From a virus (taxonomy: Duplodnaviria; Heunggongvirae; Uroviricota; Caudoviricetes): a DNA stretch of 31,123 nucleotides. Every line of letters begins with the position of its first letter. Positions within the stretch are counted from its first letter, which is position 1. The stretch lies in IMG/VR virus record IMGVR_UViG_2671181040_000014. The stretch is one strand, 5' to 3'. The notes under the pieces were generated by a model, which saw only the letters and a program-made list of their open reading frames with translations, had not been told where the DNA came from and ran no database searches. Below, piece by piece: positions 1 through 31,123 of this stretch. The translations under genes and the position numbers were made by a program.

Positions 1-405
1 ATGGATCAGGTCGTTGTTTTTCAAAAGATGTTTGAGCAAGTGAGAAAAGAGCAAAACTTCTCCTGGTTTTATTCAGAATTAAAACATCACCGTATTGCAC
101 ATTACATTTATTATCTGGCTACGGATAACATCAGAATTATTACTCACGATGACACGGTTTTGTTATTAAGAGGAACCAGGAACCTGTTAAAAGTTAGTAC
201 GACCAAGAACCCTGCTAAAATAAAAGAGGCCGCATTGCTTCATATTTGCGGAAAATCTACATTTCGGGAATACTGTTCAACACTAGCAGGCGCGGGCGTT
301 TTCCGGTGGGTTACTGATGTTAATCATAACAAACGCAGTTACTACGCCATTGATAATACGCTTTTATATATTGAAGATGTAGAAAATAATAAACCATTAA
401 TCTAG
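1..405 (+). CDS. ycgX: small hypothetical protein of the chromosomal flank (YcgX-like)
   Basis: Complete 134-aa ORF starting at base 1 in AT-rich DNA. Its position beside an IraM-like ORF and an icd 3' fragment matches the icdC-iraM-ycgX neighbourhood of E. coli K-12 as I recall it. Identity is from memory, not a search. Confidence 0.45.
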   Translation: MDQVVVFQKMFEQVRKEQNFSWFYSELKHHRIAHYIYYLATDNIRIITHDDTVLLLRGTRNLLKVSTTKNPAKIKEAALLHICGKSTFREYCSTLAGAGVFRWVTDVNHNKRSYYAIDNTLLYIEDVENNKPLI

Positions 406-614
406 CTAAAGTTGGATGCTTAAGAAATGCTTCATAATTCAGTAAGGCATTAGCATAATGGGAATAAAAGTACAGAGACTATCCCTATGGATGATAAATA
501 CTGTCCTTTTATTGCTACCCATAAATAATCACCATGCCAATACTATCAAATTGATATTTGAAATGTGATCACTTGACTTTCTATACGTTATTTTATAACG
601 GTTAATATATTTAT

Positions 615-661
615 AAAAACAACGGGTGTGCCATACGCCCGTTTCAATACTTAACGCACAT
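615..661. repeat. ~47-bp hairpin-containing element (AACGGGTGT-loop-ACGCCCGTT), near-copy of 1477-1523
   Basis: Aligns with 1477-1523 with a few substitutions. Imperfect inverted repeat with one G-T wobble; a T-run follows on the minus strand. Confidence 0.5.
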
Positions 662-1100
662 GTGTTTTGGTTTAGTCATCATCCAGTTATATGTATTTTA
701 GCCAGGAACAGGTTAAACCTTTCCTATATAACTCAAAAATTGAAACCTTATTCTCATGTCATGCTTATATTCATTATTATCGTTATATAAAAAGGCAACC
801 ATAATGTTTAGCAAATTGGCACAAAGTAGCATAAAGGCTATGTTTTAATTACAGGATGTTCAGTCATTTGAATGTATAACATTATAGCTAAACAAATCTA
901 AAACGAAGTGAATAATTTATTGTTTTCACTAAATCTCATTTTGTTTAACATCCATTGAGATTCCTTGCTTTAAATTTTGTTTTATATAAGCAATCGTTTT
1001 AATTAATTTATTTTTTGAAGGGGTAATATACTCATATGCAAAATAAAGAAATGAACATCCAAATGAACTATATTAAATACCGTGGGATAAGACATAACAA

Positions 1101-1424
1101 ATGAAGTGGATAGTAATTGACACGATAATTCAACCTTCATGCGGCATATCTTTTTCAGCCATATGGGGTAATATGAAAATGATCATCTGGTATCAATCTA
1201 CTATATTTCTCCCTCCTGGCAGTATATTTACACCGGTTAAATCTGGAATTATCCTTAAAGATAAAGAATATCCTATTACTATTTATAACATCGCACCATT
1301 CAACAAGGATTTATGGAGTCTACTCAAAAGCAGTCAAGAGTGTCCTCCAGGAGAAAGCAAAATAACAAATAAATGTTTGCATAATAGTTGCATTATAAAA
1401 ATATGCCCATATGGGCTCAAGTAA
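1101..1424 (+). CDS. iraM: anti-adaptor IraM-like protein (RssB inhibitor family)
   Basis: 107-aa ORF (MKWIVIDT...). Length and position next to the icd 3' fragment match iraM (ycgW) of E. coli K-12 as recalled. Not verifiable here. Confidence 0.5.
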
Positions 1425-1476
1425 AGGGTTTTATATAAATATGCTCGATATGCTATTAATAATACCTACATAAATA

Positions 1477-1523
1477 AAACAACGGGCGTGTTATACGCCC
1501 GTTGCAATATTAAACACATGTAG
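1477..1523. terminator. hairpin element between the convergent iraM-like ORF and the icd fragment; probable shared terminator
   Basis: Perfect 9-bp stem AACGGGCGT / ACGCCCGTT with a 5-nt loop (1485-1507). On the minus strand it lies directly after the icd stop codon and is followed by a T-rich run. Confidence 0.5.
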
Positions 1524-1526
1524 TGA

Positions 1527-1691
1527 TTACATGTTCTTGATGATCGCATCACCAAATTCTGAACATTTCAGCAGTTTAGCGCCTTCCATCAGACGTTCGA
1601 AGTCATAGGTTACAGTCTTGGCGTTGATTGCGCCTTCCATACCTTTAACAATCAGGTCTGCGGCTTCAGTCCAGCCCATATGGCGTAACAT
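1527..1691 (-). pseudogene. icdC: 3' fragment of the isocitrate dehydrogenase gene (last 54 codons plus stop)
   Basis: Minus-strand translation [54 protein letters not shown] matches the Icd C-terminus as I recall it. Homology stops abruptly at 1691/1692. Phages integrating into icd leave such a fragment. Confidence 0.85.
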
Positions 1692-2509
1692 TAGATTTAG
1701 AAAATTATTATATCCAATTGAATTAAAACAATTTTATACTTAACGAACATCTAAACTTGTTTTTTTACCTTCACCATAACTCGCTGATTTTGTATAGTTT
1801 ACGTAGCGTTTTGATAACCACTTTATGGCAAAATGGAGGTTCGCTTGAAAACTTCTGTTCTTATCCAGAAATTAATGGAAATTGACAAAACTGTACTATT
1901 CGATGCGGACGTAGTGACCGGTGAGGAATGGTGGCCAACCCCGATTTCTCGTGTTTATCACAATCCGCCACATACTTATGTAGAATTTTAAACAGGTGAA
2001 CAATCTCAAAATGAATCTGACGAGCTAAGTGTTTATAGCGAATTACAAATTTGTGCACATCGAATGATGCAAATTAGAGATTTTGTGCAATCTAACGAGG
2101 GACTGAAACCTGAAAAAATTGTTTCGGAAATAAACATTCAAATTGAACGTATTAAAAAGTGATGGCTGAAGCAATTCTGAAACACTAATTCATATTCTAT
2201 GTTCTTCATACCAATGTGGATTTAACTCCCACCCACCCACCAACCCACCAACCATGATTGGGCGGCGCAAGAAACTAATATCAATTAAAACAGCAAGTTA
2301 TCAGTCTAAACAGAACACCAACGGGATGGAGGAGAGACAAAAAATATCCAATGAAACCGTAGCGCGTCAGCATTCAAAAGCGGGGTTTCTTATTTTTACT
2401 TCACCAGTAACAAATACACTGTATCATAACTACATAAAAATGATTGTTCTGACTCAGATGAATTTCTTACTCTTGTGGAATGTCACTTAATGTTATTTAT
2501 AGGTAAACA

Positions 2510-4399
2510 ATGAAATCCGAAACGCTAACCATCCAGCAAATTTTCCAAAATCAACGACAATATCGTGTTCCATTCTATCAACGTGCCTACGTATGGACGC
2601 AACGAAACCAATGGTCAGCTTTGTTGGAGGATATCTTCGAAAAAGCACAGAGCCGACTTTCGGGAACAAAACCAACCCCTCATTTCCTCGGCGCGGTGGT
2701 GCTGGAACCTCAACTCAAAAACAGCTTGTTAGGTGTAGATACCATACATATTATTGACGGCCAGCAACGTTTAACCACTCTTCAATATATTCTGGCATCC
2801 ATTCGATTATCATTGCGTGCTACAGGCCTTTCTGAACTGGAAGGGTTAGTATTGACTTGCTTGAAAAATACAAACGAAGCAACGATGAGAAATAAAAAGG
2901 TAGAATGCTTCAAACTGTGGCCAACTTTTCGAGATCAAACTCATTTTATTCAAAGTCTTAATGTTGATAATATTGACGATCTCCGTAATGTATTTTCTGA
3001 TAGCTTCACGCAACATGGTACGTTACGTAAACATTTCAACCACCCGCCGTCACTAGAGGCATTATGGTTTTTTACTGAAGCCTTTATAAAATGGATTAAA
3101 ATAGAAAACCACTCACCACAAGAAAATGCTGTAGCACTAATTGAGGCTGTCTTGACGGATCTGAAACTGGTAAGCATATTTCTCGAAGCTGAAGATGATG
3201 CCCAAATAATTTTTGAAACATTAAATGGGCGAGGAGCGGAACTTCATGCAACGGATCTTATTCGCAACTATATCTTTATGTGCGCTGAGCATGAAAATAT
3301 TAATGCTATTGAATTATATGAAAATGAGTGGAAGATCTTTGAAGATAAATACTGGTCGGAAAAGCAACGCCGTGGACGTATTAATAAACCACGCATGGAG
3401 TGGCTTGTACATGCGACATTGCAATCAGAAAGGCAGCGTGAAATTGATCTGTCTCGCCTTTACAATGAGTATCGTGATTATGTAAGTAAGGACTTGCCTT
3501 CACAACGAGCAGATCTGCAAGTAAAGCGCCTCAAACAATATGCATCACAATATAAAGAATTGGTTGGTGGTTTTGGCACAACCCCCATCTCACTCTTTGG
3601 ACATCGCATCGCAGCCTATGATGTGACGACACTCTATCCGCTTGCTTTGTTCATTTCGATAGCTAACATCGCCGATGATGAGAAAGCAGCCATGTATAAT
3701 GATCTTGTCTCCTACGTAGTACGAAGATCCGTATGTGGCCTGACGCCAAAGAATTACAACAATGTATTTATGAATGTATTGCGACACTTGTCTAAAACGG
3801 AAATTTCCAGTGTTGAGTTACGTAATATCCTCAATAGCTTAAATGGCGAAGCCTCACGTTGGCCTGGGGACTCAGAATTTCTCAACGCTTGCATCAATGC
3901 TCCACTTTATCCTGGCAGGCTCGACGCACCGAAAATGCGCTCAATGTTAACGGAACTTGAAAGAGAACTTTGTCGCCAAGTGAAGACAGAAAAGCCTGAT
4001 GTTCCAAATCTTTCTAATCTCGATATCGATCATCTTATGCCTCAAAGTTGGTATTCCTGTTGGCCTCTCGAAAATGGTCATATGGTGACAAATTCAGATG
4101 CTACGGTAATGAACCAAATTGTTCTGTCTGGAACCGATCTTACCCCTGAACAGCTACTGGTAAGGAAACGGCAACAAGCGATAGCTACGTTGGGAAATCT
4201 AACTTTGCTTAACCTTAGCGTAAACCGTTCCGTTCAGAATGCTGTATTTCTGAAAAAACGTGATGCTCTCATCGTCCACACCAATCTACGACTGAACATA
4301 CCACTTATACTTAAGGATAAATGGGATGAGAGTGAAATACAGGAGCGAGGTAAAAAGTTGGGGGAAATTGCATTGAAAGTATGGCCAAAATACGATTAA
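2510..4399 (+). CDS. DUF262 (ParB-like, DGQQR motif) / DUF1524 (His-Me finger) fusion protein; GmrSD-family type IV restriction endonuclease candidate
   Basis: 629-aa ORF. N-terminal YQRAYVW and IIDGQQRLTTL motifs typical of DUF262; C-terminal DIDHLMPQSW and GNLTLLNLSVNRS resemble the DUF1524 HNH-like nuclease. AT-rich, beside a truncated invertase, in the slot mcrA occupies in e14. Confidence 0.75.
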   Translation: MKSETLTIQQIFQNQRQYRVPFYQRAYVWTQRNQWSALLEDIFEKAQSRLSGTKPTPHFLGAVVLEPQLKNSLLGVDTIHIIDGQQRLTTLQYILASIRLSLRATGLSELEGLVLTCLKNTNEATMRNKKVECFKLWPTFRDQTHFIQSLNVDNIDDLRNVFSDSFTQHGTLRKHFNHPPSLEALWFFTEAFIKWIKIENHSPQENAVALIEAVLTDLKLVSIFLEAEDDAQIIFETLNGRGAELHATDLIRNYIFMCAEHENINAIELYENEWKIFEDKYWSEKQRRGRINKPRMEWLVHATLQSERQREIDLSRLYNEYRDYVSKDLPSQRADLQVKRLKQYASQYKELVGGFGTTPISLFGHRIAAYDVTTLYPLALFISIANIADDEKAAMYNDLVSYVVRRSVCGLTPKNYNNVFMNVLRHLSKTEISSVELRNILNSLNGEASRWPGDSEFLNACINAPLYPGRLDAPKMRSMLTELERELCRQVKTEKPDVPNLSNLDIDHLMPQSWYSCWPLENGHMVTNSDATVMNQIVLSGTDLTPEQLLVRKRQQAIATLGNLTLLNLSVNRSVQNAVFLKKRDALIVHTNLRLNIPLILKDKWDESEIQERGKKLGEIALKVWPKYD

Positions 4400-4421
4400 T
4401 GCAATTAATAAAATGATTATA

Positions 4422-4445
4422 GCGGCCTTACATTAGTAAGGCCGC
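4422..4445. terminator. 10-bp-stem hairpin (GCGGCCTTAC-ATTA-GTAAGGCCGC) between the convergent DUF262 gene and the invertase remnant
   Basis: Perfect inverted repeat 23 bp after the DUF262 stop. No clean T-run on the plus strand; a T-rich run follows on the minus strand. Confidence 0.4.
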
Positions 4446-4499
4446 AACTCACTATTAAATCCTTTAATTTGCATCAAGAACAGCACTGTCAGCCCTAGG

Positions 4500-4624
4500 C
4501 TCTCGGACTTTGTACCGCTTATCTTGTCTTCAAAAATCAGCTCGCATCCTGCACAGTTCAACGCATTACGTTGTAGATCGATTTTCTGGTCATTTGTTGA
4601 TACGCAAACATAGCCAATAAGCAT
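4500..4624 (-). pseudogene. pin: truncated serine invertase (Pin/Gin/Hin family), N-terminal ~41 codons only
   Basis: Minus-strand translation MLIGYVCVSTNDQKIDLQRNALNCAGCELIFEDKISGTKSE matches the conserved invertase N-terminus with the catalytic-serine motif YVRVST (here YVCVST). Similarity ends near 4500 where the AT-rich cargo begins. Confidence 0.8.
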
Positions 4625-4632
4625 GGTAGCTC

Positions 4633-4704
4633 CCTCTGACAAAAGCAGGAATGATGCCATTTTCTCGTTATTTCTGCATTTTCATAAACGTTGGTTTGGG
4701 AGAA
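4633..4704. repeat. inverted repeat arm (pin leader plus pix), reverse complement of 31052-31123
   Basis: Base-by-base comparison shows an exact reverse-complement match to the last 72 bases of the window. Confidence 0.9.
4679..4704. other. pix/hix/gix-like 26-bp recombination site (12-2-12; TTTTCATAAACG-TT-GGTTTGGGAGAA)
   Basis: Imperfect inverted half-sites of the TTNTNNAAAACC type around a central TT, directly upstream of the invertase remnant. Homology with the right-hand switch starts exactly at the central dinucleotide. Confidence 0.7.
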
Positions 4705-5040
4705 TTATCTCTGGCTGGCACTGCATCGGGTGTCATTGGTCTGAATGGGTATGTAACGATTCCGTTAATTATTTCAGGTTCCCGGAGAACACTGATTATT
4801 CAGTGGGGGCAGGCGAGATTTGGTGGGTCTGGTGGTGAAGATGCCGGATATCTTAATGATTTTCCTTTTGCCTTTCCGTCAGCATGTTATGGAATGATAG
4901 TTAGTCATGTGGGGCATACACCTTCAGGCGCAGGAATCCTGTCGGCTTCTGCAATTACATCAAATCAGTTCCGCGGTTTTTCAAGCATAGCGACTGCTGC
5001 AAATGCTGTATTAGGTCGTTATATCGCTATAGGGGGTTAA
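4693..5040 (+). pseudogene. tail-fibre variable C-terminal segment (Sv) without its constant N-terminal part
   Basis: Translation from LSLAGTASGVIG to the stop is identical to the C-terminus of the 29245-29883 tail fibre. Upstream codons come from the invertase leader, so the listed start at 4651 is an artefact of reading across the pix site. Confidence 0.65.
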
Positions 5041-5041
5041 T

Positions 5042-5479
5042 ATGTTTTATAGTCCATCATTAAACATTTTTGTGAATCCTGCGCTTAAGGATGATTACAT
5101 TAATGCAAATTCATGGCCAGATGATGCTCTGGCTGTCAGTGATGATGTTTATAATGAATTTGCAATCAATACGCCCCCATATGACAAAATTCGTGTTGCA
5201 GGAAAAAATGGATTACCCACATGGGCACTAATACCTCCACCATCGCATGAAGAACTTATTCAACAGGCAGAATCAGAAAGGCAATTATTGCTTAATCAGG
5301 CCAACGAATACATGAACAGTAAACAATGGCCCGGTAAAGCCGCTATTGGTCGTCTGAAAGACGAGGAACTGGCACTATATAATTTGTGGCTGGATTACCT
5401 GGACGCACTGGAACTGGTGGATACCTCCAGTGCTCCAGATATTGAATGGCCTACACCTCCGGTAACTCAGGCCAGCTAA
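5042..5479 (+). CDS. tfa: tail fibre assembly protein (Tfa family), duplicate of 29885-30322
   Basis: 145-aa ORF starting one base after the Sv stop; identical protein to 29885-30322. Confidence 0.75.
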   Translation: MFYSPSLNIFVNPALKDDYINANSWPDDALAVSDDVYNEFAINTPPYDKIRVAGKNGLPTWALIPPPSHEELIQQAESERQLLLNQANEYMNSKQWPGKAAIGRLKDEELALYNLWLDYLDALELVDTSSAPDIEWPTPPVTQAS

Positions 5480-5542
5480 TCTCAGGAGCCGTCGAAGTGT
5501 CGACGGCTTTTACTTCTTTTTTGTAGTCCATCCAGGCGGATA
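5451..5542 (-). pseudogene. 3' fragment of the alternative tail fibre assembly gene (tfa'), about 30 codons
   Basis: Minus-strand translation ends LSAWMDYKKEVKAVDTSTAPEISWPELPEV, identical to the C-terminus of the 30294-30689 ORF. Homology ends at 5542. Confidence 0.65.
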
Positions 5543-5724
5543 ACAGCGCGAACGATACAGCCGTACCGCGATTAACAACATCAAAAAATTCTGGTCGCTG
5601 ACAGCGAAAGGCTGCATGTTCGGCAAGAACATCACCAGTCCCGCAAATCCGCGCGAGACGCAGCCGCACTTTTTCGAATCCCGATTCCCTGAGCTGTTAA
5701 AGCTGCTCGATACCGTTCATTGAG

Positions 5725-6720
5725 GTGACCGTGAGAGCACTACTGACCCCTGAAATTGCCCCGCGTATGGGGATCGTATTGTTCAGACCAGGTTCAGAGC
5801 TGATGCCCCTGTTTATGCAGGGGCGTGTCCTGCTGGAGCCTGAGCCGGAGCATTATTCATCTTTCGCCAGTGGTGCCGTTCCCGCGGCATCACAACCGCT
5901 GGCGGATGATCCTGTCGTTCGGGCCGTGTTCCGTAATGAGGCAGTGATTCGTCGTGCTGGTGGGGTGGAATGTCTTGAAAGCTGGTTACTTCGTGAAAAA
6001 GGCTGCCAGTGGCCTCATTCCGACTGGCACAGCGAGAACATGACCACAATGCGACACGCGCCGGGCGCAATCCGTCTGTGCTGGCACTGCGATAACCAGT
6101 TGCGCGATCAGTTCACGGAACGGCTGGAATCAATGGCAACGGATAACTGTGCCCGCTGGGTATTGTCTGTTGTGCGTCGGGATCTCGGTTTTGATGATAG
6201 TCACGTTGTGACAATGCCGGAACTGTGCTGGTGGCTGGTTCGTAATGACCTGGCGGATGCCTTACCGGAAAGTGCAGCCCGTAAGGCACTGAGATTACCG
6301 AAGCCTGTTGTGCCGTCTGTCACCCGGGAAAGTGACCTTGTGCCTTCGGTTCCTGCCACCAGCATCATCCAGGATAAGGCGAAAAAGGTGCTGGCGCTGA
6401 AAGTGGATCCGGAGTCGCCGGAGTCTTTTATGTTACGCCCAAAACGTCGCCGCTGGGCTAATGAAAAGTACACGCGCTGGGTTAAGACACAGCCGTGTGC
6501 ATGTTGTGGAAAGCTTGCTGATGATCCCCACCACCTGATAGGCGACGGTCAGGGGGGAATGGGTACAAAAGCGCATGACCTCTTTGTGTTGCCTTTGTGC
6601 AGAAAGCATCACGACGATCTGCATGCGGATACCGTGGCATTTGAAGAAAAGTATGGCTCCCAGTTGGAGCTGATATTTCGTTTTATCGATCGTGCGCTGG
6701 CAATTGGCGTGCTGGCGTAA
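5725..6720 (+). CDS. DUF968-like phage protein (nin-region type, YdfU-like) with a C-terminal Cys/His cluster
   Basis: 331-aa ORF; C-terminal CACCGK...DPHHL...LCRKHHDDLH motif. GTG start at 5725 is uncertain (alternatives 5731 and 5767). Sits directly upstream of the Q-like gene, as ydfU does beside quuQ in the Qin prophage as I recall it. Confidence 0.5.
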   Translation: MTVRALLTPEIAPRMGIVLFRPGSELMPLFMQGRVLLEPEPEHYSSFASGAVPAASQPLADDPVVRAVFRNEAVIRRAGGVECLESWLLREKGCQWPHSDWHSENMTTMRHAPGAIRLCWHCDNQLRDQFTERLESMATDNCARWVLSVVRRDLGFDDSHVVTMPELCWWLVRNDLADALPESAARKALRLPKPVVPSVTRESDLVPSVPATSIIQDKAKKVLALKVDPESPESFMLRPKRRRWANEKYTRWVKTQPCACCGKLADDPHHLIGDGQGGMGTKAHDLFVLPLCRKHHDDLHADTVAFEEKYGSQLELIFRFIDRALAIGVLA

Positions 6721-6733
6721 GTGGAGAACGAGC

Positions 6734-7486
6734 ATGAACCTTGAAGCCTTACCAAAATATTACTCCCCAAAATCTCCAAAATTGAGCGATGACGCACCGG
6801 CGACAGGCTCAGGTGGTTTAACGATTACGGATGTGATGGCTGCGCAGGGGATGGTGCAGTCGAAAGCACCGCTTGGGTTTGCCTTATTCCTGGCAAAAGT
6901 TGGTGTTCAGGATCCTCAGTTTGCGATTGAAGGTCTGCTCAATTACGCGATGGCACTGGATAACCCGACATTGAACAAATTGAGTGAAGAAACCCGGTTA
7001 CAGATCATCCCTTACCTTGTGAATTTTGCCTTTGCTGATTATTCCAGGTCTGCGGCAAGTAAGGCTCGCTGTGAGCATTGTGCTGGTACTGGATTTCATA
7101 ATGTATTGCGCGAAGTGGTGAAACACTCCAGAAGCGGGGAATCTGTTATCAAGGAAGAGTGGGTGAAGGAACTATGTCAGCATTGCCATGGTAAGGGAGA
7201 AGTCAGCACCGCGTGCAGAGGGTGTAAGGGTAAAGGTATTGTCCTGGATGAAAAAAGAACCCGGCTTCATGGCACGCCTGTTTATAAGATTTGTGGGCGT
7301 TGCAGTGGAAACCGGTTTAGCCGTTTACCAACCACACTGGCGCGGCTTCATGTCCAGAAGCTGGTACCAGACCTGACGGATTATCAGTGGTACAAAGGAT
7401 ATGCAGATGTCATTGATAAACTGGTTACAAAGTGCTGGCAGGAGGAAGCTTACGCTGAAGCACAATTGAGAAGGGTGACGAGATAA
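6734..7486 (+). CDS. late-gene antitermination protein Q-like, with four CxxCxGxG zinc-finger repeats
   Basis: 250-aa ORF from the ATG at 6734 (GGAG 7 nt upstream). Contains CEHCAGTG, CQHCHGKG, CRGCKGKG and CGRCSGNR. Followed by a strong intrinsic terminator and then the lysis genes, the lambdoid Q-pR'-tR' layout. Confidence 0.5.
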   Translation: MNLEALPKYYSPKSPKLSDDAPATGSGGLTITDVMAAQGMVQSKAPLGFALFLAKVGVQDPQFAIEGLLNYAMALDNPTLNKLSEETRLQIIPYLVNFAFADYSRSAASKARCEHCAGTGFHNVLREVVKHSRSGESVIKEEWVKELCQHCHGKGEVSTACRGCKGKGIVLDEKRTRLHGTPVYKICGRCSGNRFSRLPTTLARLHVQKLVPDLTDYQWYKGYADVIDKLVTKCWQEEAYAEAQLRRVTR

Positions 7487-7593
7487 GCGATTTTCGCCGA
7501 AGATAACGACATAATACTTGTATTTCTCAAAAAATATGGATAAGATTTTCTCAACGATGGGGCTTGTGTATCTATCGTTGAACAATTTTTACG

Positions 7594-7617
7594 ACCTCGC
7601 TATTGCGAGGTTTTTTT
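7594..7617 (+). terminator. rho-independent terminator (tR'-like) downstream of the Q-like gene
   Basis: Stem ACCTCGC / GCGAGGT with loop TATT, followed by seven T residues (7611-7617) and a second T-run. Confidence 0.65.
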
Positions 7618-7655
7618 ATGGTTTTTTTCTATTCAATCTACATCAAAATCAATGT

Positions 7656-7664
7656 GTTATAATG
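7656..7664 (+). promoter_or_regulatory. candidate extended -10 promoter element (TGtTATAAT) upstream of the 7701 ORF
   Basis: Perfect TATAAT at 7659-7664 with TG at 7656-7657, about 36 nt upstream of the 7701 start. No convincing -35 hexamer. Confidence 0.4.
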
Positions 7665-7700
7665 TTTTCTGTAAAACAACATTAAAAACAGGAGAACATT

Positions 7701-7970
7701 ATGAAACTGACCTCTATCCATCTTGAAATACTACGTCGAGTGAATGAATTGCAGCCAAAGGATTCTAGAATTCAGGCTGCATCATTACCTCATCTCTCAG
7801 CAAAAGAGGTTAACTTTGCTATTTCAGATCTTGCTGATATAGGTTTTATCGATGTTATACGAAGCAAATCTGCCGAAGGTGGATTGATTGCTAATGAGAT
7901 AACGTCAAAAGGTTTTGCTTTTTTGAGTGAGATTGGCGCTGAAAAAAATTCATCGATGAGCACTCATTGA
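7701..7970 (+). CDS. small hypothetical protein (89 aa), possible winged-helix DNA-binding fold; first gene of an AT-rich moron
   Basis: Strong RBS (AGGAGAACATTATG). AT-rich codon usage unlike the flanking phage genes. Helix-rich pattern (LEILRRVNEL ... FAISDLADIGFID) only suggests a wHTH fold. Confidence 0.55.
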   Translation: MKLTSIHLEILRRVNELQPKDSRIQAASLPHLSAKEVNFAISDLADIGFIDVIRSKSAEGGLIANEITSKGFAFLSEIGAEKNSSMSTH

Positions 7971-7984
7971 TTTCTGCTTCAATC

Positions 7985-8002
7985 GGCTGCCAATTGGCAG
8001 CC
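7985..8002. promoter_or_regulatory. perfect 18-bp palindrome GGCTGCCAATTGGCAGCC (possible operator or hairpin)
   Basis: Exact dyad symmetry with no T-run after it, lying between the two moron genes. Confidence 0.45.
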
Positions 8003-8167
8003 TAAACTGTAAAGTGAATTTAAAATCGCCTACAATTGATGCTTAAATTTTGTTCTGTATCATCTGCAGGTTTAGGGATATCACAGTAGCTTTCTGACAA
8101 GAAGAGTTCTTTTCTTCTACCAATGAAGTGGTTATGTTAACCTGCGCTAAATCGAGACTGGTGCGGA

Positions 8168-8974
8168 GTGGAATCGAAAGTGTCATATTTTTACAGAAGC
8201 AAGAATATTTCAGGTGTTTCTATAAATGAAGATAGCTTGATTAGCTTAAGCACGGCAATTGTCGAACGCTGCGTTAAAATGAATGAGCAAGCTCAAAAGG
8301 AAAGTAGGGAAGTTTGTGCTCAATGTGTTTTTTTTATTTTGTTCGATGGTAAGGGGTATAAAGTTGATTCTATCGGTGAGCTTGTGAAATACTTTAGACA
8401 GGCCACTAGGATTGATCAAATAATTTTTACTATTGAAACTTATCAAAGTCGACAGTCTAACAGGATGAATGGATCTTGGATGGAGCTACGAATTGATGAG
8501 AGGAATTCAAATAGCAGCACAATGATTGTAGCATCGGAAGATAATGAGTGGGTTGACTCGTTATGGATTACGATTCAGGATTTACTTAACAAGTGCAAAA
8601 ATAAATTTAGATTTTTTAGAACAGCTTGGACTATGTTAAGTATCCAGATTTCAGGTGTGACAGTTGGCTTTTTGCTTAGCTTATGGACAGCCTCAAAACT
8701 GGCGCCAAAACTATCAATCGATGGTGCATTTGCTTTATCATTTATTTGTATCTTTATTTTGTTTTCGAACTTATGGAGCTTTGCTATTCCATTAATAATT
8801 AAGCTTATCGACTTTTTGTTTCCTAGTGTTAAGTTTGTTATTAATGGTAAAAATTACTTTCACTGGAGTGTCCAGGCTATAATTGGAGCGATTGCCAGTG
8901 CGGTTATATTGTATTTTATTAGCTCCATGTTGCTTTTTGCATTAGAAATGTTAAATAGCATCATTAAGAAATAG
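8168..8974 (+). CDS. hypothetical membrane protein: soluble N-terminal domain (~150 aa) plus three C-terminal hydrophobic helices; second gene of the moron
   Basis: 268-aa ORF in AT-rich DNA. Hydrophobic segments around residues 155-175, 187-215 and 235-262. Start codon uncertain (GTG at 8168 has a weak RBS; first in-frame ATG is at 8279). Confidence 0.5.
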   Translation: MESKVSYFYRSKNISGVSINEDSLISLSTAIVERCVKMNEQAQKESREVCAQCVFFILFDGKGYKVDSIGELVKYFRQATRIDQIIFTIETYQSRQSNRMNGSWMELRIDERNSNSSTMIVASEDNEWVDSLWITIQDLLNKCKNKFRFFRTAWTMLSIQISGVTVGFLLSLWTASKLAPKLSIDGAFALSFICIFILFSNLWSFAIPLIIKLIDFLFPSVKFVINGKNYFHWSVQAIIGAIASAVILYFISSMLLFALEMLNSIIKK

Positions 8975-9082
8975 TTAATGAATTAGTTATAATTACATCA
9001 ATTCTATGGCTGCCAAATGGTGGCCTTTTTTATTCCTCTCATTTCTATTTCTGAGAGGACTCACTGCAATAAGAGGTGGCTA

Positions 9083-9469
9083 ATGTCCGATCCGATTTCC
9101 GGCACAGGGTTAGCTGGTGGAGCCCTAACGGGCGCTAGTATTTATGGACTGCTGACCGGAACTGATTACGGCGTTGTATTTGGCGCATTTGCAGGGGCTG
9201 TATTCTACATAGCAACAGCAGCAGATCTGAGTGCATCGCGCCGACTAGCATATTTTATCGTGTCATATATTGCCGGGATCCTTTGCTCTGGGTTGGTTGG
9301 CTCCAAGCTGGCGAACTTGACCGGATACAGTGATAAACCTCTGGATGCTATTGGTGCCGTAATCGTCTCTGCTTTAGCCGTTAAAATCCTGACGTTCCTG
9401 AATAATCAGGATATCGGCTCGCTGGTGGCGCTCATAACGCGCCGGGGAGGTTCAGGTGGAGCTAAATGA
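9083..9469 (+). CDS. putative holin (multi-pass small membrane protein)
   Basis: ATG at 9083 with RBS AAGAGGTGG. 128 aa with four hydrophobic glycine/alanine-rich segments. First gene of the lysis cassette, upstream of the endolysin. Confidence 0.5.
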   Translation: MSDPISGTGLAGGALTGASIYGLLTGTDYGVVFGAFAGAVFYIATAADLSASRRLAYFIVSYIAGILCSGLVGSKLANLTGYSDKPLDAIGAVIVSALAVKILTFLNNQDIGSLVALITRRGGSGGAK

Positions 9470-9737
9470 CCCGACAGCAACTATAAATGCGCTGTTATGT
9501 GCTTGTGTTGTTATTACTCTGATGTTTTATCGTCGTGGCGACTCCAGACATCGACCGTGGATATCTCGCTTAGCGTGGCTGCTTACGGTCATTTATAGCG
9601 CCGTACCGCTGGCGTATCTGTGCGGTATCTACCCTTATTCATCGTGGGCCACTATCGTGGCCAACATTATTTTCCTGTCCGTGCTGGTCGCCGTCAGAGG
9701 CAATGTGGCACGTCTGGTTGACCATCTGAGGCACTAA
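9456..9737 (+). CDS. putative second holin or antiholin-like membrane protein
   Basis: 93-aa ORF from a GTG with GGGGAGG upstream; about three hydrophobic helices. Its stop overlaps the endolysin start (TAATG). Confidence 0.45.
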   Translation: MELNDPTATINALLCACVVITLMFYRRGDSRHRPWISRLAWLLTVIYSAVPLAYLCGIYPYSSWATIVANIIFLSVLVAVRGNVARLVDHLRH

Positions 9738-10351
9738 TGAACCAATCACAATTTCAGCAGGCGGCTGGTATCAGCGCCGATGTTTCTGCACGCTGGTTTC
9801 CGCACATTGATGCGGCAATGAAAGAGTTTGGTATTACAGCAGTTAATGATCAGGCCATGTTCATTGCACAAGTCGGGCATGAGTCTGCAGGATTTACTTC
9901 GCTGGCAGAGAGTTTTAACTACTCGGTTGAAGGGCTGAAGAAAACCTTTGGTAAGCGTCTGACGCCGTACCAGTGCGAAATGCTGGGGCGTGTCGATGGT
10001 AAACAGGTCGCTCACCAGCCGCAAATAGCCAATCTGGTTTACGGTGACCGCATGGGGAATAACAGCCAGGGTGACGGCTGGAAATATCGCGGTCGTGGCC
10101 TGCTTCAAATTACTGGCCGTGAGAACTACACCAAATGTGGTGCGGCGCTGAAACTTGACCTTGTCAATACACCAGAATTGCTAACGCAGGAGCGACATGC
10201 GGCCCGTTCGGCGGCGTGGTACTTCACGTTACGCGGTTGCTTGATGTATTCGGGTGACGTGGAACGTGTAACGCAGATTATTAACGGCGGACAGAATGGC
10301 ATTAAAGACCGCCGTGAACGTTACGCCAAAGCAAAAGCCGCACTGGTATGA
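9737..10351 (+). CDS. endolysin, glycoside hydrolase family 19 (chitinase-like lysozyme)
   Basis: 204 aa; motifs QVGHESAGF and YRGRGLLQITGRENY match GH19 signature regions as I recall them. Sits between the holin-like genes and the spanins. Confidence 0.8.
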   Translation: MNQSQFQQAAGISADVSARWFPHIDAAMKEFGITAVNDQAMFIAQVGHESAGFTSLAESFNYSVEGLKKTFGKRLTPYQCEMLGRVDGKQVAHQPQIANLVYGDRMGNNSQGDGWKYRGRGLLQITGRENYTKCGAALKLDLVNTPELLTQERHAARSAAWYFTLRGCLMYSGDVERVTQIINGGQNGIKDRRERYAKAKAALV

Positions 10352-10358
10352 GGTCACT

Positions 10359-10628
10359 ATGGGACTTGAAATGATTATCGGCCTGGTTGTTGCTGTGCTG
10401 GCTGCAATTGCAGGTGCTTTTGGTCTGGGTAAATCACGCGGTACAAGTATCGCAGAAACAAAAGCGGACCAGCAACGCACTGAAGAACGTGCAGCTGCTA
10501 CTGAAGCCGTTGCAGAACGTAGGGTAGAGACAACAAAAGGAGCCTGGGATGTACAGCAGACTGTTAATCATCTACCTGATGACGATGTTGACCGTGAGTT
10601 GCGCGAAAACTTTACCCGCAAAACCTGA
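10359..10628 (+). CDS. i-spanin (Rz-like): N-terminal transmembrane helix plus charged coiled-coil region
   Basis: ATG at 10359 with GAGGT RBS. MGLEMIIGLVVAVLAAIAGAFGL membrane anchor, then a Glu/Arg/Ala-rich helical region. Directly follows the endolysin. Confidence 0.6.
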   Translation: MGLEMIIGLVVAVLAAIAGAFGLGKSRGTSIAETKADQQRTEERAAATEAVAERRVETTKGAWDVQQTVNHLPDDDVDRELRENFTRKT

Positions 10629-10767
10629 AGTAACGGACACGGCCTGTGACTGGGTAAGAATCATCTACCTCACAGGTCAGGACATTGAAGTGCTGGATAA
10701 GCTTACGAAGCGGGATATTCTGGCACATAACAAAGCAGTACAGCGCAACTGTATTAGCCAGTTATGA
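10549..10767 (+). CDS. o-spanin (Rz1-like) lipoprotein candidate, overlapping the i-spanin gene out of frame
   Basis: 72-aa ORF with RBS AAAAGGAG. Signal-like N-terminus with a lipobox-like LTVSC. Starts inside the Rz-like gene in another frame and runs past its end. Confidence 0.55.
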   Translation: MYSRLLIIYLMTMLTVSCAKTLPAKPEVTDTACDWVRIIYLTGQDIEVLDKLTKRDILAHNKAVQRNCISQL

Positions 10768-10779
10768 GGCAAACGAGAT

Positions 10780-10804
10780 TGCGGGCAATTATCGCCCGCA
10801 ATAA
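10780..10804. terminator. bidirectional hairpin terminator between the lysis cassette and the antisense moron
   Basis: Perfect 9-bp stem ATTGCGGGC / GCCCGCAAT with a 7-nt loop, between the convergent ORFs ending at 10767 (+) and 10810 (-). Confidence 0.55.
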
Positions 10805-10809
10805 AGTTA

Positions 10810-11199
10810 TCAATTATCTCCTTTAAAGGAGTCGTATTCACCCCAATCAGCAAACCCAATCGGTCTTTTAGGGGTCTCTAAGCATAAGCGTTTTTTTCGG
10901 ATTAGCAGGACATTTATTTGAGATACATGCTGAACAAGTTCTACAGGACTGCCATCCTCCAGAGTACCAATGAAAGAAATTAATGATGGATTCCAGTAGC
11001 TTATGTCTGTGAAATGAAATTCAATGTTTTTACCAAAGCTAGCTAGTTGTCCTCCTACCTCATACTCTTCTTCAAGTTCACGGTGAAAATCATTTATCCA
11101 GCATATAAGGCGTCTATGAAATTCATTTGCAAGATTGTAGTCCTTTGGAACATATGGCTGTGAGTATTTGAGGAAATCATTCATGTAGTTATTTGTCAT
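10810..11199 (-). CDS. hypothetical protein encoded antisense to the late operon (moron), function unknown
   Basis: AT-rich minus-strand ORF. Preferred start is the third ATG (11199), which has AAGGA 7 nt upstream; the longest ORF reaches 11226. No signal peptide or recognisable motif. Confidence 0.5.
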   Translation of the reverse strand: MTNNYMNDFLKYSQPYVPKDYNLANEFHRRLICWINDFHRELEEEYEVGGQLASFGKNIEFHFTDISYWNPSLISFIGTLEDGSPVELVQHVSQINVLLIRKKRLCLETPKRPIGFADWGEYDSFKGDN

Positions 11200-11297
11200 C
11201 AGGGCGTCCTTTACGAGCATAACCATTGTTACTTAACGGATTGAAACGCTATTAAATAACATGGTTTCTATCATAATTTCTATCCGGAGTTTTCCAT

Positions 11298-11648
11298 ATG
11301 CCGCCACGAATCCCAAAAGCCTGCCGTGTTCGCGGCTGCCGTTCTACCACTACAGATCCGTCAGGCTACTGCGAAAATCATAAAGGTGAGGGCTGGAAAT
11401 CCTACAAGCCAGGTCAATCACGGCAGCAGCGCGGATATGGAACAAAGTGGGAAGTCATCCGGGAGCGGATACTAAAGCGCGACAAAGGGTTATGTCAGAA
11501 CCATCTTCGGCAGGGAGTTGTGAAGCAAGCGTCCTGCGTGGACCACCTCAAGGCGAAGGCTCACGGCGGCACTGATGAAGACAGCAACCTTGAGAGTCTG
11601 TGCTGGTCGTGTCACGCAGTGAAGACCGCGCGTGAGCGGTTCAGGTGA
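11298..11648 (+). CDS. HNH endonuclease (phage packaging-associated)
   Basis: 116 aa with Cys-rich zinc-finger-like N-terminus and an HNH-type core (CQNHLRQG...CVDHLKAKAHGG...NLESLCWSCH). Directly upstream of the terminase genes. Confidence 0.8.
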   Translation: MPPRIPKACRVRGCRSTTTDPSGYCENHKGEGWKSYKPGQSRQQRGYGTKWEVIRERILKRDKGLCQNHLRQGVVKQASCVDHLKAKAHGGTDEDSNLESLCWSCHAVKTARERFR

Positions 11649-11774
11649 GAATTGATGTCATCATCAGCCAGGGGAGGGGGAGGTCGAATCTTTGCAACCG
11701 CGCGCCTTCCGGACTGCCCGCCCCATCGTTTTTTTATACCCGCGAAAAATGAAATTTAACCAGGAGTGCCGCAT

Positions 11775-12269
11775 ATGGCTGGAACGGCGGGGCGTTCCGG
11801 GCGTCGCCCCAAGCCAACGGCGCGCAAGGCGCTGGCCGGAAACCCCGGCAAGCGAGCCCTGAATAAAGATGAACCTGTTTTTACGCCCATCAAAGGTGTT
11901 GAGCCACCGGAGTGGTTCGCTGAAGAAGATCTCCCTCTCGCCACGATCATGTGGCAACTGACAACTAAAGAACTCTGCGGTCAGGGCCTGCTGTGCGTGA
12001 CTGACCTCGCAGTGCTTGAGCGGTGGTGTGTGGCCTATGAGTTCTGGCGACGTGCCGTGAAAAATATTGCCAGACAGGGCAACACCATCACCGGTGCAAT
12101 GGGCGGTATGGTCAAAAATCCGGAGCTGACCGCCAAAAAAGAACAGGAGTCCGAGATGAGCAGTACGGGGGCAATGCTCGGACTCGACCCCAGCAGCCGC
12201 CAGCGTCTGATTGGCCTGGCGGGGAAGAAGAAAGCCACTAACCCGTTTCTGAAAATCATCGAATCATGA
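11775..12269 (+). CDS. terminase small subunit (P27-family type)
   Basis: ATG at 11775 with CAGGAG RBS. Basic N-terminus ([13 protein letters not shown]). Its stop overlaps the TerL start (ATGA). Confidence 0.75.
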
Positions 12270-13999
12270 GCCGGAAATCTTACCCCAACGTAAATGCTGC
12301 CAATCAGTATGCCCGTGATGTCGTGCGCGGAAAGATTGTGGCCTGCCAGTTTGTGATTCAGGCCTGCCAGCGGCATCTTGATGACCTGATGGCGGAAAAA
12401 AGTAAGTCGTTTCGTTACCGCTTCGACAAGGACCTGGCTGAACGGGCCGCTAAATTTATTCAGCTGTTGCCGCACACCAAGGGTGAGTGGGCATTTAAGA
12501 GGATGCCCATCACGCTGGAGCTGTGGCAGCTCTTTGTGATCTGCTGCGCGTTTGGCTGGGTCAATAAAGGCTCCCGGCTGCGCCGCTTCCGTGAGGTGTA
12601 TACCGAAATCCCCCGTAAGAACGGCAAATCGGCAATCTCTGCCGGTGTCGCCCTGTATTGTTTTGCCTGTGATAACGAGTTCGGCGCGGAAGTGTATTCC
12701 GGTGCCACGACGGAGAAACAGGCATGGGAAGTCTTTCGTCCGGCAAGACTGATGTGTAAACGCACACCCATGCTGACGGAAGCGTTCGGGATTGAGGTTA
12801 ACGCCTCAAACATGAACCGTCCGGAGGATGGTGCGCGTTTTGAACCGCTGATCGGTAACCCCGGTGATGGTTCATCACCCCACTGTGCGGTGGTGGATGA
12901 ATATCACGAGCACGCCACCGATGCGCTTTACACCACGATGCTTACCGGGATGGGGGCGCGACGTCAGCCACTGATGTGGGCCATTACTACTGCCGGGTAC
13001 AACATTGAGGGGCCGTGCTACGACAAGCGGCGGGAAGTTATCGAGATGCTCAACGGGTCGGTACCCAACGATGAACTGTTCGGGATCATCTATACCGTTG
13101 ACGAAGGCGATGACTGGACCGACCCGCAGGTGCTGGAAAAAGCCAATCCAAATATTGGCGTGTCGGTTTATCGCGAATTTTTGTTAAGTCAGCAGCAGCG
13201 TGCGAAAAATAACGCCCGTCTGGCAAACGTCTTTAAAACAAAACACCTCAATATCTGGGTGTCGGCGCGTTCGGCGTATTTCAATCTGGTGAGCTGGCAG
13301 AGCTGCGAGGATAAATCACTGACCCTTGAGCAGTTCGAGGGGCAGCCGTGCATTCTGGCCTTTGACCTGGCGCGTAAGCTGGATATGAACAGTATGGCGC
13401 GACTTTATACCCGCGAGATTGACGGTAAAACGCATTACTACAGTGTGGCCCCGCGTTTCTGGGTACCGTATGACACGGTGTACAGCGTCGAGAAAAATGA
13501 AGATCGACGGACAGCCGAACGCTTTCAGAAATGGGTGGAAATGGGCGTTCTGACCGTTACCGATGGTGCGGAGGTGGATTATCGCTACATCCTCGAGGAG
13601 GCCAAAGCGGCGAACAAAATCAGCCCGGTCAGTGAGTCACCCATCGACCCCTTCGGGGCGACCGGGTTGTCACATGACCTTGCTGATGAAGACCTGAACC
13701 CCATCACTATCATTCAGAACTACACCAACATGTCCGACCCGATGAAAGAGCTGGAAGCGGCAATTGAATCGGGGCGCTTTCATCATGATGGCAATCCCAT
13801 CATGACCTGGTGTATCGGCAACGTGGTCGGCAAAACCATTCCGGGTAACGATGATGTGGTGAAGCCCGTCAAAGAGCAGGCGGAAAACAAAATCGATGGT
13901 GCAGTTGCGCTGATTATGGCGGTTGGCAGAGCCATGCTGTACGAGAAAGAAGACACGCTGTCTGACCACATTGAGTCCTATGGGATCCGCTCGCTTTAA
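12266..13999 (+). CDS. terminase large subunit
   Basis: 577 aa; Walker A-like [11 protein letters not shown]; acidic nuclease-type C-terminal half. Sits between TerS and the portal. Confidence 0.9.
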
Positions 14000-14010
14000 C
14001 TGAGGTAATT

Positions 14011-14193
14011 ATGATCATGCTGATTCTCGCGCCTCTGGTGGGCGTGCTGGGGGCGCTTTTGCTGGCGTATGGTGCCTGGCTGATTTATCCCCCGGCGGGG
14101 TTTGTTGTTGCCGGGGCGTTGTGCCTGTTCTGGTCGTGGCTGGTGGCGCGATATCTCGACCGTACACAGTCGTCTGTCGGCGGAGGTAAATAG
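14011..14193 (+). CDS. small hydrophobic protein (60 aa, two predicted helices)
   Basis: ATG at 14011 with GAGGT RBS; fills the gap between TerL and the portal exactly. Confidence 0.4.
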
Positions 14194-15434
14194 TGTTCTT
14201 TTCGGGATTATTTCAACGAAAAAGTGACGCACCGGTGACCACGCCAGCAGAGCTGGCGGATGCTATCGGGTTGTCCTACGACACCTATACCGGAAAGCAG
14301 ATCAGCAGCCAGCGGGCCATGCGACTGACGGCGGTTTTTTCCTGTGTCAGGGTGCTGGCGGAGTCGGTCGGGATGTTGCCCTGCAACCTGTATCACCTGA
14401 ACGGCAGCCTGAAGCAGAGAGCCACTGGCGAACGTCTGCATAAGCTGATCTCCACGCATCCCAATGGCTATATGACGCCGCAGGAGTTCTGGGAGCTGGT
14501 GGTCACCTGTCTGTGTCTGCGGGGAAACTTTTACGCCTACAAAGTGAAAGCATTTGGCGAAGTGGCTGAACTGCTGCCCGTCGATCCCGGCTGTGTGGTA
14601 CCGAAGCTTAACAGTAGCTGGGAGCCGGTCTATCAGGTCACATTCCCGGATGGCTCCACGGATGTACTGAGCCAGGAGGATATCTGGCATGTGCGCACGC
14701 TGACGCTGGACGGACTGGTGGGGCTGAATCCCATCGCCTATGCCCGCGAGGCAATATCGCTGGCGGCAGCGACCGAAGAGCACGGGGCCAGACTGTTCAG
14801 CAATGGCGCGGTGACGTCGGGTGTGTTGCGTACAGAGCAGACGCTGTCAGATCAGGCTTATGAGCGCCTGAAGAAAGATTTTGAGGAGCGTCACACCGGG
14901 CTTGGCAATGCTCACCGCCCGATGATCCTTGAGATGGGGCTGGACTGGAAGTCGATGGCGCTGAACGCCGAGGACAGCCAGTTCCTGGAAACCCGCAAGT
15001 TTCAGCTTGAAGAAATCTGTCGTCTGTTCCGGGTGCCGTTGCACATGGTGCAGAACACCGATCGCGCCACCTTCAACAATATCGAAGAGCTGGGGCTGGG
15101 ATTTATCAACTATTCACTGGTGCCGTATCTGACCCGCATCGAACAGCGGATCAACACCGGACTGGTACGAAAAAGTAAGCAGGGCGTTTATTACGCCAAA
15201 TTTAACGCCGGGGCGTTACTGCGCGGGGATATGAAGTCCCGTTTTGAAGCCTACGCCACCGGGATCAACTGGGGAATTTACTCTCCCAATGACTGCCGCG
15301 ACCTGGAAGATATGAATCCGCGTCCCGGTGGTGATGTCTATCTCACACCGATGAACATGACCACGAAGCCCTCCGATGGCAGTAAAGCCGGTAAGCAGAA
15401 GGATAACGCCAATGCAGACGAAACAACGTCTTGA
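14193..15434 (+). CDS. portal protein (HK97-family type)
   Basis: 413-aa ORF with a GTG start after GGAGGT; position after TerL and before the prohead protease; sequence character typical of HK97-type portals. Confidence 0.85.
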   Translation: MFFSGLFQRKSDAPVTTPAELADAIGLSYDTYTGKQISSQRAMRLTAVFSCVRVLAESVGMLPCNLYHLNGSLKQRATGERLHKLISTHPNGYMTPQEFWELVVTCLCLRGNFYAYKVKAFGEVAELLPVDPGCVVPKLNSSWEPVYQVTFPDGSTDVLSQEDIWHVRTLTLDGLVGLNPIAYAREAISLAAATEEHGARLFSNGAVTSGVLRTEQTLSDQAYERLKKDFEERHTGLGNAHRPMILEMGLDWKSMALNAEDSQFLETRKFQLEEICRLFRVPLHMVQNTDRATFNNIEELGLGFINYSLVPYLTRIEQRINTGLVRKSKQGVYYAKFNAGALLRGDMKSRFEAYATGINWGIYSPNDCRDLEDMNPRPGGDVYLTPMNMTTKPSDGSKAGKQKDNANADETTS

Positions 15435-16062
15435 TGTACCGCTGAGTCTGAAATCTGTCAGTGACTCCGGTGAGTTTGAAGGGTATGGCTCCGTCTTTGG
15501 TGTAAAGGACAGCCACGATGATGTGGTGATGTCCGGGGCATTTGCTGCTTCCCTGCGGGCGTGGAGTGACAGAAAAGCGTTACCTGCGCTGCTCTGGCAG
15601 CACCGCATGGATGAACCCATCGGTGTTTACACCGAAATGAAGGAAGACGATGTCGGGCTTTACGTCAGGGGACGGTTGCTTATTGATGATGATCCCCTCG
15701 CAAAACGCGCACATGCACACATGAAGGCCGGTTCGTTAACCGGCCTTTCTATTGGGTACGTCCTGAAAGACTGGGAATATGACCGGAGCAAAGAAGCCTT
15801 TCTGCTGAAAGAAATCGACCTCTGGGAAGTCAGCCTGGTGACGTTCCCGTCTAACGACGAGGCGCGGATCAGCGACGTCAAGAACGCACAGGCCCGCGGG
15901 GAAATCCCCGAACAGAAAAAAATCGAAAGAGTCCTGCGTGATGTCGGACTCTCCCGTACCCAGGCCAAAGCATTCATGGCCGGGGGCTATAGCGCACTGT
16001 CCCTGCGCGACGCTGAGGATGTGGGCTCTGCACTGAATGCACTGAAAAATCTGAACTTCTAA
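15412..16062 (+). CDS. prohead maturation protease (HK97-type)
   Basis: ORF between portal and major capsid. Preferred start is the ATG at 15412 (AAGGA 8 nt upstream); the longest ORF begins at 15376. Confidence 0.8.
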   Translation: MQTKQRLDVPLSLKSVSDSGEFEGYGSVFGVKDSHDDVVMSGAFAASLRAWSDRKALPALLWQHRMDEPIGVYTEMKEDDVGLYVRGRLLIDDDPLAKRAHAHMKAGSLTGLSIGYVLKDWEYDRSKEAFLLKEIDLWEVSLVTFPSNDEARISDVKNAQARGEIPEQKKIERVLRDVGLSRTQAKAFMAGGYSALSLRDAEDVGSALNALKNLNF

Positions 16063-16076
16063 TCAGGAGAAATACG

Positions 16077-17282
16077 ATGGCGGTTGATATTAAAGATGTC
16101 GAACAGGTCGCGCAGGAGCTGCAGCAGAAGTTTGACGACTTCAAAGCAAAGAACGACAAGCGCGTGGATGCGATTGAGCAGGAAAAAGGCAAGCTTGCCG
16201 GGCAGGTGGAAACCCTGAACGGGAAACTCAGCGAGCTGGAAAATCTCAAAAGCGACCTTGAAAAAGAGCTGCTTGAGCTGAAACGTCCGGCTGGTGGAGC
16301 GCAAAATAAACTGACCACCGAGCATAAAGAAGCGTTTGTGGGCTTCCTGCGTAAAGGCCGTGAAGATGGTCTGCGCGATCTGGAGCGCAAGGCATTACAG
16401 GTGGGCACCGATGAAGACGGCGGCTATGCCGTGCCGGAAGCGCTGGATCGCAACATTCTGACCTTGCTGAAAGATGAAGTGGTGATGCGTCAGGAAGCCA
16501 CGGTGATCACCATTGGTGGTTCCGACTACAAAAAACTGGTGAATCTGGGCGGCACGGCTTCCGGATGGGTTGGCGAGACTGACGCGCGCTCCCAGACTGC
16601 CACCTCAAAACTGGGCCTGATTGAACCTTTCATGGGGGAAATCTACGGTAACCCGCAGGCCACCCAGAAAATGCTGGATGATGCCTTTTTCAACGTGGAA
16701 GCATGGATCAACAGCGAGCTGGCAACCGAATTTGCCGAACAGGAAGAAATTGCCTTTACCTCAGGCGATGGCACCAAGAAGCCGAAAGGGTTCCTGGCGT
16801 ATGAATCCACTGATGAAACCGATAAGGTCCGGGCGTTCGGCAAACTTCAGCATATTGTATCCGGCGAAGCGACTGCGGTGACCGCAGACGCCATTATCAA
16901 ACTGATTTACACGCTGCGTAAGGCACACCGCACTGGCGCGAAGTTCATGATGAACAACAACAGCCTGTTTGCCATTCGTCTGTTGAAAGACAACGAGGGT
17001 AACTATCTGTGGCGTCCGGGGCTGGAACTGGGGCAGCCTTCTTCTCTGCTGGGGTACGGTATTGCTGAAAACGAACAGATGCCGGATATTGCTGCGGATG
17101 CGAAAGCCATCGCATTTGGTAACTTCAAACGGGGTTACACCATCGTTGACCGTATCGGCACCCGCATTCTGCGTGACCCGTACACCAATAAACCGTTTGT
17201 CGGTTTTTATACCACCAAGCGCACCGGCGGAATGCTGGTCGATTCGCAGGCCATCAAACTGCTGAAGATTGCAGAGAAGTAA
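16077..17282 (+). CDS. major capsid protein (HK97 fold)
   Basis: 401 aa with AGGAG RBS. N-terminal coiled-coil delta-like region (EQVAQELQQKFDDFKAKNDKR...) followed by a capsid-type domain. Confidence 0.85.
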   Translation: MAVDIKDVEQVAQELQQKFDDFKAKNDKRVDAIEQEKGKLAGQVETLNGKLSELENLKSDLEKELLELKRPAGGAQNKLTTEHKEAFVGFLRKGREDGLRDLERKALQVGTDEDGGYAVPEALDRNILTLLKDEVVMRQEATVITIGGSDYKKLVNLGGTASGWVGETDARSQTATSKLGLIEPFMGEIYGNPQATQKMLDDAFFNVEAWINSELATEFAEQEEIAFTSGDGTKKPKGFLAYESTDETDKVRAFGKLQHIVSGEATAVTADAIIKLIYTLRKAHRTGAKFMMNNNSLFAIRLLKDNEGNYLWRPGLELGQPSSLLGYGIAENEQMPDIAADAKAIAFGNFKRGYTIVDRIGTRILRDPYTNKPFVGFYTTKRTGGMLVDSQAIKLLKIAEK

Positions 17283-17331
17283 TCGCTCATGGGCGCGGTT
17301 CCGCGCCCCCTGTTCTGAAGGGTGAAGAATC

Positions 17332-17559
17332 ATGATCCTGAAACAAGATCTTAAATGGTCACCGGACGGTATGCGTGTTGAGGTTATTAGGGCCGGTGAG
17401 TATGACGACGGGGCGCTTCCTGCCCGGGTGCAGGAGATTGCACTTCAGGCCGGGTTAGCAGAGCGCGGAACCAGTGCAAAAAGCAGTAAAGCGGCAAAAG
17501 AGAAAAAGCCACGGCCAGTAAAGAGGGATGAGAATGCTTCTGACACTGGAAGAGATTAA
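17332..17559 (+). CDS. small lysine-rich hypothetical protein (75 aa)
   Basis: ORF between capsid and connector genes in the same orientation; weak RBS; overlaps the next gene by 26 nt. Confidence 0.3.
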   Translation: MILKQDLKWSPDGMRVEVIRAGEYDDGALPARVQEIALQAGLAERGTSAKSSKAAKEKKPRPVKRDENASDTGRD

Positions 17560-17857
17560 AGCCCAACTCCGGCTGGATGAGGATTTCGATGCCGATGACC
17601 GCCATCTGCAACTGCTGGCCTGTGCGGCGCAAAAGCGGACGGAAACGTATCTGAACCGGAAGCTCTATGCACCGGATGAATCCATTCCGGACAGCGATCC
17701 GGACGGGCTGCACCTGCCGGATGATATTCGTCTTGGGATGCTGATGCTTATCAGCCACTTTTACGAAAACCGCTCGTCGGTTACGGAAGTGGAGAAACTC
17801 GACATGCCGCAGAGTTTTGGCTGGCTTGTCAGCCCGTACAGGTACTTTCCGCAATGA
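17534..17857 (+). CDS. head-tail connector protein (gp6-like)
   Basis: Starts MLLTLEEIKAQLRLDEDFD with AAGAGGG RBS; about 108 aa; placed just after the capsid gene. Confidence 0.65.
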   Translation: MLLTLEEIKAQLRLDEDFDADDRHLQLLACAAQKRTETYLNRKLYAPDESIPDSDPDGLHLPDDIRLGMLMLISHFYENRSSVTEVEKLDMPQSFGWLVSPYRYFPQ

Positions 17858-18264
17858 AAATTAGCCAGGCACAGACCAGCGCAACCTACATTCTGCCGGA
17901 CCCCGGTGAACTGAATAAACGCGTCCTGATCCGCCAGCGGGTGGATATGCCCGCAGATAACTTTGGCGTGGAGCCTCAATACCCGGTTGCGTTCAGTACA
18001 TGGGCGAAGGTTATCCAGACCAGTGCCACCACCTGGCAGGAAACCGCGCAGACCGGAGACGCCATCACCCATTACATCACCATTCGTTACCGCCGGGGGA
18101 TCACTGCTGATTATGAGGTGGTCTGCGGTGACAGTGTGTACCGGGTGAAACGTCAGCGCGATCTGAACGGAGCGCGGCGCTTTCTGCTGCTGGAGTGTAC
18201 GGAGCTGGGCGAATGTAGGCAGAGTCACGGAGGCAGCAATGGCGACTTCCTTTTTGCACGTTGA
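17854..18264 (+). CDS. head-tail adaptor / head closure protein
   Basis: 136-aa ORF whose start overlaps the previous stop (ATGA); position between connector and tail-component genes. Confidence 0.5.
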   Translation: MKISQAQTSATYILPDPGELNKRVLIRQRVDMPADNFGVEPQYPVAFSTWAKVIQTSATTWQETAQTGDAITHYITIRYRRGITADYEVVCGDSVYRVKRQRDLNGARRFLLLECTELGECRQSHGGSNGDFLFAR

Positions 18265-18745
18265 TTTTCAGCAGCCCACGGAGATGCGCTTTAACCGCGC
18301 CCGTGTCCGGCGGGCGTTTGTCACGATTGGTCAGCGTCATATGCGTGATGCCCGTCGGCTGGTGATGCGCCGTGCGCGGTCGGCACCGGGTGAAAACCCC
18401 GGTTATCAGACCGGACGCCTGGCTCGTTCGATTGGTTACATGGTACCCAGAGCCAGTAAACATCGCCCTGGTTTTATGGCACGTATAGCCCCTAACCAGC
18501 GTAATGGAGAGGGAAACCGCCGTATCACTGGTGATTTTTATCCGGCTTTTTTGTTCTATGGAGTGAGGCGAGGGGCAAAGCGTCGTCGCAGCCATCATCG
18601 TGGTGCATCCGGTGGCAGCGGCTGGCGACTGGCTCCACGTAATAACTTCATGATGGAAACGCTTGAAAAGAACCGCAGCTGGACACGCTATTTTCTGGCG
18701 CGGGAATTGCGTAAATCACTGAAGCCGGAGCGACGACACAGATGA
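18239..18745 (+). CDS. tail component protein (HK97 gp10-like)
   Basis: 168-aa basic protein, translationally coupled to its neighbours. Confidence 0.5.
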   Translation: MATSFLHVDFQQPTEMRFNRARVRRAFVTIGQRHMRDARRLVMRRARSAPGENPGYQTGRLARSIGYMVPRASKHRPGFMARIAPNQRNGEGNRRITGDFYPAFLFYGVRRGAKRRRSHHRGASGGSGWRLAPRNNFMMETLEKNRSWTRYFLARELRKSLKPERRHR

Positions 18746-19302
18746 AACTGACGCCTGTTATTGCTGCACTGCGTGCCCGCTGTCCGTATTTTGAAAACCG
18801 GGTTGCAGGTGCGGCCCAGTTCAAAAATCTGCCGGAGGTCGGAAAGCTGAAACTCCCGGCGGCATATGTTGTACCGGGTGATGATTCTCCGGGAGAAAAC
18901 AAAAGCCAGACCGACTACTGGCAGGCGCTGAAAGAGGGTTTCTCCGTGATTGTCATACTGAGTAACGGGCGTGATGAGCGCGGTCAGTTTGCCTCGTATG
19001 ATGTGGTGGACGATGTCCGGCAGATGCTCTTTAAGGCTCTGCTGGGCTGGAACCCGGAGGCGTGCGGTAACCCGATTACCTATGACGGCGGCACGCTGCT
19101 GGATCTGAATCGTCATGAGCTGATTTATCAGTTCGATTTTTCGGTCATCAGCGAGCTGACTGAAGACGATACCCGCCAGCAGGATGATCTGAACAGTCTG
19201 GATGAACTGCAAACGCTGGCGATTGATGTTGATTATCTCGATCCCGGTAACGGGCCTGACGGCGATATCGAACATCACACAGAAATAACCATTCCTTCCT
19301 GA
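18742..19302 (+). CDS. tail completion or tail terminator-like protein
   Basis: 186-aa ORF with ATGA overlap to the previous gene, upstream of the sheath; function assigned by position only. Confidence 0.4.
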   Translation: MKLTPVIAALRARCPYFENRVAGAAQFKNLPEVGKLKLPAAYVVPGDDSPGENKSQTDYWQALKEGFSVIVILSNGRDERGQFASYDVVDDVRQMLFKALLGWNPEACGNPITYDGGTLLDLNRHELIYQFDFSVISELTEDDTRQQDDLNSLDELQTLAIDVDYLDPGNGPDGDIEHHTEITIPS

Positions 19303-19310
19303 GGATCCTC

Positions 19311-19481
19311 ATGTTTGTGAAACCTGTTAAAGGGCGGTCAGTGCCTGACCCTGCCCGCAGCGACCTTTTGCCCGCCGAAGGGCGAAATGTTGACGAGAAC
19401 AACTACTGGCTGCGCCGTGAAGCAGCTGGTGATATCCGGCGCGTGAATAAAAAGGTGAACACCGATGACGATAAGCTTTAA
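19311..19481 (+). CDS. small hypothetical protein (56 aa) upstream of and overlapping the sheath gene
   Basis: ATG at 19311 with GAGGA RBS; read through by hand; below the 60-aa cut-off of the ORF track. Confidence 0.3.
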   Translation: MFVKPVKGRSVPDPARSDLLPAEGRNVDENNYWLRREAAGDIRRVNKKVNTDDDKL

Positions 19482-20961
19482 CACCATTCCGTCGAATACG
19501 CTGGTTCCGCTGTTTTATGCGGAAATGGATAACCAGGCGGCGAATACTGCACAGGACAGCGGAGCATCGCTGCTGATTGGTCATGCCAGTAACGGTGCAG
19601 AGATTGTTGCCAACAGTCTGGTGCTGATGCCGTCGGCAGACTATGCACGCCAGATTTGTGGTGCGGGAAGTCAGCTGGCGCGTATGGTCGAGGCTTATCG
19701 CCAGACCGACCCGTTTGGTGAGCTGTATGTGATTGCCGTTCCGGAAGCCACAGGCGCGGCGGCAACGGTTACGCTGACGGTGACCGGGGAAGCAACCGAA
19801 AGCGGCACGGTGAATGTCTATGTGGGACGTACCCGCGTGCAGGCTCCGGTGACCAACGGCGATAACGTCACGACGATTGCCAGCAGTATCAAAGATGCCA
19901 TCAATGCCGTTCCGGCCCTGCCGTTTACGGCTTCATCTTCGGCAGGTGTGGTCACACTGACCGCGCGTCATAAGGGGCTTTGCGGGAATGAAATTCCTGT
20001 CAGCCTCAATTACTACGGCTTTGGTGGGGGCGAAGTGCTGCCAGCGGGCGTACAGATTGCCGTGGCGACGGGTACCGCCGGAACGGGTGCTCCGGTTCTC
20101 ACCGGCGCGGTGGCTGCAATGGCGGATGAGCCGTTTGATTATATCGGCCTGCCGTTCAACGACACGGCCTCCGTTAACACGCTGGTGACCGAGATGAACG
20201 ATACCAGCGGTCGCTGGAGCTATGCGCGTCAGCTGTATGGTCATGTGTATACGGCAAAGATCGGCACGCTGTCAGAACTGGTGACCGCAGGTGACCAGTT
20301 TAACCAGCAGCACATTACCCTGGCGGGGTACGAAAAAGAGACCCAGACGCCTGCCGACGAACTGGCGGCAAGCCGTACCGCCCGCGCAGCGGTGTTTATT
20401 CGCAACGATCCGGCACGTCCCACGCAGACCGGTGAGCTGGTGGGTATGCTGCCTGCGCCGAAGGGGAAACGGTTCACGATGACCGAACAACAGACCCTGC
20501 TGTCTCATGGCGTGGCAACGGCGTATGTCGAAAGCGGGGTACTGCGCATTCAGCGTGATGTCACCACGTACAGGAAAAACGCTTACGGGGTTGCGGATAA
20601 CAGCTACCTCGACAGTGAGACACTGCATACCAGCGCGTATGTACTGCGCAAACTGAAATCCGTCATTACCAGTAAGTACGGGCGTCACAAGCTTGCCAGT
20701 GACGGTACCCGCTTTGGTCCCGGTCAGGCGATTGTCACCCCGGCGGTGATCAAAGGGGAACTGCTGGCAACCTACCGTCAGCTTGAGCGTGCGGGGATCG
20801 TGGAAAACTACGAACTGTTTAAGCAGTACCTGGTTGTGGAGCGTGATGCCAGCGATCCGAACCGCCTGAACACGCTGTTCCCGCCTGACTATGTTAACCA
20901 GTTGCGTGTCTTTGCCGTGGTTAACCAGTTCCGTCTTCAGTATTCAGAGGAGTCTGCATAA
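19465..20961 (+). CDS. contractile tail sheath protein (Mu gpL-like)
   Basis: 498-aa ORF immediately upstream of the tube gene; N-terminus MTISFNTIPSNTLVPLFYAEMDN typical of Mu-type sheath proteins. Confidence 0.85.
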   Translation: MTISFNTIPSNTLVPLFYAEMDNQAANTAQDSGASLLIGHASNGAEIVANSLVLMPSADYARQICGAGSQLARMVEAYRQTDPFGELYVIAVPEATGAAATVTLTVTGEATESGTVNVYVGRTRVQAPVTNGDNVTTIASSIKDAINAVPALPFTASSSAGVVTLTARHKGLCGNEIPVSLNYYGFGGGEVLPAGVQIAVATGTAGTGAPVLTGAVAAMADEPFDYIGLPFNDTASVNTLVTEMNDTSGRWSYARQLYGHVYTAKIGTLSELVTAGDQFNQQHITLAGYEKETQTPADELAASRTARAAVFIRNDPARPTQTGELVGMLPAPKGKRFTMTEQQTLLSHGVATAYVESGVLRIQRDVTTYRKNAYGVADNSYLDSETLHTSAYVLRKLKSVITSKYGRHKLASDGTRFGPGQAIVTPAVIKGELLATYRQLERAGIVENYELFKQYLVVERDASDPNRLNTLFPPDYVNQLRVFAVVNQFRLQYSEESA

Positions 20962-21317
20962 TGGCCCGTATCGGGGGAACCTGTTATTTCAAAATTGACG
21001 GTCAGCAGCTATCGCTGACCGGCGGCATTGAGGTGCCCATGAACAGGACGGTCAATGATGACATCATCGGCCTGGACGGTTCAGTGGACCGCAAGGAAAC
21101 TCACCGTGCGCCCTATGTCAAAGGGACCTTCAAGGTGCCGAAGAATTTTCCGGTGAGCAAAATCACCTCGTCTGATGAGATGACCATCACTGCCGAGCTG
21201 GCGAACGGTCAGGTCTATGTACTGTCGTCTGCCTGGCTGCACGGCGAAGCGAACCATAATGCCGAAGAAGGCACGGTTGATCTTGAGTTCCACGGTGAAG
21301 AAGGGGATTACCAGTAA
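20961..21317 (+). CDS. tail tube protein (Mu gpM-like)
   Basis: 118-aa ORF between sheath and chaperone; ATGA overlap with the sheath stop. Confidence 0.75.
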   Translation: MARIGGTCYFKIDGQQLSLTGGIEVPMNRTVNDDIIGLDGSVDRKETHRAPYVKGTFKVPKNFPVSKITSSDEMTITAELANGQVYVLSSAWLHGEANHNAEEGTVDLEFHGEEGDYQ

Positions 21318-21586
21318 TGAAAGAGCTTGAGTTAAAGAAACCGATTACTGCTCATGGCGAGACACTCTCCGTACTTGAGTTTGATGAGCCCACCGGGAAA
21401 GATGTCCGCGAGCTGGGGTATCCCTACCAGATGAATCAGGATGAGTCAGTCAGACTTCTGGCGCATGTGGTATCGAAATACATTGTGCGGCTGGCGAAAG
21501 TGCCGCAAAACTCTGTCGACCAGATGTCTCCGGCAGACCTGAATGCAGCGGCGTGGCTTGTGGCCGGTTTTTTCCTCCAGGCCTGA
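21317..21586 (+). CDS. tail assembly chaperone, short form
   Basis: 89-aa ORF between tube and tape measure, ending just after a T_TTT_TTC heptamer. Confidence 0.6.
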   Translation: MKELELKKPITAHGETLSVLEFDEPTGKDVRELGYPYQMNQDESVRLLAHVVSKYIVRLAKVPQNSVDQMSPADLNAAAWLVAGFFLQA

Positions 21587-21735
21587 CGGCTGAATACCTC
21601 ACTGATCGCTTCTTTGACTGCGCCAGTTACTGGCGCATTAATCCTTTCGAATTGCTGAATATGCCGATCAGTGAAATTCCCTTGCTGGTCAGTCAGGCAA
21701 ACAGGATAGAGCAGGAGAAACGCACACATGGCTGA
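21317..21735 (+). CDS. tail assembly chaperone, predicted -1 frameshift extended form
   Basis: A -1 slip at T_TTT_TTC (21568-21574) joins the 21317 frame to the open frame that ends at 21735, overlapping the tape-measure start. Confidence 0.5.
21568..21574 (+). other. slippery heptamer T_TTT_TTC for programmed -1 ribosomal frameshifting
   Basis: Canonical X_XXY_YYZ heptamer, in register with the zero frame, five codons before the chaperone stop. Confidence 0.55.
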
Positions 21736-23560
21736 ATTTGAGCTTAAGGCGTTGATCACCGGTGTCGACAGACTTTCTCCCGCGCTGTCGAAAATGCAAA
21801 AGAAAATCCGGGGATTTAAACGCCAGGCGGAAGAAGCATCACAGGGTGGGCTGGCGCTTGGTGGCGGACTGGCAGCGGGTCTGACGCTTTCCCTGAAATC
21901 TTATGCCGATCAGGAAAACGCCGCCACCGGGCTGAAAGTCGCCATGATGGATGCGAACGGCGAGGTCGGAAAGAGCTTTCAGGACATCAATAAACTGGCT
22001 ATTGGCCTGGGTAACCAGCTACCCGGTACAACGGCTGATTTCCAGAACATGATGCAGATGCTGGTGCGTCAGGGGATCCCGGCAGAAAATATTCTTGGCG
22101 GTGTGGGTAAAGCGACAGCTTATCTTGCGGTACAACTGAAAAAAACACCGGAAGCGGCTGCTGAGTTTGCTGCAAAGATGCAGGATGCTACCGGAACGGC
22201 GTCAGAAGACATGATGGGGCTGTTCGACACTATCCAGAAGGCGTTTTATCTGGGCGTTGACGATACCAACATGTTGTCCTTCTTCACTAAAACCAGTTCT
22301 GTTCTGAAGATGGTGAACAAGGACGGTCTTCAGGCTGCACAGAGCCTTGCCCCCATCAGCGTCATGATGGATCAGATGGGGATGAACGGGGAGTCGGCAG
22401 GTAATGCCCTGCGAAAAGTTATCCAGTCCGGATTAAGCGTTAAGAAAATCAGGGACGTTAATAAAGTTATGGCCCGCCAGAAACTCGGGGTACAGCTCGA
22501 TTTTACTGACGGCAAAGGGAGTTTTGGCGGTCTTGATAACATGTTCAGGCAACTGGCAAAGCTGCGAAAACTGACCGACGTTAAGCGAACCGGTGTACTT
22601 AAGGCAATATTTGGTGATGATGCCGAAACCCTTCAGGTGGTCAATGCTCTGATCGATAAAGGAAAGGATGGTTACGATCAGATCCAGCAGAAGATGAATA
22701 AACAGGCCAGCCTGAATAAACGTGTTCAGGCCCAGCTTGGTACGCTGTCCAACCTGTGGGAGGCAATGACGGGGACCGCAACTAACGGCCTTGCGGCTAT
22801 TGGCGGCGCATTTTCTGGTGACGTCAAAAATATCACGCAATGGCTGGGGGAGTTAGGGGAAAAATTCACGAAGTTTGCGGATGAAAATCCCCGGGTTATT
22901 CGCGGCGTCGTCGGGCTTGCTGCCGGTCTTGCGATTCTGAAACTGGGATTGATGGGCGTGGGCAGTGCCATCAGTATCGTCAGCAGGATCATGTCGATGA
23001 CGCCGATTGGCATGATTGCGACGGCGATAGCCCTGGCTGCGGGATTAATTATCACTAACTGGGATGTTGTCGGACCTTATTTTAAGAAGCTCTGGGAAAC
23101 CATTAGTCCTTATTTTGAGGCTGGCTGGGAACTTCTGAAGAAGGTTTTTGCCTGGTCGCCGCTGGGGATGGTGATCAATAACTGGGGACCGGTTGTTAAG
23201 TGGTTTCAGGATATGTGGGATAAGCTGAAGCCGATTATTGAATGGTTTACCGACAGTTCCGGTGACACGGTCGATGCCATTAACTCGGCGCAGTGGGGCG
23301 CGGGTGCTTATGATGCTTATGGGACGGGAATACCGCCACGGGGATACACTCCTTATCCGGAGGTGGATCCGGCTCAGGCAAACAACGCCTCCGGTGCCAC
23401 AGGTCCGAATCCCTTCATGATTAATAAAGCTACCGCGCCAAAAGTTGATGGTGAGATCAAGGTATCATTTATAAATATGCCACCAGGTATGCGGGTTACG
23501 GAAACACGCTCCAGTGGCATTGATATAAATCACGATGTTGGCTATACCCGATTTTGGTAG
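21728..23560 (+). CDS. tail tape measure protein
   Basis: 610 aa; long Ala/Gly/Leu-rich helical and hydrophobic stretches; follows the frameshifted chaperone. Confidence 0.85.
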   Translation: MAEFELKALITGVDRLSPALSKMQKKIRGFKRQAEEASQGGLALGGGLAAGLTLSLKSYADQENAATGLKVAMMDANGEVGKSFQDINKLAIGLGNQLPGTTADFQNMMQMLVRQGIPAENILGGVGKATAYLAVQLKKTPEAAAEFAAKMQDATGTASEDMMGLFDTIQKAFYLGVDDTNMLSFFTKTSSVLKMVNKDGLQAAQSLAPISVMMDQMGMNGESAGNALRKVIQSGLSVKKIRDVNKVMARQKLGVQLDFTDGKGSFGGLDNMFRQLAKLRKLTDVKRTGVLKAIFGDDAETLQVVNALIDKGKDGYDQIQQKMNKQASLNKRVQAQLGTLSNLWEAMTGTATNGLAAIGGAFSGDVKNITQWLGELGEKFTKFADENPRVIRGVVGLAAGLAILKLGLMGVGSAISIVSRIMSMTPIGMIATAIALAAGLIITNWDVVGPYFKKLWETISPYFEAGWELLKKVFAWSPLGMVINNWGPVVKWFQDMWDKLKPIIEWFTDSSGDTVDAINSAQWGAGAYDAYGTGIPPRGYTPYPEVDPAQANNASGATGPNPFMINKATAPKVDGEIKVSFINMPPGMRVTETRSSGIDINHDVGYTRFW

Positions 23561-23651
23561 CCAGGATTCCCCTCACAGGTATTGCTGGTTGTAAGTCATA
23601 AATAGAGTGATAGAATTAATGCACATTTAGAAAAATGTTAATAGGCGAAAA

Positions 23652-24182
23652 ATGAAAGGCTATATCACAGCAAGTGTAATTCTTGGAGCAGCGGCTATTT
23701 TTTCATCTCTCATAATCTCTGGCAACATCTCCTTTAAAGATGAACATATTATTCAGTTATCTGGAGGAGCCATAAAACTTGGTGATGTTTATAAAGAAAA
23801 TAAATTGATAAGTGCAAAGATTATTTTTCCAGATAATCAGGGTGAACAGATTCTTGTTGTCGACGGCAATCCTGAAAACTTTAAGGAGGATTTTCAGGAG
23901 AAATTAAATAAAGTAATAAAAACTTTAAATGCGTCAAAGAAAAAAGATGAAGAGAAAGTTAGCCTGGATAATTTAAGTGTTATTGAAGAGTCTAAACTAG
24001 AGCTCGTTTCTGCGGTGCGTTACTCTGCTCAGTATGTTCCTATGTTTACTCTGACGCTGGACAAAAAAGAAATTACCATGCCTAAAAATACGGTAATATT
24101 TCCATTTGCCAGCGATGAAACAGCTAAGTATTTAAATGAACAACAGCAAAAGTATAAAGATTCGTTGTTTCTGACTCGCTAA
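23652..24182 (+). CDS. hypothetical membrane-anchored or secreted protein (176 aa); moron inside the tail module
   Basis: AT-rich ORF with hydrophobic N-terminus MKGYITASVILGAAAIFSSLIISG and a Lys/Glu-rich body; followed by its own terminator. Confidence 0.55.
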   Translation: MKGYITASVILGAAAIFSSLIISGNISFKDEHIIQLSGGAIKLGDVYKENKLISAKIIFPDNQGEQILVVDGNPENFKEDFQEKLNKVIKTLNASKKKDEEKVSLDNLSVIEESKLELVSAVRYSAQYVPMFTLTLDKKEITMPKNTVIFPFASDETAKYLNEQQQKYKDSLFLTR

Positions 24183-24202
24183 TTAATAAAATTCATTACA
24201 AG

Positions 24203-24227
24203 GCCACCTTCTAATAGGTGGCTTTTT
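24203..24227 (+). terminator. rho-independent terminator after the tail-module moron
   Basis: Stem GCCACCT / AGGTGGC with loop TCTAAT, followed by TTTTT. Confidence 0.65.
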
Positions 24228-24243
24228 AATTTTCGGAGTATAT

Positions 24244-25572
24244 ATGACGTGGAAAGACAGGCTTCAGGACGCGTCATTTCGCGGCGTGCCGTTTAAGGTT
24301 GAAGAAGAAAGTGCGGGAACCGGTCGCCGTGTGGAAACACATGAATACCCGAACCGCGACAAACCCTATACCGAAGACCTGGGGAAAATCACTTTTCGCC
24401 CGTCCATCACGGCTTATGTGGTGGGAGATGACTGCTTTGACCAGCGCGATCGCCTGATTGAAGCGCTGAATAAACCAGGTCCCGGCACGCTTGTCCACCC
24501 GACATATGGTGAGCTGAAAGTCTGTGTTGACGGGGAAGTTCGGGTCAGCACATCGAAAAGTGAAGGGCGTATTGTCCGCTTTGACCTGAAGTTTGTCGAA
24601 GCAGGAGAACTCTCTTACCCCACATCAGGTGCGGCGACGGCGCAGACGCTGATGTCATCCTGTTCTGCACTGGATGACTGCATCAGTGACAGCTTCAGCG
24701 GTTTCAGTATCGATGGTGTGGCGGATTTCGTGCAGAACGACGTTATCGGTAATGCCAGCATAATGCTGGGGTATGTTTCTGATGCGATGAAAGTGGTGGA
24801 TTCTGCCGTATCGGATGCCGCCAGGCTGTTGCAGGGGGATATCTCGGTACTTCTGCCGCCGCCATCGTCAGGCAAAAATTTCGTTGAACAGGTGCAGAAA
24901 ATGTGGCGTACCGGGAAACGCCTTTATGGTAACGCCAGCGACCTGGTCACCATGATCAAAACGCTTTCTGGTGTCAGCCTCGGCAGCGATTTGCAACCGC
25001 GCGGCGTCTGGAAAACGGACAGTAAAACCACCGCCACAGCGACGCAGCAGCGTAACATGGTTGCCAGCACCCTTCGTACGACTGCAATCAGCGAAGCGGC
25101 GTATGCCGTTACCCGATTGCCTGCGCCAACAACTTCTGCGGTGATGCAGAATGCCGCAGTGGGGCAGTCAACAACACCCGCGCAGAGCTCCGGCTGGCCT
25201 GCCGTCACGCATCCGGTGCTGAACAATGCACCGGCGGTAAAAAACACGGTTGACCTGCCAACGTGGGAAGAACTGACCGACATTCGCGACACACTGAATA
25301 CGGCAACTGATAAGGAGTTGTCCCGTACAACCAGTGATGCGCTGTTTCTGGCGCTGCGCCGGGTGAAAGCAGATCTGAATGCGGATATCAACACGCGCCT
25401 TGAACAGTCTGCACGGATCATTCAGCGCACGCCGGATGAGGTTTTACCCGCGCTGGTGCTGGCGGCGACCTGGTTTGATAACGCGGCGCGTGACGCGGAC
25501 ATTATCCGGCGTAATGCCATTACGCATCCCGGCTTTGTGCCGGTGATCCCTCTGAAGGTGCCAGTGCAATGA
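24244..25572 (+). CDS. DNA circulation protein (Mu gp43/N-like)
   Basis: 442 aa; N-terminus MTWKDRLQDASFRGVPFKVEEES...THEYPNRD typical of Mu N-like proteins; follows the tape measure. Confidence 0.75.
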   Translation: MTWKDRLQDASFRGVPFKVEEESAGTGRRVETHEYPNRDKPYTEDLGKITFRPSITAYVVGDDCFDQRDRLIEALNKPGPGTLVHPTYGELKVCVDGEVRVSTSKSEGRIVRFDLKFVEAGELSYPTSGAATAQTLMSSCSALDDCISDSFSGFSIDGVADFVQNDVIGNASIMLGYVSDAMKVVDSAVSDAARLLQGDISVLLPPPSSGKNFVEQVQKMWRTGKRLYGNASDLVTMIKTLSGVSLGSDLQPRGVWKTDSKTTATATQQRNMVASTLRTTAISEAAYAVTRLPAPTTSAVMQNAAVGQSTTPAQSSGWPAVTHPVLNNAPAVKNTVDLPTWEELTDIRDTLNTATDKELSRTTSDALFLALRRVKADLNADINTRLEQSARIIQRTPDEVLPALVLAATWFDNAARDADIIRRNAITHPGFVPVIPLKVPVQ

Positions 25573-26648
25573 ACGATAACGTCACGCTACGGGTAAATGG
25601 CCGAGAGTGGAATGGCTGGACATCGGTGCGCATCGGTGCCGGTATTGAACGGCTGGCGCGGGATTTCAGCGTGGAGATCCCCCGCCAGTGGCCGGGAGAT
25701 GAGGGTATCACCACGCTTCAGCCGCGCATTAAAAATGGTTCAAAAGTGGAAGTGCTGATTGGTGATGAGCTGGTGATCACCGGCTGGGTGGAGGCGACCC
25801 CCGTTCGTTACGATGCCCGTTCGGTCAGCACCGGTATTGCCGGACGTAGTCTGACTGCTGACCTGATTGACTGTGCAGCCGAACCGACACAGTTTAACGG
25901 ACGATCGCTGGTACAGATTGCGCAGGCGCTTGCTGCGCCTTTCGGCATTGAGGTGGTGAACAGCGATGCGCCGTCGGGTGTTATTCCGGATGTCCAGCCT
26001 GATCACGGTGAAACGGTGATCGAGGTGATCAACAAAATACTCGGTCAGCAGCAGGCGCTGGCTTATGACGACCCGCACGGCAGGCTGGTGATTGGTGGTA
26101 TTGGCTCAACGCGGGCACATACCGCGCTGGTACTTGGGGAAAACATCCTTTCCTGTGATACGGAGAAGAGTATCCGGGAGCGGTTTTCAGTTTACCAGGT
26201 GGCGGGGCAGCGTGCCGGAAACGACGATGATTTCGGTGAGGCCACCACCACCGCGCTGCGGGCCCGCACAGAGGATGCATTTATTGCCCGTTACCGTCCG
26301 ATGTATATCAGGCAGACAGGGCAGGCTACGGGGGCAGGCTGTATTGCGCGTGCTGACTTTGAAGCCCGACAACGGGCGGCGCGGACGGATGAAACCACCT
26401 ATGTGGTGCAGGGCTGGCGACAGGGTAACGGTACGCTGTGGCAGCCCAACCAGCGGGTGATTGTCTTCGATCCGGTCTGTGGTTTCGACAATACCGAACT
26501 GCTTGTCTCGGAAGTCACGTTTACTCAGGACCAGAATGGCACCCTGACGGAAATCCGTGTCGGCCCACCTGATGCTTATCTGCCTGAACCCGAAGCCCCC
26601 GGCGCGCGGAAAAAGAAAAAAGCCAGAGTACAGGAGGACCCGTTCTGA
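25569..26648 (+). CDS. baseplate hub protein (Mu gp44 / P2 gpD-like)
   Basis: 359-aa ORF, translationally coupled, in the conserved order N - gp44 - gp45. Confidence 0.7.
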   Translation: MNDNVTLRVNGREWNGWTSVRIGAGIERLARDFSVEIPRQWPGDEGITTLQPRIKNGSKVEVLIGDELVITGWVEATPVRYDARSVSTGIAGRSLTADLIDCAAEPTQFNGRSLVQIAQALAAPFGIEVVNSDAPSGVIPDVQPDHGETVIEVINKILGQQQALAYDDPHGRLVIGGIGSTRAHTALVLGENILSCDTEKSIRERFSVYQVAGQRAGNDDDFGEATTTALRARTEDAFIARYRPMYIRQTGQATGAGCIARADFEARQRAARTDETTYVVQGWRQGNGTLWQPNQRVIVFDPVCGFDNTELLVSEVTFTQDQNGTLTEIRVGPPDAYLPEPEAPGARKKKKARVQEDPF

Positions 26649-27196
26649 TGAGGACGATTGAAGCCATGCAGCGACAACTTCTCGGCCTGATTGGGCGGGC
26701 AGTGGTGAAAAGCATCAGTGCCGCCACGAAATGTCAGACCGTGGATGTGTCCCTGATTGCCGGTGAACCCAAAGCCGGGGTTGAACATCTTGAACCCTAC
26801 GGTTTTACCGCAAGGGCAAACAGCGGTGCGGAAGCGGTGGTGTTGTTTCCGGATGGCGACCGTTCTCATGCGGTGGTTGTTACGGTGTCGGACCGGCGCT
26901 ACCGCCTGAAAGGGCTGCAGACGGGTGAGGTGGCTGTCTATGACGATCAGGGGCAGTCCGTGACGCTGACCCGGGAGGGGATCGTGGTGGACGGTGCAGG
27001 TAAAACGATCACGTTTCGCAATTCACCTAAAGCACGTTTTGAAATGGACCTGGAAGTGACAGGACAGGTGAAAGACCTGTGCGACTCCAGCGGCACCACC
27101 ATGTCAGCGATGCGGCTTGCCTATAACGGGCATCGTCACAGAGAGAACGGTCAGGGCAGTAACACCGACAAACCTGATAAAGCGATGGAGGCATGA
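26648..27196 (+). CDS. baseplate spike / assembly protein V-like (Mu gp45)
   Basis: 182 aa; conserved position; ATGA overlap on both sides. Confidence 0.65.
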   Translation: MRTIEAMQRQLLGLIGRAVVKSISAATKCQTVDVSLIAGEPKAGVEHLEPYGFTARANSGAEAVVLFPDGDRSHAVVVTVSDRRYRLKGLQTGEVAVYDDQGQSVTLTREGIVVDGAGKTITFRNSPKARFEMDLEVTGQVKDLCDSSGTTMSAMRLAYNGHRHRENGQGSNTDKPDKAMEA

Positions 27197-27621
27197 TGGA
27201 ACTGTGGCTGACGGTGAACGGTAAACGCACCTGCGCCAGCGCACCGCTGGATCCGCTGACCCGCGCCGTGGTGATTTCCCTGTTTACCTGGCGGCGGGCG
27301 GAGCCTGATGACAACGCCGACGTCCCGATGGGATGGTGGGGGGATACCTGGCCTGCGGTACAGAATGACCGTTACGGCTCCCGACTGTGGCTGCTTCAGC
27401 GCAGCAAACTGACCAATCAGCTGGTGCTGACGGTAAGGGGGTATATCCGCGAATGCCTGCAATGGATGATTGATGACGGCGTGGTGTCCCGTATTGATCT
27501 GGATATCCGCCGCACCGGGATTAATGAACTGGGTAACAGTATCACTCTCTGGCGTCGTGACGGACCGGTAATGATTTCTTTTGATGATCTGTGGAGTGCG
27601 ATAACGCATGGCGGACAGTGA
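27193..27621 (+). CDS. baseplate wedge protein (Mu gp46 / GPW-gp25 family)
   Basis: 142-aa ORF between the spike and baseplate J genes. Confidence 0.65.
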   Translation: MMELWLTVNGKRTCASAPLDPLTRAVVISLFTWRRAEPDDNADVPMGWWGDTWPAVQNDRYGSRLWLLQRSKLTNQLVLTVRGYIRECLQWMIDDGVVSRIDLDIRRTGINELGNSITLWRRDGPVMISFDDLWSAITHGGQ

Positions 27622-28666
27622 ATTTCAGCGCCCGACGCTGGCTGAAAATATCAGTATGCTCCGTAACGATTTATTCGCCAGGCTGGACGTCAGCGACACG
27701 CTCCGGCGCATGGATGAAGACGTGCGGGCAAAGGTGTATGCGGCGGCGCTGCATACGGTTTACGGGTACATCGATTATCTGGCAATGAACATGCTGCCTG
27801 ACCTGTGCGATGAGTCCTGGCTGGCGCGACATGCTGCGATGAAACGGTGTCCGCGCAAGGGGGCCACGGCTGCCAGCGGGTATATGCGCTGGGAAGGTGT
27901 CAGCGATGGCCTGAAGGTGACCGCCGGGAGTGTTATTCAGCGCGATGACCTGGTTCAGTATACTGCAACTGCCGATGCAACCAGCTCCGGTGGTGTCCTG
28001 CGCGTGCCGATCGCCTGCTCAAATGCAGGCGCGGTCGGTAACGCTGACGACGGTACGGCATTAATCCTGGTCACGCCGGTGAATGGTCTGCCGTCTTCCG
28101 GTGTGGCTGACACCCTGACAGGCGGATTTGATACTGAAGAGCTGGAAACGTGGCGCGCCCGCGTCATTGAGCGGTATTACTGGACGCCGCAGGGCGGGGC
28201 TGACGGGGACTATGTCGTATGGGCTAAAGAAGTGCCCGGCATTACCCGCGCATGGACATACCGTCACTGGATGGGAACGGGAACTGTCGGTGTGATGATT
28301 GCCAGCAGTGACCTGATTAATCCCATTCCGGAAGAATCAACGGAAACGGCGGCAAGACAACATATCGGGCCACTGGCCCCGGTGGCAGGCTCTGATTTGT
28401 ATGTGTTCAGGCCGGTGGCACATACGGTGGATTTTCATATCCGCGTGACGCCGGACACACCGGAAATACGGGCTGCCATCACCGCGGAGTTGCGTTCGTT
28501 CCTGCTGCGTGATGGTTATCCGCAGGGAGAACTGAAGGTATCGCGTATCAGTGAGGCGATTTCCGGTGCGAACGGGGAATACAGCCATCAGTTGCTTGCA
28601 CCGGCAGACAATATCTCCATTGCAAAAAATGAACTGGCGGTACTGGGGACGATTTCATGGACGTGA
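27608..28666 (+). CDS. baseplate J-like protein (Mu gp47)
   Basis: 352-aa ORF, size and position typical for baseplate J; upstream of the YmfQ-like gene. Confidence 0.8.
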
Positions 28667-29241
28667 CAAACGATGATTACATCCGTCTGTTGTCGGCACT
28701 GTTGCCCCCCGGTCCGGCGTGGTCAGCCAGCGATCCGGCGATTGCCGGTGCGGCACCGTCATTAACCCGCGTTCATCAGCGTGCGGATGCCCTGATGCGG
28801 GAGCTGGATCCGCGCACCACCACTGAACTGATAAACCGCTGGGAGCGTCTGTGCGGTCTGCCGGATGAATGTATTCCCGCAGGGACACAGACCCTTCGCC
28901 AGCGTCAGCAACGGCTGGATGCGAAGGTTAACCTGGCGGGTGGCATCAACGAGGATTTTTATCTTGCACAGCTTGCTGCCCTGGGCAGACCAGATGCCGC
29001 CATCACGCGATACGACAAAAGCACGTTCACCTGCTCATCGGCCTGTACTGACGCTGTGAACGCGCCTGAATGGCGGTATTACTGGCAGGTCAACATGCCA
29101 GCCGCCACCAACACCACCTGGATGACATGTGGCGATCCCTGTGATTCCGCACTGCGTATCTGGGGCGACACAGTTGTCGAATGTGTGCTTAACAAACTCT
29201 GCCCGTCGCATACCTACGTAATTTTTAAATATCCGGAGTAA
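28657..29241 (+). CDS. tail protein (Mu gp48 / e14 YmfQ-like)
   Basis: 194-aa ORF directly upstream of the tail-fibre gene, as in e14. Confidence 0.65.
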
Positions 29242-29244
29242 TCC

Positions 29245-29883
29245 ATGCATCGTATAGACACGAAAACCGCGCAGAAGGATAAGTTCGGCGCGGGTAAGAA
29301 CGGTTTTACCCGTGGTAACCCCCAGACCGGCACGCCTGCCACCGATCTGGATGATGACTACTTTGACATGTTGCAGGAAGAGCTCTGCAGCGTGGTGGAG
29401 GCATCCGGTGCCAGCCTGGAGAAGGGGCGGCATGACCAGCTGCTTACCGCGCTTCGTGCGCTGCTGTTAAGTCGCAAAAATCCGTTTGGCGATATCAAAT
29501 CGGACGGCACGGTGAAAACGGCTCTTCAAAACCTTGGTTTGGGAGAATTATCTCTGGCTGGCACTGCATCGGGTGTCATTGGTCTGAATGGGTATGTAAC
29601 GATTCCGTTAATTATTTCAGGTTCCCGGAGAACACTGATTATTCAGTGGGGGCAGGCGAGATTTGGTGGGTCTGGTGGTGAAGATGCCGGATATCTTAAT
29701 GATTTTCCTTTTGCCTTTCCGTCAGCATGTTATGGAATGATAGTTAGTCATGTGGGGCATACACCTTCAGGCGCAGGAATCCTGTCGGCTTCTGCAATTA
29801 CATCAAATCAGTTCCGCGGTTTTTCAAGCATAGCGACTGCTGCAAATGCTGTATTAGGTCGTTATATCGCTATAGGGGGTTAA
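29245..29883 (+). CDS. stf: tail fibre protein: constant N-terminal part fused across pixL to the Sv variable part
   Basis: 212 aa with GGAG RBS. N-terminus MHRIDTKTAQKDKFGAGKNGFTRGNPQTGTPATDLDDDYFDMLQEEL matches e14 StfP-type fibres as recalled. pixL lies inside the ORF at codons ~93-101. Confidence 0.8.
   Translation: MHRIDTKTAQKDKFGAGKNGFTRGNPQTGTPATDLDDDYFDMLQEELCSVVEASGASLEKGRHDQLLTALRALLLSRKNPFGDIKSDGTVKTALQNLGLGELSLAGTASGVIGLNGYVTIPLIISGSRRTLIIQWGQARFGGSGGEDAGYLNDFPFAFPSACYGMIVSHVGHTPSGAGILSASAITSNQFRGFSSIATAANAVLGRYIAIGG
29522..29547. other. pixL-like 26-bp recombination site (CTCTTCAAAACC-TT-GGTTTGGGAGAA) inside the tail-fibre gene
   Basis: 12-2-12 site with half-sites related to the hix/gix family; the 852-bp repeat homology begins at its central TT. 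Confidence 0.7.
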
Positions 29884-30385
29884 TATGTTTTATAGTCCAT
29901 CATTAAACATTTTTGTGAATCCTGCGCTTAAGGATGATTACATTAATGCAAATTCATGGCCAGATGATGCTCTGGCTGTCAGTGATGATGTTTATAATGA
30001 ATTTGCAATCAATACGCCCCCATATGACAAAATTCGTGTTGCAGGAAAAAATGGATTACCCACATGGGCACTAATACCTCCACCATCGCATGAAGAACTT
30101 ATTCAACAGGCAGAATCAGAAAGGCAATTATTGCTTAATCAGGCCAACGAATACATGAACAGTAAACAATGGCCCGGTAAAGCCGCTATTGGTCGTCTGA
30201 AAGACGAGGAACTGGCACTATATAATTTGTGGCTGGATTACCTGGACGCACTGGAACTGGTGGATACCTCCAGTGCTCCAGATATTGAATGGCCTACACC
30301 TCCGGTAACTCAGGCCAGCTAATCTCAGGAGCCGTCGAAGTGTCGACGGCTTTTACTTCTTTTTTGTAGTCCATCCAGGCGGATA
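29534..30385. repeat. 852-bp direct repeat, copy 2, matching 4691-5542
   Basis: See copy 1. Confidence 0.9.
29885..30322 (+). CDS. tfa: tail fibre assembly protein (Tfa family)
   Basis: 145-aa ORF starting 2 nt after the fibre stop; C-terminus converges tail to tail with the inverted tfa'. Confidence 0.8.
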   Translation: MFYSPSLNIFVNPALKDDYINANSWPDDALAVSDDVYNEFAINTPPYDKIRVAGKNGLPTWALIPPPSHEELIQQAESERQLLLNQANEYMNSKQWPGKAAIGRLKDEELALYNLWLDYLDALELVDTSSAPDIEWPTPPVTQAS

Positions 30386-30689
30386 GTTTTTCTTTATCTG
30401 TACTGCTGATATCACCAAGCATTAATTCCACTCGCCAGTCAGCTGTGACATTATCGGCATGAGCAAGTAACTGCATTCGCTGATTTTCAGCACGTGCGAC
30501 ATAATCAATCGCCGGAGATTTCAGTACCGGTAAACCATTTTCATCTGACGTGATTAATTTACCCCCTTCCTGCTGTCCGGCAATTAATTCATTGTATAAG
30601 TCTGTACTTATCTCAACAATGTCAGCAGGCATGTCGCTGTTTATACCATCAAAGAAAAAACCATTAGTCGATTTTGAGAAATAAATCAT
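30294..30689 (-). CDS. alternative tail fibre assembly protein (tfa') in the inverted cassette
   Basis: Minus-strand ORF from the ATG at 30689 (MIYFSKSTNGFFFDG...). Its last 29 codons overlap the plus-strand tfa 3' end and share its C-terminal motif. Confidence 0.75.
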   Translation of the reverse strand: MIYFSKSTNGFFFDGINSDMPADIVEISTDLYNELIAGQQEGGKLITSDENGLPVLKSPAIDYVARAENQRMQLLAHADNVTADWRVELMLGDISSTDKEKLSAWMDYKKEVKAVDTSTAPEISWPELPEV

Positions 30690-30697
30690 AGATATAC

Positions 30698-31105
30698 CTA
30701 TACACCGATTGCTACCCAAAAACAGGACCTTTCATATTTGACAATTTCTCCCTGAGATATACCGCCAACAATTATATAGAACTGTGATTTGGTGATATCA
30801 GAACAGTTCGCAATGCCCATTGCAGATATACCAGCCAACGACGTTGTATGTGGCACAGCCAACAGCGCAAGTGAACGATTTGGGAATGTTACCGGGTAAG
30901 TCACCGTATAGTTTGATGCTCCACTGACAATACCCCACTGAATAATCAGACCTGAAGGGAGTTTTTGAAAACCCGTTGATGAAAGTGAACTGGCAAACGC
31001 CGCCATATCCGGAATTTGGTTTTGCCCGTTACCTACATTCCGTTTTGCCGCTTCTCCCAAACCAACGTTTATGAAAATGCAGAAATAACGAGAAAATGGC
31101 ATCAT
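30698..31105 (-). CDS. alternative tail-fibre C-terminal segment (Sv') in the inverted cassette; the apparent N-terminus crosses pixR
   Basis: Minus-strand ORF whose first 18 codons (MMPFSRYFCIFINVGLGE) lie beyond pixR in the invertase leader, so it is a cassette awaiting inversion rather than an independent gene. C-terminus resembles Sv. Confidence 0.6.
   Translation of the reverse strand: MMPFSRYFCIFINVGLGEAAKRNVGNGQNQIPDMAAFASSLSSTGFQKLPSGLIIQWGIVSGASNYTVTYPVTFPNRSLALLAVPHTTSLAGISAMGIANCSDITKSQFYIIVGGISQGEIVKYERSCFWVAIGV
31052..31077. other. pixR-like 26-bp recombination site (TTCTCCCAAACC-AA-CGTTTATGAAAA), inverted relative to pixL
   Basis: Reverse complement of the 4679-4704 site; shares the GGTTTGGGAGAA half-site with pixL in inverted orientation. 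Confidence 0.7.
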
Positions 31106-31123
31106 TCCTGCTTTTGTCAGAGG
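31052..31123. repeat. inverted repeat arm, reverse complement of 4633-4704; continues beyond the window
   Basis: Exact reverse-complement match to 4633-4704. By symmetry an invertase start codon would lie about 9 bp past the window end. Confidence 0.9.

Follow-up and report, generated by a model that had tools for sequence, protein, structure and literature searches.

In the e14 prophage of Escherichia coli K-12, the DNA between the invertase gene and the icd end of the prophage carries the restriction gene mcrA. What fills this slot in a related prophage, and how did it get there? We asked this of a 31,123-nucleotide stretch of viral DNA (IMG/VR record IMGVR_UViG_2671181040_000014; hereafter, the window). 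A preliminary description had proposed that an uncharacterized candidate nuclease was inserted at this site and that most of the invertase gene was lost in the process. We are confident of another answer: positions 2510-4399 are the prophage-borne type IV restriction gene gmrSD, first found in E. coli CT596, and the gene is cargo that arrived as a pre-formed module.

The slot between icdC' and pin

The slot and its boundaries contain the following features:

1527-1691, minus strand: icdC' remnant, the displaced native 3' end of icd, which marks where the prophage meets host DNA at attR
2510-4399, plus strand: gmrSD, intact, encoding a single-chain type IV modification-dependent restriction endonuclease of 629 amino acids
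4422-4445, no strand assigned: hairpin between the convergent gmrSD and pin stump
4481-4624, minus strand: 5' part of the serine invertase gene pin, cut off after about codon 48
4691-4704, no strand assigned: crossover (ix) site of the invertible tail-fibre segment, TTGGTTTGGGAGAA

We assigned the DNA to an e14/SfII-type prophage in icd from the icdC' remnant and its synteny with K-12, from the annotation of the same prophage in strain A8, and from identity to fragments of K-12 e14 (97% at 12863-14600 and 27879-29547). The window contains an icd 3' remnant by iraM, a Mu-type tail and baseplate, ymfQ, and an adjacent invertible tail-fibre segment. The remnant matches the end of the Pfam profile Iso_dh (positions 301-348 of 348) and of the NCBIfam model (363-416 of 416). 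Positions 1-1701 are K-12-like (ycgX, iraM, and icdC up to the e14 boundary); homology to other icd prophages ends at 1696 instead of 1701. Homology to K-12 picks up again at 4489-4704, with pinE codons 1-45 and the crossover site. Thus, 1702-4488 (2,787 bp) replaces 1,584 bp of K-12, that is, the rest of pinE and mcrA.

Several observations in the preliminary description hold at this level. gmrSD lies between icdC' and the pin stump, as mcrA does in e14, and it is on the opposite strand from mcrA: pinE, mcrA, and icdC are all co-directional in K-12, whereas gmrSD is opposite in orientation to both the pin stump and icdC'. The slot is also AT-rich, with 39.4% GC in 1702-4488 versus 52.0% in the prophage body. 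McrA and GmrSD are both type IV enzymes with an HNH-type nuclease, and both genes sit at the attR end of a prophage in icd, but McrA targets 5-methylcytosine (C5mCGG), and pin is left intact beside mcrA. We considered whether the two proteins might be homologous and rejected this, as a local alignment of the two scores just 39, which is not significant, and there is no Pfam overlap. We found no methyltransferase ORF in 1702-4700 or in the annotation of this locus in strain A8. A scan of 1400-5000 against Rfam gave just two sub-threshold matches, to tpke11 (1452-1522; 26 bits versus a gathering score of 43) and to an archaeal snoRNA, which we took to be chance.

An allele of the prototype GmrSD

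The preliminary description had suggested DUF262 and DUF1524 domains with catalytic residues, and domain searches and a residue check bear this out. The N-terminal part of the protein (residues 8-256) matches GmrSD_N (PF03235, DUF262) over the full length of the profile (1-199; E = 1.8e-33), and the C-terminal part (residues 451-619) matches GmrSD_C (PF07510, DUF1524) over positions 1-137 of 138 (E = 4.9e-20). The DGQQR motif was confirmed residue by residue (G84, Q85, Q86, and R87; the translation reads IIDGQQRL). The (D/E)HxxP motif of the His-Me finger and its downstream Asn are present as well, and every catalytic residue defined by mutagenesis is kept. E271, E273, D507, H508, P511, and N522 were all found, and the last four are needed for the activity of Eco94GmrSD. 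Both domains are in one ORF, which has no cognate methyltransferase. A full-length model for this protein already exists in PADLOC: mREase_IV (PDLC03655) matches positions 1-629 of 629 with 1,519 bits. NCBIfam did not contain a family for the protein, and a sequence search of the PDB gave a single weak match, to the N-terminal domain of 9jfl (E = 2.6e-07).

Comparison with characterized proteins shows that the nuclease, far from being a new candidate, is the CT596 prototype of GmrSD with one substitution (H362L). EcoCT596GmrSD (GmrS/GmrD) is identical at 628 of 629 residues, has the same length and the same motifs, and was found to be a single chain upon re-sequencing (GenBank AF493796, as cited in PMC4437046). 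Its neighbourhood is like the window's, with tail-fibre assembly genes and an invertase fragment; that a tail-fibre-assembly gene and an invertase lie beside gmrS/gmrD in CT596 was already in the literature (PMC4619093). Strain A8 encodes, at the same icd locus, a protein with 100% identity to that of CT596. Eco94GmrSD, from E. coli STEC_94C (WP_000834395), which has been purified and mutagenized, is identical at 626 of 629 residues, including D507, H508, and N522; the window has R316, L362, and Q611 where Eco94GmrSD has H, H, and L. The gene for Eco94GmrSD directly follows the tail-fibre genes of an SfII-like prophage.

Two other relatives are less similar. First, UTI89 GmrSD (UTI89_C2960, the "UT enzyme") also has 629 amino acids and is 92.85% identical. 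It is encoded in the same module of gmrSD, hairpin, truncated pin, and tail-fibre genes, but its prophage is at ssrA rather than at icd. It is insensitive to the phage inhibitor IPI*, acts on another range of phages, and is inactive in vitro, so small sequence changes can matter for GmrSD. Second, BrxU, from a BREX island on an Escherichia fergusonii plasmid, shares the DUF262 and DUF1524 domains, the DGQQR and DHxxP motifs, and the NTP-dependent cleavage of modified DNA. However, it is only distantly related in sequence (9jfl was the sole PDB match), is promiscuous for modified cytosines, and lies inside a BREX locus.

Could the window's enzyme have a specificity unlike that of its close relatives, perhaps sensing phosphorothioates as SspE does or accepting many modifications as BrxU does? 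PADLOC did report weaker matches to its Orf5, HEC-06, and SspE models. However, these were partial and reached 258 bits at most, far below the full-length match to mREase_IV; ssp, dnd, and BREX genes are not adjacent to gmrSD; and the protein is 99.8% identical to an enzyme whose substrate has been measured. We therefore consider another specificity extremely improbable.

The gene might also have no defence function in this strain, either because it is decaying and H362L has inactivated it or because it is silenced. The pin stump and the small pseudogene next to it are both broken, the UTI89 enzyme is inactive in vitro, and the CT596 gene is toxic when cloned at high copy number, which makes silencing conceivable. 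On the other hand, the 629-codon frame is complete and retains every catalytic residue, and residue 362 is in the connector between the domains, outside the motifs. Furthermore, the reading frame is intact in all five alleles that we checked, and dN/dS is 0.12-0.20 in comparisons with four other alleles. Loss of function is very unlikely.

Predicted activity

The proposed mechanism comes from published work on proteins that differ from the window's by one to three residues and on the homologue BrxU; for the H362L allele, we infer it from those. The N-terminal domain, with a ParB/Srx fold and the DGQQR motif, would bind and hydrolyse NTP, and the C-terminal domain would act as a His-Me finger (HNH-type) nuclease via D507, H508, and N522. 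The expected substrate is DNA with glucosyl-5-hydroxymethylcytosine (glc-5hmC) or 5-hydroxymethylcytosine (5hmC), so that incoming T-even genomes would be destroyed unless the phage injects the inhibitor IPI*. Unmodified host DNA would be spared, and a partner methylase would be unnecessary. Cleavage of glc-5hmC and 5hmC DNA and restriction of T-even phages are published for the near-identical proteins (PMC4437046, PMC12373910), so the phage test that the preliminary description proposed has already been reported for proteins one to three residues away. In particular, cleavage by GmrSD is stimulated by ATP (PMC4437046), T4 lacking ip1 is restricted about 10^6-fold, and the D507A, H508A, and N522A mutants are inactive (PMC4437046). 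The CT596 enzyme is inhibited specifically by Ip1 (PMC12373910), and a structure of BrxU and a dimer-to-monomer NTP cycle have been reported (PMC8565348).

gmrSD arrived as part of a module

We next turn to how the gene reached this locus. Upstream of gmrSD, between icdC' and the start codon, lie three further features:

1845-2156, plus strand: pseudogene of a small hypothetical protein, with an in-frame stop after residues YVEF
2236-2344, plus strand: decayed copy of the 3' end of ssrA (tmRNA), comprising its last 16 nt and about 92 nt of downstream sequence
2400-2427, plus strand: promoter-like site upstream of gmrSD (TTCACC, 16 nt, TATCAT; 9 of 12 matches in a consensus scan)

The alternative that the preliminary description favoured is a local event: in this lineage, a GmrSD-like gene was inserted into the e14 prophage at icd, where it took the place of mcrA and removed the 3' part of pin. 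The gene does fill exactly the interval that is replaced relative to K-12, from pinE codon 46 to icdC. Furthermore, positions 1702-2244 are found in the icd context only, and the segment 1702-2288, which was in 59 genomes, was always beside icdC'. This segment includes the pseudogene, which we recognized with the intact 113-amino-acid ORF of strain 8GC (WP_224271434.1; 87% identity over 104 amino acids in tblastn, with a stop in frame).

However, the junction of gmrSD, hairpin, and truncated pin is not specific to icd. Among 5,426 complete E. coli genomes, gmrSD is present in only 304, so it is not a conserved prophage core gene, and 303 of the 304 carriers have the junction. Just 54-59 or so of those 303 have the module at icd. 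We aligned five loci, representing four chromosomal contexts: icd, ssrA (UTI89), the pao region (14EC001 and ARS-C101), and a lambdoid prophage (strain 164). All five have the same pin breakpoint and the same hairpin. The copies outside icd have 90-96% nucleotide identity, and the homology among the contexts starts at 2245-2299 and ends at 4704. That an identical junction and breakpoint occur in several contexts implies that the truncation of pin is ancestral to the module and did not happen at the window's locus; this effectively refutes the local reading. In addition, no trace of mcrA is left in the window, and there is a probable vestige of an ssrA attachment site upstream of gmrSD. A local origin is accordingly very unlikely.

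The left edge of the portable module is marked by that vestige. Positions 2236-2344 are 73.6% identical over 110 nt to the 3' end and flank of ssrA from UTI89 (E = 7.6e-13), and copies that are 93-95% identical lie at the equivalent position in strains 8GC, EC190486, and 24AR0142. Judging from this similarity, it is probably what is left of an ssrA-type attachment site.

We conclude that gmrSD reached the window's locus ready-made. The module extends from the ssrA vestige through the upstream region, gmrSD, the hairpin, and the truncated pin to the crossover site of the tail-fibre segment, and related prophages at several attachment sites carry it too. Judging from the shared boundaries, it was most likely exchanged by recombination, through the prophage end at one boundary and through the conserved DNA of pin and the tail-fibre genes at the other. 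In the window, gmrSD is cargo at the attR-proximal end of an icd-integrated e14/SfII-type prophage, where K-12 e14 has mcrA.

In 50,697 records of isolated phages, megablast found no match to 1702-4488, and tblastn found only three matches, in unrelated phages and each at about 24% identity. Without a close match among isolated phages, the gene is known only from prophages in this collection.

Other cargo in the same slot

The preliminary description had also suggested that the attR-proximal end is a hotspot at which anti-phage nucleases are swapped in, and a small sample of strains supports this. Beside icdC', other strains have McrA, McrBC-like genes, or a type II restriction-modification (R-M) system, which together with GmrSD makes three families of type IV and one R-M system of type II at this place. 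On the other hand, the same slot can hold cargo unrelated to defence (sitABCD or ompT). Overall, the observations in the preliminary description were confirmed, and its interpretation was partly supported.

A broader model is possible, although we are doubtful of it: the interval from the invertase and tail-fibre switch to the attachment site of e14/SfII-type prophages may be an exchange cassette, bounded by conserved pin and crossover DNA on one side and by a vestigial ssrA-type att on the other. Whole modules would move between prophages at different chromosomal sites, three unrelated type IV families (McrA, McrBC-like, and GmrSD) would alternate there, and the tail-fibre switch would need invertases in trans. 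The last point would follow for gmrSD prophages: as the pin that accompanies gmrSD is always dead, they would depend on the invertases of other prophages.

Earlier publications already cover the enzyme, what it does, the inhibitor that phages encode against it, and its place by prophage tail-fibre and invertase genes. What we add is, first, that about 1% of complete E. coli genomes have the prototype GmrSD allele in the mcrA-equivalent slot of an e14-type prophage at icd; second, that gmrSD of this clade is essentially always joined to the same truncated pin; and third, that the contents of the icdC' slot vary among type IV genes of three families, a type II R-M system, and cargo unrelated to defence. 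Surveying the slot systematically could make a modest contribution to maps of cargo hotspots in prophages.

The pin stump, the hairpin, and the crossover site

The stump of pin runs from 4624 down to about 4481 and comprises 45-48 codons. The preliminary description was right that the gene is truncated, but its estimate that the loss begins beyond codon 41 or so is slightly early: the match to pin is almost perfect up to codon 41, and some similarity can still be detected as far as codon 45-48. The stump aligns to residues 1-48 only of PinE (about 184 amino acids) and to positions 2-54 of 145 of the Pfam Resolvase profile, so it does not have the complete catalytic domain and C-terminal helix-turn-helix of a Pin/Gin/Hin invertase. 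It also has a substitution (R7C) in the catalytic YxRxS motif. The annotation of strain A8 lists it as a recombinase pseudogene that is truncated at its C-terminal end.

The hairpin, whose coordinates had been given exactly in the preliminary description, has a perfect 10-bp stem and a 4-nt loop. It starts 22 nt past the stop codon of gmrSD, and the ORF of the pin stump terminates inside its loop. The fold energies are -20.8 and -26.8 kcal/mol (z-scores of -5.1 and -6.0 versus shuffled sequences), and it is kept at all five aligned loci, with single changes at one position of the stem. It is likely a terminator, and a moderately U-rich tail follows it on the minus strand. It has no run of T's, for which reason the scan for terminators missed it. 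We also considered whether the hairpin is common to K-12, which we rejected, as the homology to K-12 stops at 4489. The promoter-like stretch upstream of gmrSD is likewise conserved at all five loci. In this region, promoter and terminator scans gave counts no higher than in shuffled sequence, so we base no regulatory claim on them.

From position 5543 onward, the window looks misassembled or truly rearranged: the junction at 5542/5543 was absent from all 5,426 complete genomes searched. The crossover site, which matches the inverted repeat of the e14 P segment (TTGGTTTGGGAGAAGG, as quoted in PMC12529663), is part of an exact inverted repeat (4633-4704 versus 31052-31123) and is also located at the start of another repeat (4681-5542 versus 29525-30385).

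A gmrSD gene in place of mcrA and most of pinE

The window begins with E. coli chromosomal DNA, which holds the first three of the features below; the fourth lies within 1702-4488:

1-405, + strand: ycgX (DUF1398)
1101-1424, + strand: iraM
1527-1691, - strand: the displaced 3' end of icd (icdC'), which matches the end of the Iso_dh profile and NCBIfam positions 363-416 of 416
1845-2156, + strand: pseudogene of a 113-amino-acid hypothetical protein, with an in-frame stop, between icdC' and an ssrA-like copy

According to BLAST, window 1-1701 is 95.6% identical to E. coli K-12 MG1655, up to the annotated right boundary of the cryptic prophage e14. Homology to MG1655 is absent across 1702-4488 and returns at 4489-4704, which corresponds to the first 45 codons of the invertase gene pinE and the upstream crossover site (90.3% identity). 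The 2,787 bp at 1702-4488 stand in place of 1,584 bp of K-12 sequence, which contain the remainder of pinE, then mcrA and the spacer that precedes icdC. The only long open reading frame in 1702-4488 lies at 2510-4399 on the + strand and encodes 629 amino acids; we will call it gmrSD. In K-12, pinE, mcrA, and icdC are co-directional, whereas gmrSD is antiparallel to both the truncated invertase gene (the pin stump) and icdC'. The GC content of 1702-4488 is 39.4%, versus 52.0% for the prophage body.

The preliminary description of this locus, as a DUF262/DUF1524 gene in mcrA's position with most of the invertase gene lost, was confirmed with one adjustment: pin is truncated, but not at codon ~41, as similarity is detectable to codon 45-48. 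The hairpin that it placed at 4422-4445 is exactly there, with a perfect 10-bp stem and a 4-nt loop (z-scores versus shuffled sequence of -5.1 on the + strand and -6.0 on the - strand).

The product of the 1845-2156 pseudogene is 87% identical over 104 amino acids to an intact protein from strain 8GC (WP_224271434.1) and has no match in Pfam. Also, a 48-nt repeat (85% identity) lies on both sides of iraM, at 616-663 and 1476-1521. The second copy overlaps a sub-threshold match to the Rfam family tpke11 (1452-1522, - strand; 26.4 bits, versus a gathering score of 43; E = 0.011). We regard this as a probable repetitive or terminator-like element rather than a small RNA.

Identity and activity of the GmrSD protein

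The expected domains are both present: the protein matches the entire Pfam profiles of GmrSD_N (formerly DUF262; 1.8e-33) and GmrSD_C (formerly DUF1524; 4.9e-20). The protein is not new to catalogues of type IV enzymes: PADLOC's mREase_IV model (PDLC03655, length 629) matches it from end to end, with 1519 bits. The exact sequence is in the databases as WP_053903124.1 or CTY76553.1.

We compared the protein to three E. coli enzymes whose sequences are given in Supplementary Fig. S1 of He et al. 2015 (PMC4437046). It is identical at 628 of 629 residues to the family's founding member, EcoCT596GmrSD, with H362L as the sole difference; at 626 of 629 residues to Eco94GmrSD, which has been purified and mutagenized; and at 92.85% of residues to the enzyme from UTI89. 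The complete genome of strain A8 has an allele that is 100% identical to CT596 GmrSD at the same icd locus. A residue-by-residue comparison found the DGQQR motif, E271, E273, D507, H508, P511, and N522 in the window's protein. The gene is an already known GmrSD, characterized by experiment, in a type of location that is also known; the preliminary observation was correct, and its interpretation was half right.

The DUF262 domain adopts a ParB/Srx fold and acts as an NTPase, and the DUF1524 domain belongs to the His-Me/HNH nucleases (PMC4619093). Eco94GmrSD cleaves DNA containing 5hmC or glucosyl-5hmC, with stimulation by ATP, and cleavage is abolished in the D507A, H508A, and N522A mutants (PMC4437046). 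Its restriction of T4 without ip1 is about a million-fold; wild-type T4 escapes via the injected inhibitor IPI* (PMC4437046). When GmrSD-CT596 was tested again in 2025, inhibition was specific to Ip1, with none by Ip2 or Ip3 (PMC12373910). The structure of the homologue BrxU is an intertwined dimer, which comes apart when nucleotide binds, and cleavage needs cycles of dissociation and re-association (PMC8565348). By analogy, the window's H362L allele would be expected to behave as the published enzymes do.

In each of the five genomic contexts that we inspected, the open reading frame is intact, and dN/dS between the window's allele and four others is 0.12-0.20, which indicates purifying selection. 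The icd-lineage allele has 10 extra nucleotides, TTAATGTTAT, immediately before the ribosome-binding region of gmrSD (window 2483-2492, a position derived from alignment A2, columns 334-343). In the alignment, this insertion is missing from the copies at ssrA, at the pao region, and in strain 164.

Origin of the truncated invertase gene

Among 5,426 complete E. coli genomes, 304 have gmrSD, in every case on the chromosome. Identity was at least 99% in 56 genomes, 95-99% in 29, and 90-95% in 218; we inspected one or two loci per band. In UTI89, gmrSD lies within an SfII-like prophage that is integrated at ssrA; in 14EC001 and ARS-C101, within a prophage adjoining paoD and a truncated LysR-family gene; and in strain 164, it adjoins a lambdoid tail-fiber region. 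At every inspected locus, the next genes after gmrSD are a recombinase gene truncated at its C-terminal end and tail-fiber genes. The location of gmrS/gmrD near a tail-fiber-assembly gene and an invertase was already on record for CT596 (PMC4619093), as was the position just after the tail-fiber genes in SfII-like prophages (PMC4437046).

It had been proposed that pin was lost by an insertion at the icd locus. This does not hold: the same breakpoint is found in the other contexts. Between the stop codon of gmrSD and the start of pin, the spacer, the hairpin, and the end of similarity to pinE are the same in all five aligned contexts, and homology among the contexts is limited to the region from window 2245-2299 through 4704. 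A 301-nt probe containing the 3' end of gmrSD, the hairpin, and the pin stump was at least 80% covered in 303 genomes, which is effectively all of the genomes with gmrSD. Therefore, the junction formed once and has since been passed on whole between prophages that use different attachment sites.

Within the icd lineage, codon 7 of the pin stump (window 4604-4606) has an R7C change in the catalytic YxRxS motif, while the copies at the pao site and in strain 164 have arginine. This change is consistent with decay of pin after its truncation.

At the left edge of the shared module, 2236-2344 (165-275 nt upstream of the gmrSD start codon) is a diverged copy of ssrA's final 16 nt and the ~92 nt downstream of ssrA, with 73.6% identity over 110 nt to the corresponding region of UTI89 (E = 7.6e-13). 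Less decayed copies (93-95% identity) are found at the same position in the icd prophages of 8GC and EC190486, before a type II restriction-modification pair instead of gmrSD, and in 24AR0142, beside an integrase-ParA island. We infer that 2236-2344 may be what is left of an ancient attachment site of the ssrA type, carried along with the cargo; if so, it may mark the cargo's boundary.

Genes adjacent to icdC'

In a spread sample of 60 genomes, 14 (about a quarter) have a prophage at icd, as judged by an annotated icd 3' remnant within the match. To survey the cargo beside icdC', we considered the window and twelve inspected genomes, which are a small and non-random sample.

Genes next to icdC' in icd prophages
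McrA: K-12
GmrSD: the window and A8; ~54-59 genomes
McrBC-like pair (AAA ATPase or McrB, with McrC): WCHEC025985, UID2309220004, SCEC020001, ML35
Type II endonuclease, C5 methyltransferase, and GIY-YIG protein: 8GC, EC190486
sitABCD: EcST1193, SCAID WND2, KKo003
Acetyltransferase, ompT, and hydrolase: O157:H7 F3113

The pinE-mcrA-icdC arrangement is common to 329 genomes, many of which are K-12 derivatives. At the same position, prophages at the pao site have gmrSD with a type ISP restriction-modification enzyme, or pinE with a GIY-YIG protein, or pinE with Avs2. In this small and non-random sample, the position holds varied cargo, with many restriction nucleases but other genes as well. The earlier suggestion of a swap-in hotspot for anti-phage nucleases has qualitative support from the several restriction families that adjoin icdC'; in other strains, sitABCD or ompT is found there.

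A second possible cargo (moron) position is the AT-rich region at 7500-9000 (GC content 0.33-0.38), between the Q antiterminator and the holin genes:

6692-7486: Q antiterminator
7701-7970: 89-amino-acid open reading frame with a sub-threshold match to DUF2513
8168-8974: 268-amino-acid open reading frame without a Pfam family

Assembly beyond 5542 and orientation of the tail-fiber segment

From 5543 on, the prophage body is in the reverse orientation relative to all complete genomes with the same prophage, and the window as a whole is collinear with none of the 5,426 complete E. coli genomes. At 5542/5543, the 3' fragment of a tail-fiber-assembly gene meets the 3' part of a KilA-N gene in a blunt junction (microhomology of 1 nt), which was found in none of these genomes. 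An 862-bp direct repeat links 4681-5542 with 29525-30385, and the final 72 nt of the window (31052-31123) are the exact reverse complement of 4633-4704. The window is from contig CYFW01000002.1 of a draft assembly (GCA_001283465.1), and the two end at nearly the same point; an independent Logan assembly of the same run, ERR175727, breaks within the pin stump, 133 nt past gmrSD. The simplest reading, and a likely one, is a misjoin around the invertible segment; alternatively, a subpopulation of the culture may have undergone a true rearrangement. Whether misjoin or rearrangement, 1-5542 is unaffected: it is 99.96% identical to and collinear with strain A8.

Two chicken isolates, 22-245 (NZ_AP038810.1; 5,073,334 bp) and 22-250 (NZ_AP038812.1; 5,073,329 bp), have the locus at the same coordinates. 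Despite the truncated pin, their tail-fiber segments (equivalent to window 4705-5542) are in opposite orientations, which implies either that an invertase was supplied in trans or that a culture was mixed. The action of PinQ/PinR on the e14 segment is a precedent for inversion in trans (PMC12529663).

Follow-up and report, generated by a model that had tools for sequence, protein, structure and literature searches.

The stretch of DNA analyzed here (hereafter, the window; 31,123 nt) is an Escherichia coli e14-family prophage at the icd site. It corresponds to positions 544200–575322 of contig CYFW01000002.1 (575,324 bp) in the short-read draft assembly GCA_001283465.1, and the gene order of the contig is the same as that of the window. 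Positions 1–2400 (plus strand) are host sequence flanking the e14 integration site on its attR side, are collinear with the complete genomes EC28 and 22-250, and hold ycgX (1–405), ymgL, ymgK, iraM (1101–1424), and, on the minus strand, a remnant of icdC (about 1527–1694), in a gene order identical to that of K-12. The locus resembles the K-12 e14 P segment (pinE, stfP/tfaP/tfaE/stfE) in its icd site, its icdC remnant, and its flanking iraM, ymgK, ymgL, and ycgX. The last prophage gene belongs to the DUF262/GmrSD family (2510–4399, plus strand; 629 aa; Pfam GmrSD_N and GmrSD_C), is annotated as DUF262 in EC28 and 22-250, and occupies the place of mcrA in K-12 e14. This type IV restriction-like gene looks like a defence-cargo swap with mcrA at the prophage end.

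Beyond the DUF262/GmrSD gene lie a truncated pin invertase pseudogene on the minus strand (4433–4624; a 63-aa ORF of 192 nt), and then a stretch (4705–5542, plus strand; the left copy) that is 100% identical to 29548–30385 and contains the coding end of Sv (to 5040), U (5042–5479), and the 3′ end of U′ (5451–5542, minus strand). Following a single base at 5543, the 3′ 180 nt of a KilA-N gene (5544–5723, plus strand) mark the start of a second contig; the gene lacks its upstream 618 nt, and the fragment is collinear with the KilA-N coding sequence of 22-250 (L002, 33247–34044). The e14-family myovirus late region (5725–29244, plus strand; genes named by Pfam labels) is 99.98% identical to that of 22-250 in reverse orientation and includes genes for DUF968, Q, holins, endolysin, HNH, terminase, portal, protease, capsid, sheath, tube, tape measure, baseplate, and ymfQ; the tail and baseplate genes are Mu-like, and ymfQ is followed by the tail-fibre switch. 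The holin variant of this prophage is widespread (3,634 blocks). A DUF6173 gene between the lysis and HNH/terminase genes (10810–11226, minus strand) is conserved in related prophages and in prophage remnants, and a 176-aa hypothetical gene between the tape measure and DNA circularisation protein genes (23652–24182), which may be a moron, is present in 22-250 and absent at the same place in EC28.

In switches of the Din family, strand exchange by a serine invertase takes place at the central dinucleotides of two 26-bp sites in inverted orientation, and inversion swaps the tail-fibre C-terminus fused to a constant part (Sc), Sv or Sv′, together with its chaperone, U or U′. At the right end of the window, the tail-fibre gene is in state 2 (29245–29883, plus strand), with Sc fused to Sv to give a 212-aa product with a Gp53-like_C domain; the alternative Sc–Sv′ fusion (218 aa, also Gp53-like_C) is found in EC28, 22-245, and a gut-metagenome contig (L015). 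The invertible segment (29548–31051; 1504 nt between inner site edges) is the block that is inverted exactly between 22-245 and 22-250, and it carries Sv, U (29885–30322), U′ (30294–30689, minus strand), and Sv′ (from 30698 to the site, minus strand). The chaperones U and U′ are Caudo_TAP proteins, each paired with its own tail-fibre C-terminus on the constant Sc. This layout (ymfQ, Sc–Sv, U, U′ and Sv′ on the minus strand, then pin) is that of K-12 e14. Unlike the cryptic K-12 element, however, the present prophage is full-length, with head, tail, and lysis genes; its 1.5-kb segment carries different Sv/U cassettes (Gp53-like_C), it has DUF262/GmrSD in place of mcrA, and its invertase gene is reduced to 45 homologous codons.

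Repeats and crossover sites

Comparison of the window with itself revealed a 72-nt inverted repeat, in which 4633–4704 is the perfect reverse complement of 31052–31123, and an 852-nt direct repeat, in which 4691–5542 is 100% identical to 29534–30385 and is limited by mismatches at 4690/29533 and 5543/30386. Chance origin is excluded for repeats of this length. An earlier reading of the window (hereafter, the sequence-only reading) had given the coordinates of both repeats exactly, and had interpreted them as a second, frozen copy of the tail-fibre switch that preserves the flipped state beside a truncated invertase gene, with the crossover exactly at the centre of a recombination site.

Three pix sites are associated with the repeats. 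Site s1 (4679–4704; TTTTCATAAACG TT GGTTTGGGAGAA) is the pin-proximal site at a state-1 junction, and is composed of an outer half-site from the pin flank, the core TT, and an inner half-site joined to Sv; the same pin–s1–Sv junction occurs in 22-245, EC28, and the gut-metagenome contig. Site s2 (29522–29547; CTCTTCAAAACC TT GGTTTGGGAGAA), where Sc is fused to Sv, lies within the tail-fibre gene. Site s3 (31052–31077) is the reverse complement of s1, and beyond it 46 nt of pin upstream sequence extend to 31123. The two 26-bp imperfect palindromes s2 and s3 are in inverted orientation with the segment between them, and, read from outside to inside, the central dinucleotide is TT both in s2 and in the reverse complement of s3. 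In K-12 e14, the pix sites are CTCTCGAAAACC TT GGTTTGGGAGAA (the stfP site), from which s2 differs at 2 nt, and TTCTCCCAAACC AA CGTTTATGAAAA (the pinE-proximal site), to which s3 is identical. The description of the sites as 12-2-12 sites of the Pin/Hin type was therefore borne out by s3, which is a K-12 e14 pix site, and by s2 with its two differences. Two inverted 26-bp 12-2-12 sites with matching central dinucleotides are also what the Din switches Hin/hix, Gin/gix of Mu, Cin/cix of P1, and Pin/pix have in common.

The position of the exchange is less sharply defined than had been proposed. The direct identity does begin at the first T of the central TT. Because the inner half-site GGTTTGGGAGAA is the same in s1, s2, and s3, however, the direct and the inverted identities overlap by 14 nt (4691–4704), and the exchange point can be located only to this interval; the central TT is consistent with the data without being pinned by them.

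A scaffold gap and a contig end

We compared 14,399 nt of the window with the public record of CYFW01000002.1, and 14,398 positions were equal. The sole difference was window position 5543, which is N in the record and A in the window. Position 5543 is thus a scaffold gap of one base, and the end of the left copy (5542) adjoins it. The ambiguity code was apparently replaced by A during preparation of the window, which masked the gap from the sequence-only reading. Since the public record has N at this position, the 5542|5543 “junction” is a gap between two contigs, not sequenced DNA, and CYFW01000002.1 consists of two pieces joined over a single N. The first piece (Y, up to 5542) comprises the host flank, DUF262, the truncated pin gene, a pix site, and 838 nt from the invertible segment as it reads in state 1. 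The second piece (X, from 5544 to the contig end) comprises the late region, Sc, and the whole switch in state 2, and ends 74 nt into the pin flank. We infer that no reads span 5542|5544.

The other end of the inverted repeat is likewise set by the data. CYFW01000002.1 stops 2 nt beyond the window and the inverted identity persists there, so that the final 74 nt of the contig are the reverse complement of 4631–4704; the repeat in the window is cut by the end of the data at 31123, and its true extent in the source contig is 74 nt. A terminal overlap of 74 nt equals the k−1 expected where a contig of a k = 75 de Bruijn assembly meets a fork.

The two sides of the join share only 1 nt of microhomology, and the KilA-N and U′ genes are cut there at arbitrary points. 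Exact searches for the 5542|5543 junction with a 42-mer and a 26-mer gave no match in the genome, viral, and metagenome contig collections, although these searches carry no information, given that the A in the window stands for an N in the public record; a record look-up of the 72-aa ORF spanning the junction found none. In addition, we searched 5,426 complete E. coli genomes for a place covering at least 80% of window 3900–6300, which spans 5542|5543, and the adjacency was present in none of them (0/5,426).

Two ways of generating the join were considered and rejected. A de Bruijn chimera formed through a shared k-mer is at odds with the single shared nucleotide, and recombination by Pin at a pseudo-site in KilA-N is at odds with the switch-side breakpoint, which falls in mid-segment (in U′) and not at a pix site.

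Comparison with complete genomes

In EC28, 22-250, 22-245, and the gut-metagenome contig, there is a single switch and the late genes run opposite to ycgX. The window is anomalous: its late genes share the direction of ycgX, the pin flank is continued by half of the segment, and a complete switch recurs at the other end of the window. When the end of piece X was laid on 4631–4704 in reverse orientation, the arrangement of the complete genomes was rebuilt: the reconstruction (window 1–4704 followed by the reverse complement of 5544–31051; 30,212 nt) was collinear with 22-250 with 5 mismatches and no gaps. Window 1–5542 differed from the sister strain 22-245 by 1 mismatch, and beyond the equivalent of 5542, the sequence of 22-245 continued exactly as the right copy does after 30385. 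A model with one prophage and one switch therefore explains every base of the window; 4705–5542 alone is surplus, and it repeats the segment as it reads in the opposite orientation.

The two genomes that match the two states, 22-245 and 22-250, have a common source and the same coordinates. They are near-identical: the only differences across 36 kb are one SNP and an exact 1504-nt inversion, the symmetry of which reaches 1532 nt, up to and including the central dinucleotides. The tail-fibre switch thus flips in nature, and the assignment of the left copy to the flipped state and of the right copy to the other state holds, as alternative states of a single locus in 22-245 and 22-250. Moreover, the source assembly has contiguous sequence for both the state-1 junction (pin–s1–Sv) and the state-2 junction (Sv′–s3–pin flank), so the sequenced culture was probably mixed, with each of the two orientations apparently represented.

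Probable origin of the apparent second copy

Taken together, the window very probably contains one e14-family prophage at icd with one Pin/pix switch, which is shown twice through short-read draft assembly and scaffolding; there is one truncated pin gene in the prophage. What the sequence-only reading had described correctly are the sites, the two states, and the truncated invertase, whereas its second frozen copy in the same molecule did not stand. The right boundary of that copy is an N scaffold gap without sequenced adjacency. It has no flanks of its own: on its left are the canonical pin, DUF262, and icdC, and the right copy runs 74 nt into this same flank. The left copy corresponds to the normal prophage end on the pin side, beside the normal host flank (DUF262, icdC, iraM, ymgL, ycgX), and was in effect produced by assembly chimerism.

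An alternative is that the scaffold join is real, i.e., that in the isolate or a subpopulation the pin-proximal half-switch is fused in inverted orientation to mid-KilA-N by a fold-back, by an inverted duplication, or by inverting 25.6 kb of the late region, which would make the left copy a true immobilised half-switch. Any join by a scaffolder does presuppose some read pairs (5 or more in a published pipeline; PMC5320598), 1 nt of microhomology would suit illegitimate recombination, and inverted pix sites 26 kb apart are compatible with a further large inversion. However, the adjacency is an N and not sequence, and the layout was found neither in the 5,426 complete genomes nor in the contig collections (where the exact queries had A at 5543). 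A single molecule would also need the single-copy host flank twice, as the right end enters the same pin flank, unless the population was mixed, and the invertase could not have made a join whose breakpoint is off the pix site. We therefore consider a real join very unlikely, and the same low probability applies to its form as a minority structural variant, in which a fold-back or inverted segment–KilA-N junction is backed by a few read pairs. If such a variant were true, inversion-prone prophage ends would seed larger rearrangements of the late region.

The simplest of these forms, an inversion of 25.6 kb between 5542 and KilA-N, was rejected: it predicts Sc–site–Sv′–U′ joined to KilA-N at the right end, where an intact state-2 switch followed by the pin flank was observed. 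Also set aside was a double lysogen, whether tandem or inverted, carrying a deletion, because it needs a second host flank and has support from 0 genomes.

It is also conceivable that the 838 nt after s1 come from a second locus, a frozen remnant with truncated pin, pix site, Sv, and U whose reads were merged onto the icd flank, the pin and site sequences being the same at both loci. Such remnants exist in E. coli (L005, L007, L010, and L013), and a break in an independent assembly, described below, hints at another pin-like sequence in the source strain. Against this, these remnants are only 92.5% identical across DUF262–pin and their different Sv/U sequences mismatch 4705–5542, whereas the left and right copies are 100% identical, and the left one exactly matches the icd locus in state 1 of 22-245, EC28, and the gut-metagenome contig. 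The DUF262 variant of the window (L362) was found only in the source strain, its carriers being CYFW01000002.1 and the Logan assembly of run ERR175727, and within GCA_001283465.1 a single contig carries it, which again argues against a second locus. We regard this origin as very unlikely, and retain the reading of one switch shown twice.

The remnants themselves lie near yejM/ndpA/rplY and consist of a lysis cassette, DUF6173, U, Sv, and DUF262 (the last three on the minus strand) beside an IS3-family transposase gene (rve domain); the region from terminase to baseplate is deleted. They occupy about 11355–15474 in L005, L010, and L013, about 14062–18181 in L007, and about 11355–14601 in L008. 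In L005, L007, L010, and L013, one Sv and one chaperone gene are kept, and these are truly immobilised half-switches; L007 has an additional IS66 insertion. L008 has a second chaperone gene in the opposite orientation, a 42-aa resolvase fragment, and a DUF262 gene cut by the insertion.

As to how one switch came to be shown twice, the following course is probable. In a culture with both orientations, the assembly graph would fork at the pin-proximal site, and a Velvet-type contig with k = 75 would then end with an overlap of k−1 = 74 nt. A scaffolder would make a false join, and a gap filler would extend the pin-flank contig with minority-state reads into Sv–U until one N was left. A published high-throughput pipeline combines Velvet, with k set to 66–90% of the read length, SSPACE, with joins accepted on as few as 5 read pairs and N gaps inserted, and GapFiller, which is given only reads not mapped as proper pairs, and its authors warn that joins “can lead to false joins” (PMC5320598). 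Minority-state reads are non-proper-pair reads, and could thus be the material with which the gap filler extended the pin flank. From the 74-nt overlap and the single N, we infer that the accession was made with this Velvet/SSPACE/GapFiller pipeline; a text search of the literature for run ERR175727 gave no match. A contig end of k−1, a single N at the join, and duplication of a single-copy segment are what draft-assembly artefacts at phase-variable inversions look like. Unlike an obvious scaffolder error, however, the chosen order and orientation put the KilA-N end beside the pin flank. Two points do speak against an artefact: read pairs from the two states would not obviously link the KilA-N end of X to Y, and if both states were abundant, a fork would be expected at s2 too, yet X is unbroken through s2.

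The truncated invertase gene

The gene next to the switch had been read as a truncated invertase, and this proved correct. In blastn against K-12 pinE, homology of the pin stump covers codons 1–45 only (down to 4489) and then stops, with 89% identity over 191 nt (55 upstream nt and 45 codons). Within the 63 aa encoded, an Arg is replaced by Cys (YVCVST, as opposed to YVRVST in pinE). RefSeq labels the stump in EC28 and 22-250 as “recombinase family protein, incomplete, missing C-terminus.” We looked next to the switch for a functional serine invertase gene (about 185–190 aa, with the catalytic Ser and the YxRVST Arg) and found the 63-aa ORF only. The pin stump has 45 codons left, yet the segment inverts between the near-identical 22-245 and 22-250.

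With the local pin dead, flipping is probably the work of an invertase that is encoded by another prophage and acts in trans. Din invertases can act in trans on one another’s segments. Unlike Din switches generally, the present switch has no functional invertase in cis, and it can be placed in the Din family only as a substrate served in trans. Each of 22-245 and 22-250 has a second pin-like place, and EC28 has only one in all. As for the source strain, the Logan k = 31 assembly of ERR175727 (contig ERR175727_88, L004) breaks at window 4532, inside the pin stump and not at the pix site, and 4532 is the first 30-mer after 4502, where pinE and the stump differ. The location of this break suggests a second pin-family (pinE-like) gene in the source strain. 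Din-family switches have their Fis-dependent recombinational enhancer within the 5′ end of the invertase gene. The pin stump keeps the first 135 coding nt, with 89% identity to pinE, and this 5′ part may have been kept because inversion in trans needs it. Inversion in trans has a precedent in PinQ of prophage Qin, which is reported to invert the e14 P segment (PMC12529663).

Implications

The biology underlying the window is already known, and the frozen second copy is no real genome feature. The case is a caution: inversion in a mixed culture, followed by a de Bruijn assembler, a scaffolder, and a gap filler, can yield a contig that seems to hold two switches in opposite states, and replacing the N by a base hides the only visible sign of the join. 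As for the prophage itself, both orientations of its tail-fibre segment occur in near-identical isolates and apparently also within one culture. An e14-type prophage that has 45 invertase codons and a segment found in both orientations fits service in trans, comparable to the action of PinQ on e14 (PMC12529663).

Follow-up and report, generated by a model that had tools for sequence, protein, structure and literature searches.

The invertible tail-fibre switches of the Din family (Mu G/Gin, P1 C/Cin, e14 P/Pin and Salmonella Hin) are bounded by 26-bp inverted crossover sites with an AAACC-NN-GGTTT core. The sites enclose a pair of convergent cassettes, each made up of a variable fibre end and a tfa gene; the constant part of the fibre gene lies beyond the sites, and both orientations occur naturally. 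Cross-complementation among Din-family invertases is a known property. The e14 element and the Shigella phage SfII-like myoviruses integrate at icd and leave a duplicated icd 3′ fragment, carry restriction-type cargo and an invertase with an invertible fibre segment at the attR end, and combine a Mu-like baseplate with an HK97-like packaging module. A third class of described object is also relevant here, the single-N joins of draft assemblies made with Velvet, SSPACE and GapFiller. The Sanger pipeline runs Velvet, with k set at 66-90% of read length, before SSPACE and GapFiller (Page et al. 2016; PMC5320598). These last two are greedy tools, so that false joins are possible, and their joins begin as gaps of N (Page et al. 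2016; PMC5320598); a GapFiller gap closes only when both extensions overlap (Boetzer & Pirovano 2012; PMC3446322).

We analysed a stretch of 31,123 nt (the window), equivalent to positions 544200-575322 of CYFW01000002.1, a record of 575,324 bp from the draft E. coli assembly GCA_001283465.1. Position 1 falls exactly on the ATG of ycgX. The record ends at window position 31125, 2 nt beyond the window (locus L027), and the right window boundary is thus a contig end and not a biological one. The window contains a prophage of the e14/SfII-like group, integrated at icd and carrying a Din-type invertible fibre segment; all of the group and switch features listed above recur in it, and in its sister genomes int and xis adjoin icd. 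SfII and its relatives matched the KilA-N/DUF968 region at about 97.7%. The prophage differs from e14 in its cargo, a DUF262/GmrSD-like gene at the position where e14 carries mcrA, in the reduction of its invertase to a 63-aa remnant, and in that the sister genomes, unlike e14, carry an apparently complete prophage. The truncation of the adjoining invertase also sets its switch apart from the other Din switches.

The left part of the window (1-5542) was one collinear piece with 99.98-100% identity to E. coli 19AR0254 and 22-245; between the window and 19AR0254, two substitutions were observed, both non-synonymous. The chromosomal flank and attR occupy 1-1691, as read from the RefSeq annotation of a 100%-identical stretch in 19AR0254, and include ycgX (1-405, plus strand), ymgL, ymgK, iraM (1101-1424, plus) and icd′, the duplicated icd 3′ fragment (1527-1691, minus), annotated in RefSeq as a partial isocitrate dehydrogenase. 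Window 1526-1691 shared 91% identity with the 3′ terminus of the intact icd gene found at the other end of the prophage. The cargo gene (2510-4399, plus; 629 aa) matched Pfam GmrSD_N and GmrSD_C. This type IV restriction-like gene, lying between icd′ and pin′, is present as an allele (L362) private to the isolate: GCA_001283465.1 and a Logan assembly made from run ERR175727 were the sole sources with an exact match to the protein, and the allele served to identify the source record. The cargo seems to have displaced the 3′ portion of the invertase gene. What is left of the latter, pin′ (4433-4624, minus; 63 aa), was recognized from RefSeq, from a weak Pfam Resolvase hit and from its translation, in which likeness to invertases is confined to the N-terminal ~45 residues (MLIGYVCVSTNDQ...); RefSeq names it 'recombinase family protein, incomplete, missing C-terminus'.

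Next to pin′ lies a crossover site (4679-4704; TTTTCATAAACG TT GGTTTGGGAGAA), and homology to genomes carrying the switch in its second state (state B) breaks at 4704. The following invertible segment (4691-5542, plus), in the other state (state A), keeps its collinearity with 19AR0254 and 22-245 as far as 5542 and is the first copy of an 852-bp repeat. It comprises the variable fibre end Sv1 (ORF 4654-5040), tfa1 (5042-5479) and, from the minus-strand gene tfa2, the final 30 codons (5451-5542).

To the right of 5543, the window opens with the 3′-terminal 59 codons (5544-5723, plus) of a KilA-N gene for a 265-aa protein; their translation is the C-terminus of the KilA-N protein of 19AR0254. 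A late-regulation module follows (5731-7486, plus), identified by Pfam matches to DUF968 and Antiterm on locus L023 and by RefSeq annotation; it encodes a DUF968 protein of 329 aa and a Q-type antiterminator of 250 aa (about 6734-7486). The prophage body (7701-29241, plus) was annotated from a 99.99%-identical stretch of 19AR0254 and from Pfam matches on loci L023 and L027. Its early part carries two hypothetical genes, holins, a GH19 endolysin, an HNH endonuclease and the small and large terminase genes; its later part carries portal, protease, capsid and head-tail genes, the sheath, tube and tape measure genes of a contractile tail, the Mu-like baseplate and YmfQ. At the right end is a complete tail-fibre switch in state B (29245-31051), 100% collinear, in reverse, with E. 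coli 22-250 and supported by Pfam matches to Gp53-like_C and Caudo_TAP. The fibre gene, constant part plus Sv1, occupies 29245-29883 (plus) and contains a crossover site (29522-29547), at which the second copy of the repeat begins (29534-30385). Then come the second copy of tfa1 (29885-30322, plus), tfa2 (30294-30689, minus), the unexpressed Sv2 cassette (ORF 30698-31105, minus) and, at 31052-31123 (minus), an inverted crossover site (31052-31077) with the pin′ leader.

Homology to every related genome was lost at 5542/5543. The first-pass annotation had placed an abrupt junction at this point, where a tfa fragment gives way to plus-strand late genes, and the comparison bore it out, the genes to the right being the KilA-N end, DUF968 and Q. 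The sequence common to both sides at the join amounts to at most 1-2 nt. The source record has "N" at this base (record position 549742), where the window text shows "A": locus L023 of CYFW01000002.1, which has the same adjacency of tfa1 and DUF968 as the window, reads ...ggcggataNcagcgcg... against ...ggcggataAcagcgcg... in the window. Window 5543 was the sole mismatch between the record (locus L023, position 13034) and window 1-14399, and no further position of this kind was found in 1-14399 or 15569-31123. The "A" is a substituted ambiguity code, and the join is therefore a one-N scaffold gap between two contigs and not sequenced DNA. Because the source has N at 5543, the real edges of the contigs fall at 5542 and 5544. 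Contig X runs up to 5542, and contig Y runs from 5544 to the end of the record (25,582 nt). BLAST matches to the right part started at 5544 in some cases and at 5542 in others, the latter because two A's agree by chance at the N.

The order of the two contigs was compared with that in related genomes. Window 5542-12376 and 10214-29547 matched the same prophage as the left part on the opposite strand, in agreement with the earlier suggestion that the body (5544-31123) is inverted relative to its attR end. The normal order, as the proposed comparison with close relatives established, is that of the complete genome 22-250, in which window 1-4704 corresponds to record positions 431214-435917 (plus) and, read backwards, window 31123-26000 to 435846-440969 and window 12000-5542 to 454969-461427. 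Collinearity closes without an indel: 435846 + (31123 - 5544) = 461425. Contig Y, reversed and laid onto a 74-nt overlap with X, thus reproduces the prophage of 22-250 without insertion or deletion. The corrected order is attR, icd′, DUF262, pin′, switch, tail, head, terminase, lysis, Q, DUF968, KilA-N, with the body on the minus strand, which is the orientation required by the attR end. In 19AR0254, the sequence beyond the breakpoint continues through KilA-N, RusA, replication genes, cI/cro-like genes, xisE and intE to icd. The report of no integrase, excisionase, repressor or replication genes therefore holds for the window alone; in 19AR0254 such genes lie just past KilA-N. The integrase allele (P0001) had exact matches in 644 contigs.

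No phage record and not one of the 5,426 complete E. coli genomes spans the junction, and junction words of 33 to 43 nt were absent from viral, genome and metagenome contig collections. There was likewise no record anywhere of the chimeric 72-aa ORF that spans the junction (5451-5669, minus). The exact tfa1 protein occurred in ten distinct genomic contexts, all ten of which were state A or state B.

Two duplications frame the misplaced contig. The 852-bp repeat noticed in the first-pass annotation is exact (4691-5542 equals 29534-30385, with 0 mismatches); it starts at the crossover site and ends precisely at the break. The second invertase leader at the window end was also correctly recognized: window 31052-31123 is the exact reverse complement of 4633-4704, and with the two remaining bases of the record the terminal overlap reaches 74 nt, the exact reverse complement of 4631-4704. 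The overlap stops at 4704/4705, the point at which the two states of the switch diverge. By itself, the 74-nt overlap is no proof that Y adjoins this particular pin′, as related prophages with a similar invertase leader would share site and leader. Taken with an N at the join, an adjacency absent elsewhere and an alternative placement, backed by the overlap, that equals the known normal arrangement, it leads us to conclude with high confidence that the junction is a scaffolding artefact of a short-read draft assembly and not a genome structure. What the window holds is two contigs of one ordinary e14/SfII-like prophage at icd, joined in the wrong orientation. The likeness to single-N joins in Velvet/SSPACE/GapFiller drafts is close: one ambiguous base exactly at the break, two sides without common sequence, a record end that overlaps an internal branch point by 74 nt, and single-copy DNA doubled to the left and right of the join. 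The difference is that here the gap was masked, the window having an 'A' for the 'N'. A misjoin at the 852-bp repeat had been among the original suggestions, and the part of it that stands is an artefact tied to the duplicated invertible segment; the contig ends abut, and do not join inside the repeat. We accordingly rejected a misjoin within the repeat, given that the join lies at the outer edge of the repeat and that tfa2 and KilA-N are without shared sequence. A fold-back or palindromic chimera was also rejected, as its two arms share no meeting point.

The 1-2 nt common to the two sides would be in keeping with an illegitimate join, and the scaffolder must presumably have had read-pair support for placing Y after X in the given orientation. 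Both points would suit a real rearrangement, in which illegitimate recombination between tfa2 and KilA-N inverted the 25.6-kb body, the order of the record being right and only its join left unsequenced. We consider such an event very unlikely. An inversion cannot double Sv1-tfa1 (852 bp) and the site with the pin′ leader (74 nt), each of which is present twice at 100% identity; it would also put Sv2 and a truncated tfa2 behind the constant fibre part, a place at which the window shows a complete switch and then the pin′ leader. Moreover, the join itself is an N, and the junction occurs in no other genome or contig searched.

Two related elements lying side by side had also been proposed: a decayed attR remnant (1-5542) beside an SfII/e14-like prophage in opposite orientation, or an inverted partial duplication, with the N hiding sequence between them. 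Several related prophages are common in E. coli genomes, KilA-N and pin-like segments were found at 2-3 places in some sister genomes, and the 74-nt leader could belong to a second element too. The stretches that are doubled in the window were, however, single-copy in closely related complete genomes: the remainder of tfa2 occurred at one place per sister genome, the tail end at one place in 22-250, and the tail and switch region was single-copy. Both halves of the window were 99.98-100% identical to the single icd-site prophage of the sister genomes and sum to exactly one copy of it, bar 852 + 74 nt. The two 852-bp copies are identical, and the end of the contig lies exactly 74 nt beyond the branch point of the switch, as expected if it re-enters the same unique pin′ flank. 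We therefore regard two adjacent elements as highly improbable. Hardly any probability, too, attaches to the specific form in which the scaffold order is correct and an inverted partial duplication of the prophage at icd really exists in part or all of the population, with the attR end and the switch present twice, in opposite states, around an inverted 25.6-kb body; template switching, or an illegitimate exchange of tfa2 with KilA-N, would have produced it. Two related placements of 5542 were tried and dropped. There was no support for it as the edge of a second tfa2-like copy, as the remainder of tfa2 is single-copy in all sister genomes, nor as a natural mosaic boundary of tfa2 variants, as divergence in ten tfa1 loci begins elsewhere (e.g. 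5523, 5990).

Rearrangement by the switch itself was the remaining proposal, a Din-family invertase having joined a switch site to a second switch copy or pseudo-site and so flipped the whole body. The switch is active in nature, with both states seen among genomes, between the sister strains 22-245 and 22-250, and within GCA_001283465.1. The break at 5542-5544 is nevertheless 838 nt from the nearest crossover site, and crossover cores were found in the window only at 4686, 29529 and 31059, with none in the KilA-N remnant; an invertase pseudo-site at the break was rejected, there being no core at that point. Site-specific inversion, furthermore, does not double DNA, and the resident invertase gene is a 63-aa remnant. 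The probability that remains for an invertase-mediated event is almost nil, and a homologous exchange is not supported either, with essentially no homology at the join. Jointly, the three rivals (a real inversion, two elements and an invertase-mediated flip) retain only a small share of the probability.

How the artefact arose can be sketched from the states of the switch. In contig X (state A), Sv1-tfa1 is attached to the pin′ side; in contig Y (state B), Sv1-tfa1 is attached to the constant part of the fibre gene, and the pin′ side to Sv2. Because both joints are continuous sequence and the pin′ flank is single-copy in relatives, the sequenced culture was most likely a mixture of both switch states. 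This mixture would have misled the scaffolder. Read pairs from state A would connect Sv1-tfa1 with the pin′ side, oriented as in Y, and such links would set the orientation X(+) to Y(+). Some read-pair links are needed for X and Y to be joined at all, and we infer that the mixed states supplied them. Gap filling may then have extended X through state-A reads as far as 5542 and, never meeting Y, left the residual N. An end overlap of 74 nt would fit a de Bruijn assembler run with k = 75 (k-1 = 74), and the style of the assembly is consistent with a Velvet + SSPACE + GapFiller pipeline; a search of papers for the run accession ERR175727 returned nothing. The independent Logan assembly of the same run breaks off inside pin′, at window 4532, without running through. 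The start of Y lies in KilA-N, part of a lambdoid module that is often multi-copy and tends to break short-read contigs; the N-terminal part of KilA-N was present in 1-3 copies in the sister genomes. As Y starts inside such a contig-breaking module, the absent integration, immunity and replication genes would be expected on another contig of the same assembly.

The case carries a caution for the reading of draft assemblies. An ambiguous base silently turned into 'A' made a scaffold gap mimic a clean, homology-free recombination junction, and any N in windows prepared likewise would be equally hidden. When draft assemblies are scanned, Ns should be retained or flagged, and scaffold termini that repeat internal sequence should be treated with suspicion.

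The biological residue is an orphan switch that flips without an invertase of its own, implying service in trans. Inverted crossover sites flank the two cassettes, Sv1/tfa1 and Sv2/tfa2 (29522-29547 and 31052-31077, with the pin′-side copy at 4679-4704), and no intact serine invertase gene was found beside the switch, only the 63-aa 5′ remnant. With both states observed, the tail-fibre switch evidently still flips despite the stump of its own invertase; since the resident gene is truncated, a trans-acting invertase from elsewhere would be implied. Two findings point tentatively to a second pin-like gene: the Logan contig ends at 4532, inside pin′, and some sister genomes carry pin-like segments at 2-3 places. 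Such a gene would fit the cross-complementation known among Din-family invertases.

Three further observations concern sequence to either side of the junction. Many public short-read contigs, from isolates and metagenomes, start at the window-equivalent positions 5614-5616, at the 3′ end of KilA-N upstream of DUF968, a pattern that came from a look-up of a 35-aa KilA-C ORF (loci L013-L022). The downstream contexts of these contigs include several different lambdoid and Stx-like phages, and the KilA-N 3′ end/DUF968 region is a widely shared mosaic module. Between Q and the holins, the two hypothetical genes at 7701-8974 (plus) encode products of 89 aa and 268 aa, the second with predicted membrane segments; no Pfam matches are on record for either, and the position of the pair is typical of morons. 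Finally, where the convergent genes tfa1 and tfa2 overlap, a hairpin with a perfect 8-bp stem (5488-5507; GCCGTCGA AGTG TCGACGGC) is followed by a T-rich run; it may serve as a bidirectional terminator and is unconnected to the junction.

Follow-up and report, generated by a model that had tools for sequence, protein, structure and literature searches.

Lambdoid phages carry morons in the interval between the antiterminator gene Q and the lysis genes, stx in Stx phages being one example, and the moron concept itself reportedly comes from Hendrix and colleagues. The window studied here, by which we mean the whole 31,123-nucleotide stretch of viral DNA (Caudoviricetes; IMG/VR record IMGVR_UViG_2671181040_000014), holds at this position an AT-rich insert with two genes for hypothetical proteins. 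A preliminary description of the sequence had read the insert as a small regulator, a palindrome and a membrane effector forming one regulated unit. The question is whether the two genes belong together in this way, and what they may contribute to the prophage that carries them.

The host of the insert is an e14/HK97-like E. coli prophage, and PGAP coordinates for its genes were taken from a 100%-identical record, NZ_CP030939. Downstream of a DUF968 gene (5725-6720), the upstream border of the hotspot is formed by the Q antiterminator gene (6734-7486, plus strand, PGAP start at 6734), which matches PF03589 (E = 4.8e-53) and phrog_127. It is followed on the plus strand by a Q-linked intergenic stretch (7487-7592) that falls within a conserved segment (7480-7616) and is the expected site of the late promoter and the Q-utilisation site; a promoter scan of 7487-7592 listed zero sites, and the late promoter is not placeable with confidence. 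A terminator scan identified a tR'-like intrinsic terminator at 7593-7619 (plus strand), consisting of GACCTCGC-TATT-GCGAGGTT followed by T7, with the stem at 7593-7612 and a predicted RNA fold of -13.7 kcal/mol (z = -5.0). At the other end, the hotspot is bordered by the first holin gene (9083-9469, plus strand, PGAP start), which matches PF16931 (E = 1.5e-34) and phrog_198, and which precedes a second holin gene (9456-9737; PF05449) and, 3' of the holins, a GH19 endolysin gene (9737-10351). Between the terminator and the lysis genes there is, as the preliminary description had stated, about 1.4 kb of AT-rich DNA: the GC content of the insert (approximately 7620-9000) is 0.35, compared with 0.48 in Q and 0.51-0.52 in the lysis genes, and GC3 is 0.27 in the first cargo gene and 0.35 in the second, compared with 0.46-0.52 in the flanking phage genes. 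Both measures lie below those of the flanks, which is the deviant base composition expected of a moron. Rfam and tRNA scans of the Q-holin interval returned no matches and no tRNA genes. A 17-nt repeat (7647-7663 and 8977-8993) was considered as a module boundary and rejected, being too short to tell from chance.

The distribution of this DNA in E. coli characterizes the locus as a variable slot for accessory cargo, in agreement with what had been proposed. The cassette is carried by 41 of 5426 complete E. coli genomes. A Q-proximal segment of 137 bp extending as far as the terminator (7480-7616) is common to 248 further genomes (289 in total), and in these approximately 248 other prophages, which have the same Q type and different downstream cargo, this segment is 83-89% identical. 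Homology with other prophages stops at the tR'-like terminator, the cassette starts directly 3' of it, and homology with other prophages having this holin restarts at approximately 9001-9050. Among the 289 genomes with the Q-proximal region the cassette is therefore present in 41 and absent from the others, the presence/absence pattern of a moron. Cargo does vary between related prophages, as the proposed comparison of the locus was meant to reveal, the same slot being occupied by a 111-aa ORF, by a 67-aa ORF together with a DNA methyltransferase, or by a minus-strand gene of 357 aa. All carrier records listed (30 of the 41 shown) annotate the two ORFs of the cassette as intact, including that of strain XB2, in which the prophage is decayed and Q has been lost. 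Many of the carrier strains come from poultry, and APEC strains are among them.

The first cargo gene lies at 7701-7970 (plus strand) and encodes a protein of 89 aa. Just past the terminator, 38 nt 5' of an ATG that has an AGGAG ribosome-binding site at 7690-7694, there is an extended -10 promoter-like element, TGTTATAAT, at 7655-7663 (plus strand); the element had been recognized before, with coordinates (7656-7664) that were off by one base. Since TGNTATAAT has one match in the 31-kb window and about one is expected by chance, it is the position of the element 5' of the gene, and not its rarity, that points to a promoter. TGGTAAAAT is found at the equivalent place, after a terminator, in both Klebsiella phage loci that encode a homologue. 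The 89-aa protein matches phrog_32916 (E = 3e-61), a PHROG family of unknown function, and aligns over nearly its full length with DUF2513 (E = 2.4e-4; 21.8 bits, under the gathering score of 29.6 bits). The 89-aa family has three members, each of which matches DUF2513 over nearly its full length (E <= 0.1), and further weak profile matches of the window protein are all to winged-helix families (HTH_45, Lrs14 and 2dk8). These profile matches fit a putative distant relative of DUF2513 that is not a member by the Pfam rule; a literature search on DUF2513 found no mention of this family, which has no known function. The AlphaFold single-sequence model of the protein is poor (pLDDT 54). Its homologues are found in two Klebsiella phages only, at 34-37% identity and with a conserved C-terminal motif, and there the gene stands alone between Q and holin, in each case in the order promoter-like element, gene and full terminator. 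The 66-67-aa proteins (MLNQNDMTE...) encoded after Q in related prophages were rejected as equivalents, as they have no detectable homology to the 89-aa protein and travel with the methyltransferase. We predict that this small protein probably binds DNA and acts on its own.

The second cargo gene encodes a predicted inner-membrane protein of an unnamed family. Its full ORF (8168-8974) gives 268 aa from the first GTG, the length originally reported, but PGAP and the conserved N-termini of homologues (MAxY/FxR...) favor the GTG at 8180 as the start, so that the gene most likely spans 8180-8974 (plus strand) and encodes 264 aa. The proposed architecture held: hydropathy and AlphaFold both give a soluble domain (about 145 aa) and, after it, long helices at residues 149-177, 183-213 and 229-263. 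The model is confident (pLDDT 87.2, pTM 0.72) and predicts an alpha+beta domain, putatively cytoplasmic (residues 1-145; 8180-8614), and three membrane helices (residues 149-263; 8624-8968). Structural searches with this model returned no close neighbor, and the neighbors of the N-terminal domain were weak and functionally uninformative. A candidate sigma-70-like site, TTGATG-16-TATCAT (8036-8063, plus strand), is weak, with 9 of 12 consensus matches, and falls outside the stretch that is homologous to a relative at locus L003; the total of promoter sites in the region is no higher than in shuffled sequences, and none is convincing.

The protein belongs to a real family. Among 1.84 billion representatives, we found 230 clusters at 50% identity (E <= 1e-3), 126 of them at E <= 1e-30, nearly all at full length (~260 aa), and the full-length architecture is held down to 22-40% identity across the 230 clusters. 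The motifs RFDxKGY, FSNxW and FPN are conserved in the family; D56, K58, R95 and D106 are invariant or near-invariant in the N-terminal domain, and the membrane domain has the conserved polar residues Q156, S196-N197-x-W199 and Q232. Neither the window protein nor any of 66 family members searched individually matched Pfam, NCBIfam, PADLOC or PDB-sequence profiles; with PADLOC-DB v2.0.0 (5027 models) there was no match at E <= 1 for either cargo protein, and the 66 members gave only single noise-level matches (E >= 0.006, to 2TM). The earlier statement that neither protein has a family signature is thus correct for Pfam, NCBIfam and PADLOC, and both proteins do match PHROG families, in this case phrog_30208, which is of unknown function. 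The family occurs thinly over Proteobacteria and Bacteroidota, and is patchy and rare across phyla. With three family members as queries, megablast and tblastn found no copy in 50,697 phage genomes and tblastn found none in 72,556 plasmids; a scan of species-representative genomes recovered only two loci, and when IMG/VR was scanned further with more distant sub-alignments, one P2-like contig was the only addition. Literature searches returned nothing on either cargo protein. The Gifsy defense protein GiPD474 was considered as a relative and set aside, as it has an ATPase domain and the membrane protein has none.

Whether the two genes are coupled depends in part on the 18-bp perfect palindrome between them, which is present as described. 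This palindrome, GGCTGCCAATTGGCAGCC (7985-8002, plus strand), would form an RNA hairpin with a 7-bp stem and an AAUU loop (hairpin B, -14.9 kcal/mol) that lacks a U tract. A copy with three mismatches lies at 9008-9025, and two such matches are more than chance would give (0.03 expected). This copy is part of an intrinsic terminator identified by the terminator scan between the membrane-protein gene and the holin gene (hairpin B-prime, GGCTGCCAAATGGTGGCC followed by T6, 9008-9031, plus strand), which has a predicted fold of -11.4 kcal/mol and is kept in the homologue loci L003 and L029, while locus L007 has a comparable terminator 3' of its membrane-protein homologue. Moreover, the C3728 prophage, which is without either cargo gene, has a near-identical GGCTGCCAATTGGTGGCC followed by T6 upstream of the same holin; it represents the empty site, in which approximately 12 nt separate the tR'-like hairpin from hairpin B-prime and the holin gene. 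In other copies of the hairpin pairing is preserved via G-U wobble, and since G-U pairs form in RNA and not in duplex DNA, this favors a terminator-type hairpin over an operator. We therefore read the palindrome at 7985-8002 as a terminator-type hairpin that marks a module junction, not as an operator. The membrane-protein gene has its own downstream terminator (hairpin and T6), as morons do; in the window, the hairpin 3' of the 89-aa gene lacks a U tract, and both Klebsiella homologue loci have full terminators there.

The earlier model, in which the 89-aa regulator binds the palindrome and controls the membrane effector within a single exclusion, abortive-infection or toxin module, can draw on the adjacency of the two genes on the same strand, on their joint presence in all 41 E. 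coli genomes that have either of them, and on the combination of a small protein resembling a winged helix with a perfect palindrome between the genes. However, all 41 copies represent a single arrangement (identity of at least 99%), and such co-occurrence is uninformative on a functional link. The 89-aa gene is absent from all loci of non-identical membrane-protein homologues, where the position upstream of the homologue is taken by a methyltransferase gene or by an unrelated sequence, either a 66-aa ORF or a chromosomal gene, and among divergent relatives of either gene there is not a single locus with both. The gap between the genes is 209 nt and contains the strong hairpin B, which speaks against tight operon coupling, and DNA homology with the 77%-identical relative at L003 begins only about 45 nt 5' of the membrane-protein gene. 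As set out above, the palindrome itself repeats the terminator hairpin that occurs both at the empty site and 3' of the membrane-protein gene, with other copies that pair through G-U wobble. Separate homologue loci, together with a hairpin that also occurs without either gene, lead us to conclude that the regulator-palindrome-effector layout is very improbable, and that the locus is, with high probability, a stack of two single-gene morons, each acquired independently, in the interval from the Q terminator to the holin gene.

The neighborhoods of membrane-protein homologues give some indication of function. Among 119 neighboring ORFs (two genes on each side at about 40 loci) we found 101 different Pfam families, none at more than three loci; no partner gene is conserved across these loci, and most metagenomic neighbors are ordinary housekeeping genes. 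Beyond phage methyltransferases and two or three MADS matches, no defense family recurs among the 119 neighbors, and the association with defense islands consequently rests on about six loci and not on a statistic. AbiEi/AbiEii adjoin a homologue twice (L034 and L088), HigB/HigA do so in L016, RelB/YafQ and RhuM in L034, and SocA_Panacea in L089. A cyclase or TIR signal-generating partner is found neither in the window nor in most loci, the exception being a conjugative element (L032) in which a TIR protein is encoded 38 nt downstream of the homologue. Mobile-element neighbors comprise two phage integrases and one transposase. Most homologues stand alone on chromosomes, away from phage genes, and no further prophage contexts emerged when phage hallmark proteins were compared with the metagenomic loci by local tblastn. 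On the P2-like contig, the interval from gpA to the portal gene gpQ contains a homologue with 44% identity; in P2 this interval is the old/tin anti-phage defense hotspot (Rousset et al., 2022; PMC9122126).

Taken together, our best guess, which we hold tentatively, is that the two stacked morons are independent and that the membrane protein is a stand-alone phage-exclusion or abortive-infection effector. The first moron (approximately 7620-8003) would comprise the extended -10 element, the gene for the DUF2513-like, putatively winged-helix protein and the hairpin after it; the second (approximately 8004-9031) would comprise the gene for the predicted inner-membrane protein and its intrinsic terminator. 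We infer that Q antitermination would cause both cargo genes to be read within the late transcript, and that the terminator after each gene would permit expression from the repressed prophage without switching on the holin. The alpha+beta domain, with D56, K58, R95 and D106, may sense an infection cue on the cytoplasmic side, upon which the three-helix domain, with its conserved polar residues, could disturb the inner membrane and cause abortive infection; less likely, the protein might block genome entry and act in superinfection exclusion. A bolder proposal, to which we give rather less credence, is that the 264-aa protein is the founding member of a new family of partner-free anti-phage effectors encoded by single genes, in which a new cytoplasmic alpha+beta sensor is joined to a three-helix domain that either blocks genome entry or causes death or depolarisation of the cell, and which was recruited independently into the lambdoid Q-holin and P2 gpA-gpQ slots.

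Other functions have to be weighed against an exclusion or abortive-infection effector. The most serious of them, though in our view unlikely, is that the membrane protein is a lysogenic-conversion or accessory envelope factor outside defense, acting in stress tolerance, colonisation or addiction, with the 89-aa protein as an unrelated small regulator. Many morons are not defense genes, most homologues have housekeeping neighbors, PADLOC similarity is lacking, and the poultry and APEC origin of many carriers would suit such a role; the family, by contrast, is patchily distributed, repeatedly adjoins Abi and toxin-antitoxin modules, and occurs in prophages at two distinct accessory hotspots, of which one has been tied to defense experimentally. 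That the protein is instead a lysis accessory, such as an antiholin or a holin-timing factor of its own lysis cassette, we regard as quite improbable. All enterobacterial prophage copies directly precede the holin gene on the same strand, this position holds with two unrelated cassettes (holin_8/holin_3_7/GH19 and holin_2_1/lysozyme), and the three membrane helices would be in keeping with such a function. Against this, an intrinsic terminator lies between the membrane-protein gene and the holin gene, 187 of 228 E. coli genomes with the same holin do without the membrane protein, most family members lie away from phage genes, and around the copy in the gpA-gpQ interval no lysis gene was recognized among the scanned neighboring ORFs. 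Nor does the window protein match a holin Pfam or PHROG family, and among the 66 family members a holin Pfam model was matched by one (E = 0.019), with no consistent match. The notion that the AT-rich DNA is junk and that at least one of the ORFs is a non-functional remnant, for which the very few homologues and the poor single-sequence model of the 89-aa protein might be cited, we find scarcely credible: the membrane-protein family keeps its full length over 230 divergent clusters and yields a confident model, and the 89-aa ORF has a strong ribosome-binding site, same-position homologues with a conserved C-terminal motif, and an intact annotation in all E. coli records listed.

Among known systems, the locus resembles lambdoid Q-lysis morons in its slot, from Q and its terminator to the holin, in being AT-rich relative to its flanks, in its presence or absence among relatives, and in having each gene flanked by candidate promoter and terminator elements; it differs in that the cargo is unrelated to characterized moron products, two morons are stacked, and there are no tRNA genes. 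A cytoplasmic domain joined to a few membrane helices with conserved polar residues is also found in CBASS 2TM/Cap15, Pycsar PycTM, type II Thoeris ThsA with TM helices, SLATT and lambda RexB. Effectors of the CBASS, Pycsar and Thoeris type require a partner enzyme that makes the signal, and RexB requires RexA, whereas the membrane-protein gene has no conserved partner and the best HMM match to these systems is at E = 0.006 in a single member. T4 Imm, P22 SieA, HK97 gp15 and Lactococcus AbiZ are, as predicted here, single phage or prophage inner-membrane proteins that act alone. These proteins are small and have little soluble domain, unlike the present family with its conserved 145-aa domain and its spread across phyla outside phages, and neither sequence similarity to them nor a PADLOC match was detected. 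Like the P2 old/tin locus, in which variable cargo occupies a fixed prophage slot, the family has a member exactly between gpA and gpQ; the window copy, in contrast, lies in a lambdoid prophage at another slot and has no sequence relation to Old or Tin. As far as checked, the family was not found among those tested at this hotspot (Rousset et al., 2022; PMC9122126).

Finally, our analysis turns two hypothetical proteins into a concrete candidate: one 0.8-kb gene that lacks a conserved partner, and whose product has a confident structural model and the conserved residues D56, Q156 and N197. Prophage cargo slots have proved a rich source of anti-phage genes. The analysis also suggests corrections to databases, since the PHROG 30208 model is short by 33 conserved N-terminal residues and the family has no Pfam entry despite its approximately 230 clusters. 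If the membrane protein does not act in defense, the locus would add two more uncharacterized morons, which is ordinary for the Q-lysis slot; if it does, the few self-contained membrane effectors would be joined by one with a new fold.

The AT-rich cassette lies in an e14/HK97-like lambdoid prophage of E. coli, and window 7480-9080 is matched at 100% identity in NZ_CP030939 and several further chromosomes. A DUF968 protein comes first in the local gene order, followed by the Q antiterminator (6734-7486; PF03589), an intrinsic terminator (stem 7593-7612 plus a T run), the 89-aa ORF (7701-7970), an 18-bp perfect palindrome (7985-8002), a membrane-protein ORF ending at 8974, a second intrinsic terminator (9008-9031) and the lysis genes, which comprise two holins (PF16931 and PF05449) and a GH19 endolysin. 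The GC content of 7620-9000 is 0.35, compared with 0.48-0.52 in Q and the lysis genes. Gene order and composition were checked, and all elements of the preliminary description are present, with three corrections. The extended -10 element exists but occupies 7655-7663 rather than 7656-7664, and the membrane ORF is real but is unlikely to encode 268 aa, because the PGAP start and the N-termini of homologues (MAxY/FxR at the same point) favour GTG 8180 as the most likely start, giving 264 aa. The profile phrog_30208 (231 positions) is N-terminally truncated, as it starts at an internal Met (window 8279) and omits 33 residues (window 8180-8278) whose conservation in the family extends to members at 34% identity. 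A 17-nt direct repeat at 7647-7663 (AATCAATGTGTTATAAT) and 8977-8993 (AATGAATTAGTTATAAT), both copies of which contain GTTATAAT, is indistinguishable from chance; the second copy lies 14 nt 5' of the 9008-9031 terminator hairpin, so that a promoter there would give only a very short RNA.

The slot between Q and the holin is a genuine cargo hotspot. The end of Q through the terminator (7480-7616) is 83-89% conserved in ~248 other complete E. coli genomes, in which homology to the window ends at the terminator, and in prophages with the same holin homology restarts at ~9001-9050. Only 41 of 5426 genomes carry the cassette, all at ≥99% identity. Alternative cargo includes a 111-aa ORF in ECONIH4, a 67-aa ORF with a DNA methyltransferase in strain 98218 and a 357-aa minus-strand gene in C3728, where a tR'-like hairpin ~12 nt 5' of GGCTGCCAATTGGTGGCC plus T6, followed by the holin, is effectively an empty site. 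Morons in the Q-lysis slot are well known, and the locus adds a fresh example; unannotated cargo here would not surprise a specialist.

Further features were recorded in the window and at related loci. In E. coli XB2 (locus L002, NZ_CP162303 1711729-1723329), the cassette and lysis genes are kept at 99.9% identity, and both cassette ORFs are annotated as intact. The surrounding prophage is heavily decayed: Q and the structural genes are gone, and the cassette has become joined to a frameshifted methyltransferase. In the window, a minus-strand DUF6173 gene (10810-11226; PF19670, E 4e-21) occupies another AT-rich patch (GC 0.38), which separates the lysis genes from the HNH/terminase genes, and looks like one more moron. 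Two overlapping small ORFs after the endolysin (10359-10767; PGAP lengths 89 aa and 60 aa) look like an i-spanin/o-spanin pair, and the frame of the second holds a longer ORF beginning MYSRLLIIYLMTMLTVSCAK with a lipobox-like LTVSC. A metagenomic membrane-family homologue is immediately preceded by an S1-family peptidase gene (L045 1808-2635), whose product shares 41% identity with an S1 peptidase moron on the 3' side of the lysis genes of the E. coli C3728 prophage (L015 6308-7105).

The two cassette genes are not a unit. The preliminary description had coupled a regulator, an operator palindrome and an effector, a model we now regard as highly improbable, given divergent loci that carry each gene without the other and a palindrome of terminator type. 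The closer relatives of the membrane protein (34-79% identity) are also prophage genes between Q and holin. The accompanying Q proteins fall into three different families, and the lysis cassettes are of two unrelated types; the gene preceding these relatives encodes an N6/N4 methyltransferase or is a 66-aa ORF, and in no case is it the 89-aa gene. DNA homology between the window and a 77%-identical relative starts only ~45 nt upstream of GTG 8180. Conversely, in both Klebsiella phages with an 89-aa homologue (ST405-OXA48phi1.2 and vB_VIPKPNMC05), this gene is the only one separating a Q-like antiterminator from the holin, with a terminator, TGGTAAAAT and an AGGAG site on its 5' side and a terminator on its 3' side, which is the textbook moron form. 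The complete linkage of the two genes in E. coli is uninformative, since it reflects a single recent arrangement. As RNA, the palindrome folds into a 7-bp hairpin (-14.9 kcal/mol) that lacks a U tract. Three mismatches distinguish it from a copy 3' of the membrane gene, which is a true terminator, and a near-identical copy lies at the C3728 empty site. These other copies preserve pairing via G-U wobble, an indication of an RNA hairpin rather than a duplex-DNA operator. The simplest history is that terminator-bounded modules were stacked and the hairpin was duplicated where they meet.

The 89-aa protein has essentially no relatives in a 5.8-billion-protein index, and the Klebsiella homologues (79 aa, 34-37% identity, E 8e-5) were found by tblastn. 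All three family members match Pfam DUF2513 over most of their length; the best match (E 2.4e-4) scores 21.8 bits, short of the 29.6-bit gathering score, and the literature searched yielded no paper on DUF2513. Every other weak match is to a winged-helix family (HTH_45, Lrs14 and the RPC39 winged helix 2dk8), and the conserved block AIxxLxxxG[FY]I...ITSKGFxFLxE looks, from the alignment, like a helix-wing-helix pattern. AlphaFold, run on the single sequence, gave no usable model (pLDDT 54). Judged from sequence, this is a putative small winged-helix protein, probably DNA-binding. A 65-73-aa family (MLNQNDMTE...ISEGCCQLILTQLVMAGL; L007 2096-2296, L008 2188-2409, L010 49-246 and L014 4259-4462) shows no detectable homology to it. 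In other prophages a member of this family directly follows Q, and the next gene usually encodes an N6/N4 DNA methyltransferase, which the small protein could control.

The membrane protein belongs to no named family. A profile search run exhaustively over 1.84 billion representatives returned 230 clusters at E ≤ 1e-3, 126 of them at E ≤ 1e-30; nearly all of the clusters are full length (~260 aa). In the soluble domain, D56, K58 and G59 (RFDxKGY), R95, G98 and D106 are invariant or nearly so, as are Q156, G159 and G163 of helix 1, F195-S196-N197-x-W199 of helix 2, and P215, F219, W229 and Q232. With a 26-sequence alignment, AlphaFold (pLDDT 87.2, pTM 0.72) models residues 1-138 as an alpha+beta N-domain, alongside three long helices; the basic cluster KCKNKFRFFRT before helix 1 would place the N-domain in the cytoplasm. 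The window protein and 66 family members share no recurrent Pfam or PADLOC match, NCBIfam and PDB-sequence searches were empty, and the family was not found in 50,697 phage genomes or 72,556 plasmids.

Among 119 ORFs neighbouring homologues at ~40 loci, 101 different Pfam families occur, none more than three times, which indicates a lone gene without a conserved partner. A notable share of the annotated neighbours are conflict or mobility genes, for example HigB/HigA in a Moraxellaceae locus (L016), AbiEi/AbiEii, RelB/YafQ and RhuM (L034), a DUF6088 protein, possibly AbiEi-like, with AbiEii and GNAT (L088), SocA_Panacea (L089), two integrases and one transposase. Against a conflict role, PADLOC scoring of neighbours gave no recurrent defence family beyond phage methyltransferases and two to three MADS matches, and the neighbours at other loci are plainly housekeeping genes. 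In a TraM-bearing, Bacteroidota-like element (L032 7001-8468), a TIR-domain protein (PADLOC TIR effector, E 1.6e-9) follows the homologue by 38 nt, with a further TIR_2 protein downstream; this is the only locus with a plausible signalling partner. Most telling for a conflict role is the only non-enterobacterial viral contig, where a 44%-identical homologue lies between gpA (replication) and gpQ (portal) of a P2-like phage; this is the cos-proximal old/tin slot, which was shown to be a hotspot of anti-phage systems (Rousset et al., 2022, PMC9122126). After this homologue (L092) comes a 258-aa protein (6893-7669) that lacks a Pfam or PADLOC match; it has two hydrophobic segments near the N-terminus, and its K/N/I richness suggests AT-rich cargo. 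It is followed by a small Cys-rich minus-strand protein (7740-8012), read from its sequence as a putative Ogr/Delta-type zinc-finger protein.

We tentatively propose that the membrane protein may be a self-contained inner-membrane conflict effector. The 264-aa protein would be expressed from the prophage, and the terminator after the gene would keep read-through from reaching the holin. An infection cue would be sensed by the conserved cytoplasmic domain, and the polar-lined helices would then compromise the membrane in abortive infection or, less probably, prevent genome entry. A non-defence accessory role is only somewhat less probable than this proposal. That the gene is constantly the last before the holin would suit a role in lysis timing, yet the family is mostly non-phage, a homologue occupies the P2 slot and a terminator intervenes before the holin, which makes such a role improbable. 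The protein resembles CBASS 2TM, PycTM, TM-bearing ThsA and RexB in sensor-plus-membrane layout only, as it has neither their partner gene nor an HMM match. With a confident model, an unrecognised fold and two independent hotspot locations, the membrane protein is a clean single-gene candidate.

Follow-up and report, generated by a model that had tools for sequence, protein, structure and literature searches.

The closest described counterparts of the gene analyzed here are the phage lambda gene bor and its E. coli homolog iss, a lysogen-expressed moron coding for a serum-resistance lipoprotein. In two sibling prophages, iss lies in antisense orientation, flanked by rzpD, a spanin gene of the Rz type, and an HNH gene. 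The gene of interest, which encodes a member of the protein family DUF6173, is found in the same slot and on the same strand and is likewise a small, single-gene cargo; however, it is unrelated to bor and iss in sequence, and its product has neither a signal peptide nor a lipobox or a membrane segment. As judged from its sequence, the protein is cytoplasmic and acidic and, in the absence of a signal peptide, cannot act as an outer-membrane lipoprotein. Single-gene anti-phage cassettes of integrons offer a second comparison, as DUF6173 is also present as a short, partner-less gene in cassette-like arrays of Vibrio, Aeromonas and Oxalicibacterium. A screen of the V. cholerae superintegron found that around 18% of the cassettes of unknown function have anti-phage activity (bioRxiv 10.1101/2024.07.02.601686); the domain descriptions that this preprint provides for nine of the 16 active cassettes contain no mention of DUF6173. 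At the level of the predicted fold, DUF6173 can be compared with the Sm-fold proteins Hfq, LSm/SmAP, the N-domain of Pelota/Dom34 and Gemin6/7, from which it differs by the lack of Sm1 and Sm2 motifs, its net acidic charge and an additional conserved C-terminal PKRPIGFxxW segment and helix. The likeness to helix-turn-helix (HTH) regulators with a Sm-like/WYL C-terminal sensor domain, such as DriD, is confined to the fold: the protein studied here has no DNA-binding domain, and an HTH fusion is present in only 2 of 34 long homologs of the family.

The gene is located on a stretch of 31,123 nucleotides (IMG/VR record IMGVR_UViG_2671181040_000014), hereafter called the window, which carries a temperate prophage. 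The same DNA is annotated in E. coli AMSHJX01, where genes for an integrase, an excisionase, repressor-type regulators and a Q-like antiterminator precede the lysis genes. These are followed by two holin genes, a GH19 endolysin gene, two short spanin-like ORFs, an HNH gene and the genes for a P27-family small terminase subunit (terS) and the large subunit (terL), and, after terL, by genes for a portal protein, an HK97-type protease, the capsid and a contractile tail. In a megablast search of the region against cultured phages, only the HNH part was matched, namely by the Shigella phage SfI/SfII/SfIV group, and the prophage that carries the gene, a temperate one of E. coli, is related to SfI and SfII. 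The interval of interest, 10768-11297, spans exactly the region between the stop codon of Rz1 (10767) and the start of the HNH gene (11298). The features discussed below are the following:

10752 to 11536, no strand: exchanged cargo slot, in which the sibling prophage of E. coli F6326-C1 shows no detectable homology at the DNA level; includes a diverged 5' part of the HNH gene
10778 to 10802, no strand: inverted repeat, a terminator-like bidirectional stem-loop in the 42 bp that separate Rz1 from the convergent DUF6173 gene
10810 to 11199, minus strand: DUF6173 gene in its 129-amino acid form, with M10 as the favored start and the stop codon at 10810-10812
11200 to 11226, minus strand: putative N-terminal extension (ATG codons at 11226 and 11220) or 5' UTR, containing the AAGGA motif that serves the start at 11199
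11227 to 11297, minus strand: AT-rich divergent intergenic region of 71 bp with a GC content of 0.31, the presumed promoter region

Comparison with related prophages shows that the DUF6173 gene sits in a segment that is exchanged. In a blastn alignment with the prophage of E. coli F6326-C1, homology is restricted to positions 9700-10751 (90%) and 11537-12300 (97%), and the slot of this sibling contains two different plus-strand ORFs instead of DUF6173. Among siblings that share the HNH-P27 terS-terL module, one carries no annotated gene in the slot, another carries a different antisense ORF of 146 amino acids, and strains EC28 and O157:H7 F8092B carry iss in antisense orientation; in phage SfI, the slot is occupied by a gene for a DUF6979 protein. 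Since related prophages differ in what they hold at this position, the slot can be regarded as a site at which cargo is swapped. The identical 801-bp segment with the DUF6173 gene is present in 32 of 5,426 complete E. coli genomes, and a further 432 genomes match the HNH part alone. The wider region, mostly its packaging genes, is matched by 1,177 E. coli genomes, only 32 of which contain the DUF6173 segment. A preliminary description of this DNA had proposed that the interval contains a moron at a position equivalent to that of bor in lambda. Both proposals are directly supported by the sibling prophages, which carry other cargo in the slot, including antisense iss in two strains, and by the abrupt end of homology at 10751 and its resumption at 11537.

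On the minus strand, the interval between Rz1 and HNH contains a single long ORF (10810-11226; 138 amino acids, starting with ATG), in agreement with the antisense ORF of 129 to 138 amino acids first proposed between the spanin genes and the HNH-terminase module. Two further in-frame ATG codons at 11220 and 11199 would give rise to proteins of 136 and 129 amino acids, respectively. The shortest form is the one annotated in RefSeq (WP_000184049.1, 'DUF6173 family protein'), and among the three possible starts only 11199 is preceded by a Shine-Dalgarno sequence, AAGGA at 11211-11207, which is located 7 nt upstream. The N-terminus of the protein is variable across the family and is predicted with a pLDDT below 50. 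The ORF has a GC content of 0.374 and a GC3 of 0.32, as compared to a GC content of 0.50 for the lysis cassette, 0.55 for HNH-terS-terL and a GC3 of 0.65 for terL; thus, the gene is foreign in composition, and the low GC content that had been remarked on at first sight is real. Two hallmarks of a moron, an extra prophage gene with its own transcription in the sense of Hendrix and co-workers, are found at this locus: absence or replacement in relatives and a distinct nucleotide composition. That the ORF is a genuine gene rather than a chance reading frame follows from its highly significant match to a Pfam family, its 160 close homologs and the 28 invariant columns in an alignment of 47 members, which are described below.

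The short gap downstream of the DUF6173 gene contains a hairpin with the arms ATTGCGGGC and GCCCGCAAT, which form a GC-rich stem with a perfect 9-bp palindrome and 11 pairs on the minus-strand RNA. Its folding energy is -18 kcal/mol on either strand (z-scores of -4.2 and -4.4), and none of 200 shuffled sequences was equally stable. The bidirectional hairpin that had been placed at 10780-10804 therefore exists and is terminator-like; its actual position is 10778-10802, 2 nt away. A terminator scan made no call at this site because the stem is not followed by a clear U-tract, and no RNA family was found by an Rfam scan of positions 10300-11700. Hairpins that are not homologous to each other follow the stop codon in every prophage copy of DUF6173 that was examined, that is, in those of Klebsiella, Proteus, Yersinia and the window. 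On the other side of the gene, the AT-rich spacer of about 70 bp was measured at 71 bp; however, the promoter that it was thought to hold does not rise above chance. No consensus sigma-70 site (at least 9/12 with standard spacer) was found between 11227 and 11297, and the best candidate in a relaxed scan is the -10-like hexamer TATGAT at 11275-11270 with a poor and mis-spaced -35 element. Upstream of divergent DUF6173 copies, promoter-like sites occur at 9 of 30 loci, compared to 5.9 expected, and are thus not enriched.

DUF6173 genes are found at comparable positions in prophages of distant hosts. In prophages of Klebsiella, Proteus, Yersinia and Sodalis and in metagenomic prophages, the homolog sits directly upstream of terS on the strand opposite the late operon, and these prophages differ in their head and terminase modules. 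The antisense position next to terS recurs across at least three small-terminase families, among them phrog_1206, phrog_51/Terminase_2 and P27, contrary to the lack of conservation that would have spoken against a moron. The DUF6173 gene of a Paenibacillus phage-plasmid is located near terS and runs against every gene that flanks it. Phage phiCDKH02 of C. difficile encodes it on the strand of the repressor/ImmA module, opposite to the early lytic genes, and in C5a, a P2-like phage of Pseudoalteromonas, it is gene 1 and converges with int. The gene is rare among cultured phages, as it is carried by only 3 of 50,697 records, which represent two distinct phages. DUF6173 is not always an antisense gene of the lysogen type, because the copy in a KSB1 prophage is co-oriented and overlaps with HNH-terS-terL, and several Firmicute copies are co-oriented with neighboring small phage genes. 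Taking the position opposite to the late operon, the hairpins after the stop codon and the orientation together with lysogeny genes in phiCDKH02 into account, the gene in the window probably forms its own transcription unit, which would be read against the late operon and mainly in the lysogen.

The preliminary description recognized no motif in the encoded protein. This view has been superseded, since the protein is a clear member of the catalogued family DUF6173 (Pfam PF19670), which it matches with an E value of 3.8e-21 and 75.8 bits, compared to a cut-off of 27 bits. The match covers positions 16-101 of the 102 positions of the model and is the same for the 129-amino acid form, and a PHROG search assigned the protein to phrog_3306 (E value 2.4e-17); nothing distinguishes it from other members of PF19670 and PHROG 3306. 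DUF6173 is the only Pfam match of the protein, which shows no similarity to Bor/Iss and had no match in an NCBIfam scan, and a scan against PADLOC-DB v2 returned 0 families at E values of up to 1. In the literature library that was searched, no paper mentions DUF6173, the identifiers of the family or the accession of the protein, and a broader search combining the Sm-like fold with prophages and defense retrieved nothing relevant.

At least 1000 contigs, from E. coli, Salmonella and Citrobacter, encode the exact 129-amino acid sequence, and 160 close homologs with 56-99% identity occur in Gamma-, Beta- and Deltaproteobacteria. Proteins of the Acidobacteria, Bacillota, Cyanobacteria, Planctomycetes, Bacteroidota and other phyla still share 43-60% identity with the window protein, and the family as a whole comprises 1,497 clusters at 50% identity (E value of at most 1e-3). 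An alignment of 47 diverse members revealed 28 invariant columns in a core of around 105 residues, which is preceded by a variable N-terminus. The invariant polar residues are N45, H48, E56, Q99, H100, Q103 and R113, and because of these residues a small catalytic or metal site is possible. The DUF6173 core is always located at the C-terminal end of its homologs; in longer proteins, the N-terminal extensions consist of short amphipathic tandem repeats, and the sole recognizable fusion partner is an N-terminal XRE-type HTH domain. One of these fusions is encoded in a Chlorobiaceae prophage adjacent to a P22-type coat gene. In the HTH fusions, DUF6173 takes the place that is usually occupied by a sensor, oligomerization or partner-binding domain.

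Outside of phages, DUF6173 was found on 11 of 72,556 plasmids and in several types of gene arrays. In Vibrio and Oxalicibacterium, it is part of same-strand, cassette-like arrays with VCR/attC-like sequences at both ends of the gene, as seen by visual inspection, and an IntI-like gene adjoins the DUF6173 array in Oxalicibacterium and Aeromonas. The copy in the window is itself not an integron cassette. Genes with a role in defense are often found around DUF6173: it is located between Mrr/Ymh genes and a Hachiman system in the Aeromonas array, it adjoins a Pycsar system and a resolvase gene in Pseudomonas oryzihabitans, and further defense-type neighbors include a TIR protein, S_4TM, a restriction-modification system and AbiEii. 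In marine contigs with a Tn3 context, a remnant of an OLD-like nuclease gene precedes DUF6173, and this nuclease is intact in Methylophaga. An apparent 'TOPRIM + DUF6173' gene pair in the Tn3 contexts was rejected as a system of its own, since it traces back to a single lineage, in which one OLD-like nuclease has been reduced to a remnant. Most chromosomal copies are found amid ordinary housekeeping genes. A census of 103 de-duplicated loci, with 98 upstream and 100 downstream neighbors, identified 75 Pfam families among the upstream and 51 among the downstream genes, and no conserved partner gene was found among these neighbors. Likewise, all-versus-all clustering of 925 neighboring ORFs revealed no recurrent family except for enterobacterial prophage genes. 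The family is strongly constrained and spreads, one gene at a time, by mobile elements of every class, and the gene in the window is a moron-type prophage gene that encodes a member of a catalogued orphan family rather than a new kind of system.

In line with the lack of a signal peptide that had been noted before, the protein has no hydrophobic N-terminus and no membrane segment (Kyte-Doolittle maximum of 0.74 in a 19-residue window), and its two cysteines are residues 42 and 115. The pI of the protein is around 5.1, and the family has a median pI of 5.25 and a net charge of about -6. An AlphaFold2 model based on the family alignment (mean pLDDT 83.7, pTM 0.71, with blocks from residue 31 onward reaching 86-97 and the core 90 or above) predicts that residues 1-30 are disordered and followed by a helix (residues 32-50) and five antiparallel strands (residues 55-63, 66-78, 82-88, 94-100 and 106-112). 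The C-terminal part comprises the invariant PKRPIGFxxW segment and a short helix. An N-terminal helix preceding a strongly bent, five-stranded antiparallel sheet is the hallmark of the Sm type, and the predicted fold has this arrangement. Of the HMM and structure searches proposed for this protein, the HMM search assigned it to DUF6173, and Foldseek searches against the PDB and the BFVD viral structures returned nothing at an E value of 0.001 or below. A profile search of PDB sequences yielded nothing significant either. Kinship at the sequence level was rejected for Hfq (hhalign probability 0.15%) and archaeal Sm proteins (0.14%), using alignments of both that had been validated against the PDB, and the LSM and Hfq models of Pfam gave no match at E values of up to 10. 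A weak Foldseek match to the R67 (type II) dihydrofolate reductase, an integron-borne SH3-like barrel, was also discarded (hhalign probability 0.06%). As no sequence kinship was seen in these comparisons, DUF6173 is described here as a small beta-barrel with Sm-like topology and is not filed under Sm/Hfq.

No catalytic motif can be recognized in the protein. Together with the predicted small-barrel fold, the acidic charge and the position of the domain in the HTH fusions, this suggests that DUF6173 probably acts as a stoichiometric binder of a conserved macromolecule rather than as an enzyme. The reading that we tentatively prefer, although we hold it with less than even confidence as a whole, is that of a horizontally acquired, autonomous cargo gene that is expressed in the lysogen, works by binding instead of catalysis and possibly serves defense. 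The gene would have entered as a self-contained moron between the lysis cassette and HNH-terS-terL, in the slot and on the strand where sibling prophages carry iss/bor, would be transcribed alone, opposite to the late operon and chiefly in the lysogen, and its product would act through stoichiometric binding to a conserved macromolecule. The pay-off would be protection of the lysogen, for which phage exclusion or defense by a single protein is the leading option and neutralization of a toxin or nuclease the next one.

Judged from the genomic context, a role in lysogenic conversion or defense, as it was suggested at the outset, makes the gene a reasonable candidate, although it has no match in PADLOC. 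Phage exclusion or defense comes first among the possible pay-offs because of the defense genes in the neighborhood of some copies and the base rate of around 18% among Vibrio cassettes; it is nevertheless a somewhat doubtful assignment for this particular gene. A sequence identity of 43-60% across phyla is atypical of the fast-evolving proteins involved in defense and counter-defense, and this unusual conservation suggests a conserved cellular partner instead of a role in an arms race. Further points weigh against the preferred reading: no consensus promoter was found and promoter-like sites are not enriched, the hairpin has no U-tract, NCBIfam gave no match, some phage copies are co-oriented with their neighbors, most chromosomal copies have housekeeping genes around them, the invariant polar residues might form a catalytic or metal site, and few cultured phages carry the gene. 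It is conceivable, if unlikely, that DUF6173 represents a previously unrecognized class of mobile, stand-alone Sm-like small barrels that docks onto a universally conserved cellular machine and thereby brings about phage exclusion or host reprogramming, and the transcription-termination, translation or RNA-decay apparatus might be the docking target. Such a mode of action would jointly explain the conservation across phyla, the absence of partner genes and the spread via prophages, integrons, transposons and plasmids.

Among the alternatives, DUF6173 could be an orphan inhibitor similar to immunity proteins or antitoxins, which acts on a conserved toxin or nuclease domain of a bacteriocin, a T6SS or CDI effector or a toxin-antitoxin system. 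The protein has the appropriate properties, as it is small, acidic, cytoplasmic, solitary and carried by mobile elements, and some of the gene arrays point in the same direction. Small plasmids of A. baumannii carry DUF6173, and on one of them (7.7 kb) it is part of a same-strand array of TPR, SMI1/KNR4 and DUF6173 genes; SMI1/KNR4 is a known superfamily of immunity proteins. Marine copies lie in cassette arrays that are rich in ParE/Phd toxin-antitoxin pairs, one lineage encodes DUF6173 directly downstream of the OLD-like nuclease, and the domain arrangement of the HTH-DUF6173 fusions is similar to that of HTH antitoxins. However, no toxin gene recurs among the neighbors and each of the supporting contexts stems from a single lineage. 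In addition, immunity proteins usually diverge fast, whereas DUF6173 is unusually well conserved. We therefore regard this alternative as rather improbable, and the corresponding variant of the preferred reading, in which the lysogen would be protected by neutralization of a toxin or nuclease, is given similarly little weight.

The Sm-like topology raises the question of whether DUF6173 binds RNA, either as a mobile RNA chaperone or as a competitor of Hfq, thereby rewiring the post-transcriptional regulation of the lysogen. The topology itself is the point in common; the hhalign and Pfam comparisons with Hfq and Sm proteins described above and the lack of a significant Foldseek match in the PDB argue against this idea, as does the negative net charge of the family, which is unlike that of RNA-binding Sm cores, and we consider it improbable. 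A counter-defense protein that inhibits host immunity, for instance as an acidic mimic of nucleic acids or as a signal sponge, would also be small, acidic and encoded on phages, plasmids and transposons, and DUF6173 adjoins Pycsar, Hachiman and OLD genes in some genomes. Most prophage copies, however, are oriented against the lytic or late genes, others reside in the chromosome, in sedentary cassette arrays or amid housekeeping genes, and the structural search of viral proteins revealed no known anti-defense fold, which makes a function in counter-defense quite improbable. A function in the phage life cycle tied to DNA packaging was considered because DUF6173 nearly always adjoins terS or HNH-terS (of 10 divergent prophage neighbors tested, nine are small terminases from two PHROG families, with DUF6173 directly upstream, and the tenth is a minor tail protein; co-oriented and overlapping with the packaging genes in KSB1; near terS in the Paenibacillus phage-plasmid), but it is highly improbable, given that the gene is missing from most siblings with the same packaging module (present in 32 of the 1,177 E. 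coli genomes), that sibling slots hold iss, other ORFs or nothing, that DUF6173 is also found in integrons, a Tn3 context, plasmids and plain chromosomal sites devoid of a terminase, and that the junction of lysis and packaging genes is a generic hotspot for cargo.

Returning to the preferred reading of an autonomous cargo gene, a one-protein defense, immunity or regulatory factor of this kind would be a very compact new module in the repertoire of mobile elements, and its partner would probably be a conserved component of the host. The gene is of an ordinary kind, yet it points to a tractable and unusually conserved orphan family of around 1,500 clusters; it is a good experimental target and not surprising in itself. 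The junction between the Rz genes and HNH is documented here as a swap site, at which iss/bor, DUF6173, DUF6979 and other genes alternate, and which can be used for mining further cargo.

The slot between the Rz spanin genes and the HNH endonuclease gene, which in the window holds the DUF6173 gene on the minus strand, is preceded by two spanin-like genes that are annotated in RefSeq only as hypothetical proteins:

10359-10628, plus strand, spanin-like ORF 1, with a membrane helix at the N-terminus
10585-10767, plus strand, spanin-like ORF 2, with a lipoprotein-like LTVSC motif

The membrane helix of the first product, the LTVSC motif of the second and the overlap of the second ORF with the 3' end of the first fit an overlapped Rz/Rz1 pair. 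On the other side of the slot, the recombination boundary lies inside the HNH gene, since DNA homology between the window and the sibling prophage of E. coli strain F6326-C1 restarts only within this gene, at 11537, and its 5' 240 bp (11298-11536) show closer similarity (82-86%) to HNH genes from the SfI/SfII/SfIV group of Shigella phages. In the sibling prophage of E. coli O157:H7 F8092B (L162 1559-3222), an insertion of the IS3-family element IS1203 splits the HNH gene adjoining iss, so that HNH-dependent packaging is probably disabled in this prophage.

In the sibling prophage of E. coli PA45B, the same slot is occupied by a gene that differs from DUF6173 and that is a further uncharacterised antisense moron:

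L161 2458-2898, minus strand, 146-aa hypothetical protein WP_000026993.1

The window also contains a second island of low GC content (0.30-0.38), which is located between a Q-like antiterminator and the holins. It comprises two ORFs and is probably a further cargo insertion, oriented with the late operon:

7701-7970, plus strand, 89-aa ORF, hypothetical in RefSeq
8180-8974, plus strand, 264-aa ORF, without a Pfam match and hypothetical in RefSeq

An identical DUF6173 segment is carried by 32 E. coli genomes, and approximately half of the 25 that were listed are poultry isolates (APEC O78, chicken and duck), which suggests that the DUF6173-carrying variant of the prophage clusters in lineages associated with birds.

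Among the distant DUF6173 homologs, the longer members P0121, P0145, P0190, P0211 and P0259 possess an N-terminal extension of short amphipathic peptide repeats of around 10 to 35 amino acids in tandem, the sequence of which differs from lineage to lineage (for instance, NPAMKLVDDAMRVAD, PANFAEEMV and DLEFAKK). An XRE helix-turn-helix domain is found at the N-terminus of P0141 and P0145. In marine Methylophaga, a nuclease gene lies 75 bp upstream of the DUF6173 gene:

L079 2952-4910, same strand as DUF6173, OLD-like (AAA_15 and TOPRIM) nuclease of 652 aa

In the Tara contigs L013 and L014, just the C-terminal 212 aa of the OLD-like nuclease are called, directly 3' of a Tn3-family transposase gene, suggesting that the transposon cut the nuclease down; the same remnant of 212 aa is present in L084. 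As all copies at these loci are 97-100% identical, they form a single lineage.

What the first reader, a model, noticed from the sequence alone, without database searches (positions are those of the whole stretch)
23560..24240. AT-rich moron with its own terminator inserted between tape measure and DNA-circulation genes
A 176-aa protein with a hydrophobic N-terminal anchor or signal and a Lys/Glu-rich body is encoded in low-GC DNA inside an otherwise tightly coupled tail operon. It is followed by a strong intrinsic terminator (24203-24227). Tail-module morons in lambdoid phages often encode envelope-located superinfection-exclusion or receptor-blocking proteins. I could not place the protein in a family.
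Basis: partly seen in the sequence, partly recalled or inferred. Interest (0 to 1): 0.5.

Follow-up and report, generated by a model that had tools for sequence, protein, structure and literature searches.

The report
Membrane-anchored accessory gene in prophage tail operon
A small, AT-rich, self-contained gene for an inner-membrane-anchored periplasmic protein of unknown family sits in a swappable slot inside the tail operon of an E. coli prophage; it is a textbook "moron", probably an envelope-level phage-exclusion factor, but its function has not been tested.

Summary
A 176-aa ORF (23652-24182, +) lies between the tape-measure and DNA-circulation genes of an SfV/SfII-like prophage integrated at icd. 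Its GC is 0.34, against 0.51-0.58 for neighbouring genes. A sigma-70-like promoter precedes it and a strong hairpin terminator follows it.

Phages SfV, SfII and SfI lack it. Of about 1,093 E. coli genomes carrying this tail module, 179 carry this cassette. Others carry one of four unrelated low-GC single-gene cassettes or none. Three of those four alternatives are also envelope proteins.

The gene is under purifying selection. It occupies the same slot in prophages of other genera at 41-59% identity, always AT-rich. In Lelliottia it survives alone after the prophage was lost. It is therefore an old, exchangeable accessory gene, not a recent insertion and not a tail part.

A deep alignment gives a confident model (pLDDT 91): an N-terminal transmembrane helix plus an alpha/beta periplasmic domain. 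No PDB fold, Pfam, NCBIfam or PADLOC match was found. The only structural relative is a lipoprotein of a virulent Pseudomonas phage.

The best reading is a prophage-expressed exclusion protein acting in the periplasm. This is inferred. It is a new member of a known kind, of moderate interest.

The parts
21728..23560 (+). Tail tape measure gene (610 aa); left border of the slot. Homology with cassette-free phages ends in its last few codons.
   Evidence: PF10145 E 9.8e-27; 97.5% identical to the SfII TMP; junction sequences.
23561..23651 (+). AT-rich upstream spacer of the cassette (GC 0.35). It holds the promoter-like site and a weak Shine-Dalgarno (AGG, 6 nt before the ATG).
23589..23616 (+). 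Sigma-70-like promoter candidate: TTGTAA, 16-nt spacer, TAGAAT, with a TG extension (9 of 12 matches).
   Evidence: This is a consensus match only; the region as a whole has no more such sites than shuffles do. Relatives carry similarly placed sites: L099 TTGTCA-16-TATAAT, 11 of 12; the L008 orphan copy TTGTCA-17-GAAAAT. None reaches the threshold in L004 or L020.
23652..24182 (+). Cassette gene: 176-aa protein (RefSeq WP_000679479.1, 'hypothetical protein'; PHROG 5485). It has an N-terminal transmembrane anchor and an alpha/beta C-terminal domain predicted to face the periplasm.
   Evidence: Purifying selection: 14 synonymous against 10 non-synonymous variants and no truncation in 76 loci; dN/dS 0.08 between L004 and L009.
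23655..23720 (+). Codons for residues 2-23, the transmembrane signal-anchor helix (N-terminus in the cytoplasm).
   Evidence: Hydropathy 2.08; helix 2-23 in the model. Residue -1 of a would-be signal-peptidase site is D, E or N in homologues. Family members P0096, P0102 and P0090 carry 50-117 hydrophilic residues before this helix, so there it cannot be a cleaved signal peptide.
24200..24233 (+). Intrinsic terminator: 10-bp GC-rich stem, 6-nt loop, then TTTTTAATTTT.
   Evidence: free energy -17.3 kcal/mol, z -4.8. Its stem resembles the one in the Edwardsiella allele (CCACCT...AGGTGG).
24235..25572 (+). GGAG ribosome-binding site (24235-24238) and DNA-circulation gene (Mu gp43-like, 442 aa); right border of the slot. 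Homology with cassette-free phages resumes at about the RBS.
   Evidence: PF07157 E 8.4e-34; junction sequences.

Best explanation
The region is a moron cassette made of promoter, one gene and terminator. It sits in a recombination-exchangeable slot between the tape-measure and DNA-circulation genes of an SfV-like prophage (lambdoid regulation, Mu-like contractile tail) integrated at icd.

Its product is a bitopic inner-membrane protein. A short cytoplasmic N-terminus is followed by one transmembrane helix (residues 2-23) and a roughly 150-residue alpha/beta domain in the periplasm. It belongs to an uncharacterised family found on mobile elements.

Proposed mechanism (inferred, not shown):
- In the lysogen, the cassette's own promoter transcribes only this gene, and the terminator stops transcription before the baseplate genes.
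- During lytic growth, Q-antiterminated late transcription reads through the terminator, so the gene is also made late.
- The membrane-tethered periplasmic domain then interferes with an incoming phage after adsorption, at the periplasm or inner-membrane step of tail-tip or tape-measure insertion and DNA entry. That would be superinfection exclusion, in the manner of HK97 gp15, T4 Sp/Imm or lactococcal Sie2009.

Shown here: the gene is real, accessory, selected, autonomous in structure and envelope-directed. Inferred: expression from the prophage and the exclusion function.
For: Accessory and exchangeable:
- The cassette is absent from SfV, SfII and SfI at 96-97% flank identity.
- 179 of 5,426 complete E. 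coli genomes carry it at 99% identity or more. About 1,093 carry the flanks.
- The same slot holds other cassettes:
  - a 164-aa Sec-signal protein (85 genomes);
  - a transmembrane OB-fold protein on the opposite strand (79 genomes);
  - a 225-aa lipoprotein (55 genomes);
  - a bPH_1 protein (28 genomes);
  - or only a terminator.
- Counting this cassette, four of the five cargo types are envelope proteins.

Real and selected:
- No truncated copy occurs among 76 IMG/VR loci, and variants run 14 synonymous to 10 non-synonymous.
- dN/dS is 0.08 between L004 and L009.

Not a tail part:
- The gene persists across a tape-measure swap. Between L004 and L009 the TMP is 39% identical while this protein is 85% identical.
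- In Lelliottia amnigena only the cassette and 120 nt of the TMP 3' end survive next to icd. The ORF, a promoter-like site and the terminator are intact.
- Distant homologues (23% identity) lie in small integrative islands of Pseudomonas and marine bacteria. One lies two genes from an Mrr-type nuclease.

Topology:
- Hydropathy and the model give a transmembrane helix.
- Some homologues have N-terminal extensions before the helix.

Link to exclusion:
- The only structural relative is a lipoprotein of the virulent Pseudomonas phage ventosus: Foldseek E 1.3e-6, TM-scores 0.56 and 0.66; hhalign E 1.2e-4.
- A virulent phage gains nothing from lysogenic conversion. From general knowledge, tethered periplasmic proteins of virulent phages act in exclusion (T5 Llp, T4 Sp) or in lysis.
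- The precedent for a tail-operon moron next to the TMP gene that encodes an inner-membrane exclusion protein is HK97 gp15 (PMC3594210).
- A Q-type antiterminator gene is present in this prophage.
Against: - The promoter is only a 9-of-12 consensus match, and the region has no excess of such matches. Two relatives (L004, L020) show no site that passes the scan.
- No expression data are available.
- None of the 50,697 deposited phage genomes carries the gene, so no isolated phage is at hand to show that it is dispensable. That dispensability is inferred from SfV, SfII and SfI lacking it.
- The hhalign probability for the ventosus lipoprotein is only 56%.
- Envelope location fits several other roles equally well.
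Confidence: 0.45

Rival explanations
1. The gene is a lysogenic-conversion or fitness factor unrelated to phage exclusion. The periplasmic domain might protect the host against periplasm-acting toxins, as an orphan immunity protein against colicins, tailocins, or T6SS or CDI effectors. Alternatively it might modify envelope physiology or colonisation.
For: - The protein is envelope-directed.
- The cassette is retained alone in Lelliottia after the prophage was lost.
- Homologues are carried as cargo on non-phage islands.
- The other cargo genes of the slot are also secreted, lipid-anchored or membrane-anchored proteins.
- Morons such as lom and bor serve the host in ways unrelated to phages (PMC3594210).
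Against: - A probable distant relative occurs in a virulent phage, which cannot benefit from long-term host fitness.
- No similarity to any known immunity family was found.
- No cognate toxin gene lies nearby.
Confidence: 0.25
2. The gene is a non-essential helper of the phage's own lytic cycle. It would be made from the late transcript to protect progeny from abortive injection into debris or already-infected cells, to tune lysis, or to assist tail or tape-measure handling at the membrane.
For: - It has the same orientation as the late tail operon and lies inside it.
- Read-through by Q-modified polymerase is expected, since an antiterminator gene is present.
- It has kept the same position next to the TMP gene across genera.
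- Its architecture, an N-terminal transmembrane helix plus a periplasmic domain, formally resembles that of i-spanins.
Against: - It is absent from the viable phages SfV, SfII and SfI.
- It is unaffected by replacement of the TMP with a 39%-identical one.
- It is retained where no phage genes remain.
- It occurs on islands that lack tail genes.
- It is not in the lysis cassette, no partner lipoprotein gene is present, and the domain is alpha/beta rather than a coiled coil.
Confidence: 0.12
3. The cassette is a neutral hitchhiker, or a decaying or silent ORF, with no present function.
For: - The AT-rich DNA might be silenced by H-NS (general knowledge).
- There is no expression evidence.
- The host prophage shows signs of decay in its tail-fibre region.
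Against: - dN/dS is 0.08.
- There are no truncations in 76 loci.
- All 181 matching records in the 179 E. coli genomes are at least 95% identical, and 180 of them at least 99%.
- The family has 77 clusters at 50% identity with conserved motifs.
- The structure prediction from co-variation is confident.
Confidence: 0.03

Closest known systems
HK97 gene 15 moron (gp15, YebO-like inner-membrane superinfection-exclusion protein)
   Same: Both are single-gene morons inside a tail operon, next to the tape-measure gene. Both have deviant GC, their own promoter and terminator, and an inner-membrane product (PMC3594210).
   Different: There is no sequence relationship; no Pfam hit of any kind was found. 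gp15 is a small protein lying between the chaperone and TMP genes of a siphovirus. This protein is 176 aa, has a folded periplasmic domain, lies after the TMP gene, and belongs to a contractile-tail module. Exclusion has been shown for gp15 and not for this protein.
Lactococcal Sie2009-type and T4 Sp-type exclusion proteins (N-terminal membrane anchor with an extracytoplasmic domain)
   Same: Overall architecture, inferred topology and size class are similar. All are carried by phages. This comparison rests on general knowledge and was not tested here.
   Different: No detectable homology was found. The genomic positions differ: Sie2009 lies in the lysogeny module and Sp among T4 early genes.
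T5 Llp and phi80/N15 Cor (lipoprotein-type receptor blockers)
   Same: They are phage-encoded, membrane-tethered envelope proteins. The one structural relative of this family is a phage lipoprotein.
   Different: This protein has no cysteine and therefore no lipobox. [quoted passage not shown] No similarity to these proteins was found.
PHROG 5485 (unknown function)
   Same: The protein matches over its full length at E 3.8e-108, and all 61 aligned family members match it.
   Different: The PHROG carries no annotation, so membership gives the family a label but no function.
Prophage and satellite hotspots for accessory or defence genes (for example in P2 and P4)
   Same: A fixed position between conserved genes holds alternative, unrelated, low-GC cargo in otherwise near-identical elements.
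   Different: The cargo here is single small genes, mostly for envelope proteins. None matches a PADLOC defence model. The slot lies inside a late structural operon.

Membership tests
Moron (Juhala/Hendrix definition as summarised in PMC3594210) | Extra DNA at a position where closely related phage genomes have none | tested here: met
   SfV, SfII and SfI align at 96-97% on both sides and lack about 620 nt. Many E. coli prophages with these flanks show the short 681-nt span.
Moron (Juhala/Hendrix definition as summarised in PMC3594210) | Base composition different from the surrounding genes | tested here: met
   GC is 0.343 and GC3 is 0.299, against 0.51-0.58 and 0.56-0.64 in the neighbouring genes.
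Moron (Juhala/Hendrix definition as summarised in PMC3594210) | Own promoter | tested here: inconclusive
   TTGTAA-16-TAGAAT with a TG extension lies at 23589-23616. It is a consensus match only. Similar sites occur in L099 (11 of 12) and L008, but not in L004 or L020.
Moron (Juhala/Hendrix definition as summarised in PMC3594210) | Own terminator | tested here: met
   A hairpin plus U-run at 24200-24233 folds at -17.3 kcal/mol, z -4.8. Caveat: the empty site and all other cassettes also end in a terminator.
Moron (Juhala/Hendrix definition as summarised in PMC3594210) | Expressed from the repressed prophage | not testable with these tools
   This needs transcript or protein data from a lysogen.
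Superinfection-exclusion proteins (functional class) | Blocks infection by a second phage after adsorption or at DNA entry | not testable with these tools
   This needs plating, adsorption and DNA-entry assays.
HK97 gp15 / YebO family | Sequence homology to YebO-like proteins | tested here: not met
   There is no Pfam match at E up to 1 for the protein, and no shared family among 61 relatives.
Llp/Cor-type lipoprotein receptor blockers | Lipobox with an acylated Cys after the signal peptide | tested here: not met
   The protein contains no cysteine.
i-spanin (Rz-like) | Type II inner-membrane protein with a coiled-coil periplasmic domain, encoded in the lysis cassette with a partner o-spanin lipoprotein gene | tested here: not met
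   The topology is similar, but the domain is a six-strand sheet with two helices. The gene lies in the tail operon about 13 kb from the holin and endolysin genes, and no embedded or adjacent lipoprotein ORF is present.
Structural tail gene of Mu-like/SfV-like tails | Conserved in all phages that have this tail module | tested here: not met
   It is absent from SfV, SfII, SfI, SKA5 and most E. coli prophages with this module. It is present where no tail genes exist.
Known anti-phage defence systems (PADLOC-DB v2) | Match to a defence-protein model | tested here: not met
   No family matches at E up to 1. The same holds for the four alternative cargo proteins.

The most novel reading that the evidence does not exclude
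The protein founds a new, widespread family of periplasm-acting phage-exclusion proteins. The family has at least 77 clusters at 50% identity, occurs in prophages, integrative islands and at least one virulent phage, and has a fold with no solved relative. On this reading, the gap between the tape-measure and DNA-circulation genes of SfV-like prophages is a dedicated slot, exchangeable by recombination and closed by a terminator, in which different envelope-level exclusion or immunity cassettes are swapped.
Probability: 0.3. Interest if true: 0.6.

Novelty: new member of a known kind. Interest (0 to 1): 0.4.

Why it matters
Morons are the main way temperate phages change their hosts, yet most moron proteins have no known function. 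This one is common: it is in 3.3% of complete E. coli genomes and is the most frequent cargo of its slot. It is under strong purifying selection, it is kept even after the prophage is lost, and it has a confident predicted structure with no known relative.

That makes it a well-defined, cheap candidate for discovering a new envelope-level exclusion or immunity mechanism against contractile-tailed phages. The slot itself offers four more untested candidates. Such factors also affect phage-therapy host range in clinical and veterinary E. coli.

Tried and rejected
- **Profile against PDB sequences.** Nothing scored below E 0.3.
- **Family libraries.** Pfam on all 61 family members gave only scattered single chance hits. 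NCBIfam and PADLOC gave nothing.
- **Deposited phage genomes.** tblastn with this protein and with the Pseudomonas homologue found no match.
- **The search for related loci.** With A1, the genome collection gave only Edwardsiella anguillarum.
- **Second profile-based protein search.** It recovered few distant members because of the word index.
- **Insertion mechanism.** There are no flanking direct or inverted repeats and no transposase or integrase at the cassette borders. I therefore favour exchange by homologous recombination in the flanking genes over site-specific insertion.
- **RNA families.** Only sub-threshold leader or terminator look-alikes overlap the terminator.
- **Upstream neighbour in the Pseudomonas islands.** The 180-aa protein is not a paralogue (hhalign probability 0.3%).
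- **SNIPE.** This membrane nuclease acts at injection, but it is unrelated: it has DUF4041 and GIY-YIG domains and a cytoplasmic body.
- **Literature.** No paper mentions WP_000679479 or a moron at this site. The SfIV paper describes a different moron, between Q and the lysis genes.
- **Upstream-region alignment across genera.** The regions are too diverged to show a conserved promoter.
Full report
**1. What is there**

The window is 100% identical over the tested stretch to the E. coli AMSHJX01 chromosome. There it is part of a prophage integrated next to icd, with intE and xisE.

The prophage has lambdoid regulation: a repressor region, a Q-type antiterminator, and holins with a GH19 endolysin. 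It has an HK97-type head and a Mu-like contractile tail, and it is closely related to Shigella phages SfV, SfII and SfI.

- Upstream is the tape-measure gene (PF10145). Downstream is the DNA-circulation gene (PF07157), followed by the gp44-like hub.
- Apart from the 141-nt gap before the tape-measure gene, the neighbouring tail genes abut or overlap. This ORF is set off by 91 nt and 61 nt.
- GC falls to 0.32-0.33 across it, from 0.50-0.61 on either side. GC3 is 0.30, against 0.56-0.64 in four tail genes.
- It is the only such dip in the whole structural module.

**2. Signals**

- A sigma-70-like site (TTGTAA, 16 nt, TAGAAT, with a TG extension) lies at 23589-23616. It is only a 9-of-12 consensus match, and the region has no excess of such matches.
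- A 10-bp GC-rich hairpin at 24200-24225, followed by TTTTTAATTTT, folds at -17.3 kcal/mol. No shuffle out of 200 folds as well.
- No Rfam family explains it.
- No repeats flank the cassette.

**3. It is accessory, and the site is a slot**

SfV, SfII and SfI match both flanks at 96-97% and lack the cassette. In SfII the two genes are separated by about 60 nt that contain their own hairpin terminator. Phage SKA5 has an unrelated 170-aa ORF there.

About 1,093 of 5,426 complete E. coli genomes carry the flanks. Occupancy of the slot is as follows.

| Cargo | Genomes | GC |
|---|---|---|
| This cassette (nearly all copies at least 99% identical) | 179 | 0.34 |
| 164-aa protein with a Sec signal peptide | 85 | 0.31 |
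| 148-aa transmembrane-anchored OB-fold protein (PF12869), opposite strand | 79 | 0.37 |
| 225-aa lipoprotein (LLGGC lipobox) | 55 | 0.42 |
| 125-aa bPH_1 protein | 28 | 0.38 |
| None of the five cassettes (a short empty site in many; only one flank matched in others) | remainder | - |

The cassette counts are for each cassette anywhere in the genome; I did not verify the slot position for every hit.

- Each cassette ends in a terminator just before the conserved GGAGT-TATATG start region of the DNA-circulation gene.
- Homology between variants breaks in the last codons of the tape-measure gene and resumes at the RBS.
- With no repeats at the borders, exchange by homologous recombination in the conserved flanks is the simplest mechanism. 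This is an inference.

**4. It is old in this slot, fast-evolving, and selected**

Homologues occupy the same slot in other prophages:

| Source | Locus | Identity to this protein |
|---|---|---|
| Leclercia-type prophages | L004-L007, L009 | 53-55% |
| IMG/VR contig | L099 | 59% |
| Edwardsiella anguillarum | L020 | 41% |

- In these phages the hub, tube, sheath and DNA-circulation proteins are 79-82%, 85-88%, 74-76% and 67-71% identical to those of the window. The cassette gene stays at GC 0.35-0.37 in all of them.
- Between L004 and L009 the tape-measure protein has been replaced (39% identity). The cassette protein is 85% identical and the other tail proteins 93-98%.
- Selection is purifying. 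Among 76 near-identical loci there is no truncation, and distinct variants run 14 synonymous to 10 non-synonymous. dN/dS is 0.08 between L004 and L009.
- In Lelliottia amnigena the cassette stands alone next to icd, the attachment site of this prophage type. It keeps 120 nt of the tape-measure 3' end, a promoter-like site and its terminator. Homology to the phage stops just past the terminator, at the start region of the missing DNA-circulation gene.

Together these results exclude a structural tail role and a dead ORF. The low GC is a maintained property, not a mark of recent arrival. I cannot explain why it is maintained; H-NS-dependent control is one possibility, from general knowledge.

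**5. The protein**

There is no match in Pfam, NCBIfam or PADLOC. It matches PHROG 5485 of unknown function over its full length.

The word-indexed search found only enterobacterial relatives. The exhaustive profile search found 77 cluster representatives at E of 0.001 or better. Nearly all full-length members are 165-205 aa and share the N-terminal hydrophobic helix. They also share two motifs: G-x-V-x-L-G-x-V-Y-x-E and V-x-Y-x-S-E-x-x-P-x-F-x-L-T-L. All 61 aligned members match PHROG 5485, and none has a consistent Pfam family.

Structure prediction depended on alignment depth.
- With 14 sequences the model was poor (pLDDT 63.5).
- With the 61-sequence alignment it is confident (pLDDT 91.1, pTM 0.76).
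- Its elements are: helix 2-23; strands 32-36, 39-44, 46-58 and 68-72; helix 74-93; a Lys/Glu-rich loop; strands 114-126 and 132-143; helix 149-171.

Topology points to a signal anchor with the N-terminus inside the cell and the C-terminal domain in the periplasm.
- The hydrophobic stretch is long (hydropathy 2.08 over 19 residues).
- The residue before the would-be cleavage site is D, E or N in homologues.
- Three family members carry 50-117 hydrophilic residues before the helix.
- SignalP and TMHMM-type predictors were not available.

Fold comparison gave little.
- Foldseek against predicted viral structures gave one significant hit, a 144-aa lipoprotein of the virulent Pseudomonas syringae phage ventosus (E 1.3e-6, TM-scores 0.56 and 0.66).
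- I located that gene at MG018930 51995-52429 on the minus strand. It has an LLTGC lipobox and lies among non-structural genes.
- Profile comparison supports a distant relationship: E 1.2e-4 over 124 columns, though the probability is only 56%.

**6. Other contexts**

Homologues at 23% identity in Pseudomonas and marine assemblies lie in small integrative islands. These carry a serine or tyrosine integrase and, in one case, a DUF5906 protein. The homologue lies close to a resolvase of about 189 aa (adjacent in L019, one gene away in L015-L018); in the L015-L018 island an Mrr-type nuclease lies just beyond the resolvase. The family is therefore general cargo of mobile elements.

**7. Mechanism**

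Shown: an autonomous-looking, selected, exchangeable gene for a membrane-tethered periplasmic protein.

Inferred:
- The gene is transcribed from its own promoter in the lysogen.
- The terminator confines that transcript.
- Q-modified polymerase reads through during lytic growth.

The function I consider most likely is superinfection exclusion at the periplasm or inner-membrane stage of infection, at roughly 0.4-0.45. The reasons are:
- the precedent of the HK97 gene 15 moron next to a tape-measure gene (PMC3594210);
- the predominance of envelope proteins among the alternative cargo of the slot;
- the relative in a virulent phage;
- carriage on islands, one of which carries a restriction-type nuclease.

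Rivals are a host-benefit or orphan-immunity role unrelated to phages (about 0.25), a non-essential role in the phage's own late cycle (about 0.12), and no function (about 0.03). The remainder is left for functions not considered.

**8. Comparison with what is known, and verdict**

It meets the comparative, compositional and terminator criteria of a moron. The promoter criterion is inconclusive, and expression cannot be tested here. It is not a member of the YebO/gp15, Llp/Cor, spanin or any PADLOC family.

It is best filed as a new member of a known kind: a tail-operon moron encoding an uncharacterised envelope protein.

The terminator is a feature of every state of the slot, and the gene is an old exchangeable resident rather than a recent insertion. 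The function remains open.

Interest is moderate. Nothing here would surprise a phage biologist. However, the family is common, strongly selected, structurally unmatched and easy to test, and the slot supplies four further candidates.

Noticed in passing
window 7700-8975: A second low-GC island (GC 0.33-0.37) holds two hypothetical genes between the Q-type antiterminator and the holin genes. This is the classical lambdoid moron site, where Stx phages carry stx.
   Followed up: no
window 10810-11199 (minus strand): A DUF6173 gene lies on the opposite strand, at GC about 0.40, between the lysis cassette and the HNH/terminase genes. It is another likely accessory insertion.
   Followed up: no
window 21317-21735: The tail assembly chaperone ORF (21317-21586) is overlapped by a second + strand ORF (21553-21735) that runs up to the tape-measure start. 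This looks like the usual programmed-frameshift pair.
   Followed up: no
window 29245-31123: The tail-fibre gene is annotated as frameshifted and truncated. It is followed by two opposed tail-fibre-assembly genes, and a truncated recombinase gene lies just beyond the window. This looks like a decayed invertible host-range segment, so the prophage may be defective.
   Followed up: no
window 24200-24233; L002 2385-2410; L004 8543-8570; L020 1630-1657; L099 6537-6570: A GC-rich hairpin with a U-run sits just before the DNA-circulation RBS in every variant of the slot, including the empty one in SfII. It may be a standing feature of this late operon, for example an attenuator or insulator, rather than cargo.
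   Followed up: partly
L008 7810-8581 (Lelliottia amnigena): An orphan copy of the cassette, with 120 nt of the tape-measure 3' end, lies directly downstream of icd. No other phage gene is left. The ORF, a promoter-like site and the terminator are intact.
   Followed up: yes
L010-L014, L001 (same slot in other E. coli prophages and phage SKA5): Four unrelated low-GC single-gene cassettes use the same slot: a Sec-signal protein, a lipoprotein, a transmembrane OB-fold protein on the opposite strand, and a bPH_1 protein. None matches a known defence model.
   Followed up: partly
L103 1995-2429 minus strand (Pseudomonas phage ventosus MG018930 51995-52429): A 144-aa lipoprotein of a virulent phage shares the fold and weak sequence motifs with this family. 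It is tethered by a lipid anchor instead of a transmembrane helix.
   Followed up: partly
L015 6634-8534; L019 6935-8531: In Pseudomonas and marine integrative islands, the distant homologue lies close to a divergently oriented serine resolvase or invertase of about 189 aa. In one island type an Mrr-like nuclease lies just beyond the resolvase. Whether an invertible promoter controls the gene was not examined.
   Followed up: no
L004, L009 10012-11820: The Leclercia-type relatives carry two extra genes (about 505 aa and 94 aa, no Pfam) between the DNA-circulation and hub genes. The E. coli prophage lacks them. This may be another variable point in the tail module.
   Followed up: no
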